From Malacoraja senta (taxonomy: Eukaryota), in the NCBI GenBank assembly GCA_038087875.1, contig CM075996.1:2110001-2174000 (forward strand): 64,000 nt of DNA. The letters are read 5' to 3'. Both the position numbers and the translations under genes were made by a program. This document shows, one piece after another, positions 1 through 64,000 of the stretch; position 1 is the first letter of the stretch; each line of letters begins with the position of its first letter. The notes beneath the pieces were generated by a model. The model worked only from the letters and a program-made list of their open reading frames with translations. It was not told where the DNA came from and did not search any database.

Positions 1-195
1 ACTCCCCCGACAATGGGAACATGTTTCCTGCCTCTAGCGTATCCATACCCTTAATAATCTTTTATGTTTCAATGAGATACCCTCTCATCCTTCTAAACTC
101 CAGAGTGTACAAGCCCAGCCGCTCCATTCTCTCAGCATATGACAGTCCCGCCATCCCGGGAATTAACCTTGTAAACCTACGCTGCACTCCCTCAA
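1..195 (-). mobile_element. CR1-clade LINE 3' fragment
   Basis: Reverse strand encodes the CR1 ORF2 C-terminus (QRRFTRLIPG...LYTLEFRRMRG), seen in many other copies in the window. Confidence 0.8.
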
Positions 196-351
196 TGACA
201 TTGCTGATGATAGAGTTTCCTCAGTAGAATCCTTAGCTGCTTGCCCCTCCCTCGCCCCAAACCCCTCTGCTTTGGTTTACTTCCATCTTATATTCTCCTC
301 TCATTTGGTTTTCCCAACTCGCATTCCTCTCCTTCCACCGCTGTCCTTTCT

Positions 352-577
352 TAGACACAAAATGCTGGAGTAACTCAGCGGGACCGGCAGCACCTCCAGA
401 TAGAAGGAAAGGGTGACGTTTCGGATCAGACCCTTCTTCTGAGATGTCTGAAGAAGGGTCTCGACCCGAAACATCACCCATTCCTTCTCTCCAGAGATGC
501 TGCCCGTCCCGCTGAGTTACTCTAGCATTTTACGTCTATCTTCGGTGTCAATCAGCATCTGCAGTTCCTTCCTACAC
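352..577. repeat. Inverted pair of Penelope pLTR fragments
   Basis: tagacacaaaatgctggagtaactcagcggg... followed by its reverse complement ...cccgctgagttactctagcatttt; same family as the sequence 3' of the GIY-YIG ORF at 1443-1545. Confidence 0.75.
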
Positions 578-668
578 TCTCCCTGGCCTCTCTGCTCGGT
601 CGATGCAGGCTGTGTTTGTTACTGGTGTTCCTGACTTGTCACCCGGGGCTCTCTCTCTCTCTCTCCAG

Positions 669-774
669 TTTGAAGGCTGGGTCAGTCTGGGTGAATGGAC
701 ACAACATCTTTGATGCTGCAGCTGGATTTGGTGGCTACAAAGAGAGTGGCTTTGGACGAGACGGCGGGAAAGAG
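669..774 (+). CDS. ALDH16A1: ALDH16A1 internal exon (end of the first ALDH domain); upstream exons lie before the window
   Basis: Pyrimidine tract + AG at 667-668; donor GTCAGT at 775. Encodes [35 protein letters not shown], containing the ALDH FGGxKxSGxGR motif. Confidence 0.93.
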
Positions 775-929
775 GTCAGTGAAGTTGACGTTGTTCCATG
801 TATTTGTACTCAAAATGCAATAAAGGTTCTTTGCACGCGGACACATTTTAACGGGTGCATCAGATACGGACATTTTGGCCAGTTTGCAACTCCAGGAGCT
901 TTCAATTCTTCCCTTCCCACCCGCACCAC

Positions 930-1545
930 CCCCCTCCCCGGGCACTTTCCCTTGCAACCGCAGGAGATGCTACACTTGTCGCTTTACCTCCCCCCTCGAC
1001 TCCATTCAAGGACCCAAGCAATCGTTCCAGGTGCGACAGAGGTTCACCTGCACCACCTCCAACCTCATCTATTGCATCTGCTGCTCTGGATGTCAGCTGA
1101 TCTACATCGGTGAGACCAAGCGTAGGCTTGGCGATCGTTTCGCCGAACACCTCCGCTCGGTCCGCAACCTGATCTCCCTGTGGCTCGGCACTTCAACTCC
1201 CCCTCCCATTCCGAATCCGACCTTTCTGCCCTGGGCCTCCTCCATGGCCAGAGTGAGCACCACCGGAAATTGGAGGAGCAGCAGCTCATATTCCGCTTGG
1301 GCAGTCTGCACCCCAGCGGCATGAACATTGACTTCTCCAATTTCCGGTAGCCCTTGCTGTCTCCTCCCCTTCTCAGCTCTCCCTCAGCCCTTTGGCTCCT
1401 CCTCTTCCTTTCTTCTTCCCGCCCCCCCCCCCCACCCTACAACAGTCTGAAGAAGAGTTTCAGCCCGAAACGTTGCCTATTTCCTTCGCTCCATAGATGC
1501 TGCCGTACCTGCAGAGTTTCTCCAGCATTTTTGTCTACCTTCCAG
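930..1545 (+). mobile_element. Penelope-like element 3' part (Neptune-like): Cys linker, GIY-YIG endonuclease (frameshifted) and pLTR
   Basis: [14 protein letters not shown] then [40 protein letters not shown], followed by ctgaagaagagtttcagcccgaaacgttgcc. A second decayed copy lies at ~1700-2160. Confidence 0.88.
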
Positions 1546-2376
1546 GAGCTTTAGTTTAGAGCGGAAACGGGCCCTTCGGCCCACCGAGTCCGCTCCGACC
1601 AGCAATCCCCGCACACTAACACTATCCTACACACACTGGGGACAATTTATACTTATATCTACAAGCACTATTGCTTAATGTGGACATTCACAGTTGCCTT
1701 AGCCCCCTCCCACCCAACTCTGTTGCCAAACACTTTAACTCCCCCTCCCATTCTCACACTGACCTCTCTGTCCTGGGCCTCCTCCACTGTCAGAGTGAGG
1801 CCAAACACAAATTGGAGGAACAGCGCCTCGTATTTCGCTTGGGCAGCTTACAACCTGGCGGGATCAAACTTGATTTCTCTAACTTCAAGTAATCCTTGCA
1901 TCCCCTCTTTCTCCATCCACCCCGGCATCCTGGTCAACGTACTAGTTTCACTGTTTGTATCACTCGTTATCACCATCTCCACAGCCAACAATAGGCCATT
2001 GTGGGCTCCACTTTTCCTTGATCGTCGTTGATGACTTTGATTTGATTTGCATACCTTTCATTCATTTGCTCTGTTTATGTTTTCCTATCTCTCGCTTCCC
2101 TCTCCCCTGACTCTCGGTCCGAAGAAGGGTCTCGACCCGAAACGTCACCTATTCCTTTTTCATTCGTTCATAAGTGAGAGGAGCAGAATTAGGCCATTCA
2201 GCCCATTAAGTCTACTCCGCCATTCAAATCGTGGCTGATCCATCTTTCCCTCTCAACCCCATTCTCCTGCCTTCTCCCCGTAACCCCTGACACCCGCACT
2301 AATGAACTTTGCTCCAGAGTTGCTGCCTGAGCCGCTGAGTTACTCCAGCATTTTTGTGCCTGTGTCTCCCGCCTAG

Positions 2377-2537
2377 GGCTTGTACGAGTACGTGAGACCG
2401 TCCTGGGAGGAGCGGCCCAGACCGAAGCCGGTGGAGGTCAAGTACAAGACGTTTGCGGCTCTGCACGGGGCGGATCTTCCACCCATCCCAGGACAAGTTG
2501 CACAGTCCCAGCCGTCGGAGCCCGACGCTCGCCCAAG
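2377..2537 (+). CDS. ALDH16A1: ALDH16A1 exon (inter-domain linker)
   Basis: cctag acceptor, gtgcgg donor. GLYEYVRPSWEERPRPKPVEVKYKTFAALHGADLPPIPGQVAQSQPSEPDARP; phase 0 in, phase 2 out, matching its neighbours. Confidence 0.9.
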
Positions 2538-3015
2538 GTGCGGACACCTCCGACTGCCCCGCAGAAGGCAGTGGACGCCACTGCACTTGATGTATTCAAG
2601 AGAGAGTTAGACATAGCTTTGAGGGCTAACGGAATCAAGGGATATGGGGAAAAGGCAGGAACAGAGTACTGATTGTAGACGCAAGTGCTGGAGAAACTCA
2701 GCGGGTGCAGCAGCATCTATGGAGCGAAGGAAATAGGCAACGTTTCGGGACGAAACGTTGCCTATTTCCTTCGCTCCATAGATGCTGCTGCACCCGCTGA
2801 GTTTCTCCAGCAGTTTTGTCTCCCTTCGATTTTCCAGCATCTGCAGTTCCTTCTTAAACAGAGTACTGATGATCAGCCATGATCATATTGAATGGCGGTG
2901 CTGGCTCTAAGGGCCGAATGGCCTATTCCTGCACCTATTTTCCAATTCTCTATGTTTTTTGCAGACCCACGGGCCTTCAACTATTCGTTTGACCCGCTGC
3001 TGATTTTGTCCACAG

Positions 3016-3183
3016 TGTCGACCGGACGTACAAGGTTTACTACGGGGGCGCCCAGAAGAGGCCTAACAGCATGTACTCGCGGCCCATTTTCGACCACGAC
3101 GGCCAGTATGTGGCCTACGTCGGTGACTGCAACAGGAAAGACGTCCGGAATGCGGTGGAGGCAGCCCATGCCGCAGCCCCAGG
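3016..3183 (+). CDS. ALDH16A1: ALDH16A1 exon (start of the C-terminal partial ALDH domain)
   Basis: cacag acceptor, gtgagt donor. VDRTYKVYYGGAQKRPNSMYSRPIFDHDGQYVAYVGDCNRKDVRNAVEAAHAAAPG; phase 2/2; this frame is not in the ORF track. Confidence 0.92.
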
Positions 3184-3298
3184 GTGAGTGGTGGCGACTC
3201 TTCTGCTCCGGCCTTTGCTGTGAATCTCTTATCGTCTCCCCGAGCATGGCAGAGCAGAGAGCATTGGTCACCTTTGTATATTTACAATGGGAGGGCGG

Positions 3299-3480
3299 CA
3301 GGGTTTAGATGAAGAGAGGCCCTAGGCTATTCCACTTGTGAGGCCCCTCCCAATCCCCTATGTAAGGCCCCTCCCAATCAGCCTATAAAGCCTATAGGTA
3401 AATCCGGCCTTGCCGAGGCCCCCCTATATCTCGAGGCGCTAAGCTTAAGCTTGTGAAGCTTATACATAAATCCGGCCCTG
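3299..3480. mobile_element. Non-autonomous hAT-type DNA transposon (MITE)
   Basis: Perfect 8-bp TSD GAGGGCGG at 3291-3298 and 3481-3488. Right end ...taaatccggccctg; left end caggg-tttag (TIR with ccgga missing). Confidence 0.75.
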
Positions 3481-3627
3481 GAGGGCGGGGGGGAGGGAAC
3501 ACCCTCTATGTGAGTTGGAAGGAACCAGCGGGTGCTGGTTTACTCCGAAGATAGACACAAAATTCTAGAGTAACTTAGGGGGTCGGGCAGCATCTCTGGA
3601 GAGAAGGAACGGGTGACGTTTCGGGTC

Positions 3628-4165
3628 ATAGAAACATAGAAAATAGGTGCAGGAGTAGCCATTCGGCCCTTCGAGCCTGCACCGCCATTCAATATGATCA
3701 TGGCTGATCATCCAACTCAGTATCCTGTACCTGCCTTCTCTCCATACCCCCTGATCCCTTTAGCCACAAGGGCCACATCTAACTCCCTCTTAAATATAGC
3801 CAATGAACTGGCCTCAACTACCCTCTGTGGCAGAGAGTTCCAGAGATTCACCACTCTCTGTGTGAAAAATGTTTTTCTCATCTCGGTCCTAAAGGATTTC
3901 CCCTTAATCCTTAAACTGTGACCCCTTGTCCTGGACTTCCCCAACATCGGGAACAATCTTCCTGCATCTAGCCTGTCCAACCCCTTAAGAATTTTGTAAG
4001 TTTTTATAAGATCCCCCCTCAATCTTTTAAATTCTAGCGAGTACAAGCCGAGTCTATCCAGTCTTTCTTCATATGAAAGTCCTGACATCCCAGGAATTAG
4101 TCTGGTGAACCTTCTCTGTACTCCCTCTATGGCAAGAATGTCTTTCCTCAGATTTGGAGACCCTT
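3628..4165 (-). mobile_element. CR1 LINE 3' end (young family; similar copies at ~12355-12795, 13725-14170, 37190-37580, 52835-53310, 53745-54230, 59655-60020)
   Basis: ORF 3717..4286 contains IEGVQRRFTRLIPGMSGLSYEERLDRLGLYSLE...FFTQRVVNLWNSLP, followed by the CR1 3' UTR and a short tandem tail. Confidence 0.88.
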
Positions 4166-4959
4166 CGAGACCCTTCTTCAGTCTCATGCTGAAGCGGGTG
4201 CTGCCTGAGTCACTGAGGTACTCCAGCATTCTGTGTCCACCCTCTCTGGGGTCCGTCTCCAGTGCATGCGAGTGGGTGCGCGGCAAGAGGCAGATAAAGC
4301 CGGTTCCAGGGATCGGTGGCGCTGGAATTAAAAAACTGTGGCCTCTTTTGCAACTTTATGAAACTTCACTGAAGATTTTAATTGGCGGCATTTAGAGGAC
4401 AGTCTGAGCTTCCCCAGAGGAGAAGAAGTAGAGCCATCCCTCTTGGAAATGCAAGGAAGCACTCACACATCTGGAGCTGATGACATTCTGGGGAGAATAA
4501 AAATAGGATTAATATAGGATCCGTTTAAATTGGTGGTTGGTGCATTCTTTTCTGCGCTGAGGTGGCTGTTTACAAATCTATTTCTCTATTCTCGCTATCC
4601 CAATGGAATTTGGTATTGGACTATCCTCCTGATGGTGGCATTAAGATGAGAGCATGGCCAGGGTGAAACATAGAAAATAGGTGCAGGAGGAGGCCATTTG
4701 GCCCTAGGAGCCAGCACCGCCATTCATTGCGATCATGGCTGATCGTCCCCAATCAATAACCCGTGCCTGCCCTCTCCCCATATCCCTTGATTCCACTAGC
4801 CCATATCTAACTCTCTCTTAAATCCATCCAGTGACTTGGCCTCCACTGCCCTCTGTGGCAGGGAATTCCACAAACTCACAACTCTCTGGGTGATGTTGTC
4901 TTTGACGATGCAGGAAAGCATGGCAGCTTAACGAAAAGTTTCTGGCTTGTGTTACGCAG

Positions 4960-5164
4960 CTGGGGTAAGCGAGCGGCCCATAACCGGGCTCAGATCATCT
5001 ACTACGTGGCGGAGAACCTGGAGCAGCGGCGGGACGAGATGTCTCAGAGTCTGAGTAGTCTGACGGGCATGACCATGGAGGAGGCCGGGGCCGAAGTGGA
5101 AGCCTGCATTGAGCGGCTGTTCTACTGGGCCGCCTACAGTGACAAGTACGGGGGCACTGTCCAG
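4960..5164 (+). CDS. ALDH16A1: ALDH16A1 exon
   Basis: cgcag acceptor, gtgggt donor. WGKRAAHNRAQIIYYVAENLEQRRDEMSQSLSSLTGMTMEEAGAEVEACIERLFYWAAYSDKYGGTVQ; phase 2/0. Confidence 0.93.
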
Positions 5165-5546
5165 GTGGGTAGGCCGGTGGTGCGGTAGTGTGCGAAGGAT
5201 AAACTGATGTTAGACGCACAACGCTGGAGTAACTCAGCGGGTCAGGCAACATCTCTGGAGAGAAGGAATGGGTAACGTTTCGGGTCGAGACCCTTCTATC
5301 TGAAGAAGGGTCTCGACCCAAAACGTCACATATTCCTTCGCTCCAGATGCTGGAAAAATCGAAGGTAGATAAAAATGCTGGAGAAACTCAGCGGGTGAGG
5401 CAGCATCTATGGAGAGAAGGAAATAGGTGACGTTTCGGGTCGAGATCCTTCTAGGGTCTCGACCCGAAACGTCGCCTATTCCTTCGCTCCATAGATGCTG
5501 CCTCACCCGCTGAGTTTCTCCAGCATTTTTGTCTACCTTCACCTTT

Positions 5547-5905
5547 AAAGTATGTCCTTCTCACCGACCTGGGGTTACTGAAGATCCCGCGGTCTAGGCA
5601 TAAGCTCAGGGGCGACGGCGCCTTTGCGGTTGCAGCTCCTAGACTCCTGTGGAACAGCATCCCCCTTCCCATCAGATCGGCCCCCTCCATCGACTTTTTT
5701 AAGTCGAGACTTAAAACTCATCTTTACTCTCAAGCCTTTCTTGACGTCCTCTGAGTGAGGGCTATATGTATGTAGTGATGTTTGTACTTAATCTATGAAC
5801 CACTGTTGTATAACGTTAGTACCTCCACCAATGTAAAGCACTTTGGTCAACGAGAGTTGTTTTTTAAATGTGCTATAGAAATAAAAATGACTTGACTTGA
5901 CGACT
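5547..5905 (+). mobile_element. L2-clade LINE 3' fragment
   Basis: Reads GDGAFAVAAPRL..WNSIP..FKSRLKTHL; UTR contains tgtaaagcactttgg...aataaa and ends in a (ttgac)n tail. Confidence 0.7.
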
Positions 5906-6076
5906 TAAAGCTATGTCCCTAGTCATTGACATTTCCATCCCGGGAAAATGGCTGCAACTGTTTACCTGAGAGTATTTGACATACTCTATATCAGGTCTCC
6001 CCTCCACCTCCAGCATTCCAGAGAAAACGACCCAGGTTTGGTGATGAAACACATTGTGCCCTTTGTCTTTTTTCAG

Positions 6077-6262
6077 GAAACTCAGCTCTATGGCGCCACC
6101 ATCATGGTCCGGGAGCCCATCGGTGTGATAGCCATTGCATGCCCCGATGAGAACCCTCTGCTCAACTTTGTGAGTCTCTTTGCACCGGCAGTCGTTCGAG
6201 GGAATGTGGTCGTTATTGTTCCCAGCGAGCGGTATCCTCTGCCAGCCTTGGAACTCTACCAG
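6077..6262 (+). CDS. ALDH16A1: ALDH16A1 exon
   Basis: tttcag acceptor, gtacac donor. ETQLYGATIMVREPIGVIAIACPDENPLLNFVSLFAPAVVRGNVVVIVPSERYPLPALELYQ (REP.GV and GN motifs); 186 nt, phase 0/0. Confidence 0.93.
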
Positions 6263-6665
6263 GTACACACTGGTTTACACTGCAACAATTGCTCAACCAC
6301 GGACACTCTTGTGGAATCTCTCATTTTTATTAGATTTTGGAGATTGCAGGTTAATTGGCTTCGGTAAGATTCGGTAAATTGTCCCTCGTGTGTAGAATAG
6401 TGCTAATGCGCGGGGTGATCGCTGGTCGGCACAGACTCTGGGCTGAAGGGCCTATTTCTGCCATGTATCTCTAAAGTCTAAAAGTCTAAAGATTACTGTT
6501 GGCTCTTGGCAGTTAAATGCCTCACACCATAGCTGACACTTAACTAGAATGGCCTGATCAATATGTAGGAAGGAACTGCAGATGCTGGTTTAAACCGAAG
6601 ATAGACACGAAAAGCTGAGTCACTTAGCGGGGCAGGCAGCATCTCTGGGGGAAAGGAATTGGTGG

Positions 6666-6828
6666 CGTTTCAGGTCGAGACCCTTCTTCATGAAGAAGGA
6701 ATAGGTAACGTTTCAGGTCGAGACCCTTCTTCATGAAGAAGGAATAGGTAACGTTTCAGGTCGAGACCCTTCTTCATGAAGAAGGAATAGGTAACGTTTC
6801 AGGTCGAGACCCTTCTTCATGAAGAAGG
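6666..6828. repeat. 43-bp tandem repeat (3.8 copies) derived from Penelope pLTR
   Basis: Unit cgtttcaggtcgagacccttcttcatgaagaaggaataggtaa starts at 6666, 6709, 6752 and 6795. Confidence 0.9.
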
Positions 6829-7044
6829 GCCTCGGCCCGAGACGTCACCAGAGATGCAGTCTGACCCGCTGAGATATACTCCCGCTTTATGTGTCTTATC
6901 TGTGGCCTGATCGATACCTGTTAGGCGGATTGACAGCATGTGGGTGAGAAACAGTGCTTGCTTTTGAAGCCAGCATCAACGAAAGCACATGCAGTCAGGA
7001 CTTGTTAGGTTTGTAACAAACCATCTGCAGAATGAACTTTGCGG

Positions 7045-7893
7045 TCACAAACATACAAAGGACAAAGGAAATTTATTTGTCACGTACACCAATTGATGTA
7101 GTGAAATTTGTCTTGCCATGCAGCACACAGATAAAGTTAAAGACACAACATTAAAGAATTTAACAATAAACATAAAAAACATCCCCCCACAATGGTTCCC
7201 ATTATGAGGGAAGGCACAGAGTCCAGTCCCCATCCCCTTGTCCACCCATAGTCGGGCCTATTGAGGCCTCCGCAGTCGCCGCTACGGGGCCCGATGTTTC
7301 AGGCCCTTCTTCGCCGGGTGATGGTGCTCCGGCGTCGGGAGAATCCTCTCAGCAGCTTGGGACACCTGGAGCGGCCGCTTCCCAACTGGAGACAGCGGCT
7401 TCCGAAGCCGACAGGCCGCGCTCGATGGAGCTTCACCACTGGCGATCTCGTCACGAGATCCCAGGCTCCCGGTGAAAAGTTCAGCGCCGCCGCCCGCAGC
7501 TGGACGCTCCACAGTCCCACAGCTCCGCGATGTTCACCTGCGGTCTCAGCATTCCGGAGCTCCAGCGCGGCATCACCCGCTCCGCGATAGCGCTCCAGCG
7601 CTGTGCCGCCGCCGAAGCCGAGGTTCTGGGTGGTCCCCGACAGGAAACGCCGCTCCAGGCCCGCTGGTAGGCCGCGAGGACGGGTCGACGGTGCAGCCTG
7701 GAGAAAAGCTGCCTCTCCGACCGTGTAGGGACCCTAGAAAACAGTTTCCCCCTTCCCCCCCCCCCTTCCCCCACATAAAAAAGGCTAGAACTCCGAAAAC
7801 AAAAAAGCTCAACTAACTAAAAAAAAAAAAAAGAGAGAAAAAACGGACAGCTGCAGGCTGGGCAGCCATACCCGTACAGGACGGCGCCCCCCT
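7045..7893 (-). mobile_element. GC-rich non-autonomous element with a Rex1/Babar-like 3' tail (relatives at ~23740-24450 and 44800-45260 + 46810-46975)
   Basis: Shared gggggcgccg-type head, CpG-rich body and gtgac...aataaa-type tail; no credible ORF. Confidence 0.55.
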
Positions 7894-8921
7894 ACAGGAC
7901 TGAATTTGTGGAATCCTCTGCCTCGGAGGGCAGTGGAGGCCTATTCACTGGATGCATTCTAAAGAGAGTTAGATAGTGCTCTTAAAGATAGCGGAATCAA
8001 GGGATATGGGGAGAAGGCAGGAACGGGGTACTGATTGTGGATGATCAGCCATGATCATATTGAATGGTGGTGCTGGCTCGAAGGGCCGAATGGCCTACTC
8101 CTGCACCCATTGTCTATGTATCTATGACTGTTTCCACGTGCCCAGTTATACACTCCAGAACTCAACTCATTTGTGGTTTCAGCGCTTATTTAATTACAGT
8201 AATTTGACTGTAAACCCATTTCCATTATCCATTTTCCATACAGCGTGTCTATGCCTGTGGAAAGCGAGCTACCCCTGCCTAAACCCATTTTAGGGTAATT
8301 TTAGATGTAGAGCGTAGAAACAGGCCCTTCAGGCCGCCATGTGTATGTCGACCATCATGTCTAAGAAATGCTGGTTTACACCGAAGATAGACACAAAAAG
8401 CTGGAGTAACCCAGCAGTTCGGGCAGCATCTCTGGAGAAAAGGAATCGGTGACGAAGGGTCTCGACCCAAAACACCAACTATTCCGTTTGTCCATTTATT
8501 ATACTTATCTATGAGTCCCATTAAGCTGCATTTTGAGGATTTGAATGCTTGTCGGGATGCTGTTTAAATGTTGTGAGTTTCTCTGCCTCCATCAGTCCAT
8601 TCTAAGTTCCAGCCCGTCACTAGGTAAAGAAAAAACCTCTCTGACCTCCTCTTTACCTCCGGTCTCTCAACTTGTATCCATGTTGTGTCAGCCACCCACA
8701 CTGTATCTGTGCACTTGATTGTAATCAGGTATCGTCTTTCGGCTGACTGGATAGCACGCTACAAAAAGGCTTTTCACTGTACCTTCATACATGTGACAAT
8801 AATAAACTTAATTGTGAAAACAACTAAACTAAACTAGAGGGGGGGGGGGAGGTTTTGTATGCCATTCCTCTTCTTTCCTGCAGTGTCAGGCTAAATGACA
8901 TGAGCTTTTTTTCTTGCCTAG

Positions 8922-9047
8922 GTCTTTGAAACCTCAGATCTCCCTGCCGGTGTGGTGAATATTCTGACTGGATCACGAGATCATCTGAGCAAAACTCTGG
9001 TTGAGCACCAGGATGTCCAAGCCATGTGGTACTTTGGCTCTGCAAAG
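8922..9047 (+). CDS. ALDH16A1: ALDH16A1 penultimate coding exon
   Basis: cctag acceptor, gtaact donor. [42 protein letters not shown] (LP.GVVN motif); 126 nt, phase 0/0. Confidence 0.93.
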
Positions 9048-12000
9048 GTAACTGCAGTTATACGCCACCTCATCACGAGGCAGGTGGGACTAGCTTGGAG
9101 CGCAGGAGGATGAGGGGGTGAACTAAAAGAGGTGTATAAGATCATGAGAGGCATGGATCGGGTAGATGCACAGAGTCTCGCCCAGAGTAGAGGAATCGAG
9201 GGACAGAGGACATGGGTTTAAGGTGAAGGGGAAAAGATTTAATGAAAATCTGAGAGGTAACTTTGTCCACACAAAGGGTGGTGGATGTATGGAACAAATT
9301 GCCAGAGGAGGTAGTTGAGGCATGGACTATCCCAACATTTAAGAAGCAATTAGACAGGTACATGAATAGGACAGGTTTGGAGGGATGTGGACCAAACGCT
9401 GGCAGGTGGGACTAGTGTCGCTGGGGGCATGTTGGCTGGTGTAAGTTGGGCCGAAGGGCCTTTTTCCACACTGTATGACTAGCTTAGATGGGGCTACTTG
9501 GTCAGAAAGGAGGAGTTGGGTGGAAGTTGCATCCGGCTCCTATTACTCCAAGACTATGCTAATCTTGTGCTCGAATGACACAAACTAGTGTGGGTGATTT
9601 GAGCTGTAGTGAGATGTTTTGTGAATACATTTGGAGTATTGAGTTCAGTTTTGGCCACTCTGTTCAGCTGGAAAGGGTGCACAGAAGATTTACAAGGATG
9701 TTGCCAGAACCCGAGGACCTGAGCTACAGGGAGAGTTTGAACAGGCTAGGCCTTTATTCCTTGGAGTACAGGAAGATGAGGGGTAATTTTATAGAGGTGT
9801 ATAAGGGCCGTTCTTTGGAAAGTGACCCAAAATGTCACACACGTTACCAAATGGCGTCACATAAAGTAATACATTAAAAAATTATTGTAAGAGATTAATC
9901 TTATTCATTGCTATTTTCCTACCTACAGAACTATAATGCATGTCTGATAAAGATATGAACATTCCAGCTTTTAGTAATTCACAGAGTTTGTAAGATAAAA
10001 CTGAGTTATGGAAGAAAAAAAGCTTCCGTGTGTGGTCTCCAGACTCTGAAGAAGAGTCTCGACTCGAAACGTCACCTATTCCTTCGCTCCATAGATGCTG
10101 CCTCACCCGCTGAGTTTCTCCAGCAATTTTGTTTACCTTCATGAGGGGAATAGATAAGTAAATGCAGTTTTTTACCCAGAGTAGGGGAATCAAAAACCAG
10201 AGGACATAGGTGTAAGGTGAGGGAAAAGATTTAATGAGGGGCAACTTTGTCACACAAACGTGGTGGGTATGTGGAATGAGCTGCCTGAGGAGGCAGTTGA
10301 AGCAGGCACTATAACATTAAAAAAAAAAACATTTGGACAGGTATATGGATAGGAAAGGTTCAGAAGGATATGGGCCAAACACAGACAGGTGGGGCGAGTG
10401 TAACTGGGGCATGTTGGTCGGTACGGGTGGGTTGGGCCGAAGGGCCTGTTTCCATACTGGGTGACTCTGACTCGATGAAGGAACAATATGCAGACTTATC
10501 AATTCCAGTGTAACATACCAAATGGACCCATTTAGCTTTAGAGTTTGCTGAGATGCAAGTGTAGGCATGCCTTTTATAAGACTAGGGAATACACATCATT
10601 GCAAGCTCCTTCTGTGTCTCTCCAAGTATAATGTGACATTCCCCTCCAATGGTTATTGAAAAAGGCTGATGGGGGCTTAGTCCTTTGAAAGCTTTCCAGC
10701 TTCAGCAGGGGACTTGATTTCCAAATATGTGTTTTATTTTCAGTGTGAGCAGAGGCCCTGAGTCGAGGATATAATTATATCACCGTTTGGACAGAAAGCT
10801 GATCGGAGCGATTTGTCCTGAAACTGACATTTTATTATTTTTTTCAGTTTGGCTGTGATCTACTTAGTTTTTTTTTTGTTCTTTTGGTATGTCAGAATTG
10901 AATAGTTCAGTTTAGAGAGCGTGGAAGACACTTCGACCCACCGAGTCCATGCCGACCAGTGATCCTCGTACACTAGCACTATCGTACACACTAAGGACAA
11001 TTGTTACCAAAGCCAATCGACCTTCGAAACTGCGTCTTTGGAGTGTGCAGGGAAACCAGAGCACCCAGGTCACAGGGAGAATGTACAAACTCCATACAGA
11101 CTCGGTCTCACTTTTTGAGGTGGGGGCATGGCCTGTATTATTATCCCCCAGTTTTTGCAGGTCAAGCAATAACAAAAATAATAATCACCTGCTTCCATCT
11201 CTCATGTAGGCCCTACATTATCTTAAAAATACTTCAAACAAAAAACATTTAAATCGTACTTCTACAATGCACTAAAACATGATTTTAATAAAAGTCCCTA
11301 CCGTGGGAGGGGAGGGTGCCCCGCTCCCTCGCCGGGTACCCACCGTGGACGGGGGGGTGCCCCCCTCCCACTTGGTTGCTCCGCTCCCTCGCCGGGTACC
11401 CACGAGGCCAGTGGTCAGTTATCGCTCAGCCCCCCTACTTTCAAAAATGCTATCAGGCAGCACCTCTACCTCTGCGCTATTGTGCTGACCTAAATTCTAC
11501 TGCTATCAATATCTTATCAGTAATTATGAGATCCCCCATGTCCCCTTTGATCAGCCATGATCACCGTGAATGGCGGTGCTGGCTCGAAGGGCCGAATGAC
11601 CTACTCCTGCACCTATTGTCTGTTGTCACGTCCCAGCATTAAAGCTCTATCTTTACGGTTCACACATACAGGGTTGGGACTGGGAACTCTCACCCATTAA
11701 CCCAAATCATGGAGCGTTGAGGTTTGATGTAGCTTGGCCTAGTTTCGTCAAGGCTTGCGTTCGTGTGTGGTTTGGTAAATTACAGTCATGTTTTTGATCT
11801 TCAGTTCATTTCTTTGATGCTGTTCTCACTGTTACCAAAATAGACGCTGACCTTGATTTATTGCCGTCCATTGCTCGTGTGGCGGGATTGATGAAGCCTA
11901 ATGCTGGAAACGCGGGTATTTTCCCCGTGATGGAGGGCTCACCAGCAGTGGCAGTCACTGTTTCCATCCAGGGGAGGCTGTGGGGGGAAAAGTGGGCAGT

Positions 12001-14464
12001 GTCTAGAGTCTATCACATTTCCTACTGAACCTGCACTAAACTTGTACATTCGAGGAGTGTTGGGGATAATTAGGAGGTGGTGAATATACATGACATTTAA
12101 TCCACCTAGAAATTAAACCACCAACCGTCAGTCTCCAATGCTGCTGTTGCTAAGTTCCGTTGCTTGTGCTATGGATGTGGAGAGATGCAATGGTTTGACA
12201 TCTTCTCACAGATTGTTTCCATAGTGGAAAGATCAGTATGTGGGAAGGAACTGCAGATGCTGGTGAACACCAAAGATAGGCACAAAATCCTGGAGTTACT
12301 CCAGCATTTTGGGTGTAGCCTAAAAATGTAATTGCCTATTAAACTTCCAAAACAGAGAATGGAGCAGCTGGGCTTGTACACTCTGGAGTTTAGAAGGATG
12401 AGAGGGCATCTCATTGAGACATATAAGATTGTTAAGGGCTTGGACAGGCTAGAGGCAGGAAACATGTTCCCGATGTTGGGGGAGTCCAGAACAGGGGCCA
12501 CAGTTTAAGAATAAGGAGTAAGCCATTTAGAACGGAGACAAGGAAACACTTTTTCTCACAGAGAGTGGTGAGTCTGTGGAATTCTCTGCCTCACAGGGCG
12601 GTGGAGGCCGGTTCTCTGGATGCTTTCAAGAGAGAGCTAGATAGGGCTCTTAAAAATAGCGGAGTCAGGGGATATGGGGAGAAGGCAGGAACGGGATACT
12701 GATTGGGGATGATCAGCCATGATCACATTGAATGGCGGTGCTGTCTCGAAGGGCCGAATGGCCTCCTCCTGTACCTATTGTCTATTGTCTATTGACCTAC
12801 ATTTGGAAAGCAGATGAGGATGAATTTATTTAGTCAGAGGGTGGTGAATTTGTGGAATTCTGGCTGTGGAGGCCGTCAATGGATATTTTTAAGGTGGAGA
12901 TTGATAGATTCTTGATTAGTACGGGTGTTATGGGGAGAAGGCAGGAGAATGAGGTGGAGAGGGAACGGTAGGTCGGGAATGGTGGAGTCGAGTTGATGGG
13001 CCATTTTGGTGTCCAAGCCTCCTTTGCTCCACATTGAAAGAGTTGGCCACCCAGATGCTCTTTCGCAATGTTGATTAATTCTCGGAAAAAGCGTGCTGGG
13101 CTGTCCACGATTTATGTGAGCACAAAGCAGCTGTGCCTGCCGCCTACACTGTCGCACAAATGCGCAGGCTGGTCATCGTGACTCCCCGCTCACGGAAATC
13201 GTCTGCGGGGTGAAGTGCTTGACCCAACTGATGGAAGTCATCATGCAGAAGTCACGCTAAAGCCTCCACACTCTCATACAAGCTTCAACCCACGCTCGTT
13301 GCGTAGGAAGGAAATCCAGATGCACCGAAGATAGACACAAAAATGCCGGAGTAACTCGGATGCACCGAAGATACACAACATGCTGGAGTAACTCAGCGGG
13401 TCAGGCAGCATCTCTGGAGAAAATGAATCAGTCACGTTTTCGGGTCGAGACCCTACTTCAGATTTCTCCGTACTTGCATCGTTGACCGGTACAGCAATTC
13501 CATTGCACAGGATCGCAAGCGGTTACAGAGAGTGGGCACAGCCGACCCCTCCATCAAAAGCATCGACACCAGGCACTGCCTCACGGCATCTGTCAAGGAT
13601 CCTCTCTATCTGGATCATGCCCTCTTCTCACTGCTACCCTCTGCTAGCAGAGTCCCACACCACCAGGTTCAGGTACAGCTACTTCCCACAACCATCGGGT
13701 CCTTCAACCAGTTTTTGTCCCCTAATTTGTGCAGTTTTGGTCCCCTAATTTAAGGAAGGACATTCTTGCTATTGAGGGAGTGCAGTGTAGGATGAGAGGG
13801 GATCTCATTGAAACATAGAAGATTGTTAAGGGTTTGGACAGGCTAGAGGCAGGAAACATGTTCCCGATGTTGGGGGAGTCTGGAACCAGGGGCCACAGTT
13901 TAAGAATAAGGGGTAAGCCATTTAGAACGGAGACGAGGAAACACTTTTTCTCACAGAGTTGTGAGTCTGTGGAATTCTCTGCCTCAGAGGCCGGTTCTCT
14001 GGATGCTTTCAAGAGAGAGCTAGATAGGGCTCTTAAAAATAGCAGTCAGGGGATATGGGGAGAAGGCAGGAACAGGGTACTGATTGGGGATGATCAGCCA
14101 TGATCACATTAAATGACGGTGCTGGTTCGAATGGCCGAATGGCCTACTCCTGCACCTATTGTCTATTATCTAACCCGCACACCCCTAATCCCACCTCAGC
14201 ATGGGAACACCACGGACCACCTCCTGCGCTACTGAACTGGTTTCTGATTTGTTTTGTACTTGTCTCTTGTTTTTGACATTCATTTTCCTTGTAGTTGTCT
14301 TTATAACTTATGTATAATTGATATTTTGTGTTGTCGGAGTTTATGTGGCTGTGATGCTGCTGCAAGCAAGATTTAAATTGTTCCTGTACTTCTCTGCATT
14401 TTTGTGCATATGACAATAAACGCTACTTGAATGAGTTGTTGCTGCTGGCGTGGTTGTAGGCAGA

Positions 14465-14867
14465 AACCTTCACGTGGTCCACCCTGTTTCGACGAATGCA
14501 ATCAACCCGACGTGCACAAACAATTAGATCAAATACGGGGTTACGCCTGCGCCCGGGTGGTACTAGAAAGGGACTACACACTGTCCACGGGAACCCTGGG
14601 GGATTTCCAGGACCGCTGGGCACCGCGGGGGTTTGAGTGTATCCTGGATAAGGATCGTAATATAGTTGTTTAGTACTTTACTTAGTAATGTGTTTGTCTT
14701 GCATTATGGTGGTGGGTTTGTTTTATTGTGTTGTAAATACTATTTTAATGTTTGAATAAATATTTTTGCTTTAAAAAAAAAACCCCAGAAGAAACAAAAA
14801 AAATTAGATCAAATAGAACAAGTTGACCTATAACTTTAGGCTGTGCACGCCAAACGCAGGAAGAAGA
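14465..14867 (+). mobile_element. 5'-truncated ribozyme-headed short retroelement interrupted by a Tx1/L1-like 3' end
   Basis: TSD AGGCAGAAA at 14458-14466 and 14868-14876; (gaa)n tail. Inner insert 14536-14801 with poly(A) is flanked by duplicated AATTAGATCAAATA. Confidence 0.75.
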
Positions 14868-17023
14868 AGGCAGAAAATTGTGCCGGACATTAGCAAGCTC
14901 TTGGCTCTAACTCAATCGGTTCCCACAAGCTCCTGAACGTACTGAATCGGTCCAGTACGCTCTCTGTTTAGCATCTCGTTGAAAGACTGCATTCACCACT
15001 CCCACGGATCCACTCTAAAATATCAGCAAGTTTCTCCAATTGTTTGAGACATGGCATATGTACAAGACTGTATCAGCTTTTAAAATTGTTAAATAGATGC
15101 TATTATCATTGGCAGATGGTTCAGGGGTCAGAGAAGTGGATTTAAAATTTGGATAACTGATACAAGAGAGAGGTGACTAATATCTTATTTATGATTTGGG
15201 ATTGGTATTGGTTTATCATTGTGACGTGTATGCAGTGGAAATACTTTCTGCATCTGAAAGGTGGCAAGCCTAATCAGTCAGACCTCTTGCATGGACTCAA
15301 TGGGCATTTAGTTTGGAGATACAGCATGGAAACAGGCCCTTCGGCCCACCAGTGATCCTCGCACACTAACGATATACCACACACACACACACACACACAA
15401 ATTTTACAATTTTACCAAGCCAATTAGCCTACAAACCTGTACCTCTTTGGCGTGTGGGAGGAAACCAGAGCTCCTGGAGAAAACCCACCCGGCCACAGGG
15501 AGAACCTACAAACTCCGTGCAGGCAGCACCCATAGTCAGGATGGAACCCGGGTCTGTGGTCATGTGAGGCAGCAACTCTACCGCTGCACCACCGAGCCGC
15601 ACTTTGTTTTGAGAAAGAACAGGCAGGGCTGTGGAGGAATGGGACTGAGAGCTTGGCTTTGCAACCACCTATCATGGGGTCGAGAGTCAAGAGAGCTTTA
15701 TTGTCATGTGTCCCAGATAGGATAATGAAATTCTTGCTTGCTGCAGCACAACAGAATATGTAAACATAATACAGAACACGAGATAAAAGTTCAGTGTGTT
15801 TATAGACCATAGACCATATATATACACAATAAATAAACAGATAAAGTGTAATAGTAATAATAGACTCTTATTGTTCAGAGTTTGTTTAATAGCCTGATGG
15901 CTGTGGGGAAGCAGCTGTTCGTGAACCTGGACTTTACAGATTTCAAGCTCCTGTACTTTCTTCCCGATGGCCTCTTGTGCTGAAACAGCTCAGTCTGCAT
16001 GAGTTGCGCAAATGAACTGTGACAAACTGACAGCTAATAGTGAGTGCATCTTGGAAGTCCTCGTTGAGAAATGCTTGTTCAGTAACCACAGTGAATCATT
16101 ACTCATGATCTCTCGGGGCATAGAGCAAGTTGGAGAGGGTGCAGAGGACATTCACTTCTATGTAACCTGGGCTTGAGCTATAGGGAGAGTTCTGGTTTTA
16201 ATTTGATTTTCAAAGCATGGAAACAGCCCCTTCGGCCCAACGAGTCTTTGTTGACCGTACACAAAAATGCTGGAGAAACTCAGCGGGTGCAGCAGCATCT
16301 ATGGAGCGAAGGAAATAGGTAACGAGTCTTTGTTGACCATTGGCCACACGTTCACACTAGTTCTACTTCATCCCACTTTCTCAAACACTCCCTACACACG
16401 AGGGGCAATTTACTGCAGCCAATCATCCAACAAACCCGAAGATAGACACAAAAAGCTGGAGTAACTCAGTGGGTCAGGCAGCATCTCTGGAGAGAAGGAC
16501 TGGGTGACGTTTTGGGTTGAGACCCTTCTTCAGACTCTTGAGATGCTGCCTGACCCGCTGAGTTACTCCAGCTCTTTGCGCCTATCTTCGGTTTAAACCA
16601 ATGTCTGCAGTTCCTTCCCACAACCTACAAACCCACCCGCCTTTGGGATATGGGAGGCAACCCATGCGTTCACAGGGAGGACGTGCAAACTCCTCACAGA
16701 CAGCACCCAAGGTCAGGATCACACTTGGCAAAGTGAGGCAGTGGCTCTGCCCGCTGCACGAGAAATGTTTTCTTTGATGCGGAGAAATCTGAGGGGTGAT
16801 CTTGTACAAGATCATGGATAAAGTGAATGCTCAGTCATTTGCCAAGGGTCGATTGTCAAAGCAGAGGGCAAAGGCTTATGGTGAGAGGAGAGATTTAAGA
16901 GAGACCTCGGGGGTAACGTTTTCACTCGAGTAGTCTGTTTCTTGAATGACCTGCCAAAGGAAGCTGTAGTATCAGATCCAATTATGACTTAAATACAGAT
17001 ATATGACTAGGAAGGGTTTAGAG

Positions 17024-17230
17024 CAAGGGTTCCCAACCTGGGGTAAGTTTACCACCAGGGGGTAAATTTGTTGATTGTGGATTTGTACAAATTGTTTCTC
17101 ATTGACTGACTGTGTTTGGTTCAACCGGTATCTGTTCATCATTAGTTGTTCATAAATAAGTGAAATAACATTGTTACGTGCTGTTAAAGTTGCCAGGGGT
17201 AAACGGGACAAAAAAGGTTGGGAACCCCTG
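17024..17230. mobile_element. hAT (Charlie-like) MITE
   Basis: TIRs caagggttcccaacct and aggttgggaacccctg; 8-bp TSD GTTTAGAG / GTTTAGAT. Confidence 0.8.
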
Positions 17231-17456
17231 GTTTAGATGGACGTAGGTCAAATGTGGGCAAATGGGACTTGTCCAGTATATCAACTTGGTTGGTATTATG
17301 AAGGTGGCCTGAAGAGCTTGTTTCTGTGCTGTTTAACTCTGTCAATCCATTCCTTTCCATTCCATTAAAAATAAAGTCTACAGTGAAACTCTTTTTAATA
17401 CAATGGAAAGATTTGAAGATCTAACTTGCACCTGTTACATTCAATTAATCATTTCA

Positions 17457-18808
17457 TTTTTATTTATTTTTTTATTTTTTATTTATTAGAAGTACATTAC
17501 ATTACAACCACATACATTAGTACTCGTCACATATATCTTCTTACAATTAATGTACTCCGTTTGTTTTTTACACTAATAAAGGGAAAGGATGAGATTGAGA
17601 GAAAGAAGAAAGTGAAGGAAAAGGTGAAAGTGTAAAAAACGTGACAACAAGAAAGAACGAAGACCCTATAAGAACGAAATTAAAAACAAAAGAAAAAGAG
17701 TTAAGAAATAGACCCTAGAAAAGAAGAAGAAAGAGAAAGAGGGAAAAGAGAAAAACAAATAGTTTTTGTAAGCATCACACAAATGGGACATACCAACTCT
17801 CCAACTTTCATCCCCCCTTACCTGACCTCAGTTTTTTTAAGGTACTTTTGCACCCTATATTTGTAATAATTCTATAAATGCAGACCGCGTCAGGTGGAAG
17901 TGATCTGGTTTACCTGCCAGGAGGAGTCTTATCTCTTCTAGGTGTAATGTTTCGAACATATTTGAAATCCACATGTTTATAGTTGAAGAAGGGTCTGAAG
18001 AAGGGTTTCGGCCCGAAACGTTACCTATTTCCTTCGCTCCATAGATGCTGCTGCACCCGCTGAGTTTCTCCAGCATTTTTGTGTACCTTTGTTTATAGTT
18101 GGTATTGGAGCCTTTTTCCAAAATTTTAGGATTAGCTTTTTTCCAGTTATTAACCCATAGTCTATTAATTTCTTTTGGAACACATTTAGTTCTGGACTAT
18201 CTTCCGTTGTTCCGAAGATAATCCATTCTGCTTTGGGTATCAGTTTTATTTTAAATAATTTTGTAAAGATTTCAAAAATTTCAATCCAAAATTGTTGAAT
18301 TTTTGTACAGAAAACAAATGAGTGCGCTATAGTAGCTTCTTGAGATTGACATTTATCACAAATTGATGATACATTTGGGAAAATTTTATGGATTTTAGTT
18401 TTGGAATAATATAATCTATGTAAAATTTTAAATTGTATTAAAGTGTGTCTTACATTAATCGAACATTTATGCACGTTTAATACGTGTTCATTCCGCCTTT
18501 CCTTTGAGATTTTAATAGCTAATTCTTGTTCCCAGTCTCTTCTAATACCTTCCGTAGATGGGTATTTCTACATTTAAGATAATATTATACAAATATGATA
18601 TTAAGTTTGCTGATTCAGCTTTTATCTGCATTGCATCATCCAATACATCTGCTGGGCTTTTATAATGATCTTTTGTATATTTTTTTCAAATAGTCACATA
18701 TTTGAAAATATTTCAAATATTGATTATTTCCGAGTTTATATTTTATTTGTAATTGTTGAAATGATAATAATTTTCCAGTTTCATACAGGTCACCGAATGT
18801 TTTAATTC
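17457..18808 (-). mobile_element. 5'-truncated L1 (ORF2 C-terminus, 3' UTR, polyA); same family as 55169-57513
   Basis: HKCSINVRHTLIQFKILHRLYYSK...CDKCQSQEATIAHSFVFC zinc knuckle; poly(T) at the left end; interrupted by a pLTR insert at 17986-18089. Confidence 0.9.
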
Positions 18809-19159
18809 AATTTCTGAGCTTGGTATTTCCTCTTGTGGTATTTTTTGTACTTGTTTGAGGTGACGTCTGATTCTCCCGGACTTGATGCAAGCAATTTGTG
18901 TAATTCCCCCTATTAACGCAGGCTTGATGCTTCAATTTACATTCCTGCTCCAATCAAAGTGAATATCTGAGACTTGCGACATGAAACCATTGCGTAAGGC
19001 AACAGATCACTACAAGGACTGGTTAGTAAAGGAAACTAATACCATAAAGAAATTTCACTTGTCTTTTACAAGTATCTGTACGCATCTGGAGAATTTGAGT
19101 CATGGGAGATTGCCTGGGCAGGTGTTACTTTCTTCAAGAATAGAGGTGGCTTCAGGGAG

Positions 19160-19615
19160 AATTATCGAGGTAGTAAACACTGCCCAGTCCATCATCAGCT
19201 CTGACCTCCCTTCCATCGAGGGGATCTATCGCAGTCGCTGCCTCAAAAAGGCTGGCAGTATCATCAAGGACCCACACCATCCTGGCCACACACTCATCTC
19301 CCTGCTACCTTCAGGTAGAAGGTACAGGAGCCTGAAGACTGCAACGACCAGGTTCAGGAATAGCTACTTCCCCACAGCCATCAGGCTATTAAACCTGGCT
19401 CTGACAAAACTCTGAACATTAATAACCCATTATCTGTTATTTGCACTTTATCAGTTTATTTATTCATGTGTGTATATATTTATATAATGGTATATGGACA
19501 CACTGATCTGTTTTGTAGTCAATGCCTTCTATGTTCTGTTGTGCTGAAGCAAAGCAAGAATTTCATTGTCCTATCAGGGACACGTGACAATAAACTCACT
19601 TGAACTTGAACTTGT
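19160..19615 (+). mobile_element. Rex1/Babar-type LINE 3' end
   Basis: VVNTAQSII...RCLKKAGSIIKDPHHPGHTLISLLPSGRRYRSL..TTRFRNSYFPTAIRLLN; tail gtgacaataaa then (cttgaa)n. Confidence 0.8.
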
Positions 19616-20220
19616 GTCCAAAGTTAACTGGTGTAGACGGAGTAAATTTAAAAGATTAAAGAGGAGTTAGACTTTGGATTTTAGAGGTACAACGTGGAAA
19701 CAGGCCCACCGAGTCTGTGACAACCAGTGATCACCCTGTACAATAGCACTATCCCACACACTAGGGACAATTTACAATTTTACTAACAGCAATTAACCTA
19801 CAAACCTGTACATCTTTGGAATGTGAGAGGAAACCAGAGCACCCAGAAGAAACCCATGCGAATATGCAAATTGCTGGAGTAACCAACGAGTGAGTTAGGC
19901 AGCATCTGTGGAGGGACATCTCTGGGTCAGGATCCTTCCACAGACTGAGCTGATCTGACCCGACCCAAAACTTTGCCTATCCATTGATCTGTCTGAAGAA
20001 GGGAGCAGATCTGATGTGTTGCCTGTCCATTCCCTCCACAGATGCTGCCTGATCCGCTGAGCGACAAGATTACACCCTCTGTAGTCGCTTGTGTCTCCCT
20101 CCGTCTTGGCATGGCATTCGGCGTGGGCGTTGTAGCCCGTGGGGCCCGTTCCTGTGCTGAAATTGTTCCACGTTCTCAATGTCCGGACAACCTCACGCCT
20201 ATTTTTGTCATCTTCCCTAG

Positions 20221-20394
20221 GGGTCGAAGTTTGTCGAGTGGTCGTCGGCTGAGAATCTGAAGCGGACCTGGGTGAATTACGGTGTCCCGCGACTGTGGTG
20301 CCACTCCCGCCAGGGGTCCGGGGAGGAGTTCCTCTATCATGCAACACAGTGCAAGAACGTCTGGATCCCAATGGGGGAAATCTTTGCCAACTAG
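20221..20394 (+). CDS. ALDH16A1: ALDH16A1 terminal coding exon
   Basis: ccctag acceptor after an 11.2-kb intron. GSKFVEWSSAENLKRTWVNYGVPRLWCHSRQGSGEEFLYHATQCKNVWIPMGEIFAN then TAG at 20392-20394; NLKRTW and K..W.P.GE are typical of the ALDH16 C-terminus. Confidence 0.92.
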   Translation, partial: GSKFVEWSSAENLKRTWVNYGVPRLWCHSRQGSGEEFLYHATQCKNVWIPMGEIFAN

Positions 20395-22068
20395 ACCCAG
20401 TGTCGTCCAGACAACCCAACCTGTCCAGACGTAACCATCCGTTCCGATGAGGCTCAGTTAACACAGTGAACGGGAGTTCCGCGCAGCTACAATCACATAC
20501 CCTCCCGTTGTAATATGAATGCTTTGATTAGACATTGGTGTCTTCCAATACGGTAGAACATGGATCTGGCCTGAGCTTGAACATGTGTACTGGCAGCGTG
20601 TCTGATGTCCCAACAGTACCGTAAGAGCACTCTACCAACTGCTGGGGGTCAAAGCAAGTGCAAAATATGCTTCTTAAAACAGGTTAATGTTCAACAAGAT
20701 GGACACAAAACGCTGGAGTAACTCAGCGGGACGGGCAGCATCTCTGGAGAGAAAGAATGGGTGACGTTTCGGGTCAGTACTGACCCTTCAGTCAGTTCTT
20801 CGTCACCCATTCCTTCCCTCAAGAGACGCTGCCTGTCCCGCTGAGTTACTCCAGCATTTTGTGTCTATCTTCAGTGTAAACCAGCATCTACAGTTCCTCC
20901 CTACACGATAAGGTTCAGCAACGTGTCATGATGAAAATGTTTTATTTGTTTGTTTTTGAAAGTTGGACCGTTTCCACCTTGACTCCGAGCCGATTCCATG
21001 GAACCCTGTTAAGCGCTGAACACTTTGGGTCTTCTGCCAGATCTTTGCTCTCCCGCATTCTTCCTCTCCATCCATCCCATGCCTGCACTGACTGATGTTA
21101 GTTTGCTGACTTGTGAAGTGGGCTCTGTGCCAATTCTCGAGAGTCCCTTCCGTTCTTTCCCGAGAGTCCCCTTTCTTTTGCCCAACAGCCAGACAGAATT
21201 CCTCAAACCCTGATTGGGAGGGAACCCATTCTACACGTTTGACATTTCCCGTGCGGAAACCCCCCCTCCTTACTCGCCCTCCAGTGAGACGGAAGGGAAA
21301 ATGTTCCCGACTATCAAAATGAGTGCTTTCTTTTTTTTCCCAGGAATGGAAATCTGCGCTCAAGGTCATGCACTGTGCTTGCCACAGGTTTGCACCGGGT
21401 GCTACCCACAACTTCACCGCGCTCATTACAGGTGCCGCCACACTCTGTTACCAGAATAACTTGGCATTGTCACCTGTAACCGCCATTCATGCTGAGCAAA
21501 CATTCTTTGAAGAGCCGCAAATATTTTTATGATGCTTTACCTTTGGAACAAAATTTGGGCAGGATTGCTGCATTCACCGTGTTTTACTGAACAGGGCTGC
21601 AGCAATTTATCGGTATGTCTTGGAGTTCTGTTTGAATCCAGTCCGCTTCTTCAATGCCTTTTAAGTGTTTATAAGACAAAAACACTCTAGACCTATATCC
21701 TTCTAAGCTGGCCGTACTGCACATGCCGGCTGTATTCTCAGTGCTAAATGAGGCCTTTTTTGTCAAGATCAGAAAAGTAGCATTGGTGCAAAAATGTCAA
21801 CGTTGAGTTGCTTTCTAATTCCAAGTGATTTTTGATGAACAGTCCTAGTCTATCGGTGCTTCCTACTGTAAGCAGAAACATGTAACCCAAATTCCTGCAA
21901 TGTTTAGTTAACATGAGAAACTGATCAAAGATGATTGAGGTTATTAAACTTAATGAAATCCTTATGCATAAAATATACATTTTGTATCTCCTGTATATTT
22001 TCTCTCGTCTTATCAGGTCACGGTATACTGTGCTGGTTTTGCGGTTCAGCTTAAATGCTTTACACATC

Positions 22069-22074
22069 AATAAA
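22069..22074 (+). terminator. Candidate polyadenylation signal of ALDH16A1 (3' UTR ~1.7 kb)
   Basis: AATAAA at the end of a mostly unique UTR-like stretch, just before repeats resume. No transcript data. Confidence 0.4.
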
Positions 22075-24565
22075 GTGCGAGAGGAAATCTAAGGATCCAA
22101 TCTACAACATAACCTGAGGTGCCCTTGTTTAGATTTGAATCGATATTTAAGTGGTACACATAAGATTAATGTCAATCTAAAGCTTTCATGTTGAGGTGGC
22201 AGGTATAAAACTGGGTGGTGAATCTGTGGAATTCTTTGCCACAGAAGGCTGTGGAGGCCAAGTCAGTGGATATTTTTTACAGCAGTGATAGATAGATTCT
22301 TCATCAGTACAGCTGTCGGAGGTTATAGGGGAGAAGGCAGGAGAATGGGGTTAAGAGGGAGAGATAGATCAGCCATGATTGAATGGCAGAGTAGACTTGA
22401 TGGGCCAAATGGCCTAATTCTCCTCCTATTCCTTATGACCAGGGTGCAACAGCTTTTCGCAGTCACTTGTACTGCCTGTGAGAAGCTGTCACTGTATAAA
22501 GGCTTTTCATCGATTTCTCTGTCAAAATAAAAAGAATATGTTTTTAATTCAAGTCCTCAAGAACTACCAAAACATTTTTAAATGTAGTCGCTTCAGACTA
22601 TGATAGACCAGCACCTCGTATTCCGCTTGAGTAGCTTACACCACAATGGTATGAACACTGCATTCTCCAATTTCGAGTCATCCCTCCCCTGCCCTCTTCC
22701 TTACCCCCAACCTGGTGCTCACACACATCCCACCCCACCCCAGTTACCCTGCTCCCTGCTCGTCCCCCCGTTCCCATCTTTTATCCCTCTTCCCCCCCCC
22801 CCAATCCCCTCTCCCCTCTCCAGCTTTACATTTACTCCTCTTATCTGTGTGTCTTTTTAACTTGACTTGACTTGACTCTCTGAACAACCGCACAAGAGTT
22901 CCTATGTGTGTAAGCACAAATGGCAAATAAAGTTTTTTGATTTGATTTTTTTTTTTTTAATCTGACGACACCCTTTTGGCTCCTTATCACCTCTAGCCTA
23001 GCACTTACTCCACAATCTGCCAATCACACCCCTCACCTGTATCCACCTACCACTTGTCCGGCTTTGCCCCACCCCCACCACTCTTTTCCAGCACTCTCCC
23101 TCCTACTCCATCAGTCAGACAGGTCTCGACCCGAAACAAACGTCATCTGACCATTCCCTCCACAGATGCTGCCTGACCCGCTGTCTTCCTCCAGCACTTT
23201 TTTTTGACGTGTAGACGTCTAACCGTAAGAAACTAAGCTCTTGCCTTTGGCATTTCTCCCATTTTGTTTTCAGTACAGCTCGAAGTCGCTCTCCACTCTC
23301 CTGTCCGTTCCTTGAGACTGAAGCCCTCCAGTGCTGCCAACATCCTCGTGCATCCTGACTGGACCTATAGGCCATTCACGTTCTTCCTATGGCTAGGCAG
23401 CTAGAACGACACACAGTACTCTAACCAATGTCTTGTGCATCTGTAGTGGGACATCCTAACTCGTACTGAGGACCTGGTCCCTTGAAGGTAAGCACACCAT
23501 ATGCTTCCCAGTGAGTTGTGAGGTGTTTATTTATTTATTTTGTTGTCAAACCTGTATTATCAGGACCTTTTCAGAGCCAACATTTACATTCCCCATTATA
23601 CTTCTAGAATAGCTTGCTTTAGTGTGACTTTAATGCTCTGAACCGCAAGCACGAATGTTTGAGCTCTCCAGCGGCTACTTGCTTTCATTTGTGAAGGTGA
23701 TGAAGTAGCGATCCAGTAGATAGCAGCGGTTCTATCAATCACAATCACACATTTGCCAAGTCAGTCACACAAATAAAAAGCAACATAACACACAAAATGC
23801 ATTTTAACATAAACATCCACCACAGTGACTCCTCCACGTTCCTCACTGTGATGGAACGCGAAAAAAAAGTTAAAATCTCTTCCCTTCTTTGCTCTCCCGC
23901 GGTCGGGGGCCTCGAGCCCTCCGTTGACGGGACGATCTTGACTCCTGTAGCCGGCGGCGTTTGGGCCCTCCACATCGGGGCGATCAGCTCCTGCATCGGG
24001 GGGATGACAGCTCCCCCGCGCCGGCAATCGGACCCCGCGTTGGGGCTGGTCGAGCCTCTGCGTTCGTTGGAGATCCCAACTAGCCTCTCCCGAGACTGCG
24101 AGCTCACGATGGTAAAGTCCGCAGGCCACGGTTGGGGCAATCCCAGGCAAGGTATCGGCTCCGATGTTAAGTCCACGCCCCACGGTGGGGCACAAGGACA
24201 GTCTGAGGAGGCCTCCAGCTCCATCGATGGTAGGCCGCAGCGCGACCGGAGATGCGACCTGGAAAACAATCGCATCTCCGGCAAGGTAAGAAACTGAAAA
24301 AAAAAGTTTCCCCTGACTCCCACCCCCTTCCCCCACATAAAACAAACCGGAGAACATTTACACAAACTTTTAACACATACTAAAAAAATTTTTTTAAGGA
24401 CGGAAAAACAGGCAGACTGTTGGCGGGGCTGCCAATCATGCGGCGCCCCCTGGTGGTGAAAGATCAGTGGTTGACAAAAGGATTCAAGAATGCTCGATAA
24501 AACCTCGATGTGCGCAGCCTAAAGTTGTAGGGCAACTTGTTCTATTTGATTGTGCACGCCAGGTT

Positions 24566-24619
24566 GATTGCATTCGTCGAAACAGGGCGGACCACGTGAA
24601 GGTTGCAATCTCCCACCCC
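24566..24619 (-). ncRNA. HDV/CPEB3-like self-cleaving ribozyme (54 nt, minimal P4) at the 5' end of a short retroelement
   Basis: Minus strand reads GGGGUGG-GA-GAUUGCA-ACC-UUCACGU-GGU-CCGCCCU-GU-UUCGA-CGAA-UGCAAUC. P1, P2 and P3 all pair, with a G+1.U wobble and the catalytic-position C in CGAA. Confidence 0.8.
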
Positions 24620-25290
24620 CATTGCTGGGTTGTGTAGGAGCAAATGAAAAGGCCAAGCGGAGTTGGTGTTGTAGACCAGTCACAGCTGATCTCCTGAGCG
24701 TGCCTTTGATACAGCTTTTACATCCTCAACTGACCAGATTACACAGAAAGTTGATTAACAGTAAAACTAGGTCTTAATTGCAGAGTGGAGGTCATAGAAA
24801 GATTTAACGAGGTCTTGTTTACAGAATAAAATGATTATCCGCAAGTCTAACTCGGTTGACAGTAGATCTAATTTTCTGTCACAATGATGGGAGCACGTGA
24901 GAACATCACCAATAGTTCCTGAAACTTGGGTGTCATTACTGCATTCCACGCCTCTACTTATAGGCTTTGCTGCGGTTCTACGTCAATACATTAGCACAAT
25001 TCACATCCCTATATCCCCACATCCCAGAGCAGTGTTGAACTACCATCCACCTCTCTGGTGACCCTCGGACTATCCTTGATCGGACTTTACTGGCTTTACC
25101 TTTCACTAAACGTTATTCCCTCATCAGGTATCTATACACTGTAAATGGATCGATTGTAATTATGTATTATCTTTCCGCTGACTGGTTTGCACGCAACAAA
25201 AGCTTTTCACTGTACCTCGGTACACGTGGCGAGGTACAGTATTAAGCCTCACTATTTTTCCCCCTACAACAGGTAGGTATGCAGAGAGAT

Positions 25291-25583
25291 GTGGCGCAGA
25301 GGTAGAGTTGCTGCCTTACAGCGATTGCAGCGCCAGAGACCCGGGTTCGATCCCGGCTACGGGTGCTGCCTGTACGTAGTTTGTACGTTCTCCCCGTGAC
25401 CTGCGTGGGTTTTCTCCGAGATCTTCGGTTTCCTCCCACACTCCAAAGACGTACAGGTAGGTAGGTAAATTGGCTTGGTGTGTGTGAAAAAAAAGTTGTA
25501 GTGTAGGACAGTGTTAATGTGCGGGTCGGGGTGGACTCGGTGGGCCGAAGGGCCTGTTTCCACACTGTATCTCTAAACTAAAC
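25291..25583 (+). mobile_element. tRNA-derived V-SINE (HE1-like); further copies at ~15308-15600(-), 26858-27151(-), 30051-30358(-), 36815-37108(+), 40315-40595(-), 41290-41589(-), 53345-53630(-), 58226-58570(+)
   Basis: A box tggcgcag..g, B box gggttcgatcc, central ...gttctccccgtgacctgcgtgggtttt... domain and CR1-like tail gggccgaagggcctgtttcc...ctaaactaaa. Confidence 0.85.
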
Positions 25584-28500
25584 AAAAAATTAGGAAGGAA
25601 CAGTGATTTGTGTCCAAGTTTGATGAGGAATGGATCTTGGTGATAATCCGGATTACAGAAGACCCGTGAGCTCCATTAGCCCTGGTGGCCACGAAAACAC
25701 ATTGACCCCATAGAGATGGGAGCGGGCTACAAATGGTCAATAGTCTTCAACAGCACAAGACTCGGCAATGGAACATTTGGTATCTGCAAGATATCTCTGT
25801 GGCATGCAACCAACATGTTAGAGTTGAATGTTTCCTGTTCCAAGAATCACGGTTTAGAACTTGCAAGTTTGCTCATGTTATGAATATTGCCTAACTCTAC
25901 ATTTGACGTGCATCTCTGTGTGATGCCATATATAGCACTGATGAGAGGAGTCATGGTCGGCGCTTTATATCAAGAAATACAATCCAGAATTTCAGCGAAA
26001 ATGCACCTCATTCCTAATTTAGATTGAGATATATCTGCTTTTTTTTGTCTCTACCCATTTTCACATGGACCTCACCTAATTGCCGTTTATTTATGAAATC
26101 AGTGCACTGAAGAAGGTCATTTGGCACCTTGTGCCTGTTCCAGCTCTTTGTTAAATTAATATTTATTTTCGCTAACCTTGTGAAGACTTTCCCTTCAAGT
26201 ATTTCTATCTAGAATGGGCAAATTTATGCTCTCAAAACTCCAGTGGCTGCAAAGTCTGTTGACATTACTGTCTGGAATTAAATGCATTCAAATATCGATT
26301 TGGGATCAATTTTTAGCTTACTATCTTTTCAGGACATCTATGTTTGTGCCAACTTGTCGTGGATCTTAAGAGGTTGATAAATTCTTGATCCGTATGGGTG
26401 TCAGGGGTTATGGGGAGAAGGCAGGAGAATGGGGTTGAGAAGGAGAGATAGATCAGCCATGATTGAATGGTGGCATAGACTTGATGGGCCGAATGGCTTA
26501 ATTCTGCTCCTAGAACCAATGAACTTATGATGAGGCCCACTGCCAATTTGCAGAGGGACAGGTGTGCTCTAGGTTATGGTGAGGTGTGTTTGTGTGTGTG
26601 TGTGTGTGTCCGTAATCTGATGTGGCTTTTATGTAAACAATTACTGGGTGGATTTGTATAGCAACTGGTACTCACACCCGATGCAATCCTTGCCCGTGTT
26701 TATACCGACCAAGGTTGTTGCTGCCCTTGCTGCCATGTTGTAAACACCATCTCCCCTCATGAAGGCAAATGCATGGGTCCAAAAGTAAAATACTGCAGAT
26801 GCCGCAAATCTGGAATAAAAACAGAAAGTGCAGGATATACTCAACTGGTCTTTTGGTTTAGTTTAGCTTAGAGATGCAGCGCGGAAACAGGCCCTTCGGC
26901 CCACCGAGTCCGCGCCGACCAGTCATCCCCATGCACTAACCTATCCAACACACACTAGGGACAATTTACATTTATACCAAGCCAATTAACCTACAAACCT
27001 GCACGTCTTTTGGAGTGTGGGAGAAAACCGGAGATCTCGGAGAAAACCCACGCAGGTCACGGGGAGCACGTACAAACTCCATACAGACAGCACCTGTAGT
27101 CGGGATCGAACCCGGGCCTGTGGCGCTGTGAGGCAGCAACTCTGCCGCTGCCCATTATGCGTATATATACATATATATATATATATATCGGGTCGCGACC
27201 CATCTTCAGACTGAGAGACCTGAGTCACAGAGAGTGGTGAGTCTGTGGAATTCTCTGCCTCAGAGGGCGGTGGAGGCCGGTTCTCTGGATACTTTCAAGA
27301 GAGAGCTAGATAGAGCTCTTAAAGATAGCGGAGTCAGGGGATATGGGGAGAAGGCAGGAACGGGGTACTGGTTGTGGATGATCAGCCGTGATCACAGTGA
27401 ATGGCGGTGCTGGCTCGAAGGGCCGAATGGCCTACACCTGCACCTATTGTCAATTGAAACGTCACCTATTCCCTTACTCCAGAGATGCTGCCTGTCCCGC
27501 TGAATTACTCCAGCTTTTTGTGTGTATCTTTGTGTTAAACCAGCATCTGCAGTTCATTCCTATATGTATACTGAACTTTAAAAAATATTATTTACAGAGT
27601 ACTATGTTTACATATTCTGTTTTGCTGCTGCAAGTAAGAATTTCATAGTTCGGTTTGGGACATATGTGAACAGACACTCTTGGCACTTGATTAGATGCTC
27701 GCATGGTGCTGGATTGTGGGTATGTCAACACAGAACTTGGGAGTGGCTTCACTCAGAGGGTTTATGTAGACTGGACTGACGTGGTAGTGTGAGTGTAATC
27801 TTGACACACAAACAGTGTGCATGTTTGCTAAAGATTGTTAAGTGAAGCATTTAGACTTTGCTGTTATCCTCAGTTGACATTGTGCAGTTCTGCAGAGAAG
27901 TGTATGGAGAAGTAGTTTGCTGTTGTCTTGTGGTGAGGCGATGATGTCTGAACTAATCGCATCAGATGCGACACACTTTTGCCCCGACATCGCTCGGTGA
28001 ATCACAGATTCCATGAATCTTTTTTGTTTAATCTTCCTTCAATGCTGCAGTACGACTTTTCAGTATCTCTTGAACTTTATCTCAACTTCAGATGTATTTT
28101 AGGCGACAATCTGTTATGCTTGTTGGGCGCAGAGAAGTTTTGAAATGGTTTACGCTACGTTCAGGTCAGGTTCAAGTTCACTGTAGATAGACACAAAGAG
28201 CCACCGATGGATGGCACATGGCTTCAGCTTCAGCCCTGCACTGTCCCGGCTCTCCCCACCGCTGAACCAGCCCCTGTGCTGTGCAGGTGCTGTTTTAAAC
28301 CGAAGGTAGACACCAAAAGTGCTGGAGTAACTCAGCGGGACAGGCAGCATCTGCAGAGAGAAGGAATGGGCGACGTTTTGGGTCGAGACCCTTCTTCAGA
28401 CTCATTTTACTGACAGGTGCGGTCAGCTACAGACAGGTGCGGTCAATAGACAATAGACAATAGGTGCAGGAGTAGGCCATTTGGCCCTTCGAGCCAGCAC

Positions 28501-31500
28501 CGCCATTCAATGTGATCATGGCTGATCATCCCCATTCCTGCCCCGTTCCTGCCTTCTCCCCATATCCCCTGACTCCGCTATTTTTAAGAGAGTCAGGTAC
28601 AGGTACAATCAAAATCTAGCACCACGGGCACATGGACTCGGAAAACATGCAGAGAGCATAAATTGTGGTTCCATCCATTTCACAGGACTGTGGGGACAGC
28701 ACAGACACAGGCCTCCTGGTGTCCTCCTGGTCTGTGCCAATCATCGGCATGCTGGATAAATCCCTATAATCCTTTATTATCCACATATGTCCAATGTCTT
28801 TTCAAAGTCATATTTGTATTCATCTCTATAGCTTCCTCAGGCATCTCATTCTAGATACAGACTATGCTCTGAGTGAAAAGGGTGCCTATCATCTTAAGCT
28901 TGTGCCCTCTAGTTTTAGAATCCTCTACCCTGGGAAAAAGATGGTGAGCGCTCACTGTTTACACGCCCCTCGTGACCCTGTACATCTCACTAAGGTCAAC
29001 ACTCAAGCTCCTACGCTACAAAGAATGAAGACCCAGCCTATCCAACCTCTCTCTGTAACTCCAGCCCACAAGTCCTGGAAACACCAAAGACAGACACAAA
29101 ATGCTGGAGTAACTCAGCGGGACAGACAGCATCTCTGGATAGAAGGCATGAGTGACGTTTTGGGTCAAGACCCTTCTTCAGACTGCGAGTCAGGGGAGAG
29201 GGAGAGACATAGAGATATGGAAGGGCAAGGTGTGAAAACAAGCCATCAAAAGGGACGCAGCTCAAGGAAAATGTAGAAGAGATTGTTAGCTAGAGGAAGG
29301 TGACAACGAAGCATGTAGAGATAAAATTTAATCAAGAGGACAGACAGACTGGTCGAAGAACTAGGCTGGGGGAGGGATGGGGAGAGAGGGAAAGCAAGGG
29401 TTACTTGAAGATAGAGAAGTCCTGGTAACATCCTGGTGAATCTCTCCTGCACCCTTTCCAACTTAATGACATATTTCCTGTAGCTGGGCGACCAGAACTG
29501 TAGGCCATGCTCCAAGTGTTGAGTGCATTGATGGTACCTTTGCAAATCTTGCTCTCAATTATCATTAGACTAGAGCTTTTTTTTACAGATACATCATCAT
29601 TTTTTCTCCTGAACTGAACCTTGGGGAAAGCAGAAGTCTCTCTTCTTGGTAATAGTGTGGTTCATGAACAAAGCACCTTAGCTGATTGGGATCATCAGTA
29701 TCTCAGCTAGCTCGTACCTCAAGAATCCTGTTGTGATCAGCTAATCTATTATTCAGAGCACCCAACACAGCTTGATTCTTGAGGAATGCATGTTTGCAGG
29801 TTCAATGTGGTCGAAAATCTTTTTTAGACAGCAGAAAGATAGCCTAGAAAGATAACACGTCAAACATGAGACTGATTGAACTGATAACACGGGCGGAAAG
29901 CTGAGAGGAACTAAGTTACGGTCTATTCACTTGCCCTAAATTGTCCTTTGTCAGCTGAGGTCTGAGTCCTATCACAGCAGAAAGCAAAATCCTGCCGATG
30001 CTGGAAATCTGAAATAAAGCAGAAATTGCTGGAAATACTCAATGGGTTTAGTGTAGTTTAGTTTAGAGATACAGCGCGGAAACGGGCCCTTCGGCCCACC
30101 AAGTCCGCGCCGACCAGCGATCCCCGCACATTAACACTATCCCACACACACTAAGGACAATTTTACAATCTTACCAAGCCAATTAGCCGACAAACCTGTA
30201 CGCCTTTGGAGTGTGGGAAGAAACCGGAGCACCCGGGGAAAACCCACGCAGGTCACGGGGAGAACGTACAAGCTCTCGACAGACAGCGACCTTAGTCAGG
30301 ATCGAACCCAGGTCTCTGGCGCTGTGAGGCAGCAACTCTACCGCTGCGCCACCGTGCCATCTGACTATACCTGTGGTTAAATGTCACTAAGTTGTTGCCT
30401 GAGCTGTTTTATTGCCTTCTCTGGGGAATGTGTTCACCGACCATAAATGCCAGTCCTGCCAATATTTACTTGCACCTCTGAACCTTGAGCTGCATAAGCC
30501 TTTACCTCTGGGTGTGTGGAGTCACTCCCTTAATCCGATCGGTGGGAAAGTGTCCAGAACTATGGTGCAGCAACATAGACCCACCTTCCTTTCTTTGGCT
30601 CACGCTCCAATAGATTTAGTTTAGTTTACAGACACAGTGCATGAACAGTGAAGGAAGGAACGGCAGATGCTGGTTTATACCAAAGATGGACGCAAAATGC
30701 TGGAGAGGCAGCCTCTCTGGAGAGAAGGAATGGGTGACATTTCGGGGTCGAGACCCTTCTTCAAACTGAAGAAGCGCATTGACAGGCCCACCAAGTCTTT
30801 GCCGACCAGCGATCTCCCTGTGCACTAACACTATCCTACACACACTGGGGACAATCTATAGACAATAGGTGCAGGAGTAGGCCATTCGGCCCTTTGAGCC
30901 ATTCAATGTGATCATGGCTGATCATCCCCAATCAGTACCCCGTTCCTGCCTTCTCCCCATATCCCCTGACTCCGCCATCTTTAAGAGCCCTATCTAGCTC
31001 TCTCTTGAAAGTATCCAGGGAACCGGCCTCCACCGCCCTCTGAGGCAGAGAATTCCACAGACTCGCAACTCTCTGTGAGGAAAAAGTGTTTCTACAATTT
31101 TACAATTGTACAAAATCTACAATTTTACCAAAAACCAATTAACCCACAAACATGACACAGAGAGTGGTGAATCTCTGGAATTCTCTGCCACAGAATGTAG
31201 TTGAGGCCAGTTCATTGGCTATATTTAAGAGGGAGTTAGATGTGGCCCTTGTGGCTAAAGGGATCAGGGGGTATGGAGAGAAGGCAGGTACAGGATACTG
31301 AGTTGGATGATCAGCCATGATCATATTGAATGGCGGTGCAGGCTCGAAGGGCCGAATGGCCTACTCCTGCACCTATTTTCAATGTTTCTATGTACATCTT
31401 TAAAGTGCGGGAGGAAACGGGATCATCCGGAGAAAACCCACGCGGTCACGGGGAGAACTTACAAACTCCGTACAGACAGCACCTGTGGTCAGGATCGAAC

Positions 31501-33487
31501 CTGGGTCTCTGGTGTTGTAAGGCAGCAACTCTACCGCTGCACCACCATGCCTGCCCAATACTCAAGTTCTTGGCCAACACTCAAAACATTATCTGATGAT
31601 GCCACAACCTTAATCTATAAAGATTAAAACTAATCACACATGATCTTGTATTTTAAGAGATGAGACATTAAACTTTCTCGCTAATGTGGTTGCGAAATAT
31701 CCCAAAGGAATATGTCAGTGTAGCATAGGGCTGTTCTGCAGGACAGTGTTAGTTCTCAACAGACTAAACATTGCGATAGTTCCTGAAGAGATTTTACTTT
31801 AGAGATACAATGTGGAAACAGGCCCTTCAGCCCACCGAGTCCGCGCCAACCAGCGATCACACCAGCACTATCCTACACACTAGAAAACATTTTTTTACAG
31901 AAGCCAATTAACCTGCAAACCTGCACGTCTTTGGAGAGTGGGAGCGAAACTCGAGAAAACCCACGTGGTCAGAAGCTTGATGAAGCTTGTCAGAATCTCG
32001 AAGGCTTATCTTTTGTGCATTAGTTTTGCAAGATTGTCAGTCAGAGTTTGCAAACTGATGTCTCTGTATAATCTGAGTTGATCAACCACTCACTGTTGTG
32101 CACTTAATCTGTCCATCTGGAGAAATTAATGGTGTTGAAAAGATGTTGGCAGATGATATTTGACCCTTTTTAATTGAGTGCTATGTTTGTATCTATAGAA
32201 AAAGCATCATAAAACTCCAGCAAAACACAAAGAGCTGGAGGAACTCAGCGATTCAGGTGGCATCATTGGAGGGTTTAAGAAGGAACTGCAGATGCTGGAA
32301 AATCGAGTGTACACAAAAATGCTGGAGAAACTCAGCGGGTGCAGCAGCATCTATGGAGCGAAGGAAATAGGCCAATAAATAATAATAATAATAATAATAA
32401 TCATTTTATTTACTGGCGCCTTTCTAAAACCCAAGGACACCTTACAATGCATAGAATCACAACAAAACAAAAAAAAAACATAATCGGAATAAATTAAATT
32501 TTTTTTTTTTTTTTTTTAAATAAAGAAATAGGCATCATTGGAGGGAATGGACAGATGACGCTTTGGGTCAATCTGAAGGAAGGTCCCGGCCTGAAGGTCC
32601 CGGTCATTTAGTCCCTCCGCAGAAGGGAAGTTCTTCCAGCACTTTGTGATTTTCACTCCAGTTTCGTAGCATCTGCTATTCATTGTGACTCCAGAATAAA
32701 TCTTAAAAATATCTACCCACCTTAGACAGGTACGTGGACAGGGCTGAATGGCCTACTCCTGCACCTATTTTCTTTTTAAACGCAAGCTTGTTTAGTTTAG
32801 TGCCAGTTAACAAATGTTGGAATATAATCTTGTACAAAGACAAACCAACAGGAGTCCATTCCTGCCTCATTGTCGATTTGAATTGAATTGAATTGAATTG
32901 AATAAATGCTATTAGACAAGTATGTATACATACAAGGAATTTGCCTTGGTGCTTTGCTCGCAAGTAACAACACGATATACAGTAAACAATTAAAAAATAA
33001 AACATTATCCTTTAAACATGTGAAGAATGAAATAAAATACCGGAGCAAAAAGAGGCTACAGATTTTTGGATGTTGAGTAGAGCTACTACTCGTGGGGAAA
33101 AAAAGCTTTTCAATGCAATAATAATGAAATGGTGCCTAATTTGGACATCTTTCTTAGGAAGGCATGAAGGAAATGTTGACATCTTTCTTAGGAGGCATTA
33201 AGGAAACCTCTCTGCTCTTTCTGAATGACAATAAAGATCCCCCTAATTATAGATCACTCCCACAAAATTCACCTTACCAAATGTCCCTTCTTCTTTGGAG
33301 TCCATTAGGATTGATCTTGTCCTCGGCTGCTGTCTGTGTAGAGTTTGCAGGTTTCGCCCTGTCACCGCGTGGGTTTCCTCCCACATCTCAAAGACGTGCG
33401 GGCTTGTAGGTTAATTGGCCCCTCTGTAAATTGCCCCCTTAGTGTGTAGGGAGTGGATGAGAAAGTGGGATAACATGGAAATAGCGT

Positions 33488-33625
33488 GGAGTGGGAGATT
33501 GCAACCTTCACGTGGTCCTCCCTGTTTCGACGAATGCAATCAACCTGGCGTGCACAAACAGAAGATCAAACAGAACAAGTTGTCCTACAACTTTAGGCTG
33601 TGCACGCCATACGCAAGAAGAAGAG
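33488..33625 (+). mobile_element. Full-length ribozyme-headed short retroelement (Ingi/Vingi-dependent candidate)
   Basis: TSD ATAGCGT(G) at 33481-33488 and 33626-33633. HDV-like head at 33488-33541 with two P1 mismatches; tail ...gccatacgcaagaagaaga. Confidence 0.75.
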
Positions 33626-34703
33626 ATAGCGTGAAGGGGTGGCCGATGGCCGGCGTGGACCCGGTGGCCTGTTTCCATGCTGTATCTTTTAATCGATCAA
33701 TCTGCACACAACTTGCACGTCTGAGATTGAGCGGGTCAAACGATCCTCAGACTTCCCAACTTTACGATCACGAACCGTCCCAACTTTGCGATCACGAACT
33801 GTCCCACTCCTAATAAAAACAGAACCGCTGAATGGTTACTGGGCAACGTTACTGGGTTTTGAATACTTAAACATATCTACTCACCTTGGACAGGTACATG
33901 GATAGGACAGGTTTAGAGGGATATGGGCCAAATGCAGGCAGGTGGGACTAGCTTAGATGGGACATGTTGGCCGGTGTGGGCAAGTTGGGCCGAAGGGCAT
34001 GTTTCCATGCTGTTTCACTCTATGACTCTTCCACATTGATCCTCTGCTCAGTATTGCTCTCATTGTGTTTACATTTCATCATCCATATCATATCATAGTG
34101 GCCTCATATCTTATTATTAATTATCTGAAAATCATTCCAGAAAATTGAATAAAACAGATACAGAAGCGACCTTTAGCCTATCTGTAAACATACATTTTTA
34201 AGAAACATATTGCTATAGGTAATGATTTATTATTTTCTGAGATGCAAAATAGTGAAAGGTCTGGATAGAGTGAATGTGGAGAGAATGTGTACACTAGTGG
34301 GAGAGTCTAGGGCCAGAGGGCATTGCCTCAGATACAAGTACTTACATTTAGAATGGAAATGCAGAGAAATTTCTTTAGTCAGAAGGTGGTGAACCTGTGG
34401 AATTCATTGCCACAGACGGCTGTGGAGGCCAAGTCATTGGGTATTTTTAAAGCAGGGATTGACAGGTTCTTGATTAGTGCGGGTGTCAAAGGTTGCGGGG
34501 AGAAGGCAGGAGAATGGGGTTGAGTGGGAGAGATAGATCAGCCATGATTGAATGGCGGAGTAGACTTGATGGGATGAATGTACTAATTCTGCTCCTGTCA
34601 CTTATGACCTTATTACCGGGAATGACTCAAAAAGGAAGCCGATATTGTCAGACATAGACCACCCCGTCAAATAGCCATAGGGCCATGCAGATTAGAAACA
34701 GAC

Positions 34704-35191
34704 GAGATAAGACTCCTCCTAGCAGGTAAACCAGATCACTTCCACCTGACGTGGACTGCATTTATAGAATTATTACAAATATAGGGTGCAAAGGTACCTT
34801 TAAAAAAAAATTGAGGTCAGGTAAGGGGGGATGCTAGTTGAAGAGTTGGTATGTCCCATTTGCGTAATGCTCATAAAAATATTTGTTTCTCTCTTTTTCC
34901 TCTTTCTCTTTCTCTTTCTTTCCTAGGGTCTATTTCTTAACTCTTTTTCTTTTGTTTTTAATTTTGCTCTTATAGGGTCTTCGTCCTTTTTTGTTGTCAC
35001 ATTTTCTACACTTTCACTTTTTCCTTCACTTTCTTCTTTCTTTCAATCTTTTCCTTTTCTAGTGTAAAAAATAAATGGAGTACATTAATTGTAAGAAGAC
35101 ATAAATGACGAGTACTAATGTATGTGGTTGTAATGTAATGTACTTCTAATAAATAAAAAATTAAAAAAAATAAAATAAAAAAAATAAAAAA
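34704..35191 (+). mobile_element. Short 5'-truncated L1 with TSD
   Basis: TSD AGAAACAGAC at 34694-34703 and 35192-35201; poly(A); matches the 3' end of the 55-57 kb L1. Confidence 0.9.
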
Positions 35192-38100
35192 AGAAACAGA
35201 CCCTTCGGCCCAACTTGCCCATGCTGACCAACATGTCCCATCTACGTTAGTCCCACCATATCCACGTACCTGTCCAAATGCTTCTTAAACTTGGTGATAG
35301 TACCTGCCTCAACTACCTCCTCCAGCAGCTTGGTGCTGCCATCATGAAGAAGGCACAGGAACCTGAGGCTGTGACTGGGACAGGTTCATGAATGGCTTCT
35401 TCCCTTCAACCCACCCAGGGTTCTTGAACCACCCTGCACTACCCTGACCACAACCCTATCTCAACCACCGAGCTGCTGTGGACTTTGTACGACTGACCTT
35501 CCACTGTGTACTTTGGCTTGCTCCACCATGGTCAGGTTTACCTCAAATATCCCAACAGTTTGCCATGTTGTTGTGCTTAATCTGCCCGTCAAACTGCAGG
35601 AAGAAACAATCTCCCAGCCGTGTTGGAGGGAACTGCAGATGCTGGTTTAAACTGATGGTAGACACAAAATGCTGGAGTAACTCAGCGGGAAGGCAGCATC
35701 GCTGGAGAGAAGGAATGGGTGACGTTTCGGGTCGAGACCCTTCTTCAGACTGGCACGGAACGTCACCCATTCCTTCTCTCCAGAGAAGCTGCCTGTCCCA
35801 CTGGGTTACTCCAGCTTTTTGTGTCAACCTTCGGAATTTCTTAATCCAGCCCTTGTGCAGATGACAAACGAACACTCTTGTCTCTTGACACAGCACGGAA
35901 TTGGTTCTAACCTTATTGTAAAGTCTAAGAAAGAACTGCAGGTGCTGGAAAAATCAAGGATAGACAAAAATGTTGAAGAAACTCAGCGGGTGAGGCAGCA
36001 TCTATGGAGCGAATGAATAGGTAACGTTTCGGGTCGAGATCCTTATTCAGACTCTTCAGACCCTTATTGTAAAGTCAGTAGCTCAAAGGTCTGAAACAGA
36101 ACCCTCTGCTCATTTGTCTTAGAGTCATACAGCGTGAAAAACAGGCCCTTCGGCCCAACTTGACCACACCGGCCAACATGCCCCAGCTACACTAGTCCCA
36201 CCTGCCTGCGCTTGGTCCATATCCCTATCCCTTGGTCCATATCCCATAAACCTATCCTATCCATGTACCTGTCTACATGTTTCTTAAGCGTTGGGATAGT
36301 CCCAGCCTCAACTACCTCCTCTGGCAGCTTGTTCCATACACCCACCACCCTTTGTGTGAAAGGCCTTGTGTCCTTATCACCCACTGCCTGATTGACGGTG
36401 GAGTCTTTGCCTTGTGATTAGTTAAATCACAAGACTAAATCACTTAACTTCCTTGTTTGAGGTTTGAATCTGGGAACAATCCCAGATCAAGATACCATTG
36501 CATGTCAGTGTTAATCTGGTCCCTGAATCACAGCCAGATGATCAGAACTAAATTCCAGGCAATTAACTAACTGGGTTAATGTTTCACCACCTGACATTTT
36601 ATACACAGATTTCTAGATACACAGATAAACTGATTTAATGCCCACATTGGATTAAGTAATATATGAATGGCTCAGAATAGTGGGCAGCGGTAGAGTTGCT
36701 GCCTCACCCCAGTTCTTCCCCAGAGAAGGCAATAAAACAGCTCAGGCAACATCCCGGTGAATCGCTTCTGTACCCTTTCCAACTTAGTGACATATAACCA
36801 CAGGTATAGTCAGATGGCACGGTAGAGCTGCTGCCTCACAGCGCCAGAGACCCCGGGTTCCATCCTGACTAAGGGTGCTGTCTGTACGGAGTTTGTACCT
36901 TCTCCCCCGCGACCTGCGTGGGTTTTCCCCGGGTGCCCCGGTTTCCTCCCACACTCCAAAGACTTGCCAGTTTGTTGGTTAAACTGGCGTTGGTTAAAAT
37001 TTGTAAATTGTCCCCAATGTATGTAGGATAATGCTAGTGCGCGGCGCGGACCCGGTGGGCCGAAGGGCCTGATTTTTGCGCTGTATCTATGAACCTAACT
37101 AAACTAAACCATGGCAGGAATTTTAATTGGGATGTATGGTAAATGGGATGTAAGGTAATATTTAAGGAGATCATATCCCTCAGGGAAACATAGAAACATA
37201 GAAAATGGGTGCAGGAGGAGGCCATTCGGCCCTTCGAGCCAGCACCACCATTCATTGTGATCAATGCTGATCGTCCCCTATCAATAACCCGTGCCTGCCT
37301 TCTCTCCATATCCCTTGACTCCACTAGCCCCTAGAGCTCTATCTAACTCTCGCTTAAATCCATCCAGTGACTTGGCCTCCACTGCCCTCTGTGGCAGGGA
37401 ATTCCACAAATTCACAACTCTCTGGGTGAAAAAGTTTTTTCTCACCTCAGTCTTAAATGACCTCCCCTTTATTCTAAGACTGTGTGGCCCCTGGTTCTGG
37501 ACTCGCCCAACATTGGGAACATTTTTCCTGCATCTAGCTTGTCCAGTCCTTTTATAATTTTATATGTTTCTATAAGAAATAGGAATATCAATAGTTTACG
37601 TTAATTTACATTCCTCTTCCTATGATTTGGTAACATGGGAGGTACTTATCACAACTTTGCCAACTATTAATAAGCAATGGTGACGTTTAATGAGATCATT
37701 TATTTGTATACAGATGTTTGTTTTAGTTTGAGCCACGTGTGGAGTCCAGTGATTCTGTATGTGTGTCTGACTGGCATTCTGTAGTTTAGAGATACAAACA
37801 GGCCCTTCGGCCCACCGAGCCCGCGCCCGGCTCCTACCCCCCCTACACCAGCGCTATCCTACTGGGGGACAATTTACAATTTTTTTAAATTAAAAAAAAT
37901 ATATATATTTTATTAGGAGTAAGTCCAATCATATGGCACCAAGGTGCCTAAATATATATTGACACAATACATTTGATGTACAGCTTCTTATTTTTAAAAA
38001 TTATAATGAGGAAGAAAAAGAGAATAGATTAATTCTAAACGTGAGGTATATAGTGTGTGAAAAAGAAAAAAAAAAGTGAAAGAAGAAAAGTGAAGAAAAG

Positions 38101-38711
38101 AAAATAGAAAGAGAGTAGAAAATAAAAAATAAAAATAAGGAGATGATTATTTATAATCTTGACCATCCCTTGACCATTTATAAACTTGACCAGTCCTGGA
38201 ACAGTTAGCTTCTACACTTGTGTTGCACCATATGCTTCCAAAAAGACGACAAATGGAGACCAACTCGTTAAGAATGACAATTTACAATTTTACTGAAACC
38301 AATTAAATGGGGCGCCGTGACTGACAGCCACGTCCTGTGGACAATCAAATGTCGGGGTCATTTCTGTGGAAAATTCTAGAAGTCTACATCAGCATGGCGT
38401 GTTAGATTAATTCTAAAAATAACTTATGTGGGTTATTGAAGTGCTGGCTGGCTGGTTCCGCGCTGAGGATAGTCAGGGGGTGAGGAGGAAAATTCCCCAC
38501 GCATCATCCTTAAGCAGCATTGACGGACTGTGGTCGGTGGTGGGAGATGCAGTTATTTCCCCTTCGCAGCACCCAACCCCTTCAGTGATCAGTTCTGCAG
38601 AGCAGTGGGCTGAGAAGGGAGGCTAAAGTAGGGCATTTAAAGCTGCAAGGGATCTCTGCATTTCAGATCTGCCCGACGGTCTCGACTGTGCTAGCCAAGG
38701 GTTTTGAATGA

Positions 38712-38745
38712 GTCTGAAGAAGGGTCTCGACCCGAAACGTCACCC
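38712..38745 (+). ncRNA. Minimal type-I hammerhead motif in a Penelope pLTR (representative copy)
   Basis: CUGAAGA-A-GGGU-CUCG-ACCC-GAAAC-GUC, with palindromic ACGU in place of helix III. Confidence 0.6.
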
Positions 38746-41700
38746 GTTCCTTCTCTCCAGAGATGCTGCCTGTCCCGCTGAGTTACTCCAGCATTTTGTG
38801 TCTATCAGGGTTTGAATGCCCACGCAAAAGGCTCTGAACGTAGGGATTTGGTGGGTGCATAGAAGGACACAAAGTGCTGGAATAACTCATTTCAGTTCAC
38901 GAAATGTGCAGGAAGGAACTGCAGGTGCTGATTTAAACCGAAGATAGACACAAAAAAGCTGGAGTAACTCAGCGGGACAGACAGCATCTCTGCTCTGGAG
39001 AGAAGGAATGGGTCACGTCTCAGACCGAGAGCCTTCTTCAGAGTCTGAAGTAGGGTCTCGACTCAAAACGTCACTCGGGATAGGAAGGAAGAGTCTAGAG
39101 GTGTATGGGCCGAAAACAAGCAACTGGGACTAACCCAGTAGGCCAACTTGGTGGGCATGGTCAAGGTGGGCCGAAGGGTCCTTCTCGATGCTATGACTCT
39201 GTGAGTGCGTGAGAGATGCATGTCTAGTTTAGTTTAGAGATACAGCGCGGAAACAGGCCCTTCGGCCCACTGACCAGCGGTCACCCCATACACTAACACC
39301 ATCCTACACACTAGGGACAATTTACAATTTTTACCAAAACCGATTAACCTACAAACCCACAAGTCTTTGGAGTGTAGAAGGAAACCGGAGAAAACCCACG
39401 CAGGTCACGGGGAGAAGGTACAAGACAGCGTCCGTGGTCAGGATCGAACCCGGGTCTCTGGCGCTGTCACCAGGTTGTGGGCGAGCGTTTTAAATTTGCT
39501 TCATTACTGGGCTGGTGACGAGAAAGCACAAAGTACTGAGGGAAAGCAGTGGGTCAGGCAGCATCTGTGGAGGAAATGGAATGGGTGACGTTTTGGGCTT
39601 GTGACCGCAAATTTCCAAGCGCAGCAGGTGAAATCCGCTTGTATTGTGTACTCAATACTTTGTGTAATCTCCTGACCTCTGGACAATCCCCGGGAAAGCA
39701 CCGGGATAACAAATCAACCTTCAACAACACAGTTCTCAACTCATGCAGGGTTGTCTTCTCCCTGTCTATTTTTAGCTTGCAGTGACCAATGTCCACCATC
39801 AAAAAAAATCCCCACAAATTCCCTTTTAAATCTTTCCTCCCTCGGGACTAATCGATGACCTTTTGATTCATTTACCTTTGGAATTAGGTAAAGGTTTCTG
39901 CTGAAGGTAGACACAAAAAGCTGGAGTAACTCAGCGGGACAGACAGCATCTCTGGAGAGAAGGAATGGGTGACGTTTCGGGTCGAGACCCTTCTTCAGAC
40001 TGGGGATAATGGATTTATGCTATCTCCTGGAAGGGTCCCGACTTGAAACGGCACCTCCCCATTTTCCCCAGAGCGACTGCCTGACCTGCTGAGTCACTCC
40101 GGCACTTTGTGTCTATCTTTGGTATAAACCAGCACCTGCAGTTCCTTTTTATTACCGGTCAATTTTATATTGAGTTCAGTTTTGCTCGCGCTGCAGGTTG
40201 TGAAGTTGGAAAGGGTGCAGAGAAGATTGGCGCGGACTTTATTCCCCAGATTGCAGGAGTCTGAGGACTGATCTTATGGAGCTGTATAAGACCATGAGCG
40301 GAATAAATAACATGATAGTTTAGTTTAGTTTTAAAGATACAGTGCTGAAACAGGCCCTTCGGCCCACAGGTTCCATGCCCCCCATATAAACACTATCCTA
40401 CACACACACTAGGGACATTTTTTACATTTACACCAAGCCAATTAACCTACAAACCTCCACGTCTTTGGTGTGTGGGAGGAAACCGGGAGCACCCGGAGAA
40501 AACCCACGCGGTCACGGGGAGAAGGTACAAACTCCGTACAGACAGCACCCGTAGTCGGGATCGAACCCGGGTCTCCGGCGCTGCATTCGCTGTAGAGTAC
40601 AAAAGGCGCACAAAGGCCTCTAGTTGCCAGCACTGGAGGGCCTGGGTTATAGGGAGAAGTTGGGCAGGCTAGGAGTTTATTCCCCAGATTGCAGGAGGCT
40701 GCGGGCTGATCTTATGGAGCTGCATAAGATCGTGAGGGGGGAATAAATAGCATGAATTACCCCTCCGCCCCCCTGGGTTTAGAGATCCAAAAGTTACAAC
40801 CCAGAGAAGAAGGTTCTCCTCATGTCAGCTGTGTGTGGTGTGACCTCTGATCCTGAGATTGAAGCTTGGTTGTCCACACCCCAGACGGCACCTGAGGTCA
40901 GGATTGAACCTGGAGCTATGAGCCAGCAGCTCCACACTCCAGTTATCTCATATCCAAGCATCTAGTCTTCTGATCCATCAACTAAGACAGATAGATCATT
41001 CTTGTTCCCTCTTGTCTTAACATCTTTATACACTTTGATTAAGATTTCAATTGATTAAGATTAAGATTTATGCTTTCAAGAGAGAGCTAGATAGGGCTCT
41101 TAAGGATAGCGGAGTCAGGGGATATGGGGAGAAGGCAGGAACGGGGTACTGATTGGGGATGATCAGCCATGATCACATTGAATGGCGGTGCTGGCTCGAA
41201 GGGCCGAATGGCCTACTCCTGCACCTATTGTCTCTTGTCTATTGTCTAGATCCCTCACTCTGCTTTGCTTCAAGATGCTTGTATTTAGTTCAGTTTAATT
41301 CAGTGACACAGCATGGAAACAGGCCCTTCAGCCCACTGGGTTCTCGCCGACCATCGCTCACCCATGCGCTAGTTCTATCCTACACACTAGATGCAATTTA
41401 CAGAATTGCCAATTAACCTACAAACCCGCACGTCTTTGGGATGTGGGAGGAAACCGGGGCACCCGGAGAAAAACCCACGCAGGTCACGGGGAGAAGGATC
41501 AAACTCCGTACAGACAAGCGCCCGTAGTCAGGATGGAACCCGGGTCTCTGGCGCTGTGAGGCAGCAACTCTACCGCTGCGCCACCGCGCTGTTTTATCCA
41601 CGGAGCCACCATGGAGATGGAGGTGAACAATGCCTCTTTCACAAGGCTACGTGCAGTCACCACCTTCTACACGGAAATCATTGGCAGCTTGAATTGTGCC

Positions 41701-42274
41701 GCAAGAATTTAACCTCAGATGACTTGAAAAAATATTTTTTTGTGTACAACGGGAAAAAATGATTCTGGTGGAATTCTGTTTATAATGTGAATGTCTGCCA
41801 TGCTTACATGCCAACACAGGCTGCAACGCATTTATTTATTTATTTATTTATTTGTTTGTTTGTTTCCGAACAAGTAAAGACATAAATAGGAATAAATAAC
41901 AACAAAATCGAAATAGTCAAACATTGGACATTCCAGGCAATATTTGGAGAGATATGTTTTTTTTGCCTTCCATCACAGCGCTGTGATGGATGTATGTGTA
42001 AATTGTGTTGTGTCTCGGGTCTTCTTCGTTTTGTGGCTGCAGAAACGACATTTCGTTTGGACCTCAAGGGGTCCAAATGACAAATTTGTCCAAAAGACAA
42101 ATAAACAAATTGTATTATAATTGTATTGTATTTGCAAAGCAATGAAAAGCATAATGCTAAATTTAAATGTCCAACACTTTTTCTTACAAGTTCGAAAAGG
42201 AGTGAGAAGAAGAATAACTTATTTAATCTCACCCCTTCTCCCTAAACCCTTCTTCCATATTTAATATATATATA

Positions 42275-42789
42275 TTTTTTTTAATTTTTATTTATTAGAA
42301 GTACATTACATTACAACCACATACATTAGTACTCGTCATTTATATCTTCTTATAATTAATGTACTCCATTTATTTTTTACACTAGAAAAGGAAAAGATTG
42401 AAAGAAAGAAAAAAGTGAAGGAAAAAGTGAAAGTGTAGAAAATGTGACAACAAAAAAGGACGAAGACCCTATAAGAGCAAAATTAAAAACAAAAGAAAAA
42501 GAGTTAAGGAATAGACCCTAGAAAAGAAAGAGAAAGAGAAAGAGGAAAAAGAGAGAAACAAATATTTTTTTGAGCATTACGTAAATGGGACATACCAACT
42601 CTTCAACTAGCATCCCCCCTTACCTGACCTCAATTTTTTTTTAGAGGTACCTTTGCACCCTATATTGGTAATAATTCTATAAATGCAGACCACGTCAGGT
42701 GGAAGTGATCAGGTTTACCTGCTAGGAGGAGTCTTATCTCTTCTAGGTGTAATGTTTCAAACATATTTGAAATCCACATGTTTATAGTT
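42275..42789 (-). mobile_element. Short 5'-truncated L1 (same family)
   Basis: Reverse complement matches the L1 ORF2 end (MWISNMFETLHLEEIRLLLAGKPDH) and 3' UTR. Confidence 0.88.
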
Positions 42790-42949
42790 AGTTAATTAAT
42801 TAATAATAATAATACCCCAGACAATTTTTAGAGATACATACAGACATATATATACATACAACTAATATACACATACAAGTAATATGTATGAAGTAACCAA
42901 AAGACATAATAAATAATAAATTAAATAATAAATAAACATTAGCCCCTGT

Positions 42950-43350
42950 TTGTCAACCATCCCCTTCATCCCTGTACCTTGTGAAAAAAAGTTTTTTGTA
43001 TGTCATTTTGAACTGGTTCATGTTTGGACATTGCTTTAATTCCACATTCAAACTGTTCCACAATCCTACTCCACAGACCGAAATACAAAAAGTTTTTCTG
43101 GTCGTGCGGACTCTTTGTACCTTAAAATTAAATATTCTTCTTAAATTATAACCCCCCCACGCGCACATTAAATAAATTTTGTATATTTCCAGGTAAGTTT
43201 TTATTTTTGGCCCTAAACATTATCTGTGCTGTTTTAAATGCAACCAAATCTTCTAATTTTTAATAATTTTGACTGTAAGAATAATGGATTAGTGTGACCC
43301 AGATACCTGACCTTGTGAATAATACGTATTGCTCTTTTTTGCAGAATAGT
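42950..43350 (-). mobile_element. CR1/L2-group (Crack/Daphne-like) LINE 3' fragment
   Basis: RTTRKTFCISVCGVGLWNSLNVELKQCPNMNQFK C-terminal motif. Confidence 0.55.
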
Positions 43351-45261
43351 TAATGAATGCAGCGAGTGAGGCCTTATGCACTCACATGCCTTATGCACTC
43401 ATACCAAAGGGTAAAATAAACATAACACCTAACACAAAGGTAGACAAAAATGCTGGAGAAACTCAGCAGGTGAGGCAGCATCTATGGAGAGAAGGAAATT
43501 GGAGACGTTTCGGGTCGAGACTCGAAAGGTCACCCATTCCTTCTCTACCGAGATGCTGCCTCACCCGCTGAGTTTCTCCAGAATTTTGTACTGACCTTTA
43601 TGAAAGTGCATGTTCTATTTGCTAACAATGGAAACTTTGTGCTATGAATAGATGGTAAGGGAAGGGATGCTTATCTCAGAGATGTTGGCAGAGATTACTA
43701 TGTCAACATGCTTCAGGCCAGTCTACCACTGACGGTCTACTTCCAAAGGCCTGCTACCCAACCTATGCCAAGACCCATTGACCCCTCAGGGCCCATGCTC
43801 CTTGTTTTACCTTGACGTCTGGTGGATTGTCAGACCTCGATTTTTTTCATAATTGCTACCTCTTCTCAGAAGGCGCAGCGGTAGAGTTGCTGCCACGCCG
43901 CGCCAGAGACCCGGGTTCCATCCTGACCACGGGTCCTGTCTGAAAGATAGAGTTTCGGGGGGAGGGGGGAGGGGGGAGGGGGGAGGGGGGGGGTGGAGGG
44001 GGGAGGGGGGAGGGGGGAGGTGGGTGGAGAGGAAGAAACTGGAGCTGAGTAAAGGCCGGAACAAATCAGGGCCAGCAAGAATAGACCACTGGAAGAGTGG
44101 AGCCCACAATGGTCCATTGTTGGCTGGGGAAGATGTGCTAACGATAGGGATACAAGGATGTGAACAGTGGAACTAGCAGGATAACTAGGGTGGGGGAGGG
44201 GGCGGGAGATGGTGGTGGTGGTGGTGAGCGACTGCGAGGGTTACTTGAAATGAGAGAAATCAATGTTCATACCACTGGGTTGAAAGCTGGCCAAGCGAAA
44301 TATGAGGCACTGCTTGGTCCTGACGTCCTCTGAGTGAGGGCTACATGTATATATGTATGAAGTTTGTTTTGTTGTGCTGTTCTTATAACAAATGTAAAGC
44401 ACTTTGGCCAACGAGAGTTGTTTTTTAAATGTGCGATATAAATAAATGTGACATGACTTGACTTGCTCTGGTTAACCTTGTCGTGCATGCGGCGAAATCT
44501 TCCTCTCGCCCCTCTTATTAACTCTGAACTTTTTTAGCTCCAGACCCATCAACATGTCTGTACTCATAAGTTCATAAGTGATAGGAGCAGAATTAGGCCA
44601 TTCGGCCCCCATCAAGTCTACTGCGCCATTCAATCATGGCCGCATTCATACCTTTCCCTCTCAACCCCATTCTCCTGCCTTCTCCCCATAACCCCTGACA
44701 CCCGTACTAATCACGAAACTATCTATCTCTGCCTTAAAAATATACATTGACTTGGGCTCCACAGCCTTCTGTGGCAAAGAATTCCACAGATTCACCACCT
44801 GGTGGCGTCGCAGTGGCTGCCTCGCCGACAGTCTGTCTCATCCTTTTGTTGTTTGTTAGTATGTGTTAAATGTATGTTTTAGTGTTCTCTAGCTTGTTTT
44901 ATGTGGGGGTGGGGGTGGGGGGGGGGGGGCGGAGTTGGTGGAAACTTTTTCTAATCTCTTTCCTCGACGGAGATGCGATTTTTTTCCGTACCATATTTCC
45001 GTCTGCACTGTGGCCTGACATTGAGGAGCTGGAGGCTTTTGTTGGAGACCGACCGGGAGCTCCAACCGCGGGAGCCTGCGGACTTTAACATCGTGGAGAT
45101 GGCGGGCCCTGGTTAGGGACCGACTTCGGGAGATCAAGGCCGCTGGAGCTTCGATCACCGGCTGCGGGAGCTTCAATCGCCCCAACTGCGGATGGTTCGA
45201 CTGCTCCGACCGCCGGAGAAAAATGAGGGAAGAAGATTGGACTTTATTGCCTTTATTGTCA

Positions 45262-46811
45262 TTAGAAACGGGAATAGTGCCGGAGGATTGGCGTACTGCG
45301 CATGTTGTTCCGTTGTTTAAAAAGGGTTCGAAGAGTAAACCTAGCAATTATAGACCTGTTAGTTTGACGTCAGTGGTGGGCAAATTAATGGAAAGGATAC
45401 TTAAAGATAATATATATAAGCATCTGGATAAGCAGGGTCTGATTAGGAACAGTCAACATGGATTTGTGCCTGGAAGGTCATGCTTGACTAATCTTCTTGA
45501 ATTTTTCAAAGAGGTTACTAGGGAAATTGATGAGGGTAAAGCAGTGGATGTTGTCTATATGGACTTCACTAAGGCCTTTGACAAGGTTCCTCATGGAAGG
45601 TTGGTTAAGAAGATTCAATTGTTGGGTATTAATGGTGGAGTAGCAAGATGGATTCAACAGTGGCTGAATGGGAGATGCCAGAGAGTAATGGTGGATGGCT
45701 GTTTGTCAGGTTGGAGGCCGGTGACTAGTGGGGTGCCTCAGGGGTCTGTGTTGGGTCCACTGTTGTTTGTCATGTACATCAATGATCTGGATGAAGGTGT
45801 GGAAAATTGGATTAGTAAGTATGCAGATGATACTAAGATAGGTGGTGTTGTGGATAATGAAGTAGATTTTCAAAGTCTACAGAGAGATTTAGGCCATTTG
45901 GAAGAGTGGGCTGAAAGATGGCAGATGGAGTTTAATGCTGACAAATGTGAGGTGCTACATCTCGGCAGGACAAATCAAAATAGGACGTACACGGTAAATG
46001 GTAGCGAATTGAGGAATGCAGTTGAACAGAGGGATCTAGGAATAACTGTGCATAGTTCCCTGAAGGTGGAATCTCATGTAGATAGGGTGGTAAAGAAAGC
46101 TTTTGGTGTGCTGGCCTTTATAAATCAGAGCATTGAATATAGAAGTTGGGATGTAATGTTAAAATTGTACAAGGCATTGGTGTGGCCAATTCTGGAGTAT
46201 GGAGTACAATTTTGGTCGCCTAATTATAGGAAGGATGTCAACAAAATAGAGAGAGTACAGAGGAGATTTACTAGAATGTTGCCTGGGTTTCAGCAACTAA
46301 GTTACAGAGAAAGGTTGAACAAGTTAGGTCTTTATTCTTTGGAGCGCAGAAGGTTAAGAGGGGACTTGATAGAGGTCTTTAAAATTATGAGCGGGTTAGA
46401 CAGAGTGGACGTGGATAAGCTTTTCCCATTGAGAGTAGGGAAGATTCAAACAAGGGGACATGACTTGAGAATTAAGGGACAGAAGTTTAGGGGGAACATT
46501 AGGGGGAACTTCTTTACTCAGAGAGTGGTAGCTGTGTGGAATGAGCTTCCAGTGGAAGTGGTGGAGGCAGGTTCGATGTTATCCTTTAAAAATAGATTGG
46601 ATGGGTATATGGACGGGAAAGGAATGGAGGGTTATGGTCTGAGTGCAGGTAGATGGGACTAGGGGGAAGCATTTTATTTTTAATTTAAAAAAAAATAAAA
46701 AAAAATTTAAAAAAAATTAAGAAAAATTAATGTTCGGCACGGACTTGAAGGGCCGAGATGGCCTGTTTCCGTGCTGTTATGGTTATATGGTTATATGGTT
46801 ATATGGTTATA
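45262..46811 (+). mobile_element. CR1 LINE, 5'-truncated, open RT-containing ORF2
   Basis: [46 protein letters not shown]; stop at 46660-46662; (ggttatat)n tail. Confidence 0.93.
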
Positions 46812-47089
46812 TCACAGTGGGGAATGTGGGGAATCTGCTGTGGTGGATGTTTACGCAAACTTTTATGTAGTTGTGCGTCTTGTTGCTTTTTTTATGTATG
46901 GCTGTATAGTAATTCGAGTTTCACTGTACCTTATCTGGTACATGTGACAATAAACGGACCTTTGAACCTTTGAACTTCCGATGAAAGAATTTCCTCCTCA
47001 TCTCCATCCTAATGAACGTCCTTTTATTCTGAGGCTGCGCCCTCTGGTCCTAGACCCTCCCACTCTTCACAACTCTGGACTTGTACGTT

Positions 47090-48828
47090 CTCCTACCCTT
47101 CCCTTCCTTCCAGGGTTCCACAGAACCCTCTTCTCCACAGTGTGCAACCTCCTCAAGCCTCGAGCCAACACTCTCCCTACCTCCACTCCGGATCTCTGCA
47201 ACTCATTCCTCCACTTTTTCGCTGACAAAATCAGCACCATCTATCAACCCTTATCCCCTGTACCCGACTCCCCAGCATCTACTCCACCACTTACCAAGGC
47301 CCCTCCTTTCAACATCTCCTCTGATCTCCATACCCCTCCCCCTCACTGCTTCCTCTCCCAGTTTGACCCGGTCACCCCTACTGAAATCTCCAAACTCATC
47401 AGCTCTTCCAAACCCACTACCTGCTCCCTCGACCCTCTCCCCACTCCCCTGCTGAAGTCCTGCCTCCCCGCTCTCTGCCCCAACCTCACTAATCTCTTCA
47501 ACTCCTCATTGTCCCAAGGAATTGTCCCCTCTGCTTTCAAAACTGCTGCTGTCACACCAATCTTAAAGAAACCTGGTCTTGATCCCTCCTCTCTCATTAA
47601 CTACCGCCCTATCTCAAACCTCCCCTTTCTTTCAAAAACCCTGGAGCGTATCGTCGCGTCACAACTTCATTCCCACCTCTTCGCGTATAACCTATTCGAA
47701 CCCCTCCAATCTGGCTTTCGCCCCTTCCATAGCACAGAAACTGCTCTCCTCAAAGTCCTCAACGACCTCCTCACCTCTGCTGACACTGGCTCCCTCAACA
47801 TCCTCATCCTCCTCGACCTGAGTGCAGCCTTCGATACCGTCAACCATAACATCCTGCTCACCAGACTTAGGGACCTTGGCATTGAAGGTTCTGCACTCAG
47901 CTGGCTCCGTTCCTACCTTTCCAACCGATCCCACTTCATCTCTCTCCATAACCACACCTCTGCCACAGCCACTGTCTCTCAAGGCATTCCCCAAGGCTCC
48001 GTTCTTGGTCCCCTCCTCTTCATCATCTACATCCTCCCCCTTGGTCATATACTCCGTCACTTCAACCTGGACTTCCACTGCTATGCTGATGACACCCAGA
48101 TCTATCTCAGTACCAAGTCCCCCCACCACCCCCCTCTCTCCCATATCAACTCCTGCCTGTCAGCCATCAAATCTTGGATGCAACTCAACTTCCTTAAATT
48201 AAACAGTAACAAAACAGAATTTCTCCTCATTGGCTCCAAATCAACACTTACCAAAATTAACAACCCCACTCTCACTATTGACGGCACCACTGTCTCCCCA
48301 TCTCCTCAGGCCCGCAACCTTGGCGTGATCTTTGACTCAACCCTCTCCCTTGAGCCTCACATCCGCCATGTTGTCAAAACATCATTTTTTCTCCTCCGCA
48401 ACATTGCCAAAATCAGATCCTCTCTCACACCCCCCGCTGCTGAAAGACTCATCCATGCCTTCATCTCCTCCCGACTGGACTACTGTAACTCTCTTCTCTT
48501 TGCCATTAATTCCAGCAACATCAACCGACTCCAACTGGTCCAGAATGCACCCGCCCGACTCATCACCCACACCAAATCCTGGCACCACATCACCCCAGTT
48601 CTCAAAGAACTTCACTGGCTTCCCATTTCCCACCGGATCATCTACAAAATCCTGGTCCTCACCTACAAAGCCCTCAACCACTTGCCCCCCCCTTATCTCA
48701 CTGACCTCCTCTCCCCCTACCAACCCTCACGGTCCCTCAGATCCACATCAGCCGGTCTCCTCTCCATTCCAAAATCCAACCTCTGCACTTTTGGAAACAG
48801 AGCCTTCTCCAGGGCAGCTCCCAGGCTC
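47090..48828 (+). mobile_element. L2-clade LINE ORF2 (RT), cut by the gap
   Basis: NYRPISNLPFLSK, QSGFRPFHSTETALLKV, LDLSAAFDTVNH, QGSVLGPLLF, YADDTQIY, SRLDYCNS. Confidence 0.93.
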
Positions 48829-49028
48829 NNNNNNNNNNNNNNNNNNNNNNNNNNNNNNNNNNNNNNNNNNNNNNNNNNNNNNNNNNNNNNNNNNNNNNNN
48901 NNNNNNNNNNNNNNNNNNNNNNNNNNNNNNNNNNNNNNNNNNNNNNNNNNNNNNNNNNNNNNNNNNNNNNNNNNNNNNNNNNNNNNNNNNNNNNNNNNNN
49001 NNNNNNNNNNNNNNNNNNNNNNNNNNNN
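48829..49028. other. Assembly gap (200 N)
   Basis: Run of N; different LINEs on either side. Confidence 0.99.
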
Positions 49029-51305
49029 ACCATAATATGGTTGAGTTCATTAGGATGGAGAGTGACATTGTTAATTCAGAAACAACGGTTCTGAACTTAA
49101 AGAAAGGTAACTTTGAGGGTATGAGACGTGAATTGGCCAAGATTGACTGGAAATTAGTTCTAAAAGGGTTGACGGTGGCTATGCAATGGAAGGCATTTAA
49201 AGACTGCATGGATGAACTGCAAAAATTGTTCATCCCAGTTTGGCAAAAGAATAAATCAGGGAAGGTAGTGCATCCGTGGATAACGAGGGAAATCAGGGAT
49301 AGTATCAAAGCAAAAGATGATGCGTACAAATTAGCCAGAAAAAGCAGCATACTAGAGGACTCGGAGATATTCAGAGACCAGCAGAGGAGGACAAAGGGCT
49401 TAATTAGGAAAGGGAAAATAGATTATGAAAGAAAACTGGCAGGGAACATAAAAACTGACTGCAAAAGTTTTTATAGATATGTGAAGAGAAAGAGATTAGT
49501 TAAAACAAATGTAGGTCCCTTGCAGTCAGAAACAGGTGAATTGATCAAGGCTATGGCGGACCAATTGAATAACTACTTTGGTTCCGTCTTCACTAAGGAA
49601 GACATAAATAATCTGCCGGAAATAGCAGGGGACCGCGGGTCAAAGGAGATGGAGGAACTGAGTGAAATCCAGGTTAGTCGGGAAGTGGTGTTGGGTAAAT
49701 TGAATGGATTAAAGGCCGATAAATCACCAGGGCCAGATAGGCTGCATCCCAGAGTACTTAAGGAAGTAGCTCCAGAAATAGTGGATGCATTAGTGATAAT
49801 TTTTCAAAACTCTTTAGATTCTGGAGTAGTTCCTGAGGATTGGAGGGTAGCAAACGTAACTCCACTTTTTAAGAAGGGAGGGAGAGAGAAAACGGGGAAT
49901 TACAGACCAGTTAGTCTAACATCAGTAGTGGGGAATCTGCTAGAGTCAGTTATTAAAGATGGGATAGCAGCACATTTGGAAAGTGGTGAAATCATTGGAC
50001 AAAGTCAGCATGGATTTACGAAAGGTAAATCATGTCTGACGAATCTTATAGAATTTTTCGAGGATGTAACTAGTAGAGTGGATAGGGGAGAACCAGTGGA
50101 TGTGTTGTATCTGGACTTTCAGAAGGCTTTCGACAAGGTCCCACATAAGAGATTAGTATACAAACTTAAAGCACACGGTATTGGGGGTTCAGTATTGATG
50201 TGGATAGAGAACTGGCTGGCAAACAGGAAGCAAAGAGTAGGAGTAAACGGGTCCTTTTCACAATGGCAGGCAGTGACTAGTGGGGTACCGCAAGGCTCAG
50301 TGCTGGGACCCCAGCTATTTACAATTTATATTAATGAACTGGATGAGGGAATTGAAGGCAACATCTCCAAGTTTGCGGATGACACTAAGGTGGGGGGCAG
50401 TGTTAGCTGTGAGGAGGATGCTAGGTGACTGCAAGGTGACTTGGATAGGCTGGGTGAGTGGGCAAATGTTTGGCAGATGCAGTATAATGTGGATAAATGT
50501 GAGGTTATCCACTTTGGTGGAAAAAACAGGAAAGCAGACTATTATCTAAATGGTGGCCGATTAGGAAAAGGGGAGATGCAGCGAGACCTGGGTGTCATGG
50601 TACACCAGTCATTGAAAATAGGCATGCAGGTGCAGCAGGCAGTGAAGAAATCGAATGGTATGTTGGCTTTCATAGCAAAAGGATTTGAGTATAGGAGCAG
50701 GGAGGTTCTACTGCAGTTGTACAGGGTCTTGGTGAGACCACACCTGGAGTATTGCGTACAGTTTTGGTCTCCAAATCTGAGGAAGGACATTATAGCCATA
50801 GAGGGAGTGCAGAGAAGGTTCACCAGACTGATTCCTGGGATGTCAGGACTTTCATATGAAGAAAGACTGGATAGACTTGGCTGATACTCGCTAGAATTTA
50901 GGAGATTGAGAGGGGATCTTATAGAAACGTACAAAATTCTTATGGGGTTGGACAGGCTAGATGCAGGGAGATTGTTCCCGATGTTGGGGAAGTCCAGGAC
51001 AAGGGGTCACAGCTTAAGGATAAGGGGGAAATCCTTTAAGAAATGAGAAAATATGAGAAAAAACGTTTTCACACAGAGAGTGGTGAATCTCTGGAACTCT
51101 CTGCCACAGAGGGTAGTTGAGGCCAGTTCATTGGCTATATTTAAGAGGGAGTTAGATGTGGCCCTTGTGGCTAAAGGGATCAGGGGGTATGGAGAGAAGG
51201 CAGGTACGGAATACTGAGTTGGATGATCAGCCATGATCATATTGAATGGCGGTGCAGGCCGAATGGCCTACTCCTGCACCTATTGTCTATGTATCTATGT
51301 ATCTA
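49029..51305 (+). mobile_element. CR1 LINE ORF2 with premature stops, plus 3' UTR
   Basis: [44 protein letters not shown]; in-frame TGA at 50426 and 50882. Confidence 0.92.
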
Positions 51306-51728
51306 AATGCGGGCAAATGGGACTAGCCTGGTATGTCAACATGGTCGGCATGGACAATGTGGGCCGAAGGGCCTGAATCTGTGCTGTACAACTCTGTGAC
51401 CCCAGCTAGATTCTTCTGAGATTTTATGACATTGGAATCTTGGTCTCCAAAGTCTTTGATTTTTACTTGACGTGTTTGAAGTTTATCAAAATGTCAATTA
51501 ATAATTTTCTTAACTGACCTTTCTTTTTTTTTCGTGCATATATTGTTTTGTTCTGACCTCAGGTGGTTAATGCTAATTTTTTTTTACAATTCATTTAAGT
51601 ACTTTTGACCTGTGCCTCTGTAACTAAGAAATGTGGCGGTTATGTCAGTTCACGGGTGGAATCCAATGAGTAGCAGAGTGATAAGAGGTTGTCGGGGGTT
51701 ATGGGGAAAAGGCAGGAGAATGGGGTTA

Positions 51729-52053
51729 AACCCCTGTCCCACGGTACGAGTTCATTCCAAGAGCTCTCTCTCCCGAGTTTGCCCTGATTCGAACTCGGAG
51801 ATTTACGGTAATGGCTGCTCGTCGGTACTCGGGGCTCTCGTGATCATTCTTCATCATGTTGAAAAATCTTCACGAGTCTTCCCGTGCTTACCTGCCGTTA
51901 GCGAGTCTTCCCGAGTACCTGCCGTTAGCGTTACGAGACGTCCCCGAGCTCCGACGTACCCGCTACGTTCATTCTCCGTGCTTACCACGAGTTTGATTTT
52001 TTTTTAAACTCGGGGGAGCTCTTGGAATGAACTCGCACCGTGGGACAGGGGCT
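51729..52053. mobile_element. MITE with long TIRs (PIF/Harbinger-like); related left end at ~62339
   Basis: cccctgtcccacggtacgagttcattccaagagctc ... gagctcttggaatgaactcgcaccgtgggacagggg; interrupts a CR1 3' UTR at a TTA. Confidence 0.7.
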
Positions 52054-54304
52054 ATTAGGAGGGAGAGATAGATCAGCCATGATTGAATAGCAGAGTAGAC
52101 GCAATGGGCCGAATGGCCTGATTCTGCTCCTGTCACTTGAGACCCTATGATGATGATAATGACCAGGTCCAGTGCTATCCAATAAGATCAGATAGGACTG
52201 CACATAAATACAATCAAGTCCAACTCGAGTGTAGTAGGTAGAGCAAAGGGGAAGATACAGAATGTAGAATAGCATTTTAGTTTGGTTTAGAGATACCGCG
52301 TGGAAACAGGCCCTTTGGCTCACCGGGTCCGTGCTGACCAAGGCAGGCGTGCCACCTTGTAGTGTAGGTCGCTGCCCGAGTGTGACCCCCCCCCCCCCCC
52401 ACTTGGACCGGCCACTCATGGGTTCCTTGAGCAGGAACGGCGTGGGTGAAATGGCAGGCGGGGATACAGACTCGGCAAGTCCGGGAAACCTAAACCCATC
52501 TCCCCACGTTCACAAACGATCACATTCCCAACCCACTCAAAACCCATCAATCTCACTAACTTTTTATTAATGTTGTTTACCAACTGTGGCCAAATTTCTT
52601 TAGTTTATTCTGAGACACATCAAAGTAACAGAATACGAATTCTTCCTTTGAATTAGGAACAAAAGCTGCCTTTCACTGCTCTGCCTTTTTGCTTAGTTGC
52701 ATTTAATATTTTGATTGCTGGCCATTCCTTCTCTTTTTCTCTCGTTCCTCTTTTCTTCCCACGTCTCTCTCTCACCCTTTTCCCCTGCCTTTCGTGTTGT
52801 TCAGTACAATGGTCCAATGGCACTCTATTGTCACATAGAGCGATACATCGTGGAAACGGGCCCTTTGGCCCTAACTTGACCACACCGACCAACATGTCCC
52901 AGCTACACTAGTCCCACCTGCCTGCGTATGGTCCATATCCCTCTAAATCTGTCCTATCCATGTACCTGTCTGAATGTTTCTTAAATGTTGCCACAACTAC
53001 CTCCTCTGGCAGCTTGTCCCATACACCCACCACCCTTTGTGTGAAAAAGTTACCCCTCAGATTCCTATTAAATCTTTTCCCCTTCACCTTAAACCTATGA
53101 CCTCTGGTCCTCGAATCCCCTACTCTGGGCAAGAGACTCTGCGCGTCTACCCGATCTATTCCCCTCATAATTTTATAGACCTCAATAAGATCACCCCTTA
53201 TCCTCCTGCGCTCCATGGAATAGAGACCCAGCCTGCTCAACCTCTCCCTATAGATCAGACCCTTGAGTCCTGGCAACATCCTCGTGAACCTTCTCTGTAC
53301 CCTTTCCATCTTGGCATCATCTTCCTCTGTCTGCTGCCTCTCTCATTAGTGATACAGCGTGGAAACTGGTCCTTCGGCCCACCGAGTCTGTGCCGACTTA
53401 TGATCACCCGTACGCTAGTTCTATCCGACACATTGGGGACAATTTACAGAAGCCAATTAACCTACAAACCTGCACGTTGTTGGAGCGTGGGAGAAAGCCG
53501 GAGCACCCGGCGAAAACCCACGCGGGTCACGGGGAGAACGTACAAACCCCGTACAGGCAGCGCCCGTAGTCAGGATCGAACCCGGGTCCCTGGTGCTGTG
53601 GGGCAGCAGCTCTACCCGCTGCACCACAGGGGGATAGGGGACTTGCCCCAGTGTCGAGGCAGGAGGCATGAGCCTCGATCTTGTCCCATGTTTTGGTCGA
53701 CTGAGGCACTAACTCTTCATCTTGCTAAGTGTCTGATAACCACGGGAGGTTTACAAGAATGATCCCAGGAATGAGTGAGTGGGTTAACCTATGATGAGCG
53801 TTTGACGGCACTGGGCCTGTACTCGTTGGAGTTTAGAAGAATGAGGGGGGGGCCTCATTGAAACTTACCGAATGGTGAAAGGCTTGGATCGAGTGGATGT
53901 GGAGAGGATGTTTCCACTAGTGGGCGAGTCCAGGACCAGAGGTCACAGCCTCAGAATTAAAGGACGTTCCTTCAGGAAGGAGACGAGGAGGAATTTCTTT
54001 AGTCAGAGTGTGATGAATCTGTGGCATTCTTTGCCGCAGAAGGCTGTGGAGGCCAAGCCAGTAGATATTTTTTAAGGCAGAGATAGTTAGATTCTTGATT
54101 AGTACGGGTGTCAGAGGTTATGGGGAGAAGGCAGGAGAATGGGGTTAGGAGGGAGAGATATAGATCAGCCATGATTGAATGGCGGAGTGGACTTGATGGT
54201 CCGAATGGCCCAATTCTTCTCCTATCACTTATGGCTTGTTTCCTTGTGTTTCCAGGAGATGTCCAGTCTTTAGTTGCGGAATATAAACCCGTGGGAATGT
54301 TGAG

Positions 54305-54373
54305 ATGAAATTTTCTCATGTACGTCCGACGAGCTCAGCAAAGAAACAGCGCGTGTTACTGAAGGAGCTGATC
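54305..54373 (+). CDS. FLT3LG: FLT3LG-like first coding exon (exon starts at 54256, ATG at 54305)
   Basis: Acceptor ttgtgtttccag, donor gtgagt at 54374. MKFSHVRPTSSAKKQRVLLKELI, phase 0, G at -3 of the ATG; joins in frame to the next exon. Confidence 0.7.
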
Positions 54374-54398
54374 GTGAGTATATATATCTCCTTTCGTT

Positions 54399-55168
54399 AG
54401 ATGTAACTCTTGGGGGGCCAATGGAATATGGGGGGACATGGGGAGATAGCAGCCATCATTGAATGGCGGACTAGACTTGATGGGCTGAATGGCCTAATTC
54501 TGCTCCTATCAATCAATCAATCAGTTTTATTCCTCACTGGCACATAAAGTGCAAGTGAAATGAATTTGCCAGCAGCGGTACAATGAGAAAGAACACACAA
54601 AAACACAATAAAAATTGAACACAAACATCCACCACCGCATTCATCACCATGGTGGAAGGCACAAAATTTGGCCAATCCTCCTCCATTTTCCCCCGTGGTC
54701 ATGTATGACCTTATGACCTCGCCTCTGATACCGTGTGCGTGGAGTCTGCACGTCCTCCCTGTGACCTCGTGGGTTTTCTCTGGGCACTCCGGTTTCCTCC
54801 CACAGACTGGCTGATGGTTAATCACCTTTTTAACGCAAGTTAATGACAAAAGTAAACGGAGGGGGGGGTGGGGGGTTTAAGGTCCACGTGAAAATCAGTG
54901 CCGGGGGGTTATGGGGAGAAGTGGGAGCAGCAGCAATAGAGAATAGACAATAGGTGCAGGAGGAGGCCATTCGGCCCTTCGAGCCAGCACCGCCATTCAA
55001 TGTGATCATGGCTGATCATCCATGCCCCTGCTCCCCGAATGGTTCATTGACGCACAGTGCAAGGCTTGGTGTTGCATGCAACCCGGTAACGTCGCACAGA
55101 ATCTTGGGCGGCACGGGTGGCGCAGCTATAGAGTTGCTGCCTCACAGCGCCGGTGACCCGGGTTCCAT
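54399..55168 (+). repeat. 770-bp direct repeat, copy 1
   Basis: Matches 57514-58283 at a constant offset of 3115; the only difference I found is A55128 versus G58243. Confidence 0.93.
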
Positions 55169-57513
55169 ACAAAAATTTCAACTGGGAGAGAATTTTATTT
55201 TATGGATTAAGTTACTATATAACAAACCTACAGCTAGAATACTTACTAATAACATATTATCCTCGAAATTTCAACTATCAAGGGGAAATAGACAAGGATG
55301 CTCATTATCACCACAGCTGTTTGCTCTCATTATTGAACCGCTAGCAGAAAAAATTAGAATACACCCTGATATTCATGGATATAATACTAAAGACTCATAT
55401 AATAAAATATCTTTATACGCGGATGATATATTATTGTATATTACAAAACCTCAAATCACTATACCAAATATATTAAATTTAATTGAAGACTTCGGATCTT
55501 TTTCTGGATATAGAATAAATTGGAATAAAAGTGAAATTATGTCAATAAAACCGAAAGATTCAACACATCTTTTAAAATTCCCTTTTAAAATAGCTACAGA
55601 AAAATTTAAATATTTGGGAATCGAAATTACCAGAGCATATCAAGGTATGCTCAGGGCAAATTTTGACCCCCTACTTAATAAACTGAATACATTAATTAAA
55701 TTCTGGAAAACGCTTCCGATGTCTTTAATAGGCCGAATAAACGCAATAAAAATGATCTTTTTACCACAAATTTTATACCTATTTCAATCAATTCCTATAT
55801 ACTTACCTAAGAAGTTTTTTAAAAAACTCGACTCAGATATCACTAATTTTATATGGGACTATAAATCACATAGAATACAAAAAACTCATCTGAATAAATC
55901 TAAAGTATTGGGGGGTCTAGCACTACCCAATTTTATGTATTATTATTGGTCAGTAAATATTAAAAACATGATTCAACTGATGGATAACTCCGCCCAGCAA
56001 GTAGACTGGATTGTAATGGAGAAAGAGGATTGCTCCTCTAGAAACATTGGAGCGATCCTCCTCTCTCCAATGAAATTGAATAACATAAACTATAATAAGA
56101 ACCCAATTATTCATAGTACAATCCGTATTTGGAAACAAATAAAACAAAATTTAAAATTAAGAAACTTATCACTTTTATTACCTATAGTCAATAACCCTTC
56201 GTTTAGTCCTTCTATTATAGATAAAGCTTATACACAATGGGATAGACTAGGAATTAAAACGCTTGGTGACTTGTATGAAACTGGAAAATTACTTTCATTT
56301 CAACAATTACAAATAAAATATAAACTCGGAAATAATCAATATTTTAAATACTTTCAAATATGCGACTATTTGAAAAAATATATAAAAGATCATCATAATA
56401 ACCCAGCAGATGTACTGGACGAGGCAATGCAGACAAAAGCGGAATCAGCAAACTTAATATCATATTTGTACAATATTATCTTAAATGTACAAATACCATC
56501 TACGGAGGGTATCAGAAGAGACTGGGAACAAGAGTTAGCCATTAAAATTTCAAAGGAAAGTTGGAATGAATACTTATTAAAAGTACATAAATGCTCGATT
56601 AATGTAAGACACACTTTAATACAATTTAAAATTTTACATAGATTATATTATTCGAAAACTAAAATTCATAAAATTTTCCCAAACGTATCATCTATTTGTG
56701 ATAAATGTCAATCCCAAGAAGCAACTATAGCGCACTCATTTGTCTTCTGTACAAAAATTCAAAAATTTTGGAATGAAATTTTTGAAATCTTTACAAAGTT
56801 ATTTAAAACAAGACTGATACCCAAAGCAGAATGGATTATCTTCGGAATAACGGAAGATGATCCAGAACTAAATGTGTTTCAAAAGAAATTAATGGATTAT
56901 GGGTTAATAACTGGAAAAAAGCTAATTCTAAAATTTTGGAAGAAGGCTCCAATACCAACTATAAATATGTGGATTTCAAATATGTTTGAAACACTACACC
57001 TTGAAGAGATAAGACTCCTCCTAGCAGGTAAACCAGATCACTTCCACCTGACGTGGTCTGCATTTATAGAATTATTACAAACATAGGGTGCAAAAGTACT
57101 TTAAAAAAATAAAAAATTGAGGTCGGGTAAGGGGGGATGATAGTTGAAGAGTTGGTATGTCCTATTTACGTGATGCTCAAAAAAAAACATTTGTTTTTCT
57201 TTTTTTCTCTTTCTCTTTTCTTTTCTTGGGGCCTATTTCTTAACTCTTTTTCTTTCTGTTTTTAATTTCGCTCTCATAGGGTCTTCGTCCTTTTTTGTTG
57301 TTACATTTTCTACACTTTTCTACACTTGCACTTTTTCCTTCACTTTCTTCTCTCTTTCAATCTTTTCTTTCTTTAGTGTAAAAAAATAAATAAAGGGAGT
57401 ACATTAATTGTAAGAAGATATAAATGACGAGTATTAATGTATGTGGCTGTGATGTAATGTACTTCTAATAAATAAAAATAAAAAAAAATAAAAAATAAAA
57501 AATAAAAAAAAAA
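55169..57513 (+). mobile_element. Young 5'-truncated L1: uninterrupted ORF2 (RT to zinc knuckle), 3' UTR, poly(A)
   Basis: RGNRQGCSLSP, SLYADDILLY, FKYLG, GGLALP, CDKC..HSFVFC; TAG at 57084-57086; AATAAA at 57467 followed by an A-rich tail. Confidence 0.95.
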
Positions 57514-58283
57514 AGATGTAACTCTTGGGGGGCCAATGGAATATGGGGGGACATGGGGAGATAGCAGCCATCATTGAATGGCGGACTAGACTTGATGGGC
57601 TGAATGGCCTAATTCTGCTCCTATCAATCAATCAATCAGTTTTATTCCTCACTGGCACATAAAGTGCAAGTGAAATGAATTTGCCAGCAGCGGTACAATG
57701 AGAAAGAACACACAAAAACACAATAAAAATTGAACACAAACATCCACCACCGCATTCATCACCATGGTGGAAGGCACAAAATTTGGCCAATCCTCCTCCA
57801 TTTTCCCCCGTGGTCATGTATGACCTTATGACCTCGCCTCTGATACCGTGTGCGTGGAGTCTGCACGTCCTCCCTGTGACCTCGTGGGTTTTCTCTGGGC
57901 ACTCCGGTTTCCTCCCACAGACTGGCTGATGGTTAATCACCTTTTTAACGCAAGTTAATGACAAAAGTAAACGGAGGGGGGGGTGGGGGGTTTAAGGTCC
58001 ACGTGAAAATCAGTGCCGGGGGGTTATGGGGAGAAGTGGGAGCAGCAGCAATAGAGAATAGACAATAGGTGCAGGAGGAGGCCATTCGGCCCTTCGAGCC
58101 AGCACCGCCATTCAATGTGATCATGGCTGATCATCCATGCCCCTGCTCCCCGAATGGTTCATTGACGCACAGTGCAAGGCTTGGTGTTGCATGCAACCCG
58201 GTAACGTCGCACAGAATCTTGGGCGGCACGGGTGGCGCAGCTGTAGAGTTGCTGCCTCACAGCGCCGGTGACCCGGGTTCCAT
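57514..58283 (+). repeat. 770-bp direct repeat, copy 2
   Basis: Starts right after the L1 poly(A) and continues into the rest of the V-SINE that is cut off in copy 1. Confidence 0.93.
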
Positions 58284-58438
58284 CCCGGCCACGGGTGCTG
58301 TCTGTCTGTACGGAGTTTGTACCTTCTCCCAGTGACCCGCGTGGGGTTTTCTCCGGGGTTTCTCCGGTTTCCTCCCGCACTCCAAAGACGTGCAGGTTTT
58401 CTGTAGGTTAATTGGCGTGGTGTGTATGTGTAAATTGT

Positions 58439-58480
<42 letters not shown>

Positions 58481-59022
58481 GGATAGTGTTAGTGTGCGGG
58501 GATCGCTGGTCGGTGTGGACCCGGTGGGCCGAAGGGCCTGTTTCCGCGCTGTATCTCTGAAAACTAAAACCCTCACCTAGGCAGTACATAAATGTCACCA
58601 CGTTTCTGGTGACTTCAAATTCACAACTATTTCAGCAAACAGTCCCGTCTTTTGTCTGAAGAAGGGTTTCGGCCCGAAACGTTGCCTATTTCCTTCGCTC
58701 CATAGATGCTGCTGCACCCGCTGAGTTTCTCCAGCATTTTTGTCTACCATCTTTTGCCTGCCCCCACCCCTCCTCCTCCCTGTCCCCTTTGTTCTTGACA
58801 GCCCTCTGCCGGGTCCCTCTTCATTTTTCTACCTCTGTGTCCCTCCTCGCTCTCGACAGTCCACCTCGGGGATGGAGGGGGGGGGGGGGGGCTAGCATGG
58901 ACCCGATGGGCTGAACGGCCCCGATTTAGGTGTAAGTTGAACCTCTCCGCCCGTTCCTTACTGTTGCTTCTGAAGAGTGAGCAGAAGTTTCTTTCCAATA
59001 AGTTTATTTTCTTTTGCCCCAG

Positions 59023-59127
59023 GCGACATTCCTTGTTTTTGTATTGTTGGCGGACAGCAGTGGAGCGTGTAACTTGGTTTGGGGTAACCCCCTGACGAAC
59101 TCCTATAACGAATCCATCGAGCAGCTG
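59023..59127 (+). CDS. FLT3LG: FLT3LG-like exon: signal-peptide core, first Cys, helix A
   Basis: Acceptor ttttcttttgccccag, donor gtgagt. ATFLVFVLLADSSGACNLVWGNPLTNSYNESIEQL, compared with human [37 protein letters not shown] (recalled). Confidence 0.85.
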
Positions 59128-61399
59128 GTGAGTTGGTGACGGCTTATGGGGGGGGGGGGGGGCGTTGGAGGTTGGGGGAAGCTGCTCGGGAAATGGCCAG
59201 ACAATAGACAATAGGTGCAGGAGTAGGCCATTTGGCCCTTCGAGCCAGTTAATTAGATTAAGATTAGTTAATGATTTCCCCTTTGTGTGCTTCCACTACG
59301 GGTGCTGTCTGTACGGAGTTTGTACGTTCTTCCCGTGACCTGCGTGGGTTTTCTCCAGGAGCACTGGTTTCCTCCCACACTCTAAAGACGTACAGGTTTG
59401 TAGGCTAATTGGCTTCGGTAAAATTATAAACTGTCCCTAGTGTGTGTTGGACAGTGTTAGTGTGCGGGGATCGCTGGTCGGCGTGGACTCAGTGGGCAGA
59501 AAGGCCTGTTTCCGCGCTGTATCTCTGAAGTCTAAAGTAAAATATTTGAAGTTAAATTGAAGAATTCAAAATCAACCTCAGTTTTCATTTGTTTGGTAGA
59601 CAAAAATGCTGGAGAAACTCAGCGGGTGAGGCAGCATCTATGGAGCGAAGGAAATAGACAACAGGTGCAGGAGTAGGCCATTCGGCCCTGCGAGCCAGCA
59701 CCGCCATTCAATGTGATCATGGCTGATCATCCCCAATCAGTACCCCGTTCCTGCCTTCTTCCCATATCCCCTGACTCCGCTATTTTTAAGAGCCCTATCT
59801 AGCTCTCTCTTGAAAGCATCCAGAGAACCTGCCTCCACCGCCCTCTGAGGCAGAGAATTCCACAGACTCACTGCTCTCTGTGAGAAAAAGTGTTTCCTCG
59901 TCTCCGTTCTAAATGGCTTACCCCTTATTCTTAAACTGTGTGTGGCCCCTGATTCTGGACTCCCCCAACATCGGGAACATGTTTCCTGCCTCTAGCGTGT
60001 CCAAGCCCTTAACAATCTTAGACAGCGATAGAAGCCTCTTCCAGTCTACACTGACTCACTTTCAGCTTTCCTTGGCCAACCAGCACCTGCAGTTCCTTGT
60101 ATCTGACTGAGGAGGTAGTTGGGGCTGGTACTGTAATTGGGCAGCACGCAGGTGGAGTTGCTGCCTCACAGCGCCAGAGACCCGGGTTCGATCCTGACCA
60201 CGGGCGCTTCCTGTACGGAGTTTGCACGTTCTCCCCGTGACCTGCGCGGGTTTTCTCCGGGTGCTCCGGTTTCCCCCCACACTCCAAAGACGTGCGGGTT
60301 TGAAGTTTAATTGGCTTCTCGGGTTGTACGTTGGCCCGGTCGGTGGCCGCGTGCATTTTTCTCCGGGAAAAGACTCTGACAATGTTCTATACTTCTCTCA
60401 GCTCATGAGGGGATAATATCACGAGGGGGAATAGAGAGGGTAAATGAACAGAGTCTTTGTCCCAGGGTACGGCAATCAAGAACCAGGGGACATGGGATTA
60501 AGGTTGGAGGGGGAAAGATTTGATAGGCACCAGAGGGGTAACATTTTTCCCACAGAGGGTGGTGGGTGTATGGAACGAGCTGCCAGAGGAGGTAGTTGAG
60601 GCAGGGACTATCCCAACGTTCAAGAAAGGTACATGGATAGGATGGGTTTTGGAGGGATATGGACCAAACGCGGGCAGGTGGGACTAGTGCAGCTGGGGCA
60701 TGTTGGTCGGTGTGGGCAAGTTTGGGCCGAAGGGCCTGTTTCCACGCTGTATCACTCTATGATTCGCAGAATCACAGCCGACAAGGTCTGTTTCCGTGCT
60801 CTGTCACTTTATGACTCTATTCATAGGAGATGAAAGGTTTCTGAGTCACCGGTTTGTAGAGTAATCTCTGCTTTTGTATCAGTTGGTTAAAGGTGAGAAG
60901 TGAAAGGAATGGAAGGGAGAGTTTGACCACAGCTGTGATGTGTGTGTGTGTGTCTGTGTGTTTTTGAAGAGTCAAGAGTGTTTCATTGTCCTGTGTCCCA
61001 GATAGAACAATGAAATTCTTACTTGCAGCAGCTCAACACAATGTGTAAACATAGTACACTGTAATATACACATGGTGAATCTGTGGAACTCATTGCCACA
61101 GACGGCTGTGGAGGCCACAAGTCAGTGGATATTTTTAAGGCAGAGATAGATAGATTCTCGATTAGTACGGGTGTCAGGGGTTATGGGGAGAAGGCAGGAG
61201 AATGGGGTTGGGAGGGAGAGATAGATCAGCCATGAAAGAATGGCGGAGTAGACTTGATGGGCTGAATGGCCTAATTCTGCTCCTATCACTTTAGTTTAGA
61301 GATGCTTATGACCTAATACCCACATATATTATATATATTTTTTAATGTTGATCACTAATATTTTGTGTGTTTTTATATATATATATATAATATATATAC

Positions 61400-61451
61400 A
61401 TATATATATATAATATACACACACACACACACACACACAAATATAAATATA

Positions 61452-61489
<38 letters not shown>

Positions 61490-61569
61490 TATATTTATAT
61501 TTGTGTGTGTGTGTGTGTGTGTATATTATATATATATATAAAAAGTTTTTTCTCACCTCAATCTTAAAT

Positions 61570-61615
<46 letters not shown>

Positions 61616-61640
61616 ATTTAAGATTGAGGTGAGAAAAAAC
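61400..61640. repeat. Two adjacent (AT)n-centred palindromes
   Basis: (AC)11...(AT)n...(GT)10 at ~61400-61539, and a perfect 96-bp palindrome at 61545-61640. Confidence 0.85.
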
Positions 61641-61985
61641 GTTTTCACCCGGAGAGTTGTGAATTTATGGAATTCCCTGCCACAGAGGGCAGTGGAGGCC
61701 AAGTCACTGGATGGATTTAAGAGAGAGTTAGATAGAGCTCTAGGGGCTAGTGGAGTCAAGGGATATGGGGAGAAGGCAGGCATGGGTTATTGATAGGGAA
61801 CGATCAGCCATGATCACAATGAATGGCGGTGCTGGCTCGAAGGGCCGAATGGCCTCCTCCTGCACCTATTTTCCATGTAATATCTATGTATGTAATCTAT
61901 TTTTACACACACAAAGTATCAGCAATCAACATTAAGAAACCAATGGTGCTCAATTTAAATCATTATTTTTTCTCTTTACCTGCAG

Positions 61986-62045
61986 AGAAACATTCTTCCC
62001 ACTGACTACAATCTCACGGTGTACCTACAGAATTCCACTGGAATG
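61986..62045 (+). CDS. FLT3LG: FLT3LG-like small exon
   Basis: Acceptor ttctctttacctgcag, donor gtaaat. RNILPTDYNLTVYLQNSTGM, compared with human SDYLLQDYPVTVASNLQD (L..DY..TV); 60 nt, phase 0/0. Confidence 0.85.
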
Positions 62046-62946
62046 GTAAATCACAATTCCCTGTTACACAGTTAATGGTTCTGGTTCATTATCCCGTGGT
62101 AAACTTTGTCTGCGTGTGATGCAGTCTCACCGTCCCGTACAGGAATGCGATCGAGCTGCACACAAGTGCCACATGTGGGTGTAAAGAGGAAAAACACCAG
62201 CAATTATTCGAAGGGTTTCGGCCCGAAACGTTACCTATTTCCTTCGCTCCATAGATGCTGCTGCACCCGCTGAGTTTCTCCAGCATTTTTGTGTACATTC
62301 CACCCAAAATGTTGGGGCGGCGGAGAATTTGCTGCCTCAAGCCCCTGTCCCACTTTCACCACCTAATTGGCGACCTCTGCCGAGTTCGCCCTTGACCCAT
62401 ACTCGCAGCATGGACGCCACGAGGTCCTAGGAGGTCTTCGTAACTCTTCCTCGTGCTCGTGAGTGGTCTCCGCGTACTCGTGGCCTCAAGTGGGTCGTGG
62501 CGTTTTTTCCAGCCTGATACTAAAAATGTCCACGAGTAAAAAAAAAAAAAAAAGGTCAGCATGGAAAAAATTGATACTTTTTACTCGTAGGTAGGTCGCA
62601 GATAGTCGTGGGTCGGTAACTGGCCCGAGAAAAAAAAATGACTCGTAGCTAGTCGTAGTTGGTCTTAGTGTTAAAGAAGGAACTGCAGATGCTGGAAAAT
62701 CGAAGGTACACAAGAATGCTGGAAAAACTCAGCGGGTGCAGCAGCATCTATGGAGCGAAGGAAATGGGCAACGTTTCCTTCGCTCCATGCAGAGTTGAAC
62801 AATCTCCACTATAGGAAATAGGCAACGTTTTGGGCCAAAACCCTTCCGGGTTTCGTCCCGAAACGTTGCCTATTTCCTTCGCTCCTGCACCCGCTGAGTT
62901 ACTCCAGCATTTTTGTGTCCCCAGTAGCTTCGGTGTGGAAAGCCAG

Positions 62947-63079
62947 GCATCTGCACAATAATCTATCAATCCCTGGCTTTACAAATACACAATGATCTGG
63001 CCTCACTCACTCTATGGGCTGTGAGGCCAGATCATTGTGTATTTGTAAAGCAGGGATTGATAGATTATTGTGCAGATGC
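62947..63079. repeat. Long inverted repeat (59-bp stem, 14-nt loop)
   Basis: 62947-63006 pairs with 63021-63079, with one bulged G. Confidence 0.88.
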
Positions 63080-63331
63080 TGGTTTACACCGAAGGTGGAC
63101 ACAAAAATGCTGGAGTAACTCAGCGGGACAGGCAGCGTTTCTGGAGAGAAGGAATGGGTCGAGAGTAATATTTGAAATTCGAGAAATTGAATTGATATTC
63201 ATACCGCCGGGCTGGTAGGTGCCCAAACGAAATATGAAGTACTGTTCCTCCGATTTGTGTTTGGCCTCGCTCTGACAATGGAGGAACTCACCCCCCCCCC
63301 CCCCCTCCTCTCTTGTGTTGTGTTTCCACAG

Positions 63332-63475
63332 GACAGTTGCTGTCTGGATCTACAAGCCTTGTTATCGCTGAACCGATCGTTGGGACACCTCCACCGGAAC
63401 TCCGTGGTTCCGCTCCAATCTCTCGTCACCATCGTCATTAAGGAGATACAGCTCTTCGATGATTGCCCAGTCAAG
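63332..63475 (+). CDS. FLT3LG: FLT3LG-like 48-codon exon (helices B and C); gene continues beyond the window
   Basis: Acceptor tgtttccacag, donor gtgagt. DSCCLDLQALLSLNRSLGHLHRNSVVPLQSLVTIVIKEIQLFDDCPVK aligns without gaps to human [48 protein letters not shown], with C4, EI38-39 and C45 in register. Confidence 0.87.
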
Positions 63476-64000
63476 GTGAGTCTTCCAAGTGGGAGTTAAC
63501 TGTTGAGGAAGGAACTGCAGGTGCTGGTTTCGATCGAAGGGAAGACACAAAAAATGCCGGAGTAACTCAGCGGGACAGGCAGCCCTCTCTGGAGAGAAGG
63601 AACGGATGACGTTTCGGGTCGAGACCCAGTCTGAAGAAGGGTCTCGACCCGAAAACGTCGCCCATTCCTTCTCTCCAGAGAGGCTGCCCGTCCCGCTGAG
63701 TTACTCCGGCATTTTGTGTCTGAGAGTTTACTGTAATTGTCTGTTTATTGTTTTCCTTCATCCATCCATGTCCATTGCCAAATATCACCCCCCTCCCCCC
63801 CCCCACCCCCACACTAACTGTATAGCCCCCTCTCTGGACCTACTTTCAATGTCAACTTTAGTTGGCCCTCTGGTCCAATCTGTGACACGAGGAACTGGGG
63901 GAGCACTTTTAAAATGTTTTCATATTTTGCTTGGGCAGCAGTATGATTATGAATTACTCTAACTTCAAGTAACCCTTGCTTTCTCTCTCTCTCTGACTCT

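Follow-up and report, generated by a model that had tools for sequence, protein, structure and literature searches.

The 138-nt element at positions 33488-33625 (+) of the window (the whole stretch of 64,000 nucleotides analyzed here) is almost certainly derived from a ~3-kb Vingi-type LINE by an internal deletion, which retained the first ~80 and the last ~40 bases. The evidence, as read from the sequence, is that the ends of the element are shared with the LINE, that independent deletion joints exist, that 5' ends fall at the first G of a predicted ribozyme fold, and that copies carry target site duplications (TSDs) and an (AAG)n tail. For its propagation, we propose that the element would be transcribed mostly by read-through from host promoters, and that a minimal HDV-like ribozyme would cut the RNA 5' of G1, freeing the element from the longer transcript. 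The 60 nt behind the ribozyme may then anneal to the final 40 nt, a step predicted for the short element and the 3-kb LINE alike, for which the support is statistical, and the LINE protein would prime reverse transcription at the tail and copy the element into new sites. Such pairing would make "both ends" the protein's unit and would hold the RNA 5' end beside the insertion site. We regard the explanation as a whole, comprising the Vingi-type deletion derivative, predicted ribozyme release, likely end pairing and copying by the LINE protein, as likely.

In the window copy, the TSDs (atagcgtg) lie at 33481-33488 and 33626-33633, and G33488 is at once the last base of the left TSD, element position 1 and the predicted ribozyme G1, as the preliminary description had proposed. 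The predicted minimal HDV-like ribozyme, folded manually and matched by the same fold in sister families, occupies the first 54 nt (33488-33541). It consists of P1 (33488-33494 with 33517-33523), J1/2 (33495-33496), P2 (33497-33503 with 33535-33541), P3 (33504-33506 with 33514-33516), L3 (33507-33513) and a one-pair P1.1 (33509 with 33524), with six nucleotides (33525-33530) in place of P4, followed by the putative catalytic C at 33531. The ~80 nt that had been described behind the ribozyme amount to 84 nt, ending with the expected tail and (AAG)n. They begin with the remainder of the LINE 5' UTR (33542-33568, LINE ~55-81, common to the LINE copies L136 and L141-L144), which includes the 5' arm of a stem (33546-33556). 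A junction specific to the short family, composed of a local duplication and the deletion joint and placed approximately at 33569-33584 by alignment and LINE comparison, leads into the LINE 3' end (33585-33614), with the final ORF codons, the TAG stop (33594-33596) and the 3' stem arm (33599-33609), and then into the (AAG)n microsatellite (33615-33625). Neither an A- nor a B-box pattern was found on either strand of the element and a tRNA scan of it was empty, in agreement with the proposed lack of such boxes; Rfam searches of the window and of the element returned no relevant family. The copy sits within another very abundant short repeat (window ~33330-33690) that is found in many places and that we take to resemble the HE1-type SINE of sharks and rays.

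The three copies reported in the 64 kb are all present, but only the one at 33.5 kb is whole and TSD-bounded. The second (24510-24619, -) has an intact ribozyme fold, an 8-nt internal deletion, no final ~20 nt and no TSD that could be seen. The third (14465-14867, +) begins at position 16, without P1 or the P2 5' strand, has the TSD aggcagaaa, and is interrupted by a later insertion of 266 bp (14536-14801) with AATAAA, an A-rich end and its own 14-bp TSD, presumably the 3' end of an L1/Tx1-type element.

The partner LINE was located from a tail-selected locus that enters a reading frame, the stop codon of which lies within the common tail. Walking upstream led to L136, a full-length, TSD-bounded LINE copy with the same head at its start and the same tail at its end, and head positions 1-~81 were also found in L142-L144. 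An autonomous LINE sharing both ends, which the preliminary description had called for, is thus represented by L136 and its relatives, though every copy examined is broken, the longest open stretch being 442 aa, and no intact copy was seen. The single ORF was deduced across several broken copies and from homologs, which are mostly ~1000-aa APE-RT proteins of 45-52% identity (best 71% among the matches listed). Pfam searches identified APE (PF14529/PF03372) and RT (PF00078) domains, and no RNase H family was detected at E <= 0.1 in LINE stretches spanning RT to the C-terminus. Among the 120 homologs listed there was no named Vingi protein; we take RNase H-type families to be listed for only three homologs, all long fused gene models. 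The single ORF with APE and RT and without RNase H agrees with the description of Vingi in PMC13708176. An indirect 5' resemblance runs via family D (one of the sister families described below), the APE of which is 31% identical and the head of which is like positions 2-74 of Vingi-2_Gav (supplement of PMC5786205). On this domain content and resemblance the partner would be classed as Vingi-type, so that the proposed link to a Vingi/Ingi RT, previously drawn from the tail alone, now has a partner protein behind it.

Several deletion joints connect the two LINE ends. The window-type joint keeps ~81 nt of head; six loci join LINE 1-95 to the last 40 nt, one duplicated locus retains LINE 1-90, and a further locus joins LINE 7-143 to 2573-2800 (the last ~230 nt). 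Because both LINE ends are joined in the short element, it is best described as an internally deleted non-autonomous LINE. The simpler possibility that it is only the 3' UTR of a longer LINE was rejected, since the 5' end of the LINE is present as well.

Exact 23-mers from the head and the tail occurred 4549 and 2980 times, respectively, in the genome (1.94 Gb), compared to no occurrence of the reversed controls, so the repeat is not a product of chance. From the first 45 Mb of contig C1, where 100 head sites and 79 tail sites were counted and 31 of the latter fell together with a head site, we estimated 9,600-11,600 copies, a figure that is likely too low; the family is put at about 10,000-12,000 copies. 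To locate the 5' ends, the 70 tail sites listed first among the 2980 were taken without regard to the 5' end (three pairs have shared flanks). Starts were found at position 1 in 52 loci and at position 2 in nine, and 64 of the 70 fell within positions 1-6; the remaining six comprise two LINE ends, two loci with the head farther upstream behind a later insert, and two short copies. The 5' ends are therefore not scattered, an outcome that would have spoken against the preliminary description, but begin at position 1-2 in 61 of 70 loci. A TSD score of at least 7 (length minus 3 per mismatch, scored without a chance control) was obtained in 60 of the 70, and the TSDs are mostly 10-13 bp. The short element has no ORF and has been amplified as a unit with TSDs. 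Mean pairwise identity inside subgroups is 90-92%, which indicates that the burst is old, and the short family is probably dead today.

The 54-nt head matches a P4-less HDV-like fold, for which self-cleavage 5' of G1 is predicted. In element numbering, P1 pairs 1-7 with 30-36 (opening with a G-U), P2 pairs 10-16 with 48-54, and P3, a 7-nt L3, the one-pair P1.1, the six bases replacing P4 and C44 in J4/2 complete the fold. Among 62 short copies, 25 retain every pair and core base, 12 are short of one pair (mostly at G1) and 25 are damaged; C44 is kept in 55, U20 in 61 and G25 in 55, bases whose roles are taken from PMC13635239. The LINE and the short family alike maintain C44, G25, U20 and the J4/2 pattern, and none of the subfamily-level changes seen at positions 8, 32 and 45 disrupts the fold. 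We consider it very likely that the ribozyme was active in the source copies. The prediction of a ribozyme head thus fits the family and the 24.6-kb copy, in which the fold is intact, but fits less well the window copy itself, in which the P1 pairs 3-34 and 5-32 are broken and which therefore probably carries a damaged ribozyme. Folding of the head without pseudoknots gave no signal (z = 0.09 and 1.13).

Since the copies of one family cannot show covariation, we searched the genome with APE for sister families and took 40 loci. Seven further families (B-H) in the same genome have the same fold at the 5' end with differing P1, P2 and P3 sequences, and in most of the seven it lies directly behind the TSD. 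In 15 hand-picked heads, some of them mis-parsed, 222 of 240 helix cells are paired. Sister families thus share the pairing without the sequence, which fits selection on RNA structure. A strict descriptor, with L3 and J4/2 patterns that we take to be those of the HDV literature, matched four of 21 metagenome upstream regions (three distinct) versus none of 155 internal control windows, and more were recognized by eye. With Rfam, the head of this family was not detected at E <= 10 or E <= 0.5 and reached no gathering threshold, and the CPEB3 model scored 63.8 bits in family D and 55.6 bits in the metagenome relative L361, the only two found to pass a gathering threshold (35 for this model). The family D match covers the full length of the Rfam model (L286:286-369, G000:C1:217550485-217550568). 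These scores suggest that the CPEB3 ribozyme of mammals originated from Vingi, and no such claim was found in the literature search listings. By eye, Vingi-2_Gav and SINE2-1_AMi also look alike (PMC5786205 supplement).

The final 80 nt of the window copy (33546-33625) fold into an 11-bp stem (z = -4.07), the two arms of which come from opposite ends of the LINE. With intact ends standing for this family, the segment behind the ribozyme ranked first of 578 windows as a partner for the tail. The stem is 8 bp long in the LINE versus 10-11 bp in the commonest short subfamilies; exact motifs of the lengthened stem are present in 26 of 65 short copies and the LINE motif in five. An initial pairing test with 40-nt windows reached significance neither for families B, C and F nor for this LINE, which was represented by a damaged copy. 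The test was then fixed beforehand and six elements were added, using intact ends and partner-shuffling controls. These six gave a combined p of ~0.002 for the longest perfect stem and ~0.04 for energy, and, in the test of own against reshuffled partners, 83 and 1192 of 50,000 permutations, respectively. In 11 other elements, complementarity between the 60 nt following the ribozyme and the element's own final 40 nt exceeds that of reshuffled partners: the longest perfect stems sum to 83, compared to 60.8 ± 3.9 after shuffling (0 of 50,000 for stem length, 3 of 50,000 for energy). No signal was left after a 40-nt shift of the 3' window or a 120-nt shift of the 5' window; shifting the 5' window by 60 nt left a weak remnant. 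The sample consists of one copy per family with both ends recognizable, and the stems are short (6-10 bp perfect); individually, family C and m320 show no convincing pairing. The idea was formed on family A, which is left out of the permutation on 11, and two metrics were tried; for family G, the better of two tails was used in the earlier partner-shuffle control and the worse in the final permutation. As a separate observation, the 3' ends of families A-G and of the metagenome elements all carry, immediately ahead of the microsatellite tail, a short motif with CG in it, in many cases CAYACG or ACACG, irrespective of the remaining tail sequence.

LINE copies were compared in 30 rows chosen by the 5' 197 nt of the LINE and another 30 chosen by its 3' end. 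Fourteen of the 5'-selected rows (13 distinct) have an inverted head before a truncated body and four have the head in line, the remainder being one internally deleted copy, three without a visible body and eight short derivatives; the head is therefore inverted in 13 of the 17 distinct LINE copies showing both head and body. An inverted head was also found in five of the 30 3'-selected rows, with one more complex. In the 19 distinct inverted insertions, the inverted piece terminates somewhere between 74 and 461 and in 17 of them extends to position 18 or lower; likewise in 17, over 700 nt of the LINE have been lost between the two pieces. A candidate TSD surrounds the whole insert in 14 of the 19 (only 7 nt in four of them) and overlaps the inverted piece in eight. 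This layout is the geometry of twin priming, linked here to the RNA's 5' end. An RNA held end to end would yield such copies and fits them; a structured 5' end might yield them too.

We slightly favor the view that end pairing is functional in insertion. The more specific reading, in which Vingi-type LINE RNAs would loop closed between the post-ribozyme segment and the last 40 nt and the protein would use the joined structure, is tentative, and we rate it a shade below even. If true, the loop would explain the two-ended mini-elements, the retention of ~80 nt of head, the longer stem and the inverted 5' ends. The strongest alternative is that the end complementarity is real but serves LINE RNA translation or stability, or is a by-product, with the ribozyme and the tail needed separately and the inversions caused by the structured 5' end. 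In its favor, a ribozyme and the 3' end alone are described as accounting for the R2 SIDEs (PMC3414825), the perfect stems are only 6-10 bp, several inner joints of the inverted copies show short fold-back sequences, and 23 of the 30 3'-selected LINE rows are plainly truncated, some only since the locus or the reference ends. It fits less well with a stem that is longer in the non-coding short element, with the at least ~80 nt of head (25 beyond the need of the ribozyme) found in all deletion derivatives seen, and with second priming at 74-461, directly behind the ribozyme; we consider it possible, at appreciably less than even weight. End-to-end pairing of non-LTR retrotransposon RNA was absent from the titles and abstract openings searched, which did not extend to patents, to reports in Repbase or to the Vingi paper of 2011.

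According to PMC5786205, it is an open question why two-ended derivatives arise in only a few clades of LINEs, and end pairing would provide a testable answer to that question. Functional looping would also be a design rule for Vingi-based gene writers. Donors for Vingi gene writing are reported to carry both UTRs (PMC13708176), so that a required stem and a tendency to inverted heads would bear on donor design. The 138-nt natural donor is a ready substrate for such a test.

For RNA, we examined 6% of a single poly(A) run made from a related organism. Of 910 matching reads, 94% continue into other sequence, which indicates that the element is co-transcribed with host RNA; at least 335 cross the 5' junction, and no pile-up of read starts at G1 was observed among the 910 poly(A) reads. 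First mates over the head numbered ~300-360 on the + strand versus ~210-245 on the - strand, a bias to which we give no weight, since a control exon had no reads. The reads that cross the 5' junction would be expected if the P4-less head cleaved poorly and its fold were a protective or protein-binding cap, the ends being determined where the LINE protein halts at this structure. The single P1.1 pair, the option of G37 to pair with the catalytic C44 in a competing UUCG hairpin, and a P4 region that is the shortest of the 15 heads (6 nt versus 15-42, one mis-parsed) point the same way, and the R2 ribozyme fold is described with cap-like protection (PMC13708176). Against a mere cap stand the core bases and J4/2 pattern retained in both LINE and short family, reports that P4-less HDV-like ribozymes cleave in vitro (PMC10879173), and a ribozyme with a non-standard second P1.1 pair that is reported among the fastest (PMC13635239), so that we find a cap without cleavage improbable. 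An equally unlikely alternative to ribozyme release is that the 5' head is an internal Pol II promoter in the manner of L1Tc. A single stretch of 77 nt at the start of L1Tc/NARTc is described as promoter and ribozyme both (PMC3383444), and sharp 5' ends are expected of any full-length short retroposon. Against this alternative, insertion ends match G1 of the fold and the sister families keep pairing rather than sequence, and promoter activity may coexist with the ribozyme.

By class, the element is on its sequence a bipartite non-autonomous LINE (SIDE), a kind already known, rather than a Pol III-type SINE. Its 5' part is the 5' end of the LINE and its last ~40 nt, including the stop codon, are the 3' end of the same LINE, with no tRNA-, 5S- or 7SL-type Pol III head. 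The earlier picture of a SINE-like element with a ribozyme head, a LINE tail and no tRNA promoter was accurate in these parts and needs revision in its class, the head also being LINE-derived. The nearest counterparts are NARTc (from L1Tc) and RIME (from ingi) of trypanosomes, which are likewise short and non-coding, have both ends in common with an ingi-group LINE, and carry an HDV-like ribozyme cleaving 5' of +1, whereas the ribozyme here is predicted (PMC3383444, PMC4035085). The present element is about half as long as NARTc (138 versus 263 nt; PMC3383444) and differs from both in a partner without RNase H, a head without P4 and dispersal in an intron-rich animal genome. Vingi-1_EE, Bov-A, RTESINE and WALLSI3 are described as non-autonomous Vingi derivatives or other bipartite LINEs (PMC5786205, PMC4494074); like the former, our family stems from a single-ORF Vingi LINE through internal deletion, with several joints of independent origin, and lacks a Pol III head (PMC5786205). 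R2 SIDEs of Drosophila also combine a ribozyme with the 3' end of the parent and are freed from a host co-transcript, but R2 is site-specific in 28S rDNA (PMC3414825), in contrast to the dispersed insertions here, which end in (AAG)n and mostly show TSDs of 10-13 bp.

The double-pseudoknot layout without P4 is shared with drz-Mtgn-1 and the theta ribozymes, which are described as almost confined to gut phages and often beside tRNAs, whereas the predicted ribozyme here heads an animal retroelement (PMC10879173). Twin-primed L1 insertions also have an inverted 5' piece, one TSD around the insert and a short overlap of TSD and inverted piece (PMC2912911, PMC4245944), and 5' inversion in human cells is reported to occur almost exclusively in L1 (PMC4245944). 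Compared to L1, the inverted piece here is nearly always the extreme 5' end of the RNA, and the loss exceeds 700 nt in 17 of 19.

Several observations were made beside the main analysis. In families D, E and B (L283-L286, L282, L271-L272), reading frames stay open over 860-1014 aa and copies are 96-98% identical to one another, so that these families are younger than the partner LINE. Two family D copies, L283 (G000:C4:35485400-35490000) and L284 (C8:933400-938000), carry four and at least six tandem repeats of a 26-nt unit that corresponds to the 5' half of the ribozyme, bounded by a GATC found in each of the P1 strands, and a comparable duplication at the 5' end was noted in L300 (family F). 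A family search for aldehyde dehydrogenase placed no exons around the three window copies of the element. Aldehyde dehydrogenase exons (+) lie at 526-1110, 4835-5185 and 5930-6364, representing the end of one gene copy and then the start of another. At window positions 45025-57083 lie several long frames (465-710 aa) that contain RT and belong to other LINE clades, adjoined by an assembly gap at 48829-49028.

What the first reader, a model, noticed from the sequence alone, without database searches (positions are those of the whole stretch)
54256..63475. Hidden FLT3 ligand-like cytokine gene in a cartilaginous-fish-type genome
Seen: four exons (69, 105, 60 and 144 coding nt), all phase 0 with canonical splice sites, give MKFSHVRPTSSAKKQRVLLKELI|ATFLVFVLLADSSGACNLVWGNPLTNSYNESIEQL|RNILPTDYNLTVYLQNSTGM|DSCCLDLQALLSLNRSLGHLHRNSVVPLQSLVTIVIKEIQLFDDCPVK. 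Known (recalled): human FLT3LG lies directly downstream of ALDH16A1 on the same strand, before RPL13A; its matching exons encode 11, 37, 18 and 48 aa; Cys4, Cys44 and Cys85 fall at equivalent positions; the N-terminal loop HSPISSDF (here GNPLTNSY) binds the receptor. Inference: a very divergent FLT3LG ortholog that similarity searches would easily miss, implying the FLT3-FLT3L dendritic-cell/haematopoietic axis dates to early jawed vertebrates. I cannot check whether it is already annotated.
Basis: partly seen in the sequence, partly recalled or inferred. Interest (0 to 1): 0.95.

Follow-up and report, generated by a model that had tools for sequence, protein, structure and literature searches.

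The report
Skate FLT3 ligand gene, correctly spotted
The four exons are real and form the front half of a skate's FLT3 ligand gene, a blood-cell growth factor; the same gene is already predicted, though left unnamed, in other sharks and rays, so this is a sound but ordinary ortholog.

Summary
Observation confirmed. The four exons sit at the stated coordinates, all phase 0 with AG/GT sites. They are exons 1-4 of a 7-exon, 410-aa gene. Exons 5-7 lie within 6 kb past the window end.

Interpretation supported: this is the FLT3LG ortholog of a skate.
- The closest database proteins are RefSeq models from 14 chondrichthyan species, none named FLT3 ligand.
- Of the 29 further hits that I scanned, 24 pass Pfam Flt3_lig's own cut-off, as does the nearest model P0001.
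- The spliced window protein scores 112.7 bits against a profile of 20 bony-vertebrate FLT3LG-family proteins. The best of 2000 shuffles scores 13.1.
- An AlphaFold model of the Leucoraja ortholog matches human FLT3L best: Z 15.0-16.9, against SCF 11.1-12.3 and CSF-1 9.8-11.0.
- All six FLT3L cysteines align.
- ALDH16A1 lies upstream on the same strand. RPL13A/RPS11 are not adjacent.

Novelty is modest. Profile methods find the gene, and a 2018 review already says flt3l exists in elephant shark. Transcription, dimerisation and FLT3 binding were not tested.

The parts
54305..54373 (+). FLT3LG-like exon 1: start codon plus 23 codons, forming the n-region of the signal peptide
   Evidence: ATG at 54305, with an in-frame stop upstream at 54284-54286. 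Donor GTGAGT. The peptide MKFSHV... is conserved at the N-terminus of 13 of 14 chondrichthyan species' models, and as M-[KN]-x-x-H-[AVG] in lungfish, coelacanth, salamander, Xenopus and one of two named turtles; the other turtle (Carettochelys) reads MTWRYA.
59023..59127 (+). Exon 2: hydrophobic core of the signal peptide, first cysteine, N-terminal loop GNPLTNSY, start of helix A
   Evidence: AG/GT sites, phase 0. tblastn to P0001: E 6e-5, 57% identity. The loop aligns with human HSPISSDF.
61986..62045 (+). Exon 3: end of helix A and a beta strand (LPTDYNLTVYL)
   Evidence: AG/GT sites, phase 0. tblastn: E 3e-5, 85% identity. The motif LPTDYNLTV is invariant in the 7 batoid rows.
63332..63475 (+). 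Exon 4: helices B and C, the CC doublet (second C = human Cys44) and DDC (= human Cys85)
   Evidence: AG/GT sites, phase 0. tblastn: E 4e-18, 81% identity. Single copy in the genome.
63476..64000 (+). Start of intron 4; the gene runs on beyond the window end
   Evidence: Three more exons follow, given here in window coordinates continued past 64000.
- Exon 5: 66357-66498 (G000:C20:2176357-2176498). Helix D and 4 cysteines.
- Exon 6: 67742-68364 (C20:2177742-2178364). Ser/Thr/Pro/Asn-rich stalk, TM helix, RKRRRQ.
- Exon 7: 69465-69551 plus TGA (C20:2179465-2179554). Cytoplasmic tail.
All have AG/GT sites and the joined CDS is 1230 nt, 410 codons, with no internal stop.
673..20391 (+). Last seven coding exons of ALDH16A1, the upstream neighbour on the same strand
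   Evidence: tblastn of the Mobula hypostoma ALDH16A1 protein (P0065, residues 454-826) gives 7 ordered hits: 673-774, 2377-2535, 2942-3184, 4961-5164, 6074-6265, 8922-9047 and 20221-20391. Identity is 68-95%.

Best explanation
This is the single-copy FLT3 ligand (FLT3LG) gene of a skate; the tree places the window protein in the Rajiformes clade.

The gene has seven exons and encodes a 410-residue type I membrane glycoprotein with these parts:
- A signal peptide with an unusually long n-region (exon 1 plus the start of exon 2).
- A ~135-residue short-chain four-helix-bundle cytokine domain (exons 2-5). It keeps the six cysteines that form the three disulfides of human FLT3L and adds one extra cysteine pair.
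- A ~180-residue Ser/Thr/Pro/Asn-rich, heavily glycosylatable stalk, followed by a TM helix (both in exon 6).
- A short basic cytoplasmic tail (exons 6-7).

By inference from the mammalian protein, it should form a non-covalent head-to-head homodimer. It should bridge two FLT3 receptors through the N-terminal loop/helix A region. It should act either membrane-tethered on stromal cells or after shedding, supporting FLT3-positive haematopoietic and lymphoid cells.

Shown here: gene structure, family membership, fold, cysteine pattern, membrane topology signals, upstream synteny and single copy.
Inferred only: transcription in this species, dimerisation, FLT3 binding and cell targets.
For: Gene model:
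- Seven exons with canonical sites and an open 1230-nt CDS.

Orthologs:
- All 7 hits to the P0001 domain carry Pfam PF02947.
- P0001 scores 41.5 bits against Flt3_lig (cut-off 25), covering profile positions 8-130 of 131. No SCF or CSF-1 family appears at E <= 10.

Wider family search:
- A profile of the 7 batoid rows, run against 1.84 billion representatives, gives 32 hits at E <= 1e-3.
- Of the 29 newly scanned hits, 28 match Flt3_lig at E <= 0.01 and 24 of those exceed the cut-off. The only other family seen is a sub-threshold Endomucin hit on one row.

The window's own spliced protein:
- Against an HMM of the 20 bony-vertebrate rows it scores 112.7 bits, E 2.3e-33. The best of 2000 shuffles scores 13.1 bits.

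Fold:
- AlphaFold2 of the Leucoraja ortholog (75% identical to the window protein in the domain) gives pLDDT of about 86-96 over most of the domain (residues ~51-170), falling to 64-78 at its start.
- The Foldseek top 10 rows are all human FLT3L: E 2.7e-6 to 3.5e-5, TM-score normalised to the target 0.76-0.84. SCF comes at about 1e-3 and CSF-1 at about 4e-3.
- VIA-align gives FLT3L Z 15.0-16.9 (128-130 residues aligned, rmsd 2.0-3.0), SCF 11.1-12.3 and CSF-1 9.8-11.0.

Cysteines and topology:
- Cys 39, 82, 123, 131, 166 and 171 align with the six cysteines of the human chain. They are invariant or at least 90% conserved over 34 rows.
- The window protein has the same six, plus Cys81 and Cys161.
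- There is a hydrophobic stretch at ~357-375 and 14 N-x-S/T sequons.

Phylogeny and copy number:
- The window protein sits inside the skate clade (100/100 support). All 15 chondrichthyan rows form one clade (100/99). The window's end branch is short, 0.055.
- There is one locus in the 1.94-Gb genome: 4 exon matches, all on C20, out of 27 candidates scored.

Synteny and literature:
- ALDH16A1 ends at 20391 on the same strand.
- The flt3 receptor is reported as expressed in bamboo shark (passages read).
Against: - No RNA evidence for this species.
- Pfam itself could not be run on the window's spliced protein. Single exon peptides gave 0 families at E <= 10. Pfam membership therefore rests on the orthologs plus my local profile.
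- That local profile was built from rows chosen by their match to the batoid profile, so it is partly circular.
- 4 of 29 scanned rows fall below Pfam's cut-off and 1 (Heterodontus, P0013) has no hit.
- The last ~10 codons read in a different frame from the orthologs' tails. A 1-nt G-run difference explains it.
- The 3' synteny is not kept. The only Ribosomal_L13 matches are on contig C1. RPS11 lies 3.74 Mb away on the opposite strand.
- 34 kb of repeat-rich DNA separates the gene from ALDH16A1.
- Presence of FLT3 in this genome was not tested.
Confidence: 0.93

Rival explanations
1. It is a paralogous class III RTK ligand (KITLG/SCF, CSF1 or IL34 lineage) rather than FLT3LG. It would signal through KIT or CSF1R.
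For: SCF and CSF-1 share the fold and also appear in the structure searches. Foldseek gives E of about 1e-3 to 1e-2. VIA-align gives Z 9.8-12.3. Identity to human FLT3L is only 21-23%.
Against: - No SCF or CSF-1 Pfam family appears at E <= 10 on P0001.
- All 28 Pfam-positive rows found by the batoid profile are Flt3_lig.
- FLT3L stands about 3-4.5 Z units above the best SCF row.
- The six-cysteine pattern is FLT3L's.
- ALDH16A1 is the upstream neighbour.
- No tree with KITLG or CSF1 outgroups was built, because no such sequences were in hand.
Confidence: 0.02
2. In this species the gene is a decaying or silent copy (a pseudogene in the making), not a working cytokine gene.
For: - The C-terminal tail is frame-shifted by one G relative to orthologs. 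Frame 0 gives ...EQWVREAEEQKVT*. Frame +1 gives SERRRSRR*, which matches the orthologs' SERRRSRS*.
- No RNA support was obtained.
- A reverse-transcriptase element sits in intron 1.
Against: - All seven exons are open with canonical splice sites.
- All conserved cysteines are kept.
- The window's end branch in the tree (0.055) is about as short as those of Amblyraja (0.045) and Leucoraja (0.047).
- The shift touches only the last ~10 residues, lies in a G run and could be an assembly error.
- It is the only copy in the genome.
Confidence: 0.04
3. It is a true FLT3LG ortholog whose function has shifted in elasmobranchs. It would work as a mucin-like, membrane-bound adhesion or presentation molecule, with weak or no classical soluble cytokine activity.
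For: - The stalk is about 180 residues with S 17%, T 13%, P 11% and N 9%, and the protein has 14 sequons. In the bony-vertebrate rows, total lengths of 205-298 aa in 19 of 20 rows leave room for only a short stalk.
- One Pristiophorus isoform was even auto-named 'serine-rich adhesin for platelets-like'.
- There is an extra cysteine pair.
Against: - The cytokine domain is the best-conserved part of the protein. The skates are 74-76% identical to the window protein there, and 54-59% for the other batoids.
- The model has high confidence over most of the domain.
- A Pristis isoform skips most of the stalk (P0005), which suggests the head is the functional unit.
- Membrane-bound and shed forms coexist for mammalian FLT3L (recalled knowledge).
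Confidence: 0.1

Closest known systems
Human FLT3 ligand (FLT3LG; PDB 1ETE, 3QS7, 3QS9, 7QDP; Pfam Flt3_lig PF02947)
   Same: - Short-chain four-helix bundle with two beta strands. The Leucoraja ortholog aligns over 128-130 of ~131 residues at rmsd 2.0-3.0, Z 15.0-16.9.
- All six cysteines are in register.
- The N-terminal loop is at the same position.
- Type I membrane precursor.
- ALDH16A1 lies upstream. The human gene order is recalled. It is indirectly supported by PDB chain 7qwq_O, an 'RPL13a' chain that carries an FLT3L-like N-terminus.
   Different: - Only 21-23% identity. Pairwise phmmer gives E 0.16.
- The stalk is about 180 residues rather than short.
- There are two extra cysteines (81, 161).
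- The signal peptide has a long conserved n-region, MKFSHV..., absent from the mammal-like rows.
- RPL13A and RPS11 are not adjacent.
RefSeq models in other cartilaginous fishes, for example LOC116966779 (Amblyraja radiata), LOC129713973 (Leucoraja erinacea), LOC144611413 (Rhinoraja longicauda), LOC119956575 (Scyliorhinus canicula) and LOC103189443 (Callorhinchus milii)
   Same: - Direct orthologs: 74-76% identical to the three skates in the cytokine domain and 68-77% overall.
- Same exon-coded blocks.
- Same N-terminal exon in 13 of 14 species.
- They form one clade with the window protein.
   Different: - None is named FLT3 ligand. All are 'uncharacterized protein', and one isoform is called 'serine-rich adhesin for platelets-like'.
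- No protein containing the window's exon 4 at 100% identity was found in the 5.8-billion-protein collection. This species' copy therefore appears unannotated there.
- The window copy has the 1-nt tail difference.
Stem cell factor (KITLG) and CSF-1
   Same: Same fold class, dimeric class III RTK ligands with membrane-anchored precursors. Structural matches are Z 9.8-12.3.
   Different: Lower structural scores, 8-18% identity, a different cysteine pattern, and no Pfam SCF or CSF-1 match.

Membership tests
FLT3 ligand (Pfam Flt3_lig, PF02947) | Sequence match to the family profile above its curated cut-off | tested here: met
   Orthologs: P0001 scores 41.5 bits against the cut-off of 25. 24 of 29 further family rows exceed the cut-off.
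The window's own spliced protein could not be sent to Pfam. Against my HMM of 20 bony-vertebrate Flt3_lig rows it scores 112.7 bits, and the best of 2000 shuffles scores 13.1. Single exon peptides alone give 0 families.
FLT3 ligand (Pfam Flt3_lig, PF02947) | Short-chain four-helix-bundle fold closest to solved FLT3L | tested here: met
   Tested on the Leucoraja ortholog P0003, which is 75% identical to the window protein in the domain. pLDDT is about 86-96 over residues ~51-170. The Foldseek top 10 rows are all FLT3L. VIA-align gives Z 15.0-16.9, against SCF 11.1-12.3 and CSF-1 9.8-11.0.
FLT3 ligand (Pfam Flt3_lig, PF02947) | Six cysteines in the positions of the three intramolecular disulfides of human FLT3L | tested here: met
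   C39, C82, C123, C131, C166 and C171 align to the six cysteines of chain 7nbi_A. They are invariant or at least 90% conserved in 34 rows. The same positions occur in the window protein. The disulfide pairing itself is recalled, not tested.
FLT3 ligand (Pfam Flt3_lig, PF02947) | Type I membrane precursor: signal peptide, ectodomain, single TM, short cytoplasmic tail | tested here: met
   Hydropathy peaks lie at residues ~15-42 and ~357-375, and RKRRRQ follows the TM. The model has helices at 12-34 and 350-385 in P0003.
FLT3 ligand (Pfam Flt3_lig, PF02947) | Conserved gene neighbourhood (ALDH16A1 upstream; RPL13A and RPS11 downstream in human, recalled) | tested here: inconclusive
   ALDH16A1 is upstream on the same strand and ends at 20391.
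Downstream, the 79 kb examined holds only retroelement domains among ORFs of at least 95 aa and no RPL13A-hosted snoRNA. The only Ribosomal_L13 matches are on C1. RPS11 with SNORD35 lies at C20:5917335-5920721 (-), 3.74 Mb away.
FLT3 ligand (Pfam Flt3_lig, PF02947) | Non-covalent homodimer | not tested
   Complex prediction was never run. The queue was full, and hand-ins 64 and 70 were not sent on. The tool was then declared unavailable.
FLT3 ligand (Pfam Flt3_lig, PF02947) | Binds and activates the FLT3 receptor | not testable with these tools
   No FLT3 sequence was in hand, and presence of FLT3 in this genome was not tested. flt3 is reported in bamboo shark cells (passages read).
FLT3 ligand (Pfam Flt3_lig, PF02947) | Transcribed and spliced as modelled | not tested
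Stem cell factor / CSF-1 families (Pfam SCF, CSF-1) | Sequence match to the family profile | tested here: not met
   Neither family appears at E <= 10 for P0001, nor at E <= 0.01 for 29 related rows.

The most novel reading that the evidence does not exclude
Cartilaginous-fish FLT3L may be built differently from the mammalian protein in ways that matter.
- It has a ~180-residue mucin-like stalk and a fourth cysteine pair.
- It has a deeply conserved cytosolic-side N-terminal motif (M-[KN]-x-x-H-[AVG]), seen from chimaera to salamander, Xenopus and one of two named turtles but lost in mammals.

Together these could make it mainly a stromal, membrane-presented ligand. flt3 is reported as a B-cell marker in bamboo shark. 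The ancestral FLT3 axis may therefore have served lymphoid, B-lineage development rather than dendritic cells.
Probability: 0.15. Interest if true: 0.5.

Novelty: new member of a known kind. Interest (0 to 1): 0.22.

Why it matters
This gives a complete, checked gene model for FLT3 ligand in a skate. It also shows that the 14 chondrichthyan RefSeq models seen here, all unnamed or misnamed, are FLT3LG orthologs. That is a concrete annotation fix.

With the ligand identified, the FLT3/FLT3L pair can be tested directly in cartilaginous fishes through recombinant ligand, receptor binding and culture of FLT3-positive cells.

It does not change the picture of when the axis arose. The receptor is already placed in the jawed-vertebrate repertoire (passages read). 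A 2018 review already states that flt3l exists in elephant shark and coelacanth.

Tried and rejected
- Pfam on the four exon peptides separately: 0 families at E <= 10. The pieces are too short to be informative.
- RNA support: the look-up of sequencing runs on exon 6 listed 2 runs of one study, holding 0.93 and 0.91 of the words. Their kind is unknown, and no RNA holder is listed.
I made no retry, so the junctions remain untested.
Nothing was folded.
- The genome search does not accept an alignment for this genome. I repeated the search with protein P0003.
- RPL13A downstream:
  - The whole-genome Ribosomal_L13 search gave 2 matches, both on C1.
  - ORFs of at least 95 aa from 20.4 kb to 143 kb showed only RVT_1, Exo_endo_phos, ALKBH8_N and a sub-threshold GDSL lipase hit. 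That is 187 of 216 listed ORFs scanned; 6 more that span locus borders were skipped before listing.
  - Rfam over 120 kb gave only SNORD35, inside RPS11.
  - 86 minus-strand ORFs next to RPS11 gave Ribosomal_S17_N and a C2H2 finger, and no L13.
  - These are weak tests for short exons.
- Literature:
  - 'flt3 ligand' + 'cartilaginous fish': 3 papers.
  - 'flt3lg' + 'shark': 6 papers, none relevant by title or abstract.
  - 'flt3' + 'elephant shark': 9 papers.
  - A six-term OR search was not discriminating.
  - 'flt3l' + 'shark': 96 papers, of which the 15 listed were irrelevant by title or abstract.
  - I found no paper that characterises an elasmobranch FLT3L.
  - The 2012 paper that the 2018 review cites for elephant shark flt3l has 0 occurrences of 'flt3' in its main text, and its 4 supplements could not be read. 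The primary source of that statement is therefore unverified.
- Earlier notes of this scan: none for this genome. One unrelated arthropod note came up by words.

Full report
**Observation**

Their lengths are 69, 105, 60 and 144 nt. Exons 2-4 have AG acceptors, all four have GT donors, and all are in phase 0. An in-frame stop lies 18 nt upstream of the ATG.

**The gene is real and continues past the window**

- The window is G000:C20:2110001-2174000 of a 1.94-Gb genome.
- Searching exon 4 against longer proteins gave one hit, P0001. This is a 432-aa RefSeq model, 'uncharacterized protein LOC144611413 [Rhinoraja longicauda]', 81% identical, with Pfam PF02947 precomputed.
- I ran tblastn of P0001 against the window plus 79 kb fetched downstream. 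It hit exons 2, 3 and 4, then three more exons in order.
- After reading the boundaries, the downstream exons are 66357-66498, 67742-68364 and 69465-69551 plus TGA, in window coordinates continued. These correspond to C20:2176357-2179554.
- All seven exons have canonical splice sites. The joined CDS is 1230 nt, 410 codons, with no internal stop.

**Exon 1**

P0001 has a different 5' end. The other batoid models begin MKF[SY]HV...KELI/F, like the window. So do the shark and chimaera models, giving 13 of 14 chondrichthyan species.

A related start occurs in other lineages: MNWCHA, MNFHHA, MNVCHA, MNFCHG and MNWRHA in salamander, lungfish, coelacanth, Xenopus and the turtle Pangshura. A second turtle, Carettochelys, reads MTWRYA. 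The mammal-like rows lack the motif.

**Family**

- P0001 matches Pfam Flt3_lig at E 1.9e-10, 41.5 bits (cut-off 25), over profile positions 8-130 of 131. No SCF or CSF-1 family appears at E <= 10.
- A second search with the P0001 domain found 7 proteins among 180 candidates. All 7 carry PF02947 and all are 'uncharacterized protein': Amblyraja, Leucoraja, Pristis (two isoforms), Hemitrygon, Hypanus and Rhinoraja itself.
- A profile of these 7 rows, run over 1.84 billion representative proteins, gave 32 hits at E <= 1e-3.
- Of the 29 new hits, 28 match Flt3_lig at E <= 0.01 and 24 exceed the cut-off. One, P0013, has no match. The only other family is a sub-threshold Endomucin hit on one row.
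- I looked up names for 20 of the 32.
  - Narcine, Pristiophorus, Scyliorhinus, Rhincodon, Heptranchias, Heterodontus, Mustelus and Callorhinchus are 'uncharacterized'. One Pristiophorus isoform is 'serine-rich adhesin for platelets-like'.
  - Latimeria, Protopterus and Acipenser are 'uncharacterized'.

**The window's own protein**

The spliced protein could not be sent to the profile libraries, so I tested it locally. I built an HMM from the 20 bony-vertebrate rows (P0017-P0036). It scores the window protein at 112.7 bits, E 2.3e-33, aligning residues 17-189. The best of 2000 shuffles of its domain scores 13.1 bits.

One caveat applies. Those 20 rows were selected by the batoid profile. However, they match Pfam independently.

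**Fold**

- AlphaFold2 of the Leucoraja ortholog with a 34-row alignment gives pLDDT of about 86-96 over most of the domain (residues ~51-170) and 64-78 at its start. The stalk is low-confidence and the TM helix is confident.
- Foldseek against the PDB puts human FLT3L chains in the top 10 rows: E 2.7e-6 to 3.5e-5, TM-score normalised to the target 0.76-0.84. SCF first appears at rank 16 (E about 1e-3) and CSF-1 at rank 24 (about 4e-3).
- VIA-align gives FLT3L Z 15.0-16.9, SCF 11.1-12.3 and CSF-1 9.8-11.0.

**Cysteines and the receptor loop**

- phmmer of the Leucoraja protein against PDB sequences finds FLT3L only at E 0.16.
- That alignment nonetheless puts C39, C82, C123, C131, C166 and C171 on the six cysteines of the human chain. 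It also puts GKSMTNSY on HS-PISSDF.
- The window protein has cysteines at the same six positions, plus 81 and 161.
- The batoid profile finds FLT3L chains at E about 2e-6.

**Orthology**

- In a maximum-likelihood tree of 35 rows, the window protein sits in the skate clade with 100/100 support. Two second isoforms, P0005 and P0014, were left out.
- All 15 chondrichthyan rows form one clade with 100/99 support. The window's end branch is 0.055.
- The tree has no outgroup.
- The genome holds a single locus: 4 exon matches, all at C20:2169020-2178373, with 27 candidates scored.

**Neighbourhood**

- The last seven coding exons of ALDH16A1 lie at 673-20391 on the same strand. They are 34 kb upstream of exon 1. 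The long ORFs between them carry only reverse-transcriptase domains.
- I found no RPL13A downstream.
- RPS11, with SNORD35 in an intron, lies 3.74 Mb away on the opposite strand of the same contig.

**Mechanism (inferred)**

The protein looks like a signal peptide, a FLT3L-type four-helix head with three conserved disulfides, a long mucin-like stalk, a TM helix and a short tail. The stalk spans residues 178-355, with S 17%, T 13%, P 11% and N 9%. The whole protein has 14 sequons.

By analogy with mammalian FLT3L, it should dimerise and cross-link FLT3. Transcription could not be tested either.

**Novelty**

Modest. The gene family is known, and models of the ortholog exist in 14 other cartilaginous fishes. 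A 2018 review states that flt3l is present in Latimeria and elephant shark (passage read). However, the paper it cites has no 'flt3' in its main text, and its supplements were unreadable.

The receptor is treated as part of the jawed-vertebrate repertoire (passages read). It is reported as expressed in bamboo shark cells (passages read).

What is useful is the naming fix and a complete model for this species.

Noticed in passing
Beyond the window: G000:C20:2179465-2179554 (L002:6465-6554), exon 7: The cytoplasmic tail reads ...EQWVREAEEQKVT* in frame. The +1 frame after TGG reads SERRRSRR*, which matches the orthologs' SERRRSRS* or SERQQSRS*. A one-base difference in a G run explains it; this could be a real change or an assembly error.
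   Followed up: partly
window 54305-54373 (exon 1) and the N-termini of P0002-P0027: The N-terminal motif M-[KN]-x-x-H-[AVG] is conserved from chimaera, sharks and rays to lungfish, coelacanth, salamander, Xenopus and the turtle Pangshura. Carettochelys reads MTWRYA, and the mammal-like rows read MTVLAPAW. This is unusually deep conservation for the n-region of a signal peptide.
   Followed up: no
window 54954-57083 (+), intron 1: A 710-aa open frame with a reverse-transcriptase domain (RVT_1, E 3.7e-18) sits in intron 1. It lies between two copies of the same set of ORFs, at 54520-55015 and 57635-58130, which suggests an element with long direct terminal repeats.
   Followed up: no
window 45025-46659 (+) and 48329-50425 (+): The ALDH16A1-FLT3LG spacer holds more retroelement ORFs. 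One is a 545-aa frame with RVT_1 (E 3.8e-36). The other is a 699-aa frame next to a run of N, which I did not scan.
   Followed up: partly
PDB chain 7qwq_O (not in the window): A 500-residue chain deposited as 'ribosomal protein L13a' has an FLT3L-like sequence at residues 28-164. It was the top hit of the batoid profile (E 2.3e-7). This looks like an FLT3LG-RPL13A read-through sequence used for a ribosome model.
   Followed up: no
G000:C20:5917335-5920721 (-) (L011, L012): RPS11 was detected through Ribosomal_S17 and S17_N exons, with a SNORD35 snoRNA at C20:5920390-5920476 in an intron, as in mammals. A C2H2 zinc-finger ORF lies about 9 kb further along. No RPL13A was seen beside it.
   Followed up: partly
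P0009 (Pristiophorus japonicus isoform X3): This FLT3LG ortholog is auto-named 'serine-rich adhesin for platelets-like', evidently because of the Ser/Thr-rich stalk. It appears to be a misannotation.
   Followed up: no
P0004/P0005 (Pristis pectinata): Isoform X4 lacks about 130 residues of the stalk but keeps the cytokine head, TM and tail. The stalk length may therefore be regulated by splicing within the exon-6 region.
   Followed up: no
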